From contig NC_020304.1 of assembly GCF_000341395.1 (NCBI RefSeq), forward strand, positions 1,260,001 through 1,292,000: a stretch of DNA of 32,000 nt. Reading direction: 5' to 3'. This document shows positions 1 to 32,000 of this stretch, piece by piece. Both the position numbers and the translations under genes were made by a program. Origin of the DNA: Desulfocapsa sulfexigens DSM 10523. Lineage in GTDB: Bacteria; Desulfobacterota; Desulfobulbia; Desulfobulbales; Desulfocapsaceae. The first letter of the stretch is position 1; every line of letters begins with the position of its first letter. A model generated the notes under the pieces. It was not told the DNA's origin. It saw only the letters and a program-made list of their open reading frames with translations, and did no database searches.

Positions 1-479
1 CTGAACGATTGGATTTCCTGGTTCAGGAATGTATCACCAGGCAGCAGCATGTTGCTGCTGAACGAAACATTACAATCGAAATGTCCCTTAAAGGGGTGCT
101 CTCTCCAGTTTTCTTTGACCACTTGCGAATGGAACAGGTTATTTCCAATATCCTGTCCAACAGTATCAAGTTTTCTCCTGCGGATAGGCGGATAATAGTG
201 TGTGTCAACCAGGACATTCAGGACATTACTGTGGAGATTTGTGATCGTGGTAAGGGGATAGATGAGGAAGAAATAGCTAATATTTTTGATCGTTATTATA
301 TGGGGCGCACCAATTTTGATGTACGTCCAGAAGGTTCCGGTCTTGGACTTTATATTGTTAAAAATATAATCAATCTCCATGGTGGGGAAGTTTTTGCCAG
401 AAACCGAAAAAGAGGTGGCAGTTGTTTTACTGTACGTATCCCTGTAAAAGCAAATGAATCAGTAATGGATAAGCAATGA
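1..479 (+). CDS. Sensor histidine kinase, C-terminal HATPase_c part (5' end lies outside the window)
   Basis: The reading frame is open from the window edge. N-box 'SNILSNSIKFSP', G1 'DRGKGIDEEE', F 'FDRYY' and G2 'GSGLGLYIVKNI' are present. The stop overlaps the next start as ATGA (476-479). Confidence 0.85.
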   Translation, partial: ERLDFLVQECITRQQHVAAERNITIEMSLKGVLSPVFFDHLRMEQVISNILSNSIKFSPADRRIIVCVNQDIQDITVEICDRGKGIDEEEIANIFDRYYMGRTNFDVRPEGSGLGLYIVKNIINLHGGEVFARNRKRGGSCFTVRIPVKANESVMDKQ

Positions 480-1390
480 GTAACCAAAATATTTTGATTA
501 TAGATGATGATCAGGCCCAGCACGAAATTTTAGGGGAACATCTTGAACTGGCGGGGTTTTCCCCCCTTCATGCAGGGTGCAGTAAGGAGGGCTTTGAGGT
601 TTTGAAAAAGCAGGATGTTGCCCTGATCCTTCTTGACATCAATATGCCCGAGATAGATGGATTTCAAACCATTAAAGTCCTGCGGACACATCCTCGAAGT
701 GTTGATATTCCAGTACTTTTTCTCACCAGCCTTGACCGCCAGTATCTCAAAATCAAGGGACTTGAACTTGGAGCTGATGATTATGTGACAAAGCCCTATA
801 ACGGTGCGGAACTCATGGCCAGGATTAAGGCAATTCTTCGTAGGAAAGGGAAACATCCTGCTGGGAACAAAGCTGCCCTCAGCGGCGATATCAAGGAAAT
901 CGGACTAGGCGACCTCCTGCAAAATATTGATGGTTCACAAAAGAATGGAATAATAACATTTACTGAAATGGATGGAGAACTTGTACTTGTTGATGGGAGT
1001 ATTGTTTCTGCAAAACAGGGGAGCAGCCGGGGAATGGAAGCACTGCTTCGTTTAATGCTCTTGGAACAGGGACATTTTATGGTTTCTTATCAGGATATTC
1101 CAGATACAAAAACGGATCAGACTATCCCTGTTATGAAAGCACTTCTGGATGGTGTTTATGAGGTGGATCAAATTCGAATGGCAGTTGAAGAGACCACTCA
1201 GCAGAAAGATCCATTTCTGGAGTTAACCGGGAATTTAAGTGCCCAAAATTATAGAATTGATAGATTTAAGGCAAAATTTCCTTGTCGTTTTATTGATCTG
1301 GTAACGACCATGGATGGGGCACTGCGAAACAATGTTGAGACGGTACTCAATGCTATTCGAAGCAATGCCGTAGTTTGCCTTAAAAAATAG
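476..1390 (+). CDS. Response regulator: REC receiver domain plus a C-terminal DUF4388-like domain
   Basis: Receiver motifs 'ILIIDDD', 'LILLDINMPEIDGF' and 'ADDYVTKP' are present. The following 'GDLLQNIDGSQKNGIITF..GELVLVDGSIVSAKQGSSRGMEALLRLM' matches the DUF4388 pattern as I remember it. The start is translationally coupled to the upstream kinase. Confidence 0.85.
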   Translation: MSNQNILIIDDDQAQHEILGEHLELAGFSPLHAGCSKEGFEVLKKQDVALILLDINMPEIDGFQTIKVLRTHPRSVDIPVLFLTSLDRQYLKIKGLELGADDYVTKPYNGAELMARIKAILRRKGKHPAGNKAALSGDIKEIGLGDLLQNIDGSQKNGIITFTEMDGELVLVDGSIVSAKQGSSRGMEALLRLMLLEQGHFMVSYQDIPDTKTDQTIPVMKALLDGVYEVDQIRMAVEETTQQKDPFLELTGNLSAQNYRIDRFKAKFPCRFIDLVTTMDGALRNNVETVLNAIRSNAVVCLKK

Positions 1391-1581
1391 CCTGGCCCTT
1401 GGTTGTTTCCTTTCACCGTGGAGGTTTGCAGAGTGCTGCGAAGAAGGGTTGCTTTTTGTATAAAAACTTGATTTGCCTTGACCCCTGGTCTTATGAAAAG
1501 GTAATAATGAGTAAATTAAAAAGAATCGTCTCGTCGTTCAGGGGCGAAGGCAATACTAAAAGATAGAAGAAGTGAGAGAAT

Positions 1582-1932
1582 ATGCTGTCTAACCGTTCTG
1601 TTTGGAAGTGTTTTGTGAAATTGGGAGTTCTACTGGTGCTGGGTTCCCTGGCCGCTTGTAGCCAAAAAATGTATGGAGTTGTGAAGGTTGAGACGATTCC
1701 TCCTGGAGCAGAAGTTATTAATCTGAAGGATGACACCCATCTCGGGATGACACCGCTTCTGGTAACCTGGGAGAGCGATAACGATGAGGCCAAGCATGCC
1801 ACCGTGGAATTGCGAAAGGCTGGATATATAGAAGAAATAACGTCTTTTTGGGTCACAATGCGTCATACTACAAAGGCAGACGCTATTCAGGAGCCGCAGC
1901 CCGTCACAGTTGAACTGAAAAAGAGGGACTAA
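1582..1932 (+). CDS. Lipoprotein with a PEGA domain
   Basis: Signal peptide with lipobox 'LGSLAAC'. 'VKVETIPPGAEVINL...LGMTPL' fits the PEGA motif. A purine-rich stretch 'GAGAGAA' sits just upstream of the ATG. Confidence 0.7.
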   Translation: MLSNRSVWKCFVKLGVLLVLGSLAACSQKMYGVVKVETIPPGAEVINLKDDTHLGMTPLLVTWESDNDEAKHATVELRKAGYIEEITSFWVTMRHTTKADAIQEPQPVTVELKKRD

Positions 1933-1938
1933 TACGAG

Positions 1939-2328
1939 ATGTGTGGGGAAAAAAAGAGTATTTTCAGGGTGTGTTTTCTGGTCAGTATTATAACTGCAAG
2001 TGTCCTGCTGGCCGGCTGTTCAAGTCAGAAAACTGTTCATTTCAAAATTAATTCCGTTCCCAAGGGGGCTCATGTCCTCTATCAGGTAATTGGTGAGGAT
2101 ATCCCCTGTCATGGACAATGGGTGTATCTTGGCAATACTCCTGTGCAAGGTGTACGTCAGTTTGATGAGGATCAGTTAGTGAGTGCGGAAAAAATCACCC
2201 TAAAAATTATGCATAATGGCTATCATGAGCAGGTAAAAGAATGGGATGGGCCGGGCTTGTGGCAAGAAGTTGAGGAGCGGGATGTTATTTTTTGGACCCC
2301 GGAACTGATTGCATCTGAAAAAGAGTGA
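1939..2328 (+). CDS. Lipoprotein with a PEGA-like domain (tandem paralogue-like neighbour)
   Basis: Lipobox 'LLAGCSS'. 'FKINSVPKGAHVLY...LGNTPVQG' is PEGA-like. It starts 6 nt after the previous stop. Confidence 0.65.
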   Translation: MCGEKKSIFRVCFLVSIITASVLLAGCSSQKTVHFKINSVPKGAHVLYQVIGEDIPCHGQWVYLGNTPVQGVRQFDEDQLVSAEKITLKIMHNGYHEQVKEWDGPGLWQEVEERDVIFWTPELIASEKE

Positions 2329-2402
2329 TCATCCCCACTCTCACAGAGCGTTGAGAGAATGAGATCATCGCTCCGTGAGTATATAGCAGAAAGAAAGTAT
2401 TC

Positions 2403-2753
2403 TCAAAAATTAAAGACCCTGGCCGTGGCGGCCATATCTATCAGGTTGCCTCCTGTATCCAGATTCATGTTGGAGAGGAATGTTTCTTCATTCAGATTTC
2501 TCCCTTGAGCGCATGGGGTGCAAACACCAGTGCTTACGCTCTTCTCTTCAAGGTAGGGGAGGTAATCTGCCACACAATCGCCTGTGGTGGTTTTGATCGT
2601 ACCATTTTTTCCCTTTACGGCCCATTCAACTCCATTGTCCACCAGAAAAATGTTGACCTTGTGTCCTTTGTCGTGGGCGATTTTGGAAAACTGGAAGCAT
2701 CGGGTTGCCTTTTCATTGTCGTCGGTGTGTAAAACAAAAAGAAATTCAGCCAT
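2403..2753 (-). CDS. DsrE/DsrF-like sulfur-relay family protein
   Basis: I place the start at the internal ATG (MAEFLFVLHTDD...) because AGGAGGA lies 7 nt upstream (2761-2767). The tracked ORF extends to 2906 without ribosome-binding-site support. 'FLFVL' and 'GVCTPCAQGR' fit a DsrE-type fold and active-site Cys region. Length is 116 aa. Confidence 0.75.
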   Translation of the reverse strand: MAEFLFVLHTDDNEKATRCFQFSKIAHDKGHKVNIFLVDNGVEWAVKGKNGTIKTTTGDCVADYLPYLEEKSVSTGVCTPCAQGRNLNEETFLSNMNLDTGGNLIDMAATARVFNF

Positions 2754-2871
2754 TTGGTTATCCTCCTGATGATATAAATTGTGGAAAGAATCTACACGTA
2801 ACGCACCGTTCTTTTGAACATATGTCCAAAAGAAACGCAAGGAAGTTTTTAAATTTAAATAGGGATTTATC

Positions 2872-3090
2872 ATGTATCTTCCAGCATTAGCCAGAGATCT
2901 GTACAAGAGTCAAAAGGTTGTTGAAAAGATTGAACAGCAGCTACGGAAAGCACCAGATATGGAACTACAGAGTCAGTTGAAAGATGCGTTGCGTCAGGCA
3001 AAGGCTGAGCTTGCACAGCTTCAGAAGCTGATGGAGGGGAGTAAAGAGCGGTCAAAGGCCTCTTTGAATAAGCCGAAATATCGTTTTTAA
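2872..3090 (+). CDS. Small hypothetical protein, predicted coiled-coil (72 aa)
   Basis: The ORF is Lys/Glu/Gln-rich with heptad-like sequence. It sits in its own gap, divergent from the DsrE-like gene, and is followed by a strong hairpin. The SD is weak and I recognise no family. Confidence 0.4.
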   Translation: MYLPALARDLYKSQKVVEKIEQQLRKAPDMELQSQLKDALRQAKAELAQLQKLMEGSKERSKASLNKPKYRF

Positions 3091-3143
3091 TCTCTTCTGG
3101 GTGAGCAATTGAGTAAGATGTGGAGACATAGGTTCAGAGGATT

Positions 3144-3180
3144 AGCCCGGATTTCTCATCAGTTCATGAGAAATCCGGCT
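3144..3180. terminator. Hairpin between convergent genes (putative bidirectional terminator)
   Basis: CCGGATTTCTCAT / ATGAGAAATCCGG forms a 13-bp perfect stem with a 6-nt loop, extendable to about 15 bp with one bulged C. There is no clear U-tract on either side. The 3' arm abuts the cupin stop codon. Confidence 0.5.
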
Positions 3181-3545
3181 TAGGAGGCATCCACCAGAGT
3201 AATAATATCTTTTTTGTTCGGTATTAAACAGAGAAAAATATAGTCTTCATCTGCGGAGGCTTTGTACCAGTGAGGGACACCCGCGGGGATCAGCAGCACA
3301 TCATCTTGTTTTGCCTGATACATTTTGTCACCAATGCCAACTTCTGCTGAGCCAGAGAGCACATACTGTTCGTGCTCTACTGAATTGGTGTGATTGGGCA
3401 TGGAGCCACCAGCCTTAATGGTAATTCTGCGCATAATGAAATTATCAGCAGCAGAGGGTGGAATAAGCACCTGCATGGAAGTATTTTTTGCTGCGCCAAT
3501 GGGAGTTGCCTCAACCTCTGAGGCCGGTGTGATTAGAGGTAACAT
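3180..3545 (-). CDS. Cupin-domain protein
   Basis: 'GGSMPNHTNSVEHEQYVLSGSAEV....DDVLLIPAGVPHWY' fits the two cupin motifs. It starts 6 nt after the stop of the upstream CoA-transferase/GNAT gene, so the two are probably co-transcribed. The start is uncertain because there is no SD. Confidence 0.75.
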   Translation of the reverse strand: MLPLITPASEVEATPIGAAKNTSMQVLIPPSAADNFIMRRITIKAGGSMPNHTNSVEHEQYVLSGSAEVGIGDKMYQAKQDDVLLIPAGVPHWYKASADEDYIFLCLIPNKKDIITLVDAS

Positions 3546-3551
3546 AATTGG

Positions 3552-5417
3552 TTATTTTTTTTCGTTGAAGTTAAAACGAAAAGAGAAGGTCTCTCCTTCC
3601 GATTCAAATTTGATCACATATGGAGAAGTTTTCAAGAGATGGAGCATCGAGTCATTCATGCGCAACACCTCACCCATGAATCCATTAATCCGTTTCTCCT
3701 TGGCTATATCTATCAATTTGTTCAGCATGTGTCTACTGAAGCCTTGGTTTCTATATCCTTTTGCTACAGTAAATGCAACTTCTGCCATGTTGATAGAACG
3801 ATTGAGGAAGTATGAGCCGATGGATACGATTTTCTGCTTATCCTCATCTCCAATGATGCCAACTATGGCGAAGATAGATTCATAATCCACATTGACTGCT
3901 GTTTGGGTTTCCTGGTGGGAGAAAGTGCTTTTAGGCGAAAAAAATCTGAAACGTCTGTCCTCCGGGTCAAGCTCATAGTAGAGTTCCTGCAACATACGTT
4001 CATCTGTGTTTTTTACCGGACGAAAAAAAATGTGCTCATTGTCTGGTGTGGTATAACTCCACTCGTATTCCTCCGGATAGAGAATAACCACTCCATCCTG
4101 AGTCAGGGGAAGCATTTGATCCTGATAGATGAAATGGAGTTTTTGGGCCTGCTCCAGGAGTTCTTTTCTGAATTTGGGATGAGCGATGCCTATCATCTGT
4201 AAAACCCGATTACGGATGGATTTACCATGGAGAAAAGCAACACCCCACTCCGTAATAACGTAGTGTACTTCACTCCTGGGGATAACAACCCCTGCACCGG
4301 CGTCCAGAGTTACCACAATTCGTGACGTTTGACCGTCGGCGGTGATACTGGGGAGACAGATGATCGGTTTACCACCTTCAGAAAGTGCGGCTCCTCGGGA
4401 AAAATCGAGTTGGCCTCCGACGCCACTGTATATTTCTGCTCCAATACTGTCGGAGTTAACCTGGCCAGTAACTGAAACAGACAGAGCTGCATTAATGGAG
4501 AGTTGTTTCGTATTTTTGGCAATATTAAAGATGTTATTGATTGTCTCGGTGGACTGGAATTCTATGAAGGGATTTTCGTTCACATAGTCATAGAGTCGAC
4601 GTGTGCCCATGGCAAAAGAGGTGAGGATGTGGGGACGGTAGCTTTTACGGCAGTTAATCACCCCGGATTCAACCAAATCAATTACAGAGTCTGATATAAC
4701 CTCACTATACACTGACAGATCCTTCTTGTCGGTGAGATGCATTAATACCGCATTGGGAATACTTCCGATACCAAACTGTAGAGTTGAACCATTTTCTATG
4801 ATTCTTGCACAGTACTTCCCGATCTTTTTTGTGAGTTCATCGGGCTCGGGATATCGAAACTCCAAAAGATCTGTCTCTTCATAGACAAAGTGGTCAATAT
4901 CGTCGAAACGAACAAAGGAGTCACCACTGGTCCTTGGCATTCCCGGATTGATCTGGGCAATGACAATTTTTGAGTGTTCAAATACGGTTCGATTAATATC
5001 AACATTTATACCAAGAGAGCAAAATCCGTGCTTGTCAGGAGGAGAGAGCTGAAGGAGTGCCACGTCAATTCGGAGCCGTCCAGATTGGATGAGTAGGGGG
5101 ATATCAGACAGAGAAATGGGGATATAGTCTGCTTTGCCTTCGTTGACTGCCCTGCGGATCGAACTTCCGACAAAGAGGGCTTGATGTCTGTAAAGTGAAG
5201 GCTCCTGATCATCAAAAAACTTGTTATCAGACAGGGTGAGAAAATGGACAATCTCGCAATCATTAAAGCGATGCTTGTTTTTAGCTAATTGTTCCGTTAG
5301 TCTAACTGGTTCACTGCAGCCGGTTCCTATAAAAATCCGTGACCCGGCTTCTATGAACTGATGGAGATTTTCTGCCTTGATTTCAAGGTTTTTCTTTTGC
5401 TCACGCCAATCTTGCAT
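3552..5417 (-). CDS. Acetyl-CoA hydrolase/CoA-transferase family domain fused to a C-terminal GNAT (Pat-type) acetyltransferase domain
   Basis: The N-terminal ~430 aa carry 'IFIGTGCSEP', 'ADYIPISLSDIP', 'GFCSLG' and 'VGGQLDF', typical of the acetyl-CoA hydrolase / 4-hydroxybutyrate CoA-transferase family. The C-terminal 'FRPVKNTDERMLQELYYELDPEDRRFRFF....AEVAFTVAKGYRNQGFSRHML' fits the GNAT of Pat-like lysine acetyltransferases. I chose the start at 5417 (MQDW) because GGAGG lies 8 nt upstream. The alternative in-frame start is at 5492. Confidence 0.85.
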   Translation of the reverse strand: MQDWREQKKNLEIKAENLHQFIEAGSRIFIGTGCSEPVRLTEQLAKNKHRFNDCEIVHFLTLSDNKFFDDQEPSLYRHQALFVGSSIRRAVNEGKADYIPISLSDIPLLIQSGRLRIDVALLQLSPPDKHGFCSLGINVDINRTVFEHSKIVIAQINPGMPRTSGDSFVRFDDIDHFVYEETDLLEFRYPEPDELTKKIGKYCARIIENGSTLQFGIGSIPNAVLMHLTDKKDLSVYSEVISDSVIDLVESGVINCRKSYRPHILTSFAMGTRRLYDYVNENPFIEFQSTETINNIFNIAKNTKQLSINAALSVSVTGQVNSDSIGAEIYSGVGGQLDFSRGAALSEGGKPIICLPSITADGQTSRIVVTLDAGAGVVIPRSEVHYVITEWGVAFLHGKSIRNRVLQMIGIAHPKFRKELLEQAQKLHFIYQDQMLPLTQDGVVILYPEEYEWSYTTPDNEHIFFRPVKNTDERMLQELYYELDPEDRRFRFFSPKSTFSHQETQTAVNVDYESIFAIVGIIGDEDKQKIVSIGSYFLNRSINMAEVAFTVAKGYRNQGFSRHMLNKLIDIAKEKRINGFMGEVLRMNDSMLHLLKTSPYVIKFESEGETFSFRFNFNEKK

Positions 5418-5544
5418 ATGGATTGTCCTCCAATGAGAGGGTATTGAAGATTGCTTAGTCTCCAAGTTGTGTCTTTTGGTCTGTTTCACCACAAAAATTA
5501 ACCTGATTATTATTGAAACTCAGCTTTGCAACCCGGAGTTGTTC

Positions 5545-5631
5545 CGTGTCGATTATATGGGACGCCATAAAACCATCCCCGGTGGCTCTGCTGCGGCCGT
5601 CCAGGCCGAAGATGCCCATATAATCAACACG
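5545..5631. repeat. 17-bp inverted repeat flanking a 53-nt spacer; each arm contains TATAAT
   Basis: CGTGTCGATTATATGGG (5545-5561) pairs with CCCATATAATCAACACG (5615-5631). The single mismatch becomes a G.U pair only in the minus-strand RNA. Confidence 0.6.
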
Positions 5632-5668
5632 AAAAAACTCCTCCTCAGGCGGGTAGGCTGAGGAGGGG
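5632..5668 (-). terminator. Rho-independent terminator-like hairpin (minus strand) in the leader of the CoA-transferase/GNAT gene
   Basis: The minus strand reads CCCCUCCUCAG-(9 nt)-CUGAGGAGGAG followed directly by UUUUUU. The perfect part of the stem is 9 bp and GC-rich. Confidence 0.55.
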
Positions 5669-6201
5669 TGGTAATTGGTAAAATTAATAAAAAATAGTTG
5701 ATCTTTATTACGGAGGATATCAGATTTGCCTCAATTTTACATCCGCTTTGTTGTTGCCCAGTTGTAGAGAAAGGAAAAATTTTAGTCTGTTGGGTATGGC
5801 CAAAGGACAGGTGAAACCAATAGAGTTGGAGAAAATTTTCCTGATCAGGAAATATTCCAAAGAACAGTCAAGGCTTCCGCCAAGCCTCCTAACCAGATGT
5901 ACCAGAGAGCATTTTTATTGTTGCACCCTGATTGTGATCTTACCACAAAAAAGCGTCCTCAAATGTGAATTGCTTTTCTATTATGCTCCTTCAGTCTTTG
6001 GTTTTTATAGTATATCATTGAACTTGCAAAAAATATTTTTGTTGTTATTGGGTGATGAAAACGTTAATCATGTCCACCTCCTGCTAGAAAGATCCTATTA
6101 TCATTTTTTGTCTTGTCTTTCGAGCATGACCATTACTAATGGTAGGTATTTGTTGTAGAAAATAGTTAGGATGTAAGTAAAAATGTACAGCTTTAGTAGA
6201 G

Positions 6202-7347
6202 ATGAAAATATTGCAGAAAAAAAATAATATCAGTTTTTACAGAAAACTGAAGACGAGTCTGGCTTTGATGGGGATTATTCCCTTTCTTCTGGCTGTCTAC
6301 CTTTTTACGCGCCGAACAGAATTAAGTAGTACATTGGTGATTTTCAGTGCTGCACTGGTCCTGATCAGCATACTCATGGGATTTACCATGTTGCGAAGGT
6401 CTTCGGATCAAATGCGGGCACTTGCAAGAAAGACTGCAATACTTGATTCCGGTGATATTCTGGAACCAGTCGATGTCAATGTTGAGGGGGAATTGTATGA
6501 TATTGCAGCAAATTTTAACTCGGTGGTTGAAAAGCTTAATCGCACAAACCGTGACATGCAGAGTCGAAGTTTTCAACTCCAGGAGTTTGCCAGTAATTTG
6601 TCTGAATCCTATGAACAGCTTGAAAAAGAGAACAGGTTACGTAATCAACTCTGTCGCTATGTCGGTAAGGATCTTGTCGACAAACTGATGGTGTCGAGAG
6701 ATGGTCAATTGTTAAAGAATGAAAGAAAAGATGTGACGATTCTTTTTGCTGATATTCGGTCATTCACCGCGTTGTCTGAGCACATGGAGCCTGAAGAGGT
6801 TGTTGCCATGCTCAATGAATATTTCTCAATAATGATTGAAATTATATTTAAGTATAACGGGATGCTTGATAAGTTCGTGGGAGATCAGATCATGGCCGTT
6901 TTCGGTCATATCTCCAATGAAAAAGATGGCGCAAGGTCAGCAGTGCGGGCAGCGCTTGATATGCAGAAAGCCACTGCAGCTCTGATGAAAGAACGCGCTG
7001 GAAGGGATCAGCCTGTATTCAAAATAGGTATAGGGATTAATACTGGAAGTGCAATCCTCGCCAGTGTGGGATCAGCAAACAGGAAAGATTATACTGTTAT
7101 TGGGGATACGGTTAACACTGCAGCGCGACTAGAGGCTCACGCTGCTGGCCGAGAGATAGTTCTTGGGGAGCGCACCTGTTATCATCTTCCTAAAAAATTA
7201 CCCCGTAGTGCAAGGCAGGAGTTGAAAATGAGAAATCGCTCGGGAGCTTTGGCCTGTTACACATTAGTTACCAGGGAAAACAAGGTAGTCATAAGACCCA
7301 AAACTGAAAAAAATCCTCTCATGACTTCTGTTCAGGCTGCCTGCTGA
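6202..7347 (+). CDS. Membrane-anchored class III adenylate cyclase (2 TM, HAMP-like linker, CHD)
   Basis: Two N-terminal hydrophobic helices are present. 'VTILFADIRSFTALSE', 'DKFVGDQIMAVFG' and 'YTVIGDTVNTAARLE' are class III cyclase motifs. The Lys (DKF) plus Thr (YTV) specificity pair suggests ATP as substrate. Confidence 0.9.
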   Translation: MKILQKKNNISFYRKLKTSLALMGIIPFLLAVYLFTRRTELSSTLVIFSAALVLISILMGFTMLRRSSDQMRALARKTAILDSGDILEPVDVNVEGELYDIAANFNSVVEKLNRTNRDMQSRSFQLQEFASNLSESYEQLEKENRLRNQLCRYVGKDLVDKLMVSRDGQLLKNERKDVTILFADIRSFTALSEHMEPEEVVAMLNEYFSIMIEIIFKYNGMLDKFVGDQIMAVFGHISNEKDGARSAVRAALDMQKATAALMKERAGRDQPVFKIGIGINTGSAILASVGSANRKDYTVIGDTVNTAARLEAHAAGREIVLGERTCYHLPKKLPRSARQELKMRNRSGALACYTLVTRENKVVIRPKTEKNPLMTSVQAAC

Positions 7348-8120
7348 TTCCCCCCGCTGTTTTTTTCTATGGCTACAAAATTGAGCGTACTGTGTACGGT
7401 CATCAGAGGAAATATCATAGCTATGAAAAACAGGTTTAACACTGGAACCAGGCTGAGAAGTGCAGGAAAGATCCCCAGACGAAGTGATTGATTGTTGTGG
7501 TTTTTGATCCAGGAGATCTTCTGGCCAAGACTCCAGCGTCTACGGGAACTTGGATAGTCTACGAACATCAGAGCTGAGTAGTAGGTGTAGAGCAGCAATA
7601 CAAGGACCTGTCCCACTCCGGGGATGAAGTTAGCTATCAGTGCCGCAATGGTCACCAGTATTCCAAACAGTCCGATTTTAACCCCCTCCCAGAGATCAGT
7701 CAGAAGTCCTGTTATGTTCAGTGCCGCGTCCGGCTCAAAATTTTCGCCAGCATGTTTCTTTTCCGTTGCAGTGGACAGGAAAACATATCCCGGTGCGGAG
7801 AGACTGTAGGCAATAAGAAACGCGAGATAAAAAGCCACAATGCGACTGACGATGATAAAGCTCCAATACATCGCCTGCCAGCCAAGATATTTTGTCCATC
7901 CCCAAAGGCCAACGGCTTCTGGTTGAGCGAGAAAAAAGTTTCCAGTGAGGCCATCCACAAAATCGACGGTAAAAAGGTATCCTGCCCAGGTAAAGACCAT
8001 GGTGAGAATGACAAGAATGGCACTCCACCCCATCAGGCGTTTAGAGCGCAGGAGGAATGACAGGGAATAGGAGAGAGGAATCCATGTGGCTGCTGTTGTA
8101 TTATTTTTCATAGAAAACAT
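7332..8120 (-). CDS. EI24/CysZ-like family integral membrane protein
   Basis: It is a multi-pass membrane protein. 'FIPGVGQVL....YYSALMFVDYPSSRRRWS....LVPVLNL' fits the EI24/CysZ pattern. I placed the start at MFSMKNN (8120) or MKNN (8111), because the longer tracked ORF (to 8375) would run through the radA promoter and 5' end. The 3' end overlaps the cyclase stop by 16 bp. Confidence 0.7.
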   Translation of the reverse strand: MFSMKNNTTAATWIPLSYSLSFLLRSKRLMGWSAILVILTMVFTWAGYLFTVDFVDGLTGNFFLAQPEAVGLWGWTKYLGWQAMYWSFIIVSRIVAFYLAFLIAYSLSAPGYVFLSTATEKKHAGENFEPDAALNITGLLTDLWEGVKIGLFGILVTIAALIANFIPGVGQVLVLLLYTYYSALMFVDYPSSRRRWSLGQKISWIKNHNNQSLRLGIFPALLSLVPVLNLFFIAMIFPLMTVHSTLNFVAIEKNSGGNQQAA

Positions 8121-8229
8121 AATAGGACTTATGATGGCATGAGTAAAGGGGGATCTGTGCTTTTCTATATGGTGCAAGTATGCTAATGTTTTTGCCAGTA
8201 TAAAATCTTCCAGGACATAGAGAGTTGAG

Positions 8230-9594
8230 ATGGCAAAAAAACAGGAAACAGCATTTGTCTGTACCGATTGTGGTGCAGATTTCAGCCGCTGGTTAGGACA
8301 GTGCAGCGTTTGTAAGGAGTGGAACACCGTCAAAGAAGTCCGTTTGGGAAGGAGTCCTGCAGGCAGGCACTCCACCGGTTATAGTGGTAAGCACTCCATG
8401 GTGCAATTACTCTCTGAAGTGGATAGAAGTCGGGCAGAGAGGATTTCAACCGGAATTGCCGAATTTGACCGGGTCCTGGGACAGGGGATTGTGTGCGGAT
8501 CTGTTGTGCTTATCGGCGGGGCGCCGGGGGCTGGCAAGTCAACTCTTCTTCTTCAGGCGCTGGCAAAAGGTTCGGTATCCGGGATTCCGGTACTCTACGT
8601 ATCCGGTGAAGAATCTCCGCAGCAGATTGCCGAACGGGCCGATCGGCTGGAACTTCCAGCTGGCAATATCAAGATGCTGGCTGAGACATCCGTTGAAGAA
8701 ATCTGCAAAGTGATGAATAAAGAAGAGCCCCAGGTGGTTGTGATTGACTCTATCCAGGTCGTGCATTCAATGTCTTCCGAATCGGCCCCGGGGTCAATCT
8801 CCCAGGTGCGGGAATCCGCGGCAATTCTCACCCGTTATGCTAAAGAAACCAACACTTCCATTTTTATGGTCGGCCATGTGACGAAGGATCATTCTCTCGC
8901 AGGCCCCATGACCCTGAGTCACATTGTGGATGCTCAGGTGGTGCTCTCATCCACTGATGATGCCAGGTATCGTATTTTGCGGGCCGACAAAAACCGTTTT
9001 GGCAGTGTGGGGGAACTTGGTTTCTTTGCCATGACCGACAGGGGCTTGAAGGAAGTTAAGAATCCCTCTGCCATGTTTCTGTCACGATCAGGTACTCCGG
9101 CATCCGGTAGTGCGGTAACCGTTGTATGGGAGGGAACCAGACCATTGCTTGTGGAAATTCAGGCCCTGGTTACTGAATGCCAGTCAGGCAATCCAAGACG
9201 TCTGGCAGTGGGGATGGATCAAAACAGGATTGCCATGCTTCTGGCAGTGCTTGCCAAGCATGGGGGGCTCGCCACGGCCAGTGACGAAGTATACGTAAAC
9301 GTGGTGGGGGGAATTCGGGTATACGAGACAAGTTCTGATCTTGCCGCAATGGTGGGCATAGTTTCCAGTTTGCAGGACAGGGTTATTCCTCATGATTCCC
9401 TCTTTTTTGGAGAAATAGGGCTTTCCGGTGAGATTCGACCGGTGGCCAATGGTGAAGCAAGATTGAAAGAGGCTGCCAAACATGGATTTCGTCGGGCGGT
9501 GATCCCCAAGGCCAATGCTCCGCGGCAGCCGGTGAAGAGTCTTGAAATTGTTGCTGTGGGGAGTCTGGTTGAAGCTCTGGAAGCCCTGTACTAG
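8230..9594 (+). CDS. radA: DNA repair protein RadA/Sms
   Basis: Zn-finger 'CTDCGADFSRWLGQCSVCKEW', Walker A 'GAPGAGKST', 'KNRFG' and a Lon-protease-like C-terminal domain are all present. Confidence 0.97.
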   Translation: MAKKQETAFVCTDCGADFSRWLGQCSVCKEWNTVKEVRLGRSPAGRHSTGYSGKHSMVQLLSEVDRSRAERISTGIAEFDRVLGQGIVCGSVVLIGGAPGAGKSTLLLQALAKGSVSGIPVLYVSGEESPQQIAERADRLELPAGNIKMLAETSVEEICKVMNKEEPQVVVIDSIQVVHSMSSESAPGSISQVRESAAILTRYAKETNTSIFMVGHVTKDHSLAGPMTLSHIVDAQVVLSSTDDARYRILRADKNRFGSVGELGFFAMTDRGLKEVKNPSAMFLSRSGTPASGSAVTVVWEGTRPLLVEIQALVTECQSGNPRRLAVGMDQNRIAMLLAVLAKHGGLATASDEVYVNVVGGIRVYETSSDLAAMVGIVSSLQDRVIPHDSLFFGEIGLSGEIRPVANGEARLKEAAKHGFRRAVIPKANAPRQPVKSLEIVAVGSLVEALEALY

Positions 9595-9648
9595 CAATTA
9601 CAGTTTGTATGCAGAGTCTATCGAACTTACAAATAAAAGGAGTAACGA

Positions 9649-10254
9649 ATGGATTTTAAAAAGCATTTAACAACAGCCTGGGAAAGCACCTTACAATTTA
9701 TCGTCCCTGTCATTTTGCTGACCTTGGTACAATTGATAGTGGTGACCCTCAGCCTTGGGATTCTCGCTCCTGTCACCACTGCTGGCTATATCCAGTCCCT
9801 GCTGCAGGCTTTGCGTGATGGTCGTGAGCCACAGATCGGGGATCTCTTTTCTGAGATGCGCCTGTTTCTGCCGCTGTTTGCCTTTGGTGTTCTGGCTGTC
9901 TTTGCCACCTTTTTCGGTTTTCTGCTTTTAATTCTTCCCGGTCTCCTCGTCCTTGCATTTCTGGTTTTTGCAACCATCTACATGATCCCTCTGATGACAG
10001 ATCGTAAAATGGGACTGTTTGAGGCCATTAAGGAATCCTGGAATATGGCTGTTAGAAAACCAATAGCAGACCAGGTTGTTCTTATGCTTCTCTATCTGCT
10101 TATTATGTCTGTTGGTGGTTCTATTCCTCTGGCAGTGCTCTTTGCTCAGCCCCTTGCGACTTTTTTAATGCTGGCTGTCTATGACGAACGATTGGAGTTT
10201 GGGCGGATCAGTGTAGAGCAGGGGCCGCCACCAGTTCCCGGCAGCGAGGTCTAA
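9649..10254 (+). CDS. Hypothetical multi-pass membrane protein
   Basis: It has four to five hydrophobic segments and a good SD (AAGGAG, 7 nt upstream). It ends 7 nt before the radical-SAM fusion gene. I cannot name a family with confidence. Confidence 0.7.
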   Translation: MDFKKHLTTAWESTLQFIVPVILLTLVQLIVVTLSLGILAPVTTAGYIQSLLQALRDGREPQIGDLFSEMRLFLPLFAFGVLAVFATFFGFLLLILPGLLVLAFLVFATIYMIPLMTDRKMGLFEAIKESWNMAVRKPIADQVVLMLLYLLIMSVGGSIPLAVLFAQPLATFLMLAVYDERLEFGRISVEQGPPPVPGSEV

Positions 10255-10261
10255 GTGATCA

Positions 10262-13200
10262 ATGAAGATAAATAGTGTCAAAAGTAGAGGGATAGAGGGG
10301 TGGCATCGTTTCCAACTGGAGAATCATATCCTCTACGTGCAGCCGGATATTCCGGACTGGATCGTCGTTTCCGCTGAAGCGGATCGATTGCTCTGTTCTG
10401 AAAAAAGTAATGCCGCAGATTTTTACAGCAGGGATCAGCTCGAGCATGCCTTTGCCATTGAGCCACTGGAGCCTTATCAGGGCAGAGCATCGTTACTCAG
10501 GCTTAAGCAACTTAAAGAGTGCTGGTTTCACGTTACCGATACTTGCAACCTTAGTTGCCGCCACTGCCTTTTTTCTGCTTCGCCCGCAAAAACCAGAACT
10601 CTTGCTCCTGAACTTTTAGAACATGCAGTGCAGCAGGCATTTGATCTTGGCTGTCGCCTCTTCTCGTTCACCGGAGGGGAACCCTTTCTCTACCATGATT
10701 TCCTGCCCTTTCTTCGCAGCTTACTTCTGAAAAATAAAGAAGTGCATGTGGCAGTGCTTACAAACGGTATGCTGCTTGATCGCTATCTGGAAGAACTCGG
10801 AAGTCTTGAAAGGCTCCATATTCAGGTCAGCCTTGATGGTCTGGAAAGCAGTCATGACAGGTTGCGGGGCAGCGGCACTTACCAGAAATTGGTGAAAAAT
10901 CTTGGTTTGATGAAGGAAGCAGGAATACCTGTGACCCTGTCGGTGGCCATCAGCAGGGAAAATATTGAAGATCTGCCCAAATTAGTGGATCTGGCTGCTG
11001 AGTTGGGAGCGGCATCCATCCACCTGCTTTACCATTTTATTCGGGGTAAGGGGAACAGGGAGCAGTTTATCAGTCCTGACACCATTTTTCCCCACCTGTT
11101 AGCTGCTTGGCAGCGAGCAGACGAACTGGGGCTGACCATTGATAACATTGAGACGCTACGTAGTCAGATCTTTTCAACACCCGGTACCAGATATGATCTC
11201 TCCAACACCGCCTGGGAATCTGTGGCCGTGGGGCCGGACGGTAGTATCTATCCCTCTCCAGCACTTGTGGGAATGGAACAAACTGCCTGTGGACATCTGG
11301 ATCAGGGCCTGGAAACAGTGTGGAAAACAAGTCTTGTCCTCAATGAGTTGCGTCAGGCCAGTCTGATTCATTCTTCAGCGTATCTGGCGAATCCCCTGAA
11401 GTTTCTTGTTGGTGGTGGAGATATTGATCACAGTCTGATGTCAGGAAACGAATGGGTGGGGCATGATCCTTATGTACCTCTCTATAACCGTATTGCTCTC
11501 CAGTTGATCGAAGAACAGGCCAACTGTTATAATCACGCGGAAAAGAGTCAAATTCTCCTGCGTATGGGAGATGTCCGTTATGATTGTCCAGATGGTGAGG
11601 AAGAGAGTGCAGAAGTTGCACTTACTCATTGTAACTGTCTTATTTCCCTGGCCTCTGGCGCGGGACACAGTTCTGTGCGTGAATTTTATGGTGCTGCGGC
11701 GCTTGTTGCCAAGGAGGATATCGCCAATCCCCTGGCACCTGCCCAGGCAGAGGCTGATTTTATTTCGGAAAAAACCAAAAAGCACTCCTATGGTTGTGGC
11801 AGTCCGGTTACTGATGGTGCTCCACAGGAAGGGGAAACGCTGGTGGATCTCGGTTCCGGTTCCGGAATAGAGTGCTTTATGGCTTCTGCATCAGTTGGCA
11901 AGACAGGCCTGGTGTACGGCATTGATATGACAGATGAAATGCTAAAACTTGCGGGTGATTCATTACCGGAGGTAGCCGGACGGCTTGGTTATAACAATGT
12001 GGAATTTCGCAAAGGGTTTCTCGAGCAGATTCCGCTGGATGATGGTGTCGCCGATGTGGTTATCTCTAACTGCGTGATAAATCTCAGTCCTGACAAGCGC
12101 ATGACCTATCAGGAGATTTTTCGTATTCTGAAACCCGGTGGACGGCTGGTGGTCTCTGATATCGTCACCGACACTGCCATTCCTGCTACTCTCAAGAACA
12201 ATGTCCGTTATCGTGGTGAGTGCCTCGGTGGTGCCATGCAACAGGAGGAACTGGTCACCATGATGGCAGCTGCAGGTTTTTCTGCTATCCGCTTTATAAA
12301 ACGGTTTCCCTACCGTCGGGTGGAGAATGTGGATTTTTTCTCACTCACCTATGAAGCGATCCGTCCGGTTATTGTTCAGGAGGAGTTGGTTGACGTGGTC
12401 TACAGAGGCCCCTATGGTGCTGTCTACACGGAGTCTGGTGTTGCTCTAGTGAAGGGGCGGCGGACATCTGTTTCACTGCAGGAGGTGGCTTTACTGGATG
12501 ACTCTGTCTTTGTACTTGATAAAGAGGGGGTGGTCACAAATGTAGTAATGGAGAACTCCTGCTGTTCTCCTCAGCGTGAGATTAGTAGTATGGGAAATAG
12601 TTGCTGCGATTCAGAAGGTACACACTGCTGCGACAGTGATGAGAGTTCCCCTGAATTGGAACGAAAAACTGAAGGCTGTATGATCTGTGGCACTGACCTG
12701 CACTATTTTACCGATAGTCGGGAGATGGTCTGCAGCTATTGCGGCCGTCTGTTTGTTGCCAATGGGTGTTGCGAGCAGGGTCATTTTGTCTGTGATGGTT
12801 GCCATGGAGAAAATGGAATCGAAGTGATCAAGGCCATCTGCAGTGGAACAGAGGAGCGTGATCTTATAACCTTACTCGAACTGATTCGCAGCCATCCGGC
12901 AATCCCAATGCATGGGCCGGAGCATCATGCCATGATTCCTGGTATTATCCTTGCCTGTTATCGGAATTCCGGAGGTGATATCAGGGAAGAGGCGATTCTC
13001 ACCGGGATCAGCCGAGGGGCAGATATTCCAGGTGGGGTCTGCGGTTTCTGGGGTGCATGCGGGGCAGCAATTGGTTCAGGAATAGCAGTTTCTACAATAT
13101 TTTCAGCCACACCTCTCACCCCGTCACCACGACAGACAGCACAGGCCTTCAGTGCCAAAATTTTAAAGGTTATTTCGGAATACCGTGGTGGGCGCTGCTG

Positions 13201-13399
13201 TCAAAGGGAGACCTGGCTGGCTCTTTCTGAAACTGCCAGGTTGTCAGCAGAGATGCTCTCCGTTCCCATGGAGGCAAAAGGATCCCTTCGCTGTTCACAG
13301 TATATGAAAAACAAAGAGTGCATCAGAAAGCAGTGTCCTCTGTGGGAAAACCGGGTCAGGGAGTTAGAGCAGGAACTTCAGTTTCTTTCTGTGGAATAG
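10262..13399 (+). CDS. Multi-domain protein: radical-SAM domain, ArsM-like SAM methyltransferase, Cys-Cys linker and Cys-rich C-terminal domain
   Basis: CX3CX2C 'CNLSCRHC' with 'FTGGEPFL' marks the radical-SAM core. 'VREFYG...SYGCGSP...GETLVDLGSGSGIECF...GIDMTDEML...VISNCVINLSPDK...LKPGGRLVVSD...YRGECLGGA' matches the arsenite methyltransferase (ArsM) pattern, including Cys positions. The C-terminus carries 'CMICG..CSYCG..CC..H..CDGCH' and 'GVCGFWGACGAAIGSG'. Confidence 0.85.
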   Translation: MKINSVKSRGIEGWHRFQLENHILYVQPDIPDWIVVSAEADRLLCSEKSNAADFYSRDQLEHAFAIEPLEPYQGRASLLRLKQLKECWFHVTDTCNLSCRHCLFSASPAKTRTLAPELLEHAVQQAFDLGCRLFSFTGGEPFLYHDFLPFLRSLLLKNKEVHVAVLTNGMLLDRYLEELGSLERLHIQVSLDGLESSHDRLRGSGTYQKLVKNLGLMKEAGIPVTLSVAISRENIEDLPKLVDLAAELGAASIHLLYHFIRGKGNREQFISPDTIFPHLLAAWQRADELGLTIDNIETLRSQIFSTPGTRYDLSNTAWESVAVGPDGSIYPSPALVGMEQTACGHLDQGLETVWKTSLVLNELRQASLIHSSAYLANPLKFLVGGGDIDHSLMSGNEWVGHDPYVPLYNRIALQLIEEQANCYNHAEKSQILLRMGDVRYDCPDGEEESAEVALTHCNCLISLASGAGHSSVREFYGAAALVAKEDIANPLAPAQAEADFISEKTKKHSYGCGSPVTDGAPQEGETLVDLGSGSGIECFMASASVGKTGLVYGIDMTDEMLKLAGDSLPEVAGRLGYNNVEFRKGFLEQIPLDDGVADVVISNCVINLSPDKRMTYQEIFRILKPGGRLVVSDIVTDTAIPATLKNNVRYRGECLGGAMQQEELVTMMAAAGFSAIRFIKRFPYRRVENVDFFSLTYEAIRPVIVQEELVDVVYRGPYGAVYTESGVALVKGRRTSVSLQEVALLDDSVFVLDKEGVVTNVVMENSCCSPQREISSMGNSCCDSEGTHCCDSDESSPELERKTEGCMICGTDLHYFTDSREMVCSYCGRLFVANGCCEQGHFVCDGCHGENGIEVIKAICSGTEERDLITLLELIRSHPAIPMHGPEHHAMIPGIILACYRNSGGDIREEAILTGISRGADIPGGVCGFWGACGAAIGSGIAVSTIFSATPLTPSPRQTAQAFSAKILKVISEYRGGRCCQRETWLALSETARLSAEMLSVPMEAKGSLRCSQYMKNKECIRKQCPLWENRVRELEQELQFLSVE

Positions 13400-13581
13400 G
13401 AATGTGTTTGTACAGGACAGATATTTCTGAAAAAGTTTAATTTTGAATTTGACGATTGATAATTTCACCTATTTGGTTGAGAATGGGTATTTATACCGAT
13501 GTCTTTTTTTTGAATTCTGATAAACTGTAGACATGAAGAATTAATATCTCCGAACCGTGCTATCTTGATAGAGGGGAAATT

Positions 13582-14238
13582 ATGCGAAAAAGTAACAAAA
13601 TAACAAGTATGTGTTTTGCTGCTGCTTTTGTATGTCTGTTTTTTCTTGGAGGATCCGGGGTGAGTCAGGCAACACTAGTAGTTGCCGGTGCAGGCCAGTA
13701 CCCATTGATTGGTACTGGCTCAGGCGGTGGTGATGGGCTTGATGACTTTGATAATGTGAATTGGTTGCTCGATGAGTACTATGAGCGTGACGTTGATGTG
13801 TTCTCCATTGGAAAATTTGAGGAAGAATACATAGGTGATGAACCTCAGGGTAATCTTATACCGGTTGGTTTTACTGCTCCCTGGGATCCTGCATGGTTTA
13901 GCTGGGATGGCAACATATTGGATACTACAGATGGTGTTGGATATATCAATATCCCCAGTGACAGTATTTTTAACTGGACAGGACATTTTTGGTATAGCAT
14001 CAAGGCTGGCAGTGCATTCGGACTCTATGATGGTGGAATATTGACCCTGACAGCTGGTTCGAGTTACAGTATCCCCTGGGATATAAAAAATGTTCCAGCT
14101 GGTTTTACTGGGAACGGCTTGTCCCACTTCAGTCTCTGGGCTGAGGAAGCTTCTCCTGTGCCGGAACCGGCAACGATACTTCTCTTTGGTGCCGGTTTGG
14201 TTGGAATAGCAGGTATACGGCTAAGAAAGACAAAATAA
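13582..14238 (+). CDS. PEP-CTERM sorting-domain secreted protein
   Basis: N-terminal signal peptide. The C-terminus 'PVPEPATILLFGAGLVGIAGIRLRKTK' is a textbook PEP-CTERM anchor. The SD is GAGGGG. Confidence 0.85.
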   Translation: MRKSNKITSMCFAAAFVCLFFLGGSGVSQATLVVAGAGQYPLIGTGSGGGDGLDDFDNVNWLLDEYYERDVDVFSIGKFEEEYIGDEPQGNLIPVGFTAPWDPAWFSWDGNILDTTDGVGYINIPSDSIFNWTGHFWYSIKAGSAFGLYDGGILTLTAGSSYSIPWDIKNVPAGFTGNGLSHFSLWAEEASPVPEPATILLFGAGLVGIAGIRLRKTK

Positions 14239-14262
14239 CCAGCCAGATATTTTTCAACAAAA

Positions 14263-14293
14263 AGCAGGGTCATTGCGACTCTGCTTTTTTTTT
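14263..14293 (+). terminator. Rho-independent terminator
   Basis: AGCAGGGTC-attgc-GACTCTGCT forms a 9-bp stem (one G.U) followed by a T9 run. Confidence 0.8.
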
Positions 14294-14504
14294 AAGTACC
14301 CCTGGTACTGTATCCAACCACTGCTTGATAAGAGAGTAAAGATTGATACAATCTGTGAGGGATGTTGACTCTTACCATTTGTTACTGTTTTGCAAATTCG
14401 GAATTAAATTCTCATAATTCAAATAAAGAGATCGACAAATTGAATTAAAATTGTTCATATACTCGTATCATAAACTTTTGTATTTTATTTCAGGAGGGGT
14501 GAAG

Positions 14505-14624
14505 ATGAGCGGACATGGACATGGGCATGAGAAACCGGAAGAGGATCATTCAGTCTGTATTAAGGTTGGAGTCTTTTTTGTATTCGTTATCATAGGATTT
14601 TTTGTGATTGCTATGATTAATTAA
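14505..14624 (+). CDS. Small His-rich single-pass membrane protein (39 aa, below the ORF-track cutoff)
   Basis: The sequence is MSGHGHGHEKPEEDHSVCIKVGVFFVFVIIGFFVIAMIN. A strong SD 'AGGAGGGG' lies 5-6 nt upstream. The gene is bracketed by two rho-independent terminators. Confidence 0.55.
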   Translation: MSGHGHGHEKPEEDHSVCIKVGVFFVFVIIGFFVIAMIN

Positions 14625-14649
14625 GAAGGTTCTTGATCACAGATTTGTA

Positions 14650-14689
14650 AACCGTCAGGGGCATGGCTTCTGACGGTTTTTTTGTTTTC
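14650..14689 (+). terminator. Rho-independent terminator
   Basis: AACCGTCAG-(11 nt)-CTGACGGTT is followed by TTTTTTTGTTTT. Confidence 0.85.
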
Positions 14690-14704
14690 AGGGGATTGGA
14701 GAGT

Positions 14705-15391
14705 ATGGCCAGAAACAAGTTTTATGCAGTGGCAAATGGCAGAAAGCCGGGGATTTATAGTTCCTGGCCGGAAGCGGAGGCCCAAGTAAAGGGGTATGGG
14801 GGAGCCAAATATAAAGGCTTTGTCAGCCGTCGGGAAGCTGAAGCCTGGATGGATGATCCTCGGTGGGGAGAGTCAAAAGGGATGATTAAGAAAAGAGAGA
14901 TCCATAAACTACCTGCATCATCAGGGGCCTCTATCGAAATTTACACTGATGGGGGGGCAATTAATAATCCAGGGCCAGGCGGGTATGGCGTGGTTCTCCT
15001 TGTGAATGGAGAATTGCGTGAACTTTCAGAAGGCTATCAGCACACTACAAATAATCGAATGGAGCTCATGGCCTGCATTAAGGGGATTGAAGCCCTCCCA
15101 TCAAGTTCTGAAAAGGTGGCCCTGTTTTCCGATTCACAGTATGTCGTCAATGGGATCAGTAAGGGATGGGCCAAGGCCTGGCGAAAGCGAAACTGGTTGA
15201 AATCCGATGGTAATCCAGCCGTGAATGCTGATTTGTGGGCCAGACTGCTTGACCTTACAGAGGGAATTGATATTGTCTTCAACTGGGTAAAGGGTCATGC
15301 CGGGCATCCGTTAAATGAGCGCTGTGATCAGTTAGCTGTGCAGAGTGCCAAAGGGGAGAATCTGGTAGTGGATTCTGGCTATAAAGGGTGA
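14705..15391 (+). CDS. rnhA: Ribonuclease HI with an N-terminal hybrid-binding (RNase H1 / viroplasmin-type) domain
   Basis: The N-terminus 'FYAVANGRKPGIYSSWPEAEAQVKGYGGAKYKGFVSRREAEAWM' is an HBD. The RNase H core carries the DEDD residues ('IYTDGG', 'NNRMELMA', 'FSDSQYV', 'NERCDQLA'). I placed the start at MARNKF with a GGAG SD, because the tracked start at 14663 lies inside the upstream terminator. Confidence 0.9.
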   Translation: MARNKFYAVANGRKPGIYSSWPEAEAQVKGYGGAKYKGFVSRREAEAWMDDPRWGESKGMIKKREIHKLPASSGASIEIYTDGGAINNPGPGGYGVVLLVNGELRELSEGYQHTTNNRMELMACIKGIEALPSSSEKVALFSDSQYVVNGISKGWAKAWRKRNWLKSDGNPAVNADLWARLLDLTEGIDIVFNWVKGHAGHPLNERCDQLAVQSAKGENLVVDSGYKG

Positions 15392-15395
15392 GTCG

Positions 15396-16052
15396 ATGTT
15401 TAATGCTGAGAAATTATTAGGAAAGATTGTAAGGGAAACTCTTGGTGGAGGCAGCTCTCGGAGGAACAAAAGAGATGGTATCTTTGATTCTCTAGCCTCG
15501 GGACAGGGTCTGATGACCATGATTGGACTTGGCGTCGGGGCTTTTGAGATTCTAAAAGCAGAGAAAGAAAAAAAGAGTATTGGAGCAATGTCTATTATGG
15601 CTCCACCTGCGATTCCTTCGAGTTCCATGGGGACAGAAACAATGCTTCCCCCCTTGCCGCGTTCGTCACCACCTCCGGTTCCGACACCAAAAGGTGAACA
15701 GCGGGTGACGGGGGAAGAACTGGCTGTACGGCTCATTCAGGTGATGATTGCAGCTGCTCATGCCGATGGCACCCTTGATGAGTCCGAAGAGAAGGCTATT
15801 CTTGATCGTCTGCGCGGGGCTGAGTTGGAGAGTGAAGAGAAGATGTTTTTAGTAAGTGAGCTTCATCGACCCAGGTCTTTGGCTGAATTGACAGCAGGGA
15901 TTGATGATCCGTCCGTGATGAAAACCATGTATATGCTTGCAGTGGCAACCATTGAAATGGATAGTGATGCAGAACGAAACTGGCTTGATGCCCTGGGCGA
16001 TCAGTTGGGAATTTCTCCTGAGGTCAGAGCATTTATTGAAGAACAGAGTTGA
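15396..16052 (+). CDS. DUF533 / YebE-like protein with a TerB-like C-terminal domain
   Basis: The layout is a Gly/Ser-rich N-terminus, one hydrophobic segment, a Pro-rich linker, then 'LIQVMIAAAHADGTLDESEEKAILDRL...'. That is the TerB-like pattern of DUF533. It starts 4 nt after the rnhA stop. Confidence 0.75.
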   Translation: MFNAEKLLGKIVRETLGGGSSRRNKRDGIFDSLASGQGLMTMIGLGVGAFEILKAEKEKKSIGAMSIMAPPAIPSSSMGTETMLPPLPRSSPPPVPTPKGEQRVTGEELAVRLIQVMIAAAHADGTLDESEEKAILDRLRGAELESEEKMFLVSELHRPRSLAELTAGIDDPSVMKTMYMLAVATIEMDSDAERNWLDALGDQLGISPEVRAFIEEQS

Positions 16053-16090
16053 CCGCAAAAGAGAGAGAACCCTCTTTTGCGGTGTTTTTA
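16053..16090. terminator. Terminator hairpin between convergent genes
   Basis: CCGCAAAAGAG-(8 nt)-CTCTTTTGCGG forms an 11-bp stem, followed by TGTTTTTA on the plus strand. Confidence 0.7.
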
Positions 16091-16093
16091 TTC

Positions 16094-17089
16094 CTAACGC
16101 TCAAACAGTGTAGAGAGGCCGCCAAGGACGGAGCCTTCTCCCACACTTTGCCCGCCGGTTTGTGGTGCGGCCTGGTGGATCCGTCCTGCGAGGCGTGAGA
16201 AAGGCAGGGACTGCAACCAGACATGGCCGGGGCCCTGGAGGGTGGCAAAAAAGAAACTTTCACCGCCAAATATTGCCGATTTCACGTTGCCGACAAATTC
16301 AATATCATAATTCACCGTCTGGGTTAATGCTACCAGACAGCCGGTGTCTACCCGCAGGGTTTCTCCAGCTGCCAGTTCCTTTTCTATAATTGTGCCGCCG
16401 GCGTGAACAAAGCAAAAGCCGTCACCATCAAGTTGTTGCATGATAAAGCCTTCGCCTCCAAAGAGTGCGGTTCCGATTTTCTTCTGAAAAGCAATTCCTA
16501 TGGAGACACCTTTTGCTGCACAGAGAAAGGCATCTTTCTGGCAGATAATTCTCCCGTTATACTGCTTGAGATCAAGGGGAATGATCTTTCCCGGATATGG
16601 GGAAGCAAAGGCAACCTTAGCCTTGCCCTGGCCGGTATGAGTGAACATGGTGACAAACAGGCCTTCACCTGAGATCAGCCGTTTCCCGGCACCGAGCATC
16701 TTGTCAAAAAAGCCACCCGATTGCGATTCCTCGGAACCGTCACCGAAGACGGTGTCCATTGTGATGCCGTTGGACATATACATCATGGCACCAGCTTCTG
16801 AAACCACGCTTTCCCGGGGATCCAGCTCAATTTCCACAAACTGCATTTCGTGGCCAAAAATCTCGTAATCAATTTCGTGGGCCCGGGTTCCTGTAACAGG
16901 TGGTGGCGTAGTTGTCGCAGCCGGATTGTTGAGTTCGGCAATGGTTGTTGCCGCTTGCCAGTCCGCAAGACCTTCGCGCCAGACCATGCTCGAACGCGGA
17001 TATTGCCCGGAAGAGAGGGCTGAAGAAAGCTGACTGGTGGTCATGGGACCCGTGGATTTTCCATCTACAGCTACGTACCACTTGGACAT
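16094..17089 (-). CDS. GYF_2 (DUF4339) domain fused to an AIM24 / TIGR00266-family domain
   Basis: The N-terminus '[18 protein letters not shown]...[13 protein letters not shown]' fits a GYF_2 domain. The remainder ('[22 protein letters not shown]', 'GFIMQQL.GDG..FV.AGG', 'GPG.VWLQS') fits the AIM24 family. Confidence 0.8.
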
Positions 17090-17215
17090 GGTGTACCTCT
17101 TGTCATCTGCAGGCCAATTTTTAGAAGGCCTTTATTTGAGGGGGGGTGAAAAATTACTAATAGTTTTGATATACCTGTTTTTGTGATTTCACAAAAGAAA
17201 AAGAACACGCATCGT

Positions 17216-17950
17216 TTACATATTGCCGAGTAAATGCTGGATAATTGACACGGCGGCAATATTCGCGGTCTCTGCCTTTAAGACCCTGGGGCCAAGGCTT
17301 AAAATCTGAAAATCTGCTTTTTTAGCAGCCTCAACCTCTGTAACAGGAAAACCGCCCTCCGGACCAAAGACAATTTGCAGGCCAGCCCTGTCCATTTGTA
17401 AGGAACAGGAATGCAGAGAATTTTTCTGCTGCTCTTCTTCCCAGAACAGGATTTTCTGTACAGAGTTATCATGCTGCACAAGCATTTCATTAAAAGAAAG
17501 CAGAGGGTTCAACTGCATCATGATGGGATTGTTGCACTGCTTGCATGCCTCTTCCACTATTCGCTGCCAACGTTCATATTTTTTAGAGACCTTATCGAGT
17601 TCTGCTTTTTTCAGCTGGCAGCGATCGCTATAAAATGGCGTGAATTCGAAGACTCCAAGTTCCGTGCATTTTTGTACCAGCAACTCCATTTTTTGTCCCT
17701 TGAGAATACTTTGGTGTACCCGAAGGGGTGTTTCATCCCGCTGAACGTGTGTCGATGATAGAATGCGTAATCGTGTTTGTTTGCCAAGGGAAACAATTTC
17801 AGCATCGTGAATATTACCCTTGCCATCGAGGAGTTGCAGCGGGGTACCAACTGATAATCGAAGTACCTTGCTGATATGGTGAGACTCCTGTTCTGAGAGG
17901 AATATCTCAGGAGTGATGGTGGTGTCGGGTTGTATAAAGAATCGACGCAT
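17216..17950 (-). CDS. rsmE: 16S rRNA (uracil1498-N3)-methyltransferase RsmE
   Basis: 'MRRFFI', 'HHISKVLRL', 'FGPEGGF' and 'LGPRVLKAETA' are present. Confidence 0.9.
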   Translation of the reverse strand: MRRFFIQPDTTITPEIFLSEQESHHISKVLRLSVGTPLQLLDGKGNIHDAEIVSLGKQTRLRILSSTHVQRDETPLRVHQSILKGQKMELLVQKCTELGVFEFTPFYSDRCQLKKAELDKVSKKYERWQRIVEEACKQCNNPIMMQLNPLLSFNEMLVQHDNSVQKILFWEEEQQKNSLHSCSLQMDRAGLQIVFGPEGGFPVTEVEAAKKADFQILSLGPRVLKAETANIAAVSIIQHLLGNM

Positions 17951-18154
17951 AAAAGAAATGACTTCTTATGGAGAATTTTAACGAAATTGTTTTGCCGGAA
18001 AGTCCACAGATGCGTATCCTTCCACAAAATAGATGGAATCGCAAAAGAAAAGAAACAGCTAGTGCAGGAAAAAGTTGCCTTCTCAAAATGGAGAAGATAA
18101 CATTATTACAAGATTTGTGGATTTGATTTGAGTCAGTGAACTCCAGGAGTAAAA

Positions 18155-18538
18155 ATGTCAGGCGATGAACGTAGGGTACATAAGCGATTTTCCATGCGGA
18201 TCCAGACAAAGGTTACAGCTGAGACCTTGTCTGGGAAAACACCGATGATGGAATACCTGACGGCTAATATCAGCGCAGGTGGTGCTTTTATCGAAACCAA
18301 TCACCCACTGCCGCTGGCGAGCAAAGTCCGCATAGATTTCCTCCTATCCCTCGAAGATCTGCAAATCCTGAAATTTATTCTTTCCCTTGAAACTTTGAAA
18401 AGCTGGAAAAGAGAGCGAGTATGGGTGCGTGCCTCCGGTATAGTGGCCAGATGCGAAGCAAACGGCATGGGCATTATGTTTGATGAAAATTATCAGATCA
18501 ACCCCATGGACAGGCCAGAAGGTCCAGAGAACGGCTGA
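18155..18538 (+). CDS. Stand-alone PilZ-domain protein (predicted c-di-GMP receptor)
   Basis: 'RRVHKR' fits RRxxxR and 'NISAGG' fits (D/N)xSxxG. The SD is AGGAG. Confidence 0.85.
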   Translation: MSGDERRVHKRFSMRIQTKVTAETLSGKTPMMEYLTANISAGGAFIETNHPLPLASKVRIDFLLSLEDLQILKFILSLETLKSWKRERVWVRASGIVARCEANGMGIMFDENYQINPMDRPEGPENG

Positions 18539-18604
18539 TATCGATGACCGGTGATGTCCTGAAAAACATCAAAGAAGCACTGGCTCAAAGGACTTGCCAG
18601 GGAA

Positions 18605-19516
18605 CTAATCGGTTTTTGTAAAATGGAGAGCAACCCACTCCTTCCGTTGTTTTTTTTCTGTAAACAAAAAACCACAACCGGTGAATACACGAATGATATT
18701 CTTTTCCTGCTCACCATGAAGGATTCCTGACAGAACAAGATTCCCCTCTCTAACCAGAAGGTTGCTGAAAGAATCAGTCATGGTGATCAGTGCATCATGG
18801 ATGATATTGGCAACAATAAGGTTAAACGACCCCTTTATTTGCTGCAGCGGTTCATGTGAGACATCCATTACAGAATCCAGGTTGTTCAGGCTGACGTTTT
18901 CAAGGGCAACACGCACTGCCTCCGGGTCATTGTCAATCCCGAGCACATGTGTGGCGCCGAAAAGGGCTGCTCCCATTCCAAGGATTCCGGTGCCAGTTCC
19001 CACATCAAGGATGCGTTGATCTTTGTCGTGGGCAAGTATTTGTCTGATAAAGTCGAGGGTCAGACTTGTTGTTGCGTGGTGTCCGGTCCCAAAGGCCATT
19101 CCCGGATCCATAATGATGACCCGCTCACCCTCCTGTGCCGTATACTCCTCCCAGGTGGGCGCTATTATCAATCCTTCGGTGATTGCAAAGGGTTTGAAGT
19201 GGACCTTCCAGTTATTTGACCAGTCCTGGTCTTCGATACGTTTCCAGGAAATAATCGGTTTTTCAACCTGAAAAATTGTTGCCAGTTCCGTGAGGTAACA
19301 TTCAAGTTGGTTCCGGAGTAACTGTTGTGTTTCGCTGGTGGGGTTTTTTTCTTTCAGGTAGGTGTTGAGGTGAAGAGCAGGACCCTTTACGTCGACGGAC
19401 TGTTCGACGCTGGCCCCCATCACACCAACCAGATAGTCCACAATGGCTTCCTCCAGGGTGGGATTTGTTATGATATGAGCACTTATCCAAAAGCTTGAAT
19501 TTTCGTTGTTTTTCAT
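18605..19516 (-). CDS. prmA: Ribosomal protein L11 methyltransferase PrmA
   Basis: 'DPGMAFGTGHHATT', 'ILDVGTGTGILG', 'GIDNDP' and 'IVANI' are present. The start is placed at MKNNENSSFWI by comparing the position of the conserved Trp with E. coli PrmA. The alternative upstream start is at 19561. Confidence 0.9.
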   Translation of the reverse strand: MKNNENSSFWISAHIITNPTLEEAIVDYLVGVMGASVEQSVDVKGPALHLNTYLKEKNPTSETQQLLRNQLECYLTELATIFQVEKPIISWKRIEDQDWSNNWKVHFKPFAITEGLIIAPTWEEYTAQEGERVIIMDPGMAFGTGHHATTSLTLDFIRQILAHDKDQRILDVGTGTGILGMGAALFGATHVLGIDNDPEAVRVALENVSLNNLDSVMDVSHEPLQQIKGSFNLIVANIIHDALITMTDSFSNLLVREGNLVLSGILHGEQEKNIIRVFTGCGFLFTEKKQRKEWVALHFTKTD

Positions 19517-19592
19517 GTTTTCCGAGTGTGTACGTGGGAGTGTTTGGATATCATCGATCAATTTTGTTTATATATGTTATAAGCAATATTTC

Positions 19593-19620
19593 TTGACAAG
19601 GTTTCACATCCTGTTATTTT
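19593..19620 (+). promoter_or_regulatory. Candidate sigma70-type promoter for the RACo gene
   Basis: TTGACA (19593-19598), 16 nt, then TATTTT (19615-19620), about 48 nt upstream of the ATG. This is sequence resemblance only. Confidence 0.3.
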
Positions 19621-19667
19621 TATGCTGACCTGAGAGCACTTGAATTTTGATCAGAGAGAGACATTCA

Positions 19668-21584
19668 ATGAAACATAACATACATTTTTTGCCCGATGAC
19701 GTCCATGTCACAGTTGAGGACGGTGAAAATCTTCTTAGTGCGGCTGCAGCGGCAGGGGTCTATATACATGCCTATTGTGGTGGTGATGGCGTTTGCGGAA
19801 AGTGTAAAGTTACATTGGAAAATGGTGATGTGGAATCTGATAGTGCTGCTTCCCTCAAAAAGGGGGAGTATGACAAGGGGGTACGTCTGGCTTGCAAGGC
19901 CAGGGTTGTGTCCGATATAACCGTCCGTATTCCTGAGATGGTGAAAGCGGATGGTAAGGCCTTAAAGTGTGCTCCTAAAACCACTCGGGCGATTTCTGCA
20001 CGATCCCTGGATTCGCTTATAGGATCATGGAGTGTGGATCCACCGGTTGGAAAGAAATTTCTAAAAATACCCCCTCCAACTCTCGAGGATAATATTTCAG
20101 ACATGCAGCGTTTGATGCGTGCCCTGAAAAATGCAAACCCGGATAGCCTTGAACCCAGTTATGATCATCCGGAACTTATTCATGAATTGCCACTGGTGCT
20201 CCGTGAGGCCAACTGGGATGTCACCGTTATACTTCTGCATGGCAAGGGACAAAAAGAGCCAGACAGGATTATTGCCGTTGAACCGGGTGATACAACAGAC
20301 CGTCTGTACGGTCTGGCCGTGGATATCGGTACCACTACCTGTGGGGGCGTTTTGATTGATCTCAACAGTGGTGAAATTGTTGCCGAAGGATCAGGTTACA
20401 ATGCGCAGATTGGTTACGGTGAGGATGTCATTTCCCGTATGATCTATTCTCAACGTCCTGGCGGACTTAAGGGGTTGCAGGGTAAAGTCATTCACACCAT
20501 CAATAATATTATTGAAGAGGTGTGTAAAAAGCATATCATCAGCCCCAGTGATATCAGCTATATCATGACGGCTGGAAATACAGTTATGGCCCATTTAATG
20601 CTGGCCATTAATCCAAAATTTTTGCGGGAAGCACCCTACGTCCCAAGCGTCAGTCAGTTTCCATTGACCAAGGCGGCAGGTCTGGGAATCATGGCCCATC
20701 CTTCTGTCAGAATGTTTCTCTATCCCTGTATTTCTTCCTATGTCGGTGGTGATATTGTGGCTGGGGTTCATGCCTGTCAGATGCAGAAAAGTGACGAAAT
20801 ATCACTGTTTATCGATATCGGTACTAACGGTGAAATTGTGGTTGGAAATAAGGACTGGATGGTTTGTGCGGCCTGTTCTGCAGGTCCTGCCTTTGAGGGT
20901 GGTGGCATAAAATTTGGGATGCGGGCCAGTCAGGGGGCCATTGAGAATTTTCAGATCCATCCCGAAACCTATGACCCGATGATTGTAACCATTGGTCAGA
21001 CAAAACCTCGTGGTATCTGTGGCTCCGGTTTGATTTCCATTGTAGCGGAGCTGTTGGATGCGGGAGTTCTTGATCCGCAGGGTAAGTTTAATCGCTCTCT
21101 GAACCATCCTCGAATTCGTGAAGGTGAGGATCGATGGGAATATGTTCTGGCCTGGGACAGAGATTCCATGATAGGTGAGGATATCGTTATTACTGAGGTC
21201 GATCTTGATAACCTGATCCGGGCTAAAGGTGCCATGTATGCGGGTTATCAGACATTACTTGAATCTGTCGGCCTTACCTTCAGTGATCTTGACCGGGTAA
21301 TCCTTGCCGGCAACTTTGGCTCCTACATTGATCTGGAACGGGCAATCAGCATAGGTCTGCTTCCCGATATTGACAGGGATCGCTTTTTCTATATCGGGAA
21401 CGCATCCATGCTTGGGTGCCAGATAAGCCTGACCGACCATAAGCGTTTTCGTGAAAGAGTCGCTGTGCGAACGCTTATGACAAATATGGAGCTCTCTGAA
21501 AATCCTGATTTTATGAATCATTATATGGCTGCTCTCTTTCTTCCCCATACGGACATGAGCCTGTTCCCCTCTGCCAAAAAATAA
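19668..21584 (+). CDS. Corrinoid reductive activase (RACo-type): 2Fe-2S ferredoxin domain plus ASKHA ATPase (DUF4445)
   Basis: The N-terminal plant-type ferredoxin motif 'CGGDGVCGKCKV...ACK' is present. 'GLAVDIGTTT', 'DIGTNGE' and 'CSAGPAFEGGGI' are ASKHA/DUF4445 motifs. I placed the start at MKHNIHF; the tracked start at 19647 is a TTG codon. Confidence 0.85.
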   Translation: MKHNIHFLPDDVHVTVEDGENLLSAAAAAGVYIHAYCGGDGVCGKCKVTLENGDVESDSAASLKKGEYDKGVRLACKARVVSDITVRIPEMVKADGKALKCAPKTTRAISARSLDSLIGSWSVDPPVGKKFLKIPPPTLEDNISDMQRLMRALKNANPDSLEPSYDHPELIHELPLVLREANWDVTVILLHGKGQKEPDRIIAVEPGDTTDRLYGLAVDIGTTTCGGVLIDLNSGEIVAEGSGYNAQIGYGEDVISRMIYSQRPGGLKGLQGKVIHTINNIIEEVCKKHIISPSDISYIMTAGNTVMAHLMLAINPKFLREAPYVPSVSQFPLTKAAGLGIMAHPSVRMFLYPCISSYVGGDIVAGVHACQMQKSDEISLFIDIGTNGEIVVGNKDWMVCAACSAGPAFEGGGIKFGMRASQGAIENFQIHPETYDPMIVTIGQTKPRGICGSGLISIVAELLDAGVLDPQGKFNRSLNHPRIREGEDRWEYVLAWDRDSMIGEDIVITEVDLDNLIRAKGAMYAGYQTLLESVGLTFSDLDRVILAGNFGSYIDLERAISIGLLPDIDRDRFFYIGNASMLGCQISLTDHKRFRERVAVRTLMTNMELSENPDFMNHYMAALFLPHTDMSLFPSAKK

Positions 21585-21741
21585 GGAGCAGGAACTCCCG
21601 CATTGAGAACTGCGTCTTGCAGGGGAACGCGTGGCGCTCAGAATTGACAAAAAACTAAAAAACGTTTAAATTGACGTTTTTATGTGTATTGATAAAAAAT
21701 AATTGAAAAATACAATAATTTAGAGACTTAAGGAGAGTACA

Positions 21742-22638
21742 ATGGGTCAGACAGTTAAAGCAATTGCAGAAAGTATCAATATCATGGGTAAGCGCAGTGG
21801 TGGCGCCATGAAAGATCGTGTTCAGGGCCCAGTTCAGGAGATGGCAAAAGAGGAGACTGCTGCAGGAGCTTCCTATCTTGATCTGAATATCGGACCTGCT
21901 CGTAAAGATGGTACCGAACTTCTTCCATGGGTTGTTAGCACTGTTGAAGCGGTTACTGATGTTCCCCTCTGTCTCGATACCACTAATATGGATGCGATGG
22001 CGGCCGGTTTTAAGGCTGTAAAAAACAAGGAACAGGCTCTGATGAACTCCATTTCTGCTCAGCCCGAGCGTATGGAACAGATGATTCCCGTTGCTGCTGA
22101 GATGAAATGTGACGTTATTGCTCTACTCTGGGGTGCTGATGGCATGCCTCGTGATTCTGCTGAGCGTGCGGCCATGTCCGTTGATTTGATGATGGCATTG
22201 AACGAAGGTGGTATCCCTAACGAGAAGATCCTTTTCGATCCAATCGGAACTCCTATTACTCTTGGTGCTGATCAGATTGCCTCTGGACTCGAGTTTATGG
22301 AAATGCTGGCGGACATTGCTCCCGGTGCTGGATCCACCGTTGGGCTTTCCAATGTTTCCAATGGTGTTGCTGAGCATCTTCGTAAGTACCTGGATCGTAC
22401 CTACCTGATCATGCTGATGAAGTATGGAATTTCCACGGCTATTGTTAACTCCTATGATGCAGAGTTGATGGCAATTTGCAAAGGTGAGCGCCAGGAGCAT
22501 GTGGATATGATCCATGCAATGATGGACGGTGACGATCCGGGTGTTTCACGGCTTTCAGGGGTAGCTCTTGAACATTACAAGACCTACAAAGCACTTTCCG
22601 GACAGACTGTATTCTCTGAATCCTGGCTTGAACTCTAG
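21742..22638 (+). CDS. Pterin-binding (DHPS-like) methyltetrahydrofolate:corrinoid methyltransferase, AcsE/MeTr-like
   Basis: 'GASYLDLNIGPA', 'PLCLDTTN', 'ALMNSIS', 'LFDPIGTPI' and 'GLSNVSNG' match the MeTr/MtrH pterin-binding pattern. The SD AAGGAGAG is strong. Confidence 0.8.
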   Translation: MGQTVKAIAESINIMGKRSGGAMKDRVQGPVQEMAKEETAAGASYLDLNIGPARKDGTELLPWVVSTVEAVTDVPLCLDTTNMDAMAAGFKAVKNKEQALMNSISAQPERMEQMIPVAAEMKCDVIALLWGADGMPRDSAERAAMSVDLMMALNEGGIPNEKILFDPIGTPITLGADQIASGLEFMEMLADIAPGAGSTVGLSNVSNGVAEHLRKYLDRTYLIMLMKYGISTAIVNSYDAELMAICKGERQEHVDMIHAMMDGDDPGVSRLSGVALEHYKTYKALSGQTVFSESWLEL

Positions 22639-22663
22639 AAGCTGGTAGGGAGTAGCTTTGATG

Positions 22664-22700
22664 ATGCCCTTCCTTATATCAAGGAGGGGCATTCGTGTTT
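22664..22700 (+). terminator. Possible terminator after the MeTr-like gene
   Basis: ATGCCCTTCC-(9 nt)-GGAGGGGCAT forms a 10-bp stem (one G.U), followed by TCGTGTTT, a weak U-tract. Confidence 0.45.
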
Positions 22701-22707
22701 AGGAGGA

Positions 22708-23268
22708 ATGGATGTGAATGATGTTCCAACTCACCACATGGTTTATGGTACACTGAGGGATTTTATCACTGGGGAAGAACTTGTAGATACCGATGATGAA
22801 CGTATTCGTCAGGACTTATCGAGAATGATGGTTGAAAAACTGGGATATAATAAGGAAGAGTTGGAACCCCGCTGTTTTATTGAAACCCTTTTCAACCGTC
22901 AGTTTGTACGTTCAAATATTGAGCTTGCGGTTACCCTGAAAGGTTTTGGCAAAAAATTCCTTGTAATACGTTATGGGGCTGGATCATTGGTTAGCCGGGA
23001 ACGTTCAGCGATTGCTGCGGCGAGGGTGCTTGAAAAAAGCTACCAGATTCCCCTTGCTGTGGTGACGAATGGGCGTGATGCCGAGTTACTCGATACTGCC
23101 ACCAAAGAGGTTCTGGCTACTGGCATGGAGGCAATTCCCACAAGAAATCGTGCCGAAAAGATGCTCGCTGAACTAGAATTTCGAGCTCCTGCTGAAGGCA
23201 AGAAGAGAGAAGGGGAGATGCGGATTTTAAACGCATTTGATGTGGAAGTCTGCTGCCGCAGTATATAA
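22708..23268 (+). CDS. Small protein resembling the type I restriction enzyme HsdR N-terminal (PD-(D/E)xK-like) domain family
   Basis: 'DFITGEELVDTDDERIRQDL...LGY..EELE......IELAVTL.G...LVIRY....SRERSAIAAARVL....PLAVVTNG' resembles HsdR_N_2-type stand-alone proteins from memory. The catalytic residues are not obvious. The exact start is ambiguous (ATG 22708 or in-frame GTG 22714 after AGGAGG). Confidence 0.5.
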   Translation: MDVNDVPTHHMVYGTLRDFITGEELVDTDDERIRQDLSRMMVEKLGYNKEELEPRCFIETLFNRQFVRSNIELAVTLKGFGKKFLVIRYGAGSLVSRERSAIAAARVLEKSYQIPLAVVTNGRDAELLDTATKEVLATGMEAIPTRNRAEKMLAELEFRAPAEGKKREGEMRILNAFDVEVCCRSI

Positions 23269-23332
23269 GAGCTATACCTTGCGGGGAGGGGTGTTTCCGC
23301 AGGAAAATTATTTAACAACTGAGAGAAAGAGC

Positions 23333-24682
23333 ATGGGAACAGAACAGAATAAATGGACGAAAACAAGCTGGAAGAACTTCACAGCCCTTCAGCAACCTAA
23401 ATGGCCGGATATGACGGCCCATGATGCGGTGCTTGAAAGACTTTCCACTTTACCGCCTCTGGTTTTCGCAGGTGAAATCAGAGATCTCAAGGCTCTGCTT
23501 GCCAAAGCCGTAACGGGAGATGCCTTTCTTGTTCAGGGGGGTGACTGTTCCGAGGATTTTTCCCAGGTTACGGCCCCTAATATTCGTGAGAAACTGAGAG
23601 TTCTGTTGCAGATGGCCGTAGTGTTGACGTATGCCGGTGGCAAACCGGTTATCAAGCTTGGCCGCATTGCTGGACAATTTGCCAAACCCCGTTCTGCAGA
23701 TACGGAAATGGTTGATGGTGTAGAGCTTATGTCTTACCGGGGAGACATGGTGAATAGTTCTGAACCCCTTGCGGCAGCTCGTATTCCCGATCCTAACCGG
23801 ATGCTGGAAGGGTATTATATGGCGGCATCAACCCTGAATCTCCTTCGTGCTTTTACACGTGGCGGTTTTGCTGCTTTACACAGAGTATCGGCATGGAATC
23901 AGGAGTTTGTGAAACAATCTCCCATGGGACGCAGTTATGAAAGACTTGGAAAACAGATTCAACAGGCTCTGCAATTCATGGAGACCATCGGTATTGATTC
24001 CAATAGTCCCCAGATGAAGCAGGCACAGTTTTTTACCTCCCATGAAGCATTGCTGCTTGGATATGAGACGGCCCTTACTCGGGAAGATTCAACCAGAGGA
24101 GGTTGGTATGACTGTTCGGCCCATATGCTCTGGATTGGTGAGCGGACCCGGCAGGTGGATGGAGCCCATGTGGAATTTTTACGGGGCGTGAACAATCCAA
24201 TAGGGGTGAAGATAGGACCGGATTATGATCTTGATAATGTGAAACAACTTATTGAGACGCTGAATCCCGAAAATGAAGCAGGCCGTTTGACCCTGATAAC
24301 CAGGCTAGGTATGAAAAATATCGAAAAAGTGTTGCCTCCGCTTCTTCGTGAAGCCAAAAGGGAAGGTTATAATATAGTTTGGAGCTGTGATCCCATGCAT
24401 GCCAATACCTATACGGCAAAAAGTGGCCATAAGACACGAAATTTCAATGATATACTCTCTGAAATAACCTGTTTCTTCGAAACCCATTGGGCAGAGGGAA
24501 CTATCCCTGGTGGCATTCATCTCGAGATGACCGGCAATAATGTTACTGAATGTACCGGAGGTGCCAGAAATATCGTTGATGAGGAGTTAATGAATAACTA
24601 CCTTACGACATGTGATCCACGCCTCAATGCTGAGCAGAGCCTGGAAGTGGCCTTTCAGATAGCAGACATGATCCGTAGTTAA
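23333..24682 (+). CDS. Class II (plant-type) 3-deoxy-7-phosphoheptulonate (DAHP) synthase
   Basis: 'QQPKWPD', 'PPLVFAGE', 'AFLVQGGDCSEDF', 'RIAGQFAKPRS' and 'WSCDPMHANT' are present. I placed the start at MGTEQNKW; the tracked ORF start at 23237 overlaps the previous gene. Confidence 0.9.
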   Translation: MGTEQNKWTKTSWKNFTALQQPKWPDMTAHDAVLERLSTLPPLVFAGEIRDLKALLAKAVTGDAFLVQGGDCSEDFSQVTAPNIREKLRVLLQMAVVLTYAGGKPVIKLGRIAGQFAKPRSADTEMVDGVELMSYRGDMVNSSEPLAAARIPDPNRMLEGYYMAASTLNLLRAFTRGGFAALHRVSAWNQEFVKQSPMGRSYERLGKQIQQALQFMETIGIDSNSPQMKQAQFFTSHEALLLGYETALTREDSTRGGWYDCSAHMLWIGERTRQVDGAHVEFLRGVNNPIGVKIGPDYDLDNVKQLIETLNPENEAGRLTLITRLGMKNIEKVLPPLLREAKREGYNIVWSCDPMHANTYTAKSGHKTRNFNDILSEITCFFETHWAEGTIPGGIHLEMTGNNVTECTGGARNIVDEELMNNYLTTCDPRLNAEQSLEVAFQIADMIRS

Positions 24683-24695
24683 AAAAGCGGCTGCA

Positions 24696-24746
24696 GGTAC
24701 TGCATTTCGTTAAATGCGGTACCTATGGCCACTTCCTGCTTTTTTA
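24696..24746 (+). terminator. Probable terminator region after the DAHP synthase gene
   Basis: GGTACTGCATTT-cgtt-AAATGCGGTACC forms a 12-bp stem (one G.U). An outer GCAGG/CCTGC pairing is followed by TTTTTT (24740-24746). Confidence 0.5.
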
Positions 24747-25003
24747 TTCTATTTTCTTGTGTTGGGAAATTGAAAGATTATTGAATTTTCCAGTCACCTA
24801 TCTGCTTTTCGTTGTTTTTCCTTTCCTACCGATGATTTCCAGCTTGTTTTTGTACTGTTGAATTTCCATGTGTGGCCATTTCTTAAAAAAAGGTTTGAAT
24901 GGATGATAGTGAAATTTTGCAGGAGATTTGGGATTTTGGTACGTTACTGACATTAGAAGTGAGCTGTGGAATGCAATCAATACTGTCTTGAATGGAGGAT
25001 AAA

Positions 25004-25684
25004 ATGGTTAAACAATTTTTGTTGCTTGTATTTGTAATTTTATATGCTTCTGTGATATCCAGCCAGGCTGAAGACAGCGAAGTGATTTCAGGGGAAATTG
25101 TTACTGGATTCCGAGTGCTTACAGTTGACCCTGCCTCAAAAGATAATTATTTCACCGTCTATCGGGGAGATTATATAAAGTTCAGCTATCCGGAGGAATT
25201 CACCTCCCTGGCATTCAGTATGGAGGCGTTGAAGCTTGGAGATATGCTCTCTCCAAAACCGGAGGACTCTCCATTTTTTAAAATGAAGGCCGTGGGGAGC
25301 TACGATTATAGTCTTGGTGAGGGCGGTGGCAGCATCACCGTTGTTGACCTTGTACGTCCTAATTATACTGAGGTTACGGCCGATGAGGCTGCAGATATTT
25401 TAAAAAATCTTAAGCCGTTTATCCTTGATGTACGAACTCCTGAAGAATATCAGCAGGTGCATATTGAGGGAACACATCTGATTCCCATCCAGCAGTTGCA
25501 GGCAAGGATTGGAGAACTGGAACCCAGGAAGCATGAAGATGTTTTTATCTACTGTGCCACCGGAAACAGATCAACCGTTGCCTCGCGAATACTGGCTGAT
25601 CAGGGATTTAAACGGATTTACAATCTGCGTTACGGCGTCTATGACTGGGTACGTAAGGGGCATCCTTACAAAACCGGAAGGTGA
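25004..25684 (+). CDS. Exported rhodanese-domain sulfurtransferase with an unassigned N-terminal beta-rich domain
   Basis: Signal peptide 'FLLLVFVILYASVISSQA'. The C-terminal rhodanese has the active-site loop 'CATGNRS'. I placed the start at MVKQF, 6 nt after GGAGGA. Confidence 0.8.
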   Translation: MVKQFLLLVFVILYASVISSQAEDSEVISGEIVTGFRVLTVDPASKDNYFTVYRGDYIKFSYPEEFTSLAFSMEALKLGDMLSPKPEDSPFFKMKAVGSYDYSLGEGGGSITVVDLVRPNYTEVTADEAADILKNLKPFILDVRTPEEYQQVHIEGTHLIPIQQLQARIGELEPRKHEDVFIYCATGNRSTVASRILADQGFKRIYNLRYGVYDWVRKGHPYKTGR

Positions 25685-25783
25685 TTTTTCTGATTCTGAC
25701 GCATCTTGTGCTACAATTATTTTTCTGGTAGCATATGATATTTACTCCTACTTATTGATATCTCTTGCTCTTGGTACTTTGCA

Positions 25784-26605
25784 ATGAAAATAAATACGGA
25801 AGTCATCCAAAAGATTTTTGTTGTTACTTGTGAAGGATCACGACTTGATGCCTCTTTCGCGCAGACTTTTTTTAACGCTATGCAGAGTTTTATTCAGAAA
25901 GGGCATATGGATATCGTGCTCGATCTTTCAAGTGTCGAATTTGTCGATTCCACCGGGCTTGGCGCTATTGTGCAGTGCCTGAAAGAAATTGATGGGCGTG
26001 GACTGCTGGTGCTGTGTGGTGTCAGTGAGATGGTTCTCAGCCTGCTGAAGATGACTCACCTGGATGATATATTTATTCAAGCCGCAGATCGTGACGAAGC
26101 TTTTAAGAAGCTTGGTGCAGAGAAGAAAAAAAGAAGTATTCCTCGTGAGGTGGAAACGGAATTTGTTGCTACTCCTGCCAAGGTAACAGGTTTTGATGAA
26201 GCCCTGCTCGCCTCCTTAACGATGGAAGATGCTGAAACAATTGAGGATGTTAGTGACGAAGAGCGAAGAAAATACCGGCGTCTTATCAGTAAGCAGATAA
26301 CGAATGAAGAAATCATTGTTCATTGCACCAACAGCAGTACCGGGAAACGTTCCACCGGAGTTGTTCTTGATATTTCTCCAGGTGGGCTTCTCCTGGTCTC
26401 GCCTTCAAAACTTTCAGTTGGCGACGAATTTATTCTGGAGGGACGTATTGGAAGAGCATTTAAATTCAAAGAACATACTGTGATCCGTAACTGTCGTGAT
26501 GGAAAATACGGTCTTGAGTTTATTAAGCCGTCCCGCAAAACCACCTCATTTATTCAGCAACTCACTGGTTCTGTGGTGTTGACTAAGAAATGGGCCAGGA
26601 ACTAA
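25784..26605 (+). CDS. STAS (anti-sigma-factor antagonist) domain fused to a C-terminal PilZ domain
   Basis: The STAS part reads 'VLDLSSVEFVDSTGLGAIV' (SpoIIAA/RsbV-type phospho-Ser context, DSTG). The PilZ part has 'RRKYRR' (RRxxxR) and 'DISPGG' (DxSxxG), followed by 'GDEFILEG...KYGLEF'. Confidence 0.85.
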   Translation: MKINTEVIQKIFVVTCEGSRLDASFAQTFFNAMQSFIQKGHMDIVLDLSSVEFVDSTGLGAIVQCLKEIDGRGLLVLCGVSEMVLSLLKMTHLDDIFIQAADRDEAFKKLGAEKKKRSIPREVETEFVATPAKVTGFDEALLASLTMEDAETIEDVSDEERRKYRRLISKQITNEEIIVHCTNSSTGKRSTGVVLDISPGGLLLVSPSKLSVGDEFILEGRIGRAFKFKEHTVIRNCRDGKYGLEFIKPSRKTTSFIQQLTGSVVLTKKWARN

Positions 26606-26641
26606 GTCTTCCATTAATACACGTAACTCCATACTGTTCTG

Positions 26642-27094
26642 ATGTCATCGGTAACGAATGAAATCCCCTCGGGTTCCTCTATAGTCTTCCGCGTTCCAGC
26701 ACGTCTTGCTGATGTTCGTTTGCTTGGTTTTTCAGTTCATGCCCTCTTCCAGAATCTTGGTTTTAATAATATCGAAACCTATCAGCTTGAACTGGCAGTG
26801 ACGGAATCAGCCAATAATATTGTCAAACATGCCTATAAGTTTGCAGAAGATACTTATTTCAACATGAAATTTACCACCACTGATGACAGGGTTATCTGCA
26901 CCTTTGTGGACCATGGAATATTTGAGAATTTTCTGAAAAACAATGGCCAGGGGGAAATTGCCATTAATACCAAAATACTTCCGCCAGATAGTAGAGGAAT
27001 TGCTATTATTTGCGAAGTTATGGATGAGGTAAGTTATCGCAGGTCAGGTGATAAGAATATTTTAAGACTTGTAAAATATTTCTCCCGGTTCTGA
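26642..27094 (+). CDS. RsbW/SpoIIAB-like anti-sigma serine kinase (HATPase_c_2)
   Basis: 'ELAVTESANNIVKHAY' is the N-box and 'VDHG' is G1-like. 'DSRGIAIICEVMDEV' is also present. The size is ~150 aa. Confidence 0.8.
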   Translation: MSSVTNEIPSGSSIVFRVPARLADVRLLGFSVHALFQNLGFNNIETYQLELAVTESANNIVKHAYKFAEDTYFNMKFTTTDDRVICTFVDHGIFENFLKNNGQGEIAINTKILPPDSRGIAIICEVMDEVSYRRSGDKNILRLVKYFSRF

Positions 27095-27099
27095 AGAAA

Positions 27100-28290
27100 A
27101 TGGATCTCATTGAAAAACAGAGTACAGTTCTTGTTGTTGATGACAGTGAGGCCATCCAGACATTATTAAAGGCGTATCTTCGTGACGGTGGATATAATGT
27201 AATGGGTGCAGTTGATGGCGTGGAAGCGCTTGACGTCTGTCTTCGGAATTCGGTTGACCTCATTCTCCTTGATATAGCCATGCCCAAAATGGATGGTTTT
27301 TCTCTGTGTGAAAGACTGCAGAGTGAAAAAAGGTTACGGGCTATCCCCGTCATCATGCTCTCTGCCCGTGAAGATATGGCGTCAAAAATGCGGTCTTTTG
27401 AGCTTGGAGCGGTTGATTACATAACCAAACCAGTTGGCAGGGGTGAGCTGCTGGCTCGTATTCATACGCATCTGGCAATTAGTCGGCTCACTATTTCCCT
27501 TCAGAATGCGAACAGGGAACTGCTTGTTCAGCAGCAGCAATTACTTCAAGGTCTTCATGCCGCCGCAGACCTTCAAAAACACCTTCTTCCCAGGCGTGTT
27601 CCAGATTGTAAGGAATTACGTTTTGCCTCCTACTTTCAACCCTGCCAGGAGGTAGGGGGGGATATTTATAATATTCAGCGACTGGATAGTGACCATCTGG
27701 CTATCTACATCCTCGATGTTTCCGGGCATGGTTTCCCCGCTGCAATGATGACGGCGCTCGCTACTCAGGCACTTAGCGGTTTTGCTGCGATCACCAAAAA
27801 ACAGGGCATGGATGGAAGGGTGGAAAGCGTTACCTCACCGGGAGAGGTGATTCGGGAGCTGAACAAGGAATTTCCAATGGCCCGTTTTAATCGCTATATG
27901 ACAATCGTGTACCTCCTTTTTAATACGAAAAATAGTACCTTCCGATACTGTTGTGCAGGGCACCCCCCGGTTATTCACATGACGCGTGAGGGAGGAATTA
28001 CAGCCCTGGATACAGGTGGGCCTCCTGCTGGAATGGATGGCCACTGGGATGAGGCTGAGGGCTGTTTAAACAGCGGTGACAGGCTTTTCTTCTATACGGA
28101 CGGTTTTACTGAATATAGTAATGAAAAGGGTGAATTGTACGGTACAGAGCGCTTTTTTAACTCCATGATTGGTAGTCGTGAGTTGCCACTTAAGGAGGCG
28201 GCACGGAGTATTATTGGAGAATTGAAACAGTTTGGCGATCAGCTCGATGGGAATGATGATATGACCCTACTGGTTGTGGAGAAAAAATAG
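27100..28290 (+). CDS. Response regulator receiver fused to a PP2C/SpoIIE-type serine phosphatase (RsbU-like)
   Basis: REC motifs: 'VLVVDDSE', 'LILLDIAMPKMDGF' and 'VDYITKP'. PP2C motifs: 'VGGDIYN', 'ILDVSGHGFPAAMMTA', 'FFYTDGFTE' and 'NDDMTLLVV'. Confidence 0.9.
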   Translation: MDLIEKQSTVLVVDDSEAIQTLLKAYLRDGGYNVMGAVDGVEALDVCLRNSVDLILLDIAMPKMDGFSLCERLQSEKRLRAIPVIMLSAREDMASKMRSFELGAVDYITKPVGRGELLARIHTHLAISRLTISLQNANRELLVQQQQLLQGLHAAADLQKHLLPRRVPDCKELRFASYFQPCQEVGGDIYNIQRLDSDHLAIYILDVSGHGFPAAMMTALATQALSGFAAITKKQGMDGRVESVTSPGEVIRELNKEFPMARFNRYMTIVYLLFNTKNSTFRYCCAGHPPVIHMTREGGITALDTGGPPAGMDGHWDEAEGCLNSGDRLFFYTDGFTEYSNEKGELYGTERFFNSMIGSRELPLKEAARSIIGELKQFGDQLDGNDDMTLLVVEKK

Positions 28291-28341
28291 TAGGGTGCTT
28301 TCCTGGTAACAGGCGATTGCTGATTGCGAGGAAACAGTACC

Positions 28342-28692
28342 TCAGGGTTTAATGTAGGAAAACCCATCGTTTTGAAGATCAATCAGGGCCACAATACCAG
28401 CAGGAATAATCTCACACTCTTCAATAATCTGTTCTTTCGGAATTTCGAATCGTTCCATCGCATTTTTACACACCTGAAAACGAACACCCTTTATTTTTAG
28501 ATCCCTGACCCGCTCGAGAAGCACTCCAATACTGTTGCGACTCATAAGCTTTGCTGCTGGCCCATTGAAGAGGATTACCAGATCGTGCTCTTCTCCGGGG
28601 ATCGCTTTCAGCAGGTTTACAACATTATTTAAAGCCAGATTCAGTATTGGCTCTTCATTTTGATCCACGTGAAAAACAGCTTTATAGGCCAT
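28342..28692 (-). CDS. DsrE/DsrF-like family protein (COG1416-type)
   Basis: 'KAVFHV', 'LVILFNGPA' and 'RFQVCKNAM' are present in a 116-aa protein. Confidence 0.7.
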   Translation of the reverse strand: MAYKAVFHVDQNEEPILNLALNNVVNLLKAIPGEEHDLVILFNGPAAKLMSRNSIGVLLERVRDLKIKGVRFQVCKNAMERFEIPKEQIIEECEIIPAGIVALIDLQNDGFSYIKP

Positions 28693-28721
28693 AACATTCT
28701 CCTTCTAGTGGTTGACTTGTT

Positions 28722-29273
28722 TTATTGGACACCAAGCAGGGCGTCACGAAGATCTTCACTCACCGGCTTGTTTCCTAACCAGATGGAGAGAAGAGCATGG
28801 TTGAAATATTCGCCTAAAACAGTTCCCTGGGTTTTTCCGGCAATACTGATAACAGTACCCTGATCAGGGGTGTAATCGAGAATGATTTCTTCACCCCGGT
28901 GTACATCGATAAAGGAATTATTAAATTGCTGAATTTCAGGATCAAGCGTTTTAAGTTGTTCTGAAGTGAGGTTTGCCATAAATCCTTCATTCCAGCTATC
29001 AACCAGCTTTTCTCTGCTCACTTCATCATACAGCATATGCATAGTCATTCTTTTTCGGCCTGGGGTGTTGAGGATATCCTCGGCTCTAGGTGATGGGTGC
29101 TCAAGATAGAGTTCAGCAATATAGATTTTAAAGAAAAATTTGGATCGAATACCTGCCCCATTTAGTTTCAAATCAGTACCGAGAGTTTCAGGAACAGTGA
29201 CACCGGCAATCTCAAGTCCCATTGCTGGAACGCTGAAGCAGAGAAGAAAAAGAGAAACAAGTAATTTAAACAT
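28722..29273 (-). CDS. Chalcone-isomerase-like family protein, exported
   Basis: Signal peptide 'MFKLLVSLFLLCFSVPAMG'. 'LKLNGAGIRSKFFFKIYIAELYLE' and 'ALLSIWLGNKPVSEDLRDALLG' are typical of bacterial CHI-like (Chalcone_3) proteins. I placed the start at the internal ATG; the tracked ORF runs to 29405. Confidence 0.75.
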   Translation of the reverse strand: MFKLLVSLFLLCFSVPAMGLEIAGVTVPETLGTDLKLNGAGIRSKFFFKIYIAELYLEHPSPRAEDILNTPGRKRMTMHMLYDEVSREKLVDSWNEGFMANLTSEQLKTLDPEIQQFNNSFIDVHRGEEIILDYTPDQGTVISIAGKTQGTVLGEYFNHALLSIWLGNKPVSEDLRDALLGVQ

Positions 29274-29496
29274 AATGAAGTACCCACGTTCTGATCGTTG
29301 GCAGGGCTTCCTGTAAGCTACCATAATCAATGTGTAAGAGTTTTTTTTAAAGAAATATCCTAACAGAATTGCGGTTATTCTGGCAATTGGAAAATGTTTT
29401 TTCAAAATAAGGTGCTTTTTTTTTAGACGGTGCTCACTCTGTGAGCACCTCCCCCTGTTATTATCTTTTTAAACACTTTGGAAAGGAGAATAACAG

Positions 29497-29721
29497 ATGA
29501 AAGAGAAAATGATTGATAACGGGGGCCACTGTTTTCAGCCAATTTTGCCACTTGGTTGCTGGACTCCCTATCGTAATAAAAAACCGGGTGTGGCCAGATG
29601 GCTGATGAGGCGATATAGGAAGGAGATTGATTTTGTGCTCGCTGCATTGGCAATTGGCTTTATGCTGTTAGCAGGGATATGGATGTTTCTTGTTGAACTT
29701 GCGGATGTCGGTCTCAGTTAG
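29497..29721 (+). CDS. Small hypothetical membrane protein (74 aa)
   Basis: SD AGGAG lies 8 nt upstream. The C-terminal hydrophobic helix is 'FVLAALAIGFMLLAGIWMFLV'. Two Cys occur in 'HCFQPILPLGCW'. I recognise no family. Confidence 0.45.
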   Translation: MKEKMIDNGGHCFQPILPLGCWTPYRNKKPGVARWLMRRYRKEIDFVLAALAIGFMLLAGIWMFLVELADVGLS

Positions 29722-29874
29722 TAGACTGGTCTCAGAATGTGACAATTTCTGATAAAGAGAATTCATTACTTTATGAACGTGATGAGTTAGTATTAGGGGT
29801 AGAAGTGGTTCATTTATGGTATTATCGTTAAAAATTTTATATGAGATTCTGTTTTAAAACGGCTTGAGGACAAG

Positions 29875-31677
29875 ATGACAGAGTATAGTTCAAATACAAC
29901 AAACCACACTTTTCATATTCCGGTTATGGGAACAGGGTTTACCATAGATACGCCGCTGAAAGTAGCAAGGTATGGAATTTCTTCTTCAATTTCTCTGGTG
30001 GATGACGTTCTGATTGAACAGGTACGGAAGTTCTACTGTCAGCAGGAGAATGAACCCTATGAAGAGATCACAAATTCGAGTGACGATTCACGTGCACGTC
30101 GTATCACAGCCTATCTGAATCTTGTTGACCGATTGGTACGACGGCAGGTGGAAGAGTTGCAACGCTCGCCTTTTGAAAAGGAGAGTGAGATCACCAAGTA
30201 CTACGAGATGCTTCCGGACGATTCTCCTCTGAAAAACGAATACGCTGAAATGCTGGCAACTGCTGATCAATCAAAAAAGAGTGCTTTACAGGAAATACTT
30301 CGAACGAAGGCTGTTCCAGGCAGTATCGATGTAAATATCATGACCAAACTTGATCGTGACAGGTATAACAAAGGAGAAAAGTTGTCGCCGATCTACGCCG
30401 ATGCAATGAGTGCTCTGCGAGGTTTTGCAGAAAGCACTCTGAATTCTTCAATGGTTTTTTCGGCAGGGATTAATAAACGATTATATCGTTATATGACAGA
30501 GTTCAAGGATTTTTTTCCCAACGCAAATGGTGAGATGAAAAAGAAAATTATCCTGAAAGTAAGTGATCATCGATCATCGGAGATTCAGGGTCGTTTTCTC
30601 GCAAAATTAGGCTTATGGGCCTCTGAGTTTCGTATTGAATCAGGCTTGAACTGTGGAGGGCATGCCTTTGCGTCTAAGGGGTTTCTACTTGGTGTGGTCC
30701 TCGAAGAGTTCAAAAGGAAAAAAGCTGAGTTACTCAAAAAACTTATCCCCATGTATGCAAAGGGTTTGTCAGAGCAGGGAGCGTGTGACGCCAGACTTCC
30801 GGACGACTTTCGGATTACGGTTCAAGGGGGTGTGGGGACAGCGGATGAACATCAATTTCTTCTGAAATATTATGGGGTAAACAGCGTTGGCTGGGGCACT
30901 CCTTTTATGCTTGTGCCAGAAGCAACCCATATGGATGACGTGAATATTAAACGCCTCATGAATGCCTCGGATGATGATGTTTATCTCAGCGATGCCTCTC
31001 CATTGGGAATTCCTTTCTGGAATTTACGGAGTTCCACCAGTGAAGACAAACGACGTGAACGGATAGAAAAAGGAAAACCTGGTTCTTCCTGCCCGAAGGG
31101 ATTTGTCGGTTTTAATACAGAATTCACCAAGATGCCTATTTGTGTAGCTTCCCGCGCTTATATAAACAAAAAACTCAAGCTTCTTGCAAAGGAAAGCCAT
31201 CCTCCAAAGGCTCTTGATATTATAAAAGAGAGGATACTCGCGAAGGCCTGTATTTGTCACGAACTTGGTGGCAACGCAACTGTTCCTCTTGGTATTGATC
31301 CAGAGGCAGATTCCACGGTCTGCTGCGGGCCTGGGATTGTTGATTTTTGCAAAATTGCAACGCTTCGGGAGATGCTTGATCATATTTATGGACGTTTTTC
31401 ATTGCTGAAATCGAGTGATCGTCCGCATATGTTTGTAAAAGAACTTGGTTTGTATATTGACTATCTTCGTAAAGAAATAGACAACTTTCCGGTGGGACTT
31501 GCAGTGAATAGTGCTTCCTTTCTGGAGGGAATGAGGGAAAATTTGTTTAAGGGTATCGAATATTACCAGGCACTTTCGAGTGAGCTTGTTGAAGATTCCC
31601 AGGAGAAATTTTTGGCGGGATTGAAGAACATGAAAAAAGCCCTCGAACCGTTGTCACTTGACAAGGCGGAGCTGTAA
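29875..31677 (+). CDS. Large conserved-looking hypothetical protein (600 aa); possible divergent TIM-barrel flavoenzyme-like fold
   Basis: It is a long clean ORF with SD GAGG 6 nt upstream. 'ESGLNCGGHAF' and 'VQGGVGTADE...GVNSVGWGTPFM' weakly resemble the 'EAGGH' and 'GGI' motifs of NMO/FabK-type enzymes. There is a Cys cluster near the C-terminus ('CICHELGG', 'VCCGPG'). Confidence 0.8.
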   Translation: MTEYSSNTTNHTFHIPVMGTGFTIDTPLKVARYGISSSISLVDDVLIEQVRKFYCQQENEPYEEITNSSDDSRARRITAYLNLVDRLVRRQVEELQRSPFEKESEITKYYEMLPDDSPLKNEYAEMLATADQSKKSALQEILRTKAVPGSIDVNIMTKLDRDRYNKGEKLSPIYADAMSALRGFAESTLNSSMVFSAGINKRLYRYMTEFKDFFPNANGEMKKKIILKVSDHRSSEIQGRFLAKLGLWASEFRIESGLNCGGHAFASKGFLLGVVLEEFKRKKAELLKKLIPMYAKGLSEQGACDARLPDDFRITVQGGVGTADEHQFLLKYYGVNSVGWGTPFMLVPEATHMDDVNIKRLMNASDDDVYLSDASPLGIPFWNLRSSTSEDKRRERIEKGKPGSSCPKGFVGFNTEFTKMPICVASRAYINKKLKLLAKESHPPKALDIIKERILAKACICHELGGNATVPLGIDPEADSTVCCGPGIVDFCKIATLREMLDHIYGRFSLLKSSDRPHMFVKELGLYIDYLRKEIDNFPVGLAVNSASFLEGMRENLFKGIEYYQALSSELVEDSQEKFLAGLKNMKKALEPLSLDKAEL

Positions 31678-31747
31678 TTGCTGCGAACAGGGGTAAAGCT
31701 GATTTCTTCTTCTGCACTCCTGTTTCAGGTAACTTCAATATTTTCTA

Positions 31748-32000
31748 TTATTTGTTTCTCTTCACCCATACCTTTTCCGTCCTGGAAACAGTTTCCTGTT
31801 GAACGGGTCTTTTTTTGTAGAGAGAAAGGCCCTGGAGAAAATGACGCAGAAACTGATCGCCGCATGCTTTGTAGTGTTTGTGGCTCTTTCTTCTGAAAAA
31901 GGCTGAGAGTTCAGACTTGGAAATTTCCATTTCAGATAGTTTGAATATCTCCAGCATATCGCTATCCTGATACATGAGTGCAATCCGGATTTTTCGTAAC
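31748..32000 (-). CDS. DUF1456 (YehS-like) family protein, 5' end outside the window
   Basis: The frame stays open to the window edge (..LRKIRIALMYQDSDMLEIFKL..). 'ACGDQFLRHFLQGL' resembles the repeat motif of YehS/DUF1456. Confidence 0.65.
   Translation of the reverse strand, partial: LRKIRIALMYQDSDMLEIFKLSEMEISKSELSAFFRRKSHKHYKACGDQFLRHFLQGLSLYKKRPVQQETVSRTEKVWVKRNK

Follow-up and report, generated by a model that had tools for sequence, protein, structure and literature searches.

A stretch of 32,000 nucleotides from Desulfocapsa sulfexigens DSM 10523 (NC_020304.1, positions 1,260,001 to 1,292,000; hereafter the window) carries a gene in which a radical-SAM part, an arsenite methyltransferase-like part and a Cys/His-rich part are joined, and it raises the question of what a single polypeptide of this make-up would do. 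The first-pass annotation had read it as an open reading frame of 1045 aa at 10262..13399 of the plus strand, which is exactly so, with an ATG start, and the three parts it proposed were all matched in a Pfam HMM search: Radical_SAM (PF04055) at aa 91-245 (E 2.4e-27), Methyltransf_31 at aa 523-672 (E 1.9e-28) and DUF5714 (PF18978), of which the fusion is a clear member, at aa 856-1028 (E 1.3e-60, 204 bits). Since more than 120 protein clusters are homologous to it over its full length, with identities of 54-97%, this is not a chance reading frame; it belongs to a large family of uncharacterised fusions. The AF2 model of the full-length protein has a pLDDT of 86.2 and a pTM of 0.73; its features are collected in Table 1. 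Three-domain forms were found in Desulfobulbales and two-domain rSAM-ArsM forms in anammox Scalindua, Thermodesulfovibrionia, Acidobacteriota, Elusimicrobiota and others, and both forms together also span Gemmatimonadota, Armatimonadota, Campylobacterales and one archaeon. The proteins most like the radical-SAM part (114 representatives) are mostly fused to an ArsM domain, three representatives having the permuted ArsM-rSAM order. The gene is thus a true Rosetta stone, as had been proposed, conserved in many phyla and in both domain orders.

Table 1. Features of the fusion gene and its upstream neighbour, in positions of the window
Feature	Residues	Nucleotides	Strand	Basis
Upstream multi-pass membrane protein, 201 aa, ends 7 nt before fusion start		9649..10254	+	weak UPF0259/YciC-like matches only
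Whole gene, radical-SAM / ArsM-like / Zn-ribbon-DUF5714 fusion	1-1045	10262..13399	+	ORF list, Pfam, homologue clusters, AF2
N-terminal domain, three strands and two helices, shortened RRE/PqqD-like, conserved 'PDW'	11-65	10292..10456	+	secondary structure, StsB profile
Radical-SAM core	84-262	10511..11047	+	PF04055, invariant columns
CX3CX2C cluster motif	C95/C99/C102	10544-10567	+	inside radical-SAM core
GGEP SAM motif	138-141	inside 10511..11047	+	invariant
SPASM/twitch-shaped extension lacking auxiliary-cluster cysteines	263-450	11048..11611	+	Foldseek, Cys counts
Radical-SAM module tail ('THCNC'), conserved C442, H456, N458, C459	442-459	11585..11638	+	conservation
ArsM-type SAM methyltransferase, SAM motif 'VDLGSGSG'	470-705	11669..12376	+	PDB alignments, PRK11873, Foldseek
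Predicted As(III)-binding Cys	C512	11795-11797	+	alignment to 5evj, 4kw7/4fr0
Predicted As(III)-binding Cys	C604	12071-12073	+	alignment to 5evj, 4kw7/4fr0
Predicted As(III)-binding Cys	C654	12221-12223	+	alignment to 5evj, 4kw7/4fr0
ArsM C-terminal beta domain	706-766	12377..12559	+	NF040538, AF2 strands, Foldseek
Disordered linker with vicinal cysteines (CC...CC...CC)	767-798	12560..12655	+	pLDDT, conservation
Zn-ribbon beta-hairpin and second Cys/His set		12668..12805	+	conservation, C-terminal AF2 model
DUF5714 helical bundle	856-1028	12827..13345	+	Pfam PF18978, AF2

Its motifs mark the N-terminal module as a radical-SAM enzyme whose [4Fe-4S]/SAM site is intact. The 'CNLSCRHC' and 'FTGGEPFL' noticed at first pass correspond to the cluster cysteines and to the GGEP SAM-binding motif, both invariant in 103-237 relatives, the invariant columns of the core being C95, C99, C102, G138, G139, E140, P141, N168, S190, D192 and R202. 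By structure (Foldseek) the module has an RRE/rSAM/SPASM-type maturase fold. Strands at residues 15-18, 23-27 and 32-36 and helices at 38-45 and 51-63 in the AF2 model make up its start; the StsB maturase profile (NCBIfam) begins to align at residue 15 and precomputed PqqD (PF05402) matches occur in the distant relatives P0200, P0203 and P0205, while the query's own first 90 residues gave no Pfam match. The N-terminal 450 residues resemble the SPASM/twitch maturases CteB, anSME, SkfB and SuiB at target-normalised TM scores of 0.61-0.76 (Foldseek), with 450-460 columns aligned to CteB (TM 0.68-0.71) and about 375 to anSME (TM 0.73-0.76), and SkfB was the best PDB sequence match of the module (E 1.3e-15). 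The fusion differs from these maturases in being joined to ArsM, and its clade lacks their auxiliary-cluster cysteines. This loss of the SPASM cysteines, suspected from the query alone, holds for all three-domain members, whose SPASM-aligned region contains 1-3 Cys in 155/155 cases, and Pfam SPASM found no match in the fusion protein; of the 82 two-domain relatives, 31 retain 5-9 Cys in this region ('CWESLC...KCNDCHLKFICGGGD' is one example), and some of these relatives have a precomputed Pfam SPASM match. The 'GGGDIDH' of the extension is invariant (G384, G385, D387, H390). The tail of the module is also highly conserved, at 1.00 in three-domain and 1.00 in two-domain members for C459, 1.00 and 0.99 for H456, and 1.00 and 0.83 for C442. 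Because 'HCNC' lies 7 residues before the C-terminus of the permuted P0411, and P0416 and P0429 have 'HCA' and 'NCA' as their last residues, the motif is part of the radical-SAM module, and we infer that the tail is a candidate thiolate site from which a trivalent arsenical would be offered to the active site of this module.

The middle domain, on alignment, is an ArsM-type methyltransferase: its SAM site is intact, and it has the three cysteines that bind As(III) in solved ArsM structures. Its cysteines align residue for residue, as had been claimed, with the YGCGS, SNCVxNL and GECLGGA motifs of the crystallised 5evj and 4kw7/4fr0, and all three are invariant in 237 family sequences. NCBIfam, PDB sequences and fold agree in placing the segment with ArsM, away from generic UbiE/COQ5 enzymes: all of the top NCBIfam matches are ArsM-type models, the PDB sequence matches 5evj/4fr0/8xt7 have E values of 1e-30 to 1e-33, where the next methyltransferase reaches only 5e-9, and the top 13 Foldseek hits are ArsM/AS3MT (E~1e-18 to 6cx6/5evj/4fr0/8xt7). 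The PRK11873 score of 219 bits is below the curated ArsM cutoff of 263 bits. As to the C-terminal beta domain, the ArsM profile NF040538 aligns through to its final position (356/356), beta strands are present at aa 709-752 of the AF2 model, and the Foldseek alignments to ArsM chains extend over 283-312 columns. In fold, SAM motif, three As(III)-binding cysteines and C-terminal domain the fusion thus matches CmArsM, CrArsM and human AS3MT, at 27-29% identity over about 280-310 aligned columns; it differs in that its ArsM domain is embedded between two other modules, and the N-terminal cysteine of ArsM (C44 of CmArsM) is absent in the query and lost in 152/155 three-domain members.

Beyond the ArsM domain the linker (aa 768-798) has a pLDDT below 50 in the AF2 model, and its C767/C768 are conserved at 1.00 in three-domain and at 0.80/0.63 in two-domain members, similar CC-rich tails being found at the ends of two-domain relatives. 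The Cys/His ligand sets that the first-pass annotation had picked out at the C-terminus proved invariant in three-domain members: a Zn-ribbon set (C806/C809/C824/C827), a second set (C837/H841/C844/C847/H848) and a third (C927/C933/C979/C980/C1011/C1020/C1025), the first two also being invariant in stand-alone DUF5714 proteins. The Zn ribbon shows strands at 19-29 and 36-43 (numbering of the C-terminal model) and gave weak Pfam Zn-ribbon matches in some family members. In DUF5714 the histidines H884, H888 and H889 and the 'GVCGFWGACGAA' motif are invariant along with the third set. The C-terminal AF2 model, including DUF5714, is a confident fold (pLDDT 93.4, pTM 0.90) with no relative among PDB structures (the top hit has E 1.2, and TM does not exceed 0.21 for the query or 0.27 for the target) and no match among PDB sequences. 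Positions 4-270 of the NCBIfam MbdU profile ('metal-binding double selenoprotein') align to query residues 763-1032, with DUF5714 as its N-terminal half, and C_GCAxxG_C_C gave weak matches in 25/94 family members; the query falls short of the cutoffs of both, and for none of the three families is a function known or a structure solved. Stand-alone DUF5714 copies have heterogeneous neighbours. Our guess is that the Zn-ribbon/DUF5714 part is a redox or cluster-bearing partner which offsets the lost SPASM clusters, or that it handles the metalloid.

A radical-SAM enzyme working with an ArsM-type methyltransferase is likewise found in the ArsS and ArsL systems. ArsS, the TIGR04167 radical SAM (seleno)protein of the arsenosugar pathway, and ArsM are separate proteins, whereas in the fusion both activities are covalently joined; ArsS has DUF3641, which is missing from the fusion, where an RRE-like start and a SPASM-shaped extension are found instead, and the Desulfobulbales fusions carry a Zn-ribbon/DUF5714 module that the ArsS-ArsM system lacks. 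ArsS adenosylates DMAs(III) to DDMAA, while in the arsinothricin pathway of Burkholderia gladioli As(III) is bound by a Cys motif at the C-terminal end of ArsL, whose radical-SAM chemistry makes a C-As bond on this Cys-held trivalent arsenic, ArsM being the methylating enzyme (PMC13598754). The fusion shares with ArsL a radical-SAM module that ends in a conserved Cys-bearing tail ('HxNC'), but ArsL belongs to another radical-SAM branch (NF040542), and the RCCLKC motif and the arsQML-type operon are both absent for the fusion. That the radical-SAM part falls within the ArsS/ArsL clades was not borne out: identity to ArsS is 27% over 134 core residues, DUF3641 is missing, and neither the ArsS nor the ArsL model is among the best 25 NCBIfam matches of the fusion. 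Homology to ArsS and ArsL goes no further than the common core, and the nearest structural relatives modify peptides.

In Burkholderia glumae a plasmid bears the canonical ArsS cassette, made up of arsS, thioredoxin, CcdA, ECF sigma, zf-HC2, MTA phosphorylase, TIGR04283, TIGR04282, a TVP38/FAD-oxidoreductase fusion and DUF547. Around 20 fusion-related loci from several phyla contain accessory genes of this cassette, and a separate ArsS gene was found in none of them. Shared with the cassette are TIGR04282 (seven loci, L018, L050, L061, L064, L086, L094 and L095, L018 being a three-domain locus of a Desulfocapsa sulfexigens MAG), TIGR04283 (five loci), TVP38/FAD-oxidoreductase (VTT and/or FAD-oxidoreductase in about 10 loci, including those of the three-domain genes of Hydrosulfovibrio ferrireducens and Desulfurivibrio dismutans), DUF547 (five loci), MTA phosphorylase (L077), thioredoxin/CcdA (thioredoxin with DsbD_TM in L094) and ECF sigma/zf-HC2 (L059 and, by ORF clustering alone, L049). 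In two of the searches the matches to these transferase families are above curated cutoffs; the 'arsenosugar' in the names of TIGR04282 and TIGR04283 comes from gene association and not from experiment. Within 8 kb, most of the approximately 95 fusion loci have no partner gene. Relatives of the fusion take the place of ArsS among its usual companion genes, which independently supports the earlier suggestion of a dedicated organo-metalloid enzyme over a detoxification gene. The first-pass annotation had made its claim depend on kinship with ArsS or ArsL, and by that rule the claim would fail; we regard the rule as too strict, because the context suggests that the radical-SAM module was recruited non-homologously. 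In the window itself and in the loci of the 13 closest relatives the gene lies among housekeeping genes, with no ArsS-cassette partners and no ars genes, the absence of the latter from the window being as first noted. The membrane gene just upstream is probably cotranscribed with the fusion, but the idea that it belongs with it was not upheld: it is kept only in those 13 loci, together with RadA, a CysZ-like gene and a cyclase, so this is plain synteny and no evidence of a functional link.

We consider the chances about even that the fusion is a self-contained organoarsenical synthase, in which one polypeptide takes the roles of ArsS plus ArsM. In such an enzyme the ArsM domain would bind As(III) on C512/C604/C654 and use SAM to turn it into a methylated trivalent product such as DMAs(III), which would be passed, on C459 (with C442) or on the CC-rich linker as a possible carrier, to the radical-SAM module; there a second SAM would be cleaved reductively, and the resulting carbon radical (in the simplest case 5'-deoxyadenosyl, the radical of ArsS) would add to arsenic and form the C-As bond of a DDMAA-like product. 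The MTA phosphorylase and the TIGR04282/TIGR04283 transferases of the relatives would process this product further, and the Zn-ribbon/DUF5714 module may be a metal-binding accessory.

The same architecture and logic could act on another thiophilic metalloid or chalcogen to give an organoselenium or organoantimony compound in place of an arsenical; the cysteine chemistry could serve Sb, Se or Te as well. ArsM enzymes are able to methylate Se and Te and DedA proteins are linked to selenite uptake; several ArsM-like fusion selenoproteins are listed in NCBIfam, the MbdU model is matched by the DUF5714 half, and among the partners are a VTT/DedA-family membrane protein and flavoproteins that resemble disulfide reductases. 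We nevertheless hold this to be unlikely, as the triad and the overall fold match arsenic-bound ArsM structures, PiT-type phosphate/arsenate carriers adjoin the fusion in Scalindua, Thermodesulfovibrionia and L094, and the partners are common to the ArsS system, whose radical-SAM enzyme acts on DMAs(III) (PMC13598754).

Still less probable is a peptide or protein maturase, whose RRE/rSAM/SPASM-type module would cross-link or modify and whose methyltransferase would methylate, the ArsM-like cysteines serving otherwise. In its favour, RiPP or protein maturases (SkfB, CteB, SuiB, anSME, ChlB) are the closest solved structures to the N-terminal module, the best NCBIfam matches are maturases as well (such as StsB, ScmF, mycofactocin and PapB) and distant members keep PqqD/RRE and SPASM signatures. 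Those NCBIfam matches are, however, all far under cutoffs, neither the SPASM cysteines nor the complete RRE survive in the query clade, the whole family has an invariant As-binding triad and the recurring neighbours are ArsS-cassette genes. Among ORFs of at least 80 aa, a range that lies above short precursor peptides, no peptide substrate gene is evident beside the fusion and clustering found no neighbour gene conserved across clades. We give equally little credence to an ordinary arsenic-detoxifying methyltransferase of anoxic life, with the radical-SAM and DUF5714 parts as redox helpers that, for example, re-reduce the catalytic disulfide or supply electrons, and no C-As bond formed. It would accord with an ArsM domain that looks complete and active, with the disulfide-reductase-like and thioredoxin-like neighbours in relatives and with hosts that are anaerobes of sulfidic, arsenic-mobilising habitats; yet the SAM-cleaving motifs, needless in a mere electron carrier, are invariant, arsR, acr3, arsB and arsC are absent from the window and from the annotated neighbours in fusion loci, and the genes alongside code for biosynthetic transferases belonging to the ArsS system and not for resistance functions.

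Returning to the organoarsenical synthase, the fact that related bacteria place the fusion among ArsS accessory genes suggests that it is probably an independent way of making carbon-arsenic compounds where oxygen is absent.

The gene encoding the fusion is real and conserved, and more than 120 protein clusters, mainly from Desulfocapsa and other Desulfobulbales, cover it from end to end with 54-97% identity. Every motif quoted in the first-pass annotation is present in the translation, and a Pfam check of each segment recognised the radical-SAM, methyltransferase and DUF5714 modules that had been expected there, which are mutually unrelated (see table). In the sources the homologues are labelled only 'methyltransferase domain-containing protein' or 'DUF5714 domain-containing protein', and no curated NCBIfam model scored at or above its cutoff on the query. 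The AlphaFold model of the full-length protein reached pLDDT 86.2 and pTM 0.73. Five proteins considered as stand-alone radical-SAM or rSAM-DUF5714 variants (P0126, P0154, P0166, P0168 and P0173) were set aside, as they resemble frameshifted or internally deleted single-assembly copies.

Features of the fusion, its window and related fusion loci (L-numbers denote genomic loci of relatives)
Feature	Location	Basis or detail
Fusion ORF	window 10262-13399 (+)	ORF listing; ATG start, 1045 residues
Radical_SAM	query aa 91-245	Pfam, E 2.4e-27
Methyltransf_31, class I methyltransferase	query aa 523-672	Pfam, E 1.9e-28
DUF5714 (PF18978)	query aa 856-1028	Pfam, E 1.3e-60
CysZ/EI24-like, longest ORF	window 7332-8375 (-)	347 aa, GTG start; 146-nt overlap with radA start
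radA ORF	window 8230-9594 (+)	
PEP-CTERM-anchored protein	window 13582-14238	218 aa
RACo-type activator, then pterin-binding methyltransferase	window 19647-22638	Fer2, RACo_linker, RACo_C_ter
Rhodanese-domain protein	window 24992-25684	
Partner-switching-like module	window 25784-28290	STAS-PilZ; HATPase_c_2 anti-sigma-type kinase; response-regulator/SpoIIE phosphatase
TIGR04282	L018, L050, L061, L064, L086, L094, L095	7 fusion loci
TIGR04283	5 of the 7 TIGR04282 loci	
VTT protein and/or FAD oxidoreductase	about 10 fusion loci	
DUF547	5 fusion loci	
MTA phosphorylase	L077	
Thioredoxin + DsbD_TM	L094	
ECF sigma + zf-HC2	L059; L049	Pfam (L059); ORF clustering only (L049)
B12-binding radical-SAM gene (example)	L074:10289-11773	494 aa
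PiT/PHO4 beside Scalindua fusion (example)	L056:2059-7999	
PiT/PHO4 beside SPASM-type locus	L094:3585-4766	
Stand-alone DUF5714 and radical-SAM genes	L081:4719-6795	

Judged by its sequence, the methyltransferase module is ArsM-like and not generic, as the first-pass annotation had claimed: ArsM enzymes top the NCBIfam, PDB sequence and Foldseek comparisons alike, and the cysteine triad does not vary. The module has the class I SAM-methyltransferase fold (matched by Pfam Methyltransf_31, 11 and 25), and all seven of the best NCBIfam methyltransferase models on the query are of ArsM type. The scores stayed below the cutoffs, with 219.2 bits for PRK11873 'arsenite methyltransferase' (cutoff 263), 173 bits for NF040538, the arsinothricin ArsM (cutoff 500), and 110 bits for NF038099 (cutoff 400). 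Five arsenite methyltransferases, including CrArsM, CmArsM and human AS3MT, head the PDB sequence matches (E 6e-30 to 6e-33), and the first methyltransferase after this group follows at E 5e-9. In the PDB alignments YGC512GSP, SNC604VINL and GEC654LGGA line up in register with these motifs in 5evj and 4kw7, and the counterparts of the three cysteines in CmArsM structures are the As(III)-binding C72, C174 and C224. Across family alignments of 103 and of 237 members C512, C604 and C654 never vary, and neither do D555 and the SAM-binding glycines; the invariant residues around the glycine motif are D529, G531, G533, G535 and D555. With the full-length model Foldseek returned ArsM/AS3MT structures as the 13 best matches, among them the As(III)/SAH complex 6cx6; these alignments of 283-312 columns extend over the ArsM C-terminal domain, and NF040538 likewise aligned to its profile end (356/356). 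In four-Cys ArsM enzymes the N-terminal cysteine (C44 of CmArsM) is needed for the first As(III) methylation. There is no Cys in query aa 477-509, and the equivalent of C44 is missing in 152 of the 155 three-domain members (rSAM-ArsM-DUF5714), while 43 of the 82 two-domain relatives (rSAM-ArsM) keep it as 'LCCP'. The query thus shares with ArsM/AS3MT the fold, the cysteine triad and the C-terminal domain, but it lacks the N-terminal Cys and scores under the curated cutoffs.

The radical-SAM module is a maturase-type enzyme and is neither ArsS nor ArsL, the radical-SAM enzymes of the arsenosugar and arsinothricin pathways. Its CX3CX2C (C95/C99/C102) and GGEP motifs show no variation in the family alignment, and its best NCBIfam matches, all far under cutoff, are SPASM/twitch-type enzymes, among them StsB, ScmF, the mycofactocin maturase, AhbD and MoaA. 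The link to ArsS/ArsL drawn in the first-pass annotation did not hold, since neither the ArsS (TIGR04167) nor the ArsL (NF040542) model was found among the best 25 NCBIfam matches of the query, and pairwise similarity to our comparator, the annotated ArsS on a Burkholderia glumae plasmid, is restricted to 134 core residues with 27% identity. In ArsS the radical-SAM core is followed by DUF3641, a Cys/Sec-rich C-terminal domain (177 bits in the B. glumae protein), whereas the query has no Pfam match to DUF3641; it is not ArsL-type in sequence either, and its translation contains no RCCLKC, the C-terminal arsenic-binding motif of ArsL. By Foldseek, the first 450 residues match CteB, SuiB, SkfB, anSME and ChlB (target-normalised TM 0.53-0.76), maturases built of an RRE, a radical-SAM core and a SPASM/twitch extension, and the likeness runs through the SPASM fold for CteB (TM 0.68-0.71) and anSME (TM 0.73-0.76) over about 370-460 columns. 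The fold of the extension is thus common to the query and the SPASM/twitch maturases, but neither the seven-cysteine SPASM motif nor the partial twitch motif for ligating auxiliary [4Fe-4S] clusters is present: the SPASM-aligned region holds a single Cys, C343, and Pfam gave no SPASM match in the query. The loss of these cysteines, correctly remarked upon earlier, is common to all 155 three-domain members, which have 1-3 Cys in this region as against 5-9 in 31 of the 82 two-domain relatives; some two-domain relatives carry a precomputed Pfam SPASM or PqqD match. Between the radical-SAM and ArsM modules lies a conserved 'H456-x-N-C459' motif, which we assign to the tail of the radical-SAM module and not to the ArsM part, because three permuted proteins with the order ArsM-rSAM carry such a motif near or at their C-terminus ('HCNC' 7 residues from the end in P0411; terminal 'HCA' and 'NCA' in P0416 and P0429).

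In a scan of one genome per species, the three-domain gene was found in Desulfocapsa, Desulfobulbaceae, Desulfurivibrionaceae and Hydrosulfovibrio, and two-domain rSAM-ArsM genes (31-39% identity) in anammox Scalindua and relatives, Thermodesulfovibrionia, Thermoanaerobaculia, Vicinamibacterales, Gemmatimonadota and one archaeon; protein searches added Elusimicrobiota, Armatimonadota and Campylobacterales. P0003, 84% identical to the query and labelled Methanococcoides sp. SA1, and the 59-61% identical copies on two short contigs binned as Paludibacter sp. (L040/L041) look mis-binned or contaminant, because the distribution is otherwise Desulfobulbales. Searching exhaustively with only the radical-SAM part gave 114 representatives at E <=1e-30, and the best 150 representatives listed comprised 22 three-domain, 26 rSAM-ArsM and 3 permuted ArsM-rSAM proteins, the others being mostly fragments or generic enzymes. 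In the permuted proteins the ArsM-like domain comes first, with its ArsM-type cysteines intact and the third of them set in 'SC(I)GG' rather than 'GEC', and the rSAM/SPASM module comes second with its full set of SPASM cysteines. In these proteins the same pair of activities was fused independently, and the existence of the fusion in either order argues strongly that radical-SAM and ArsM activities act together.

The ArsM C-terminal domain is followed by a disordered linker bearing three CC pairs (aa 767-798, pLDDT <50), by a four-Cys Zn-ribbon hairpin, a CxxxHxxCxxCH set and then the DUF5714 helical bundle, the invariant putative ligands of which are H884, H888, H889, C927, C933, C979, C980, C1011, C1020 and C1025. 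DUF5714 was matched over the full profile (1-173) with 204.4 bits against a Pfam cutoff of 26.2. Modelled alone with 94 homologues, the C-terminal module attained pLDDT 93.4 and pTM 0.90; Foldseek found no structural neighbour for it in the PDB (best E 1.2), and a profile search of PDB sequences gave no significant relative of DUF5714. The query resembles MbdU (NF045648, 'metal-binding double selenoprotein') over the first 270 positions of the MbdU profile only (4-270 of 468 aligned), not over the full length and at 137-141 bits against a cutoff of 600, and C_GCAxxG_C_C matched weakly in a quarter of the DUF5714 family members. Searching with the Zn-ribbon/DUF5714 module alone gave 1579 matches, with numerous stand-alone proteins about 260 aa long among them, whose genes have heterogeneous neighbours (seven contexts): they directly follow a radical-SAM-type gene in two contexts (L081 and L083, the latter a split fusion), follow a BATS-domain gene without a clear CX3CX2C motif in L088/L089, and in the remaining contexts lie near methyltransferases, a flavoprotein or unrelated genes. 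The radical-SAM-type neighbour at L081 is a 429-aa 'Zn_ribbon_HMPTM + Radical_SAM' gene of an MJ0619-like family, and the DUF5714 gene overlaps its end. The JGI label '7,8-dihydro-6-hydroxymethylpterin dimethyltransferase', put on some fusion proteins and some DUF5714 proteins, is doubtful, because MJ0619 has since been reassigned as a tetraether lipid synthase. No separate DUF5714 gene was found within 8 kb of the two-domain fusions. As the DUF5714-bearing members are all without SPASM cysteines, DUF5714 may supply a substitute metal or redox site in the fusion.

Neighbours were compared by ORF clustering of 80 loci, in which no neighbour is conserved across all clades and only clade-specific ones were noticed. 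The gene set recurring in the more distant fusion loci matches that of the canonical ArsS cassette, which on the B. glumae plasmid NZ_CP100267.1 comprises arsS, thioredoxin, CcdA, ECF sigma, zf-HC2 and MFS genes, then MTA phosphorylase, TIGR04283, TIGR04282 and an FAD oxidoreductase, and at its end a 'bifunctional TVP38/TMEM64 family protein/FAD-dependent oxidoreductase', DUF547 and a second radical-SAM gene. The TIGR04282/TIGR04283 and TVP38/FAD-oxidoreductase neighbourhood of the ArsS system is found in about 15-20 related fusion loci; most fusion loci have no ArsS-cassette partner within 8 kb, and neither the window nor the closest relatives of the query contain any. One of the TIGR04282 loci, L018, is the three-domain gene of a Desulfocapsa sulfexigens MAG. 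Both transferases scored above their curated cutoffs wherever both were scanned with NCBIfam, and they are fused to each other in L064 and L095, in the latter of which the fused transferase overlaps the start of the radical-SAM fusion gene; their 'arsenosugar' names are themselves computational. Among the VTT/FAD-oxidoreductase loci are an anammox locus, the Elusimicrobiota locus and a split fusion, and also those of Hydrosulfovibrio ferrireducens and Desulfurivibrio dismutans, in which the fusion gene has three domains. None of the partner-bearing fusion loci has an ArsS gene of its own, the ArsS-like matches being the radical-SAM core of the fusion only.

Among the clade-specific neighbours, a 494-aa B12-binding radical-SAM gene lies about 30 nt downstream of the two-domain fusion in 12 of 12 Thermodesulfovibrionia/Nitrospirae loci (L068-L080), often with a divergent sigma-54 activator upstream. 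Its best NCBIfam matches are BchE/HpnJ, with weaker ones to P-methyltransferases and ArsL, and it could act on the same substrate in a further radical step. PiT/PHO4 phosphate-type transporters adjoin the fusion in Scalindua (L049-L067), in two Thermodesulfovibrionia loci (L072 and L074, the latter with PhoU_div) and in a SPASM-type locus, and an AhpD-like protein, a 505-aa membrane GT2 and DUF3179 lie upstream in the Scalindua loci. This PiT/GT2 neighbourhood may reflect a link to arsenate uptake or to lipids and glycans.

In the window the neighbours of the fusion are housekeeping genes, in the order adenylate cyclase, CysZ/EI24-like, RadA, a 201-aa membrane protein, the fusion and a PEP-CTERM protein, with RNase H, DUF533, AIM24, RsmE, PrmA, RACo and a pterin-binding methyltransferase among the genes further on. 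No ars gene was found anywhere in the window; the absence of arsR, arsB/acr3 and arsC nearby had been remarked on from the sequence. The 201-aa membrane gene, with its stop 7 nt upstream of the fusion, is probably co-transcribed with it. The suggestion that this protein belongs functionally with the fusion was dropped, since only the 13 loci closest to the query keep its cluster, and they keep with it the whole surrounding block of RadA, CysZ-like and cyclase genes. The start of the CysZ/EI24-like gene probably lies further in, because in L084, a near-identical locus, it is called at 262 aa; this locus, 97% identical, provided the annotation of the gene for the RACo-type reductive activator of corrinoid proteins and of the pterin-binding methyltransferase gene. 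The PEP-CTERM-anchored protein, found in the nearest relatives only, follows the fusion directly after a 182-nt AT-rich spacer. Farther along, the rhodanese-domain protein stands just upstream of the partner-switching-like module. An Rfam scan of the window was negative for riboswitches and other RNA families, and promoter and terminator scans around the fusion gene gave nothing exceeding shuffled background.

That a radical-SAM enzyme and ArsM cooperate is already known; new here are the unrelated radical-SAM lineage, the covalent fusion and, in Desulfobulbales, the added domain with no solved structural relative. Taken together, the simplest reading, to which we would give an even chance, is that the fusion family takes the place of both ArsS and ArsM in an organoarsenical pathway resembling that of the arsenosugars. 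The ArsM domain would bind and methylate As(III), and the radical-SAM module would then join C to As using a SAM-derived radical; from one site to the other the arsenical might plausibly be carried by the tail with its conserved C459 and by the flexible CC linker. The proposed step is likened to that of ArsS, by which DMAs(III) is adenosylated to DDMAA, and to ArsL, in which As(III) is held on the C-terminal cysteines (PMC13598754). Among the observations that speak against this organoarsenical reading are that the radical-SAM module is not homologous to the known C-As-forming enzymes and that the partner genes are absent from the window and the closest relatives. The same ArsM-type triad might serve another metalloid as the substrate, which we consider unlikely. 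A peptide or protein maturase would be in line with the fold of the radical-SAM module, and it would be one joined to an ArsM-like methyltransferase; we hold this to be quite improbable. An equally low probability is given to a plain detoxifying methylation with the other domains as redox helpers.

To our knowledge, ArsS and ArsL are the only radical-SAM enzymes known to build C-As bonds, each beside a separate ArsM, and a literature search including full text found no paper on this fusion or on DUF5714. Our organoarsenical reading leads to a wider proposal, tentative and somewhat short of an even chance, that the family is a third, independently evolved C-As-forming radical-SAM lineage, in which a peptide-maturase-type SPASM enzyme was welded to ArsM, Desulfobulbales gained a metal-binding domain, and organoarsenicals are made in sulfur-disproportionating, anammox and other anaerobes. 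If so, C-As chemistry would have arisen again, from a peptide-maturase scaffold and through a fused enzyme with an unrelated radical-SAM module, and in one polypeptide arsenic would have to travel from the methyltransferase site to the radical site. The possible products would be arsenosugar or arsenolipid precursors, or a compound not yet described. The fusion also offers a first functional context for DUF5714, which is widespread and has no solved structure. Anaerobes such as Desulfocapsa-type sulfur disproportionators, marine anammox Scalindua and Thermodesulfovibrionia would then be producers of complex organoarsenicals. A microbial source of such compounds would thereby be identified for anoxic sediments and waters, with a bearing on how arsenic is speciated and how mobile it is in sediments, groundwater and oxygen-minimum zones.

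Follow-up and report, generated by a model that had tools for sequence, protein, structure and literature searches.

A STAS-PilZ fusion protein encoded with an RsbW-like kinase and a REC-PP2C phosphatase in Desulfocapsa sulfexigens: a candidate phospho-switch with a predicted c-di-GMP receptor domain

In Bacillus subtilis, the partner switches RsbU-RsbV-RsbW and SpoIIE-SpoIIAA-SpoIIAB each combine a PP2C phosphatase and a small HATPase_c_2 serine kinase with a STAS antagonist, whose phospho-serine opens helix 2 within a D-S-x-G sequence. In the HptB-HsbR-HsbA(-HsbD) pathway of Pseudomonas aeruginosa, the operon of which lacks a sigma factor, hybrid kinases signal through an Hpt domain to a PP2C phosphatase, by way of its receiver, and thence to Ser56 of the STAS protein HsbA, which in its phosphorylated form binds and activates the cyclase HsbD (PMC5085249). 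The SypE-SypA system of Vibrio fischeri has a Ser56-phosphorylated STAS protein as its output and a phosphatase under receiver control (PMC8256260, PMC4517449); unphosphorylated SypA acts on an unidentified target and provides a precedent for a STAS protein as output (PMC8256260). In the SiaABCD system of P. aeruginosa, which is also tied to c-di-GMP, the small switch protein SiaC is phosphorylated under the control of a kinase and a PP2C phosphatase (PMC7278518, PMC8457831), and in turn switches the cyclase SiaD (PMC7278518). Closest in architectural logic to the locus described here is the HenR/Alr3423/All4160 system of Anabaena PCC 7120, in which All4160 is a STAS domain fused to its own glycosyltransferase output under the control of the REC-SpoIIE protein HenR (bioRxiv 10.64898/2026.04.08.717354). 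Concerning c-di-GMP receptors, the two-domain proteins YcgR, PlzD/VCA0042, MapZ and Alg44 carry a C-terminal PilZ domain that opens with RxxxR, directly following the inter-domain linker, and also has [D/N]hSxxG, a barrel of six strands and a C-terminal helix that makes partner contacts (10.1101/814665). That review, by Galperin and Chou, includes PilZ fusions and nowhere mentions STAS, and no paper describing a STAS-PilZ protein was found in the literature searched, in keeping with the impression of the initial annotation of this DNA that the architecture had not been characterised.

The window analysed in this study is a 32-kb stretch of the complete genome of Desulfocapsa sulfexigens DSM 10523, a sulfur bacterium. 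It contains a module of three co-directional genes, the first for a STAS-PilZ fusion, the second for an RsbW-like serine kinase and the third for a REC-PP2C phosphatase, separated by gaps of 36 and 5 nt, respectively (Table 1). The three reading frames lie where the initial annotation had placed them, and an HMM domain search returned STAS, PilZ, HATPase_c_2, REC and PP2C, all above the Pfam curated cut-offs, which bears out the kinase, phosphatase and antagonist anatomy proposed there. None of the three proteins reaches the NCBIfam equivalog cut-offs given below; their membership is at superfamily level only. The 99-nt gap between a rhodanese gene and the STAS-PilZ gene contains a possible extended -10 element (TGcTACAAT), while a consensus promoter scan of the region upstream of the STAS-PilZ gene gave nothing above chance.

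Table 1. Features of the STAS-PilZ module and related proteins (positions are those of the window).
Feature	Position	Strand	Details
Possible extended -10 promoter element TGcTACAAT	25709..25717	+	tentative; read directly from sequence
STAS-PilZ fusion gene	25784..26605	+	273 aa; ORF; Pfam; exact match to NCBI protein
STAS domain, residues 1-118	25784..26137	+	SpoIIAA/RsbV-like; AF2, Foldseek, phmmer
D55-S56-T57-G58	25946..25957	+	aligned with 'DSSG' of SpoIIAA
Ala/Pro/charged variable spacer, residues 119-135	26138..26188	+	predicted disordered; pLDDT <50
Conserved linker island G-F-D-x-x-L-L-x-S-L-x-M-E-D, residues 136-149	26189..26230	+	104-sequence alignment
Canonical PilZ domain, residues 160-261	26261..26566	+	Pfam, AF2, Foldseek
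R162-K-Y-R-R166, c-di-GMP motif 1 (RxxxR)	26267..26281	+	E160-R161 just before
D196-I-S198-P-G-G201, c-di-GMP motif 2 ([D/N]hSxxG)	26369..26386	+	motif definition 10.1101/814665
Conserved C-terminal PilZ helix, residues 249-263	26528..26572	+	F256, G262 invariant
RsbW/SpoIIAB-like serine kinase gene	26642..27094	+	150 aa; HATPase_c_2
Kinase N-box E55-S-A-N-N59-I-V-K-H63	26804..26830	+	aligned with RsbW E-A-C-T-N-A-V-Q-H
Kinase G1 box D90-H-G92	26909..26917	+	D-x-G invariant, 11 orthologues
Kinase G2 region	26990..26998	+	S-R-G, not G-x-G; R-G invariant, 11 orthologues
REC-PP2C response-regulator phosphatase gene	27100..28290	+	396 aa; Pfam
Receiver domain, residues 10-121	27127..27462	+	D14, D15, D58, K110
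PP2C/SpoIIE phosphatase domain, residues 197-394	27688..28281	+	Pfam
Hemerythrin-PilZ and 'tail'-PilZ proteins			P0131, P0132, P0138, P0141, P0158, P0166, P0181, P0190; P0126, P0130, P0200

The product of the first gene is identical to the RefSeq protein WP_015403406.1 (AGF77712.1), for which the database annotation reads only 'anti-sigma factor antagonist'. Its N-terminal half matches STAS (PF01740, residues 3-99; E 1.9e-16, 60.1 bits against a cut-off of 22.6) and is modelled by AF2 with a pLDDT of 83-91; in Foldseek it resembles SpoIIAA (1tid_B/1th8_B, TM 0.85-0.89) and RsbV (6m36, TM 0.87-0.88), while phmmer retrieved TM1442 (9e-10) and SpoIIAA (3e-7). The protein exceeds the cut-off of TIGR00377 (62.1 against 53.45) and misses that of the SpoIIAA equivalog TIGR02886 (42.4 against 114.75). 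The 'DSTG' context highlighted at the outset as phosphorylatable was recovered, with S56 (nt 25949-25951), the predicted phospho-acceptor, aligning with the DS serine of SpoIIAA and RsbV and lying at the N-terminus of helix 56-69 in the AF2 model. Among the 104 family members used for residue counts, D55 is invariant and S56 is replaced only once, by Thr.

Between the two domains, the spacer has high column entropy and varies in length (paralogues span 254-322 aa), and is followed by a conserved island in which L145 (93%), L142 (82%), E148 (76%) and M147 (75%) stand out across the 104 sequences. The C-terminal domain scores as PilZ (PF07238, residues 160-260; E 1.2e-7, 32.4 bits against 22.5), and has the expected layout of an N-terminal RxxxR loop, six strands forming a barrel (177-183, 189-198, 201-205, 215-222, 226-238 and 241-246) and a helix at 251-261, modelled with a pLDDT of 84-95. 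Foldseek matched it to the c-di-GMP-bound structures 4xrn, Alg44 4rt0, BcsA 4i86 and MapZ 5xly, and also to the PilZ domain of YcgR. Both binding motifs proposed in the initial annotation are intact: within E-R-R-K-Y-R-R (residues 160-166, nt 26261-26281), R162 and R166 occur in 104/104 sequences and residue 161 is R or K in 101, while the second motif, as defined by Galperin and Chou (10.1101/814665), retains D/N, I/V, S198 and G201 in every member. The fusion may therefore be expected to bind c-di-GMP through R162xxxR166 and D196xS198xxG201, a prediction that draws on the motifs and the modelled fold. The C-terminal helix, with a mean top-residue fraction of 0.71, is as conserved as the STAS core; as the corresponding helix helps other PilZ proteins to bind their partners (10.1101/814665), it is a candidate partner-binding surface. 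The AF2 model does not place the STAS and PilZ domains confidently relative to one another (pTM 0.45, linker pLDDT <50), and so no structural coupling of the two inputs is visible in it.

The kinase scores with HATPase_c_2 (E 2.7e-18), has B. subtilis RsbW (6m36_A, 8.8e-7) as its only PDB match, and falls below the RsbW equivalog cut-offs (NF003144, 47.3 against 145 bits; TIGR01924, 41.3 against 155). Its N-box is invariant in the 11 orthologues compared for kinase and phosphatase residues, while its G2 box, compared with those of RsbW and SpoIIAB, is partly degenerate and reads S-R-G rather than G-x-G; kinase activity is therefore not assured. The phosphatase contains Response_reg (E 2.9e-30) and SpoIIE/PP2C (E 9e-40) domains and no HATPase domain, the kinase having a 150-aa gene of its own; among PDB entries, P. 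aeruginosa RssB matches it best (3eq2, 6e-34), and it lies below all NCBIfam equivalog cut-offs (RssB_Pseudo NF045505, 136.2 against 700; SiaA NF038263, 68.6 against 700). D14, D15, D58 (the predicted phospho-acceptor, nt 27271-27273) and K110 of the receiver are invariant in the 11 orthologues, as are D188, D206-x-x-G-H-G211, D334-G335 and D386-D387 of the phosphatase domain, which include the PP2C metal-binding Asp residues.

A survey of NCBI, JGI, ENA and Logan assemblies, of the kind proposed with the initial annotation, yielded 113 clusters of fusion homologues, nearly all with STAS and PilZ (the latter below the precomputed threshold in some), and the family is conserved and restricted to Desulfocapsaceae/Desulfobulbaceae. 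Ten other distinct loci have the same three-gene order, which, together with the conservation of the fusion and its motifs across 104 homologues, is far more than chance would produce. Twenty distinct loci were compared: 11 have both enzymes, two the phosphatase only, two the kinase only and five neither, so that the kinase gene is missing from seven, and Ser56 is retained at all 20. The constant element is thus the STAS-PilZ protein, accompanied by a varying complement of kinase and phosphatase genes; where the kinase gene is lost from the locus, a kinase may act in trans instead. At the sister loci L010 and L081, a dCache-HisKA-HATPase-REC-Hpt hybrid kinase (82% identity between the two) is encoded directly upstream of STAS-PilZ, which strengthens the earlier suggestion of a phosphorelay input; no hybrid kinase with REC and Hpt lies upstream of STAS-PilZ in D. 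sulfexigens or elsewhere in the window. The closest unfused STAS relatives occur in sigma-less kinase/REC-PP2C cassettes without PilZ.

The PilZ subfamily of the fusion, C-terminal helix included, was also found joined to hemerythrin, a di-iron domain associated with the sensing of O2, NO or redox state, or preceded by a disordered tail only. These relatives share 32-44% identity with the fusion over the PilZ half, keep both c-di-GMP motifs, and have in common with it ERRxHRR, D/N-x-S-x-G-G, YGxEF and the helix motif F-[LI]-x-x-L-x-G-[AS]-V; acidic Leu-rich stretches resembling the linker island also precede their RxxxR. Such recurrence points to an autonomous module that takes different input domains. 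No kinase or phosphatase genes were found near the hemerythrin-PilZ and tail-PilZ genes, and their neighbourhoods have nothing in common with those of STAS-PilZ that would furnish a candidate for a shared target.

Compared with the described systems, the trio resembles the B. subtilis switches in its three components and in the context and predicted position of its putative phospho-serine. It differs in that operon and window lack a sigma factor, the phosphatase takes its input through a receiver domain, a PilZ domain follows the STAS domain of the antagonist and the kinase scores far below the RsbW/SpoIIAB equivalogs. With the HsbA pathway it shares the lack of a sigma factor in the operon and a link to c-di-GMP, and the hybrid kinase-Hpt neighbours of L010 and L081 extend the likeness; in HsbR, as in CrsR, REC, PP2C and HATPase form one protein that is both kinase and phosphatase, whereas here these functions are on separate genes, the HsbA partner FlgM has no counterpart near the module, and phosphorylated HsbA acts upstream of the messenger while here a c-di-GMP receptor domain lies within the STAS protein itself. 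SypE likewise fuses kinase, REC and PP2C, and SypA is a single-domain STAS protein in a polysaccharide locus, none of which holds here. SiaC governs c-di-GMP synthesis and SiaD is encoded in its operon, whereas this operon has no cyclase and the messenger would be sensed rather than made. Set against the preprint's description of HenR and All4160, a STAS domain covalently fused to a non-STAS effector, with a REC-SpoIIE phosphatase, a serine kinase and no sigma factor, is found here too; the fused domain of All4160 is an enzyme, while PilZ is a ligand-binding adaptor that would add c-di-GMP as a second input. Unlike the two-domain PilZ receptors, the N-terminal partner here is a phosphorylatable STAS domain with a dedicated kinase and phosphatase.

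Based on these findings, among them domains, motifs and catalytic residues that selection has kept intact, we lean towards the view that the trio is an operon for a partner-switching-like phospho-switch, the substrate of which is itself a c-di-GMP receptor and probably the output. By homology, the kinase would bind the STAS domain and phosphorylate Ser56, and the REC-PP2C protein would remove this phosphate once Asp58 of its receiver is phosphorylated. The Asp58 phosphate would arrive by a His-Asp-His-Asp relay, from the adjoining dCache hybrid kinase in the sister lineages and from a relay kinase that would have to be encoded elsewhere in the genome in D. sulfexigens. The PilZ module, through its C-terminal helix and the upstream acidic Leu-rich motif, would contact an unlinked target, the fused protein thereby serving as output and not just as a decoy for the kinase. 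The phosphorylation state of the STAS domain (free versus kinase-bound, or phosphorylated Ser56) would gate this contact, so that one specific pairing of phosphorelay signal with c-di-GMP level would be needed for the target to respond. Where a genome has a second STAS-PilZ paralogue, a single phosphatase and one or two kinases probably serve both in trans. The integration of a phosphorelay and c-di-GMP on one antagonist, as originally proposed, is plausible, and one protein would join two common bacterial signalling systems, the STAS phospho-switch and the c-di-GMP-binding PilZ domain.

The fused protein is the likelier output because STAS-PilZ is constant, the kinase gene is missing at several loci and the PilZ module occurs with other inputs, and SypA, SiaC, phosphorylated HsbA and All4160 provide precedents. 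Counting against this reading, the 150-aa kinase is as large as bifunctional anti-sigma factors are, a sigma factor or other partner may be encoded beyond the 32-kb window, and loci without the kinase gene may simply be served by a kinase in trans. It is possible, if distinctly less probable, that the locus is a classical partner switch in which the kinase is an anti-sigma or similar factor that keeps an unlinked target sequestered. Capture of the kinase by unphosphorylated STAS-PilZ would then free that target, the output passing through the kinase's alternative partner and c-di-GMP merely tuning the availability of the STAS domain. The trio does share the logic of RsbU-V-W, the only PDB relative of the kinase is the bifunctional RsbW, and the structures nearest to the STAS domain, SpoIIAA and RsbV, are both true anti-sigma antagonists; moreover, HsbA alternates between HsbR and FlgM, such partners being encoded elsewhere or nearby (PMC5085249). 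Against this, no sigma-70-family or FlgM domain occurs in any ORF of at least 100 aa in the window, as the initial annotation had observed for the neighbourhood, nor in a pair of small ORFs (29423-29721) that follow the module. GGDEF/EAL domains are absent from all of these ORFs as well; the annotated flanks of related loci likewise lack a sigma or FlgM-like gene, and no sigma or anti-sigma gene lies within 8 kb at L081/L082. STAS-PilZ and Ser56 are kept at the seven loci without a kinase gene, the kinase falls far short of the RsbW equivalog threshold, and a PilZ domain conserved as a unit with other inputs is hard to square with a mere modulator of STAS. A kinase holding an alternative partner, which the initial annotation had in mind, is consequently not the best fit.

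It is improbable that the PilZ domain serves only protein interaction or localisation in a single-input phospho-switch free of c-di-GMP signalling. Some PilZ-family proteins have lost binding and still function (10.1101/814665), and the Pfam score of this domain is modest, with some homologues below threshold; yet R162, R166, D/N196, S198 and G201 are invariant in 104 sequences, relatives of the hemerythrin-PilZ and tail-PilZ types have both motifs as well, and fused PilZ domains retain motifs and binding according to the same review. That the fusion is an artefact of sequencing, assembly or a lost stop codon, or the three genes an accidental juxtaposition, has a negligible likelihood: nothing was found in its support, although the disordered linker of some 40 residues could in principle hide an old gene boundary, and it is in effect refuted by conservation, namely an uninterrupted fusion in 113 clusters, an ORF equal to the RefSeq protein of a complete genome and a gene order found again at 10 other loci.

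Two further genes that had been pointed out in the initial annotation are present in the window. The ORF at 18155-18538 encodes a stand-alone PilZ protein (PF07238, 2.2e-8) with 20% identity to the PilZ domain of the fusion and without the C-terminal helix, and thus belongs to a different subfamily. The ORF at 6202-7347 encodes a HAMP domain and a class III cyclase (Guanylate_cyc, 9e-30), an enzyme class that produces cAMP or cGMP and not c-di-GMP. Neither neighbour therefore bears on the module, their presence having been correctly noted and their relevance to it not upheld.

Three closely spaced genes on the forward strand, separated by 36 nt and then by 5 nt and followed by a convergent DsrE-like gene, encode a STAS-PilZ fusion protein, an RsbW-like serine kinase and a REC-PP2C phosphatase at exactly the coordinates proposed in the initial annotation; given the short gaps and the convergent neighbour, the trio looks like a single transcription unit. 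Pfam analysis placed each of the expected domains above its curated cut-off, these being STAS (60.1 bits against 22.6; residues 3-99) and PilZ (32.4 bits against 22.5; residues 160-260) in the first protein, HATPase_c_2 (66.6 bits) in the second, and Response_reg (105.1 bits) and SpoIIE/PP2C (137.1 bits) in the third. Translation of the first gene confirmed the DSTG (residues 55-58), ERRKYRR (160-166, including the previously noted RRKYRR) and DISPGG (196-201) motifs, and the product is an exact sequence match to AGF77712.1 / WP_015403406.1, annotated in the database merely as 'anti-sigma factor antagonist'. Antisense ORFs within the three genes are short shadows of the strongly supported forward-strand genes. 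Counts from a promoter and terminator scan were no higher than shuffle level, a TGcTACAAT sequence read by eye is weak evidence of a possible promoter element, and an Rfam search of the window returned no riboswitch or other RNA family.

Location of features in the window and in related loci of other genomes or MAGs (L numbers)
Feature	Location	Strand	Remarks
STAS-PilZ gene	25784-26605	+	273 aa ORF
Serine kinase gene	26642-27094	+	150 aa ORF
REC-PP2C phosphatase gene	27100-28290	+	396 aa ORF
Histidine kinase gene (HATPase_c), 3' end	9-479	+	truncated by window edge
REC-DUF4388 response regulator gene	476-1390	+	4-nt overlap with histidine kinase gene
HAMP and class III adenylate/guanylate cyclase	6202-7347	+	381 aa
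Chain joining radical SAM, class I SAM methyltransferase and DUF5714	10262-13399	+	1045 aa
GYF_2 fused to AIM24	16094-17089	-	331 aa; unusual pairing
Stand-alone PilZ	18155-18538	+	127 aa; RxxxR (RRVHKR) and NISAGG motifs
Rhodanese gene	24992-25684	+	rhodanese domain at residues 129-221 only
ORF without Pfam or NCBIfam match	29875-31677	+	600 aa
Three-gene module, locus A	window, L001-L005, L007, L009, L091, L093
Hybrid histidine kinase, locus A	L010:3244-5835		four genes, the hybrid kinase directly upstream of STAS-PilZ and the rest of the trio
Hybrid histidine kinase, locus A	L081:5278-7848		with STAS-PilZ and REC-PP2C, without serine kinase
Locus A without serine kinase	L011
STAS-PilZ and kinase, locus B	L006:5938-7272; L008:6001-7284		no phosphatase
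Long-linker STAS-PilZ paralogue	L012:6001-6885		neither enzyme; FGGY/solute-binding genes in common with L006
Long-linker STAS-PilZ paralogue	L013, L014		neither enzyme
STAS-PilZ	L082:8001-8939		neither enzyme; between lipoate-ligase and RecO genes
STAS-PilZ	L094		neither enzyme; context other than A or B, or not placed
Stand-alone hemerythrin gene	L006:7907-8362	-	~600 nt downstream of STAS-PilZ and kinase
REC-CheB methylesterase-like gene	L012:4133-5353 (= L095:3019-4236)		~650 nt upstream of long-linker STAS-PilZ
Hemerythrin-PilZ fusions (examples)	L089:2685-3434; L084:166-942
Unfused Syntrophus/Syntrophaceae cassette	L026:2367-6792; L030:2247-6793		directly 3' of glycogen phosphorylase gene at both loci

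The STAS-PilZ fusion proved to be a conserved family. Of 5.8 billion protein clusters searched, 113 match over the full length at 42-95% identity, almost all with precomputed STAS and PilZ domains, and the named clusters derive from Desulfocapsa, Desulfobulbaceae or Thermodesulfobacteriota. Among species-representative genomes, full-length relatives were confined to MAGs of Desulfocapsa, Desulfocapsaceae and Desulfobulbaceae and to one 'Proteobacteria bacterium' MAG (L001-L015), the remaining matches covering the STAS part alone, and a metagenome scan yielded just four further distinct full-length loci.

In an alignment of 104 STAS-PilZ sequences, D55, R162, R166, S198 and G201 are present throughout (104/104 each), as are D or N at position 196 and I or V at position 197, while S56 is found in 103, the sole exception being a Thr. 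In SpoIIAA, the residue aligned with S56 is the leading Ser of the 'DSSG' motif, the phospho-acceptor (Ser58) of that protein. The conserved PilZ positions fit both refined motifs of this domain, RxxxR and [D/N]hSxxG (Galperin & Chou, 10.1101/814665). Judging from the alignment, the predicted phospho-acceptor site and the c-di-GMP motifs are both under selection. An AlphaFold2 model built from the alignment is confident for STAS (1-118) and PilZ (177-261; six strands and a C-terminal helix); since pTM is 0.45 and the linker is disordered (pLDDT <50 over 120-136 and 145-174), no STAS-PilZ interface is predicted. Using Foldseek, the STAS half matched SpoIIAA in the SpoIIAB complex (TM 0.85-0.89) as well as RsbV in the RsbW complex, and the PilZ half matched the c-di-GMP-bound PilZ structures 4xrn, Alg44 4rt0, BcsA 4i86, MapZ 5xly and YcgR 5y6g. 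Within the linker, an island reading G-F-D-x-x-L-L-x-S-L-x-M-E-D (residues 136-149; L145 at 93%) lies just ahead of the RxxxR loop. Across the family, conservation of the C-terminal PilZ helix equals that of the STAS core (mean top-residue fraction 0.71 against 0.74).

Concerning the two enzymes, the sole PDB relative of the kinase is B. subtilis RsbW (8.8e-7), with which its N-box (E55...N59...H63) and G1 D-x-G motif align; both motifs and an R-G...VMD-x-VSY block are invariant in 11 orthologous kinases, in which the G2 box reads S/N/K/R-R-G instead of G-x-G. The top PDB match of the whole phosphatase is P. aeruginosa RssB, likewise a REC-PP2C protein (6e-34), and the receiver residues D14, D15, D58 and K110 and the PP2C residues D188, D206, G209-H210-G211, D334-G335 and D386-D387 are invariant in 11 orthologues. 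Both enzymes look competent on the basis of these residues. The scores for the NCBIfam equivalogs RsbW (47 against a cut-off of 145), RssB (136 against 700), SiaA (69 against 700) and SpoIIAA (42 against 115) all fall short, and the sole model passed is that of the anti-sigma-antagonist superfamily; the three proteins are therefore superfamily members that lie outside any named system.

The enzymatic logic of the module is the same as that of RsbU-V-W and SpoIIE-AA-AB, and its receiver/Hpt input resembles that of HptB-HsbR-HsbA (PMC5085249). Precedents exist for a STAS protein as output in SypE-SypA (PMC8256260) and for a switch protein as output in SiaABCD, whose SiaC protein is the switch of a diguanylate cyclase (PMC7278518). 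The third precedent, and the closest in architecture, is Anabaena HenR/Alr3423/All4160, whose STAS domain is fused to its own output, a glycosyltransferase, and is acted on by a kinase and by a REC-SpoIIE phosphatase (bioRxiv 10.64898/2026.04.08.717354). In contrast to these precedents, STAS is fused here to a predicted second-messenger receptor, so that the switch protein would sense c-di-GMP instead of controlling its synthesis. In agreement with the view that this architecture had not been characterised, the literature searched, which included few subscription-journal papers, contained no description of a STAS-PilZ fusion and nothing relevant on partner switching with c-di-GMP and PilZ or on anti-sigma or c-di-GMP work in Desulfocapsa; STAS is absent from the main comparative review of PilZ (10.1101/814665), and PilZ and c-di-GMP are absent from a review of STAS-only proteins. 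Based on sequence comparison, we regard the module as partner-switching-like, with a STAS substrate fused to a putative c-di-GMP receptor, and as limited to a single Desulfobulbales family active in sulfur cycling.

Partner switching and c-di-GMP signalling are among the most widespread regulatory systems of bacteria, and at their described meeting points (HsbA-HsbD, SiaC-SiaD) the switch controls messenger synthesis. A predicted messenger receptor built into the switch protein would offer a simple and testable case of the integration of Ser phosphorylation and c-di-GMP in a single soluble protein of small size. The module is also relevant to what the many sigma-less RsbV/RsbW/RsbU-like cassettes outside Firmicutes control, as the STAS-PilZ family may reveal the output of such a cassette through a PilZ module that recurs with other sensor domains. 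D. sulfexigens DSM 10523 is cultured and its genome is complete, which makes the module directly amenable to biochemical testing.

Twenty distinct loci with usable flanks were classified by tblastn and Pfam, and both enzymes were found beside STAS-PilZ in 11 of these, the phosphatase only in two, the kinase only in two and neither in five. Locus A has the context of the window, with DAHP synthase and rhodanese genes upstream and DsrE and chalcone-isomerase-like genes downstream, while locus B is flanked by LysRS/TrmA on one side and FGGY kinase/solute-binding protein genes on the other. Locus B also takes in a long-linker paralogue of about 300-322 aa (L012), with which L013 and L014 were grouped by paralogue type alone, their flanks matching no locus-B query; no DSM 10523 entry occurred among the ten long-linker clusters read. 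Two loci are present in one MAG in several cases (L001 and L012, L008 and L010, L011 and L015). STAS-PilZ with its Ser56 is thus probably the constant element of these loci, the enzymes being locally dispensable and presumably acting in trans between paralogues.

At two sister loci, an inserted gene for a dCache-HisKA-HATPase-REC-Hpt hybrid histidine kinase separates the rhodanese gene from STAS-PilZ, the two products being 82% identical; in the window this gene is absent at that position, where the gap is just 99 nt. Its adjacency makes the hybrid kinase a plausible phosphodonor for the phosphatase receiver, by analogy with HptB-HsbR. The hemerythrin gene near the locus-B pair occurs in a single MAG. 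A MapZ-CheR-like chemotaxis link through the REC-CheB gene was considered and rejected, since no such neighbour was found at L013, L014 or L082 and the pairing is probably incidental. No gene is common to the contexts of STAS-PilZ (L081, L082), hemerythrin-PilZ (L084, L089) and tail-PilZ (L085-L088), and hence no target can be proposed from gene neighbourhood.

The PilZ half recurs with other N-terminal partners, the range of which was drawn from the best 150 of 26,020 matches to the profile among 1.84 billion representatives. These 150 include approximately 14 full-length STAS-PilZ representatives at 50% identity, proteins of ~250-280 aa that match only profile positions ~136-269 and are hemerythrin-PilZ fusions by Pfam (representatives P0131, P0132, P0138, P0141, P0158, P0166, P0181 and P0190), and a third group in which a low-complexity tail alone precedes PilZ. 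A word-indexed protein search with the PilZ-only alignment gave 8 matches. The PilZ halves of these relatives are 32-44% identical to that of the window and have in common ERRxHRR, D/N-x-S-x-G-G, G-x-x-F-K-x-K-E, Y-G-x-E-F and the C-terminal helix F-[LI]-x-x-L-x-G-[AS]-V. Among the matches listed, the hemerythrin-PilZ version, C-terminal helix included, is the closest outside relative, and such fusions could link c-di-GMP reception to the sensing of O2, NO or iron. Of 65 loci from many phyla that carry the closest STAS-only relatives, 24 have homologues of both kinase and PP2C within 3.5 kb, and PilZ was found in none. The closest unfused cassette, from Syntrophus/Syntrophaceae, consists of a REC-PP2C protein, a 113-aa STAS protein and a HATPase_c_2 kinase, without a sigma factor; its position next to glycogen phosphorylase hints that sigma-less cassettes of this kind have a metabolic rather than a sigma-factor output. 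In the simplest history, the STAS domain of an existing sigma-less cassette would have gained an autonomous c-di-GMP-binding PilZ module in the Desulfocapsaceae lineage.

Architecture, the conservation of motifs and catalytic residues, folds, synteny and modularity were directly observed, and from them we infer the biochemical steps and the direction of logic of the best-supported model, which we favour with slightly more confidence than doubt: a phospho-switch whose fused c-di-GMP-receptor protein is the output. The kinase would phosphorylate Ser56, and the REC-PP2C protein would remove this phosphate once its Asp58 had been phosphorylated via a His-Asp-His-Asp relay; the PilZ module would bind c-di-GMP and contact an unlinked target, a contact gated by the phosphorylation state of STAS or by its capture by the kinase. 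The initial annotation had instead looked for the output in the kinase's alternative partner. In such a classical scheme, the main rival, the kinase would hold an unlinked partner with which STAS-PilZ merely competes for kinase binding. The RsbW-like size of the kinase and the SpoIIAA/RsbV-like STAS domain speak for this scheme, but it appears less likely given the absence of a sigma or anti-sigma gene nearby, the loss of the kinase gene in 7 of the 20 loci with Ser56 kept, and a PilZ module that is conserved as a whole alongside other inputs. A route through the fused protein is more likely. That PilZ is blind to its ligand is improbable in view of the invariant c-di-GMP motifs, and the likelihood that the fusion is an assembly artefact is negligible, this being ruled out by family-wide conservation and by the exact match to the NCBI protein.

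It is possible, and we propose it only tentatively, that c-di-GMP acts directly and allosterically on the partner switch, that phosphorelay and messenger level are combined logically, and that STAS-, hemerythrin- and tail-PilZ proteins share one target. Binding of c-di-GMP at the RxxxR loop, just past the STAS-PilZ linker, would then alter capture or phosphorylation of STAS by the kinase, Ser56 phosphorylation would conversely alter the action of the PilZ module, and the three kinds of protein would feed different inputs to the common target via the conserved C-terminal helix.

Overall, the anatomy of the module was upheld, as were its intact sites and the absence of a sigma factor nearby, the 32-kb window containing no sigma factor, FlgM or GGDEF/EAL gene, while the suggested relevance of the class III cyclase and of a second PilZ protein was not. 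The product of a class III cyclase is cAMP or cGMP, not c-di-GMP, and the enzyme is therefore no supplier for the PilZ domains. The stand-alone PilZ protein belongs to a different subfamily; it is 20% identical to the PilZ half of the fusion, matches the first half of the Pfam PilZ profile alone, and aligns with barrel insertions and without the C-terminal helix. The HATPase_c and REC-DUF4388 genes form a separate two-component pair, 24 kb from the module and not obviously linked to it. The remaining gene content, with RACo, a pterin-binding CdhD-like protein, DsrE-like proteins, rhodanese and class II DAHP synthase, fits a Desulfobulbales genome. The N-terminal 125 residues of the rhodanese protein have a hydrophobic, signal-like start and match no family, and the position of its gene is kept upstream of the locus-A module, or of the hybrid kinase where present (L001, L002, L010, L081, L093). 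Just past the genes flanking the module, the 600-aa ORF is a real gene, since it is 79.5% identical over its full length to its counterpart in L003.
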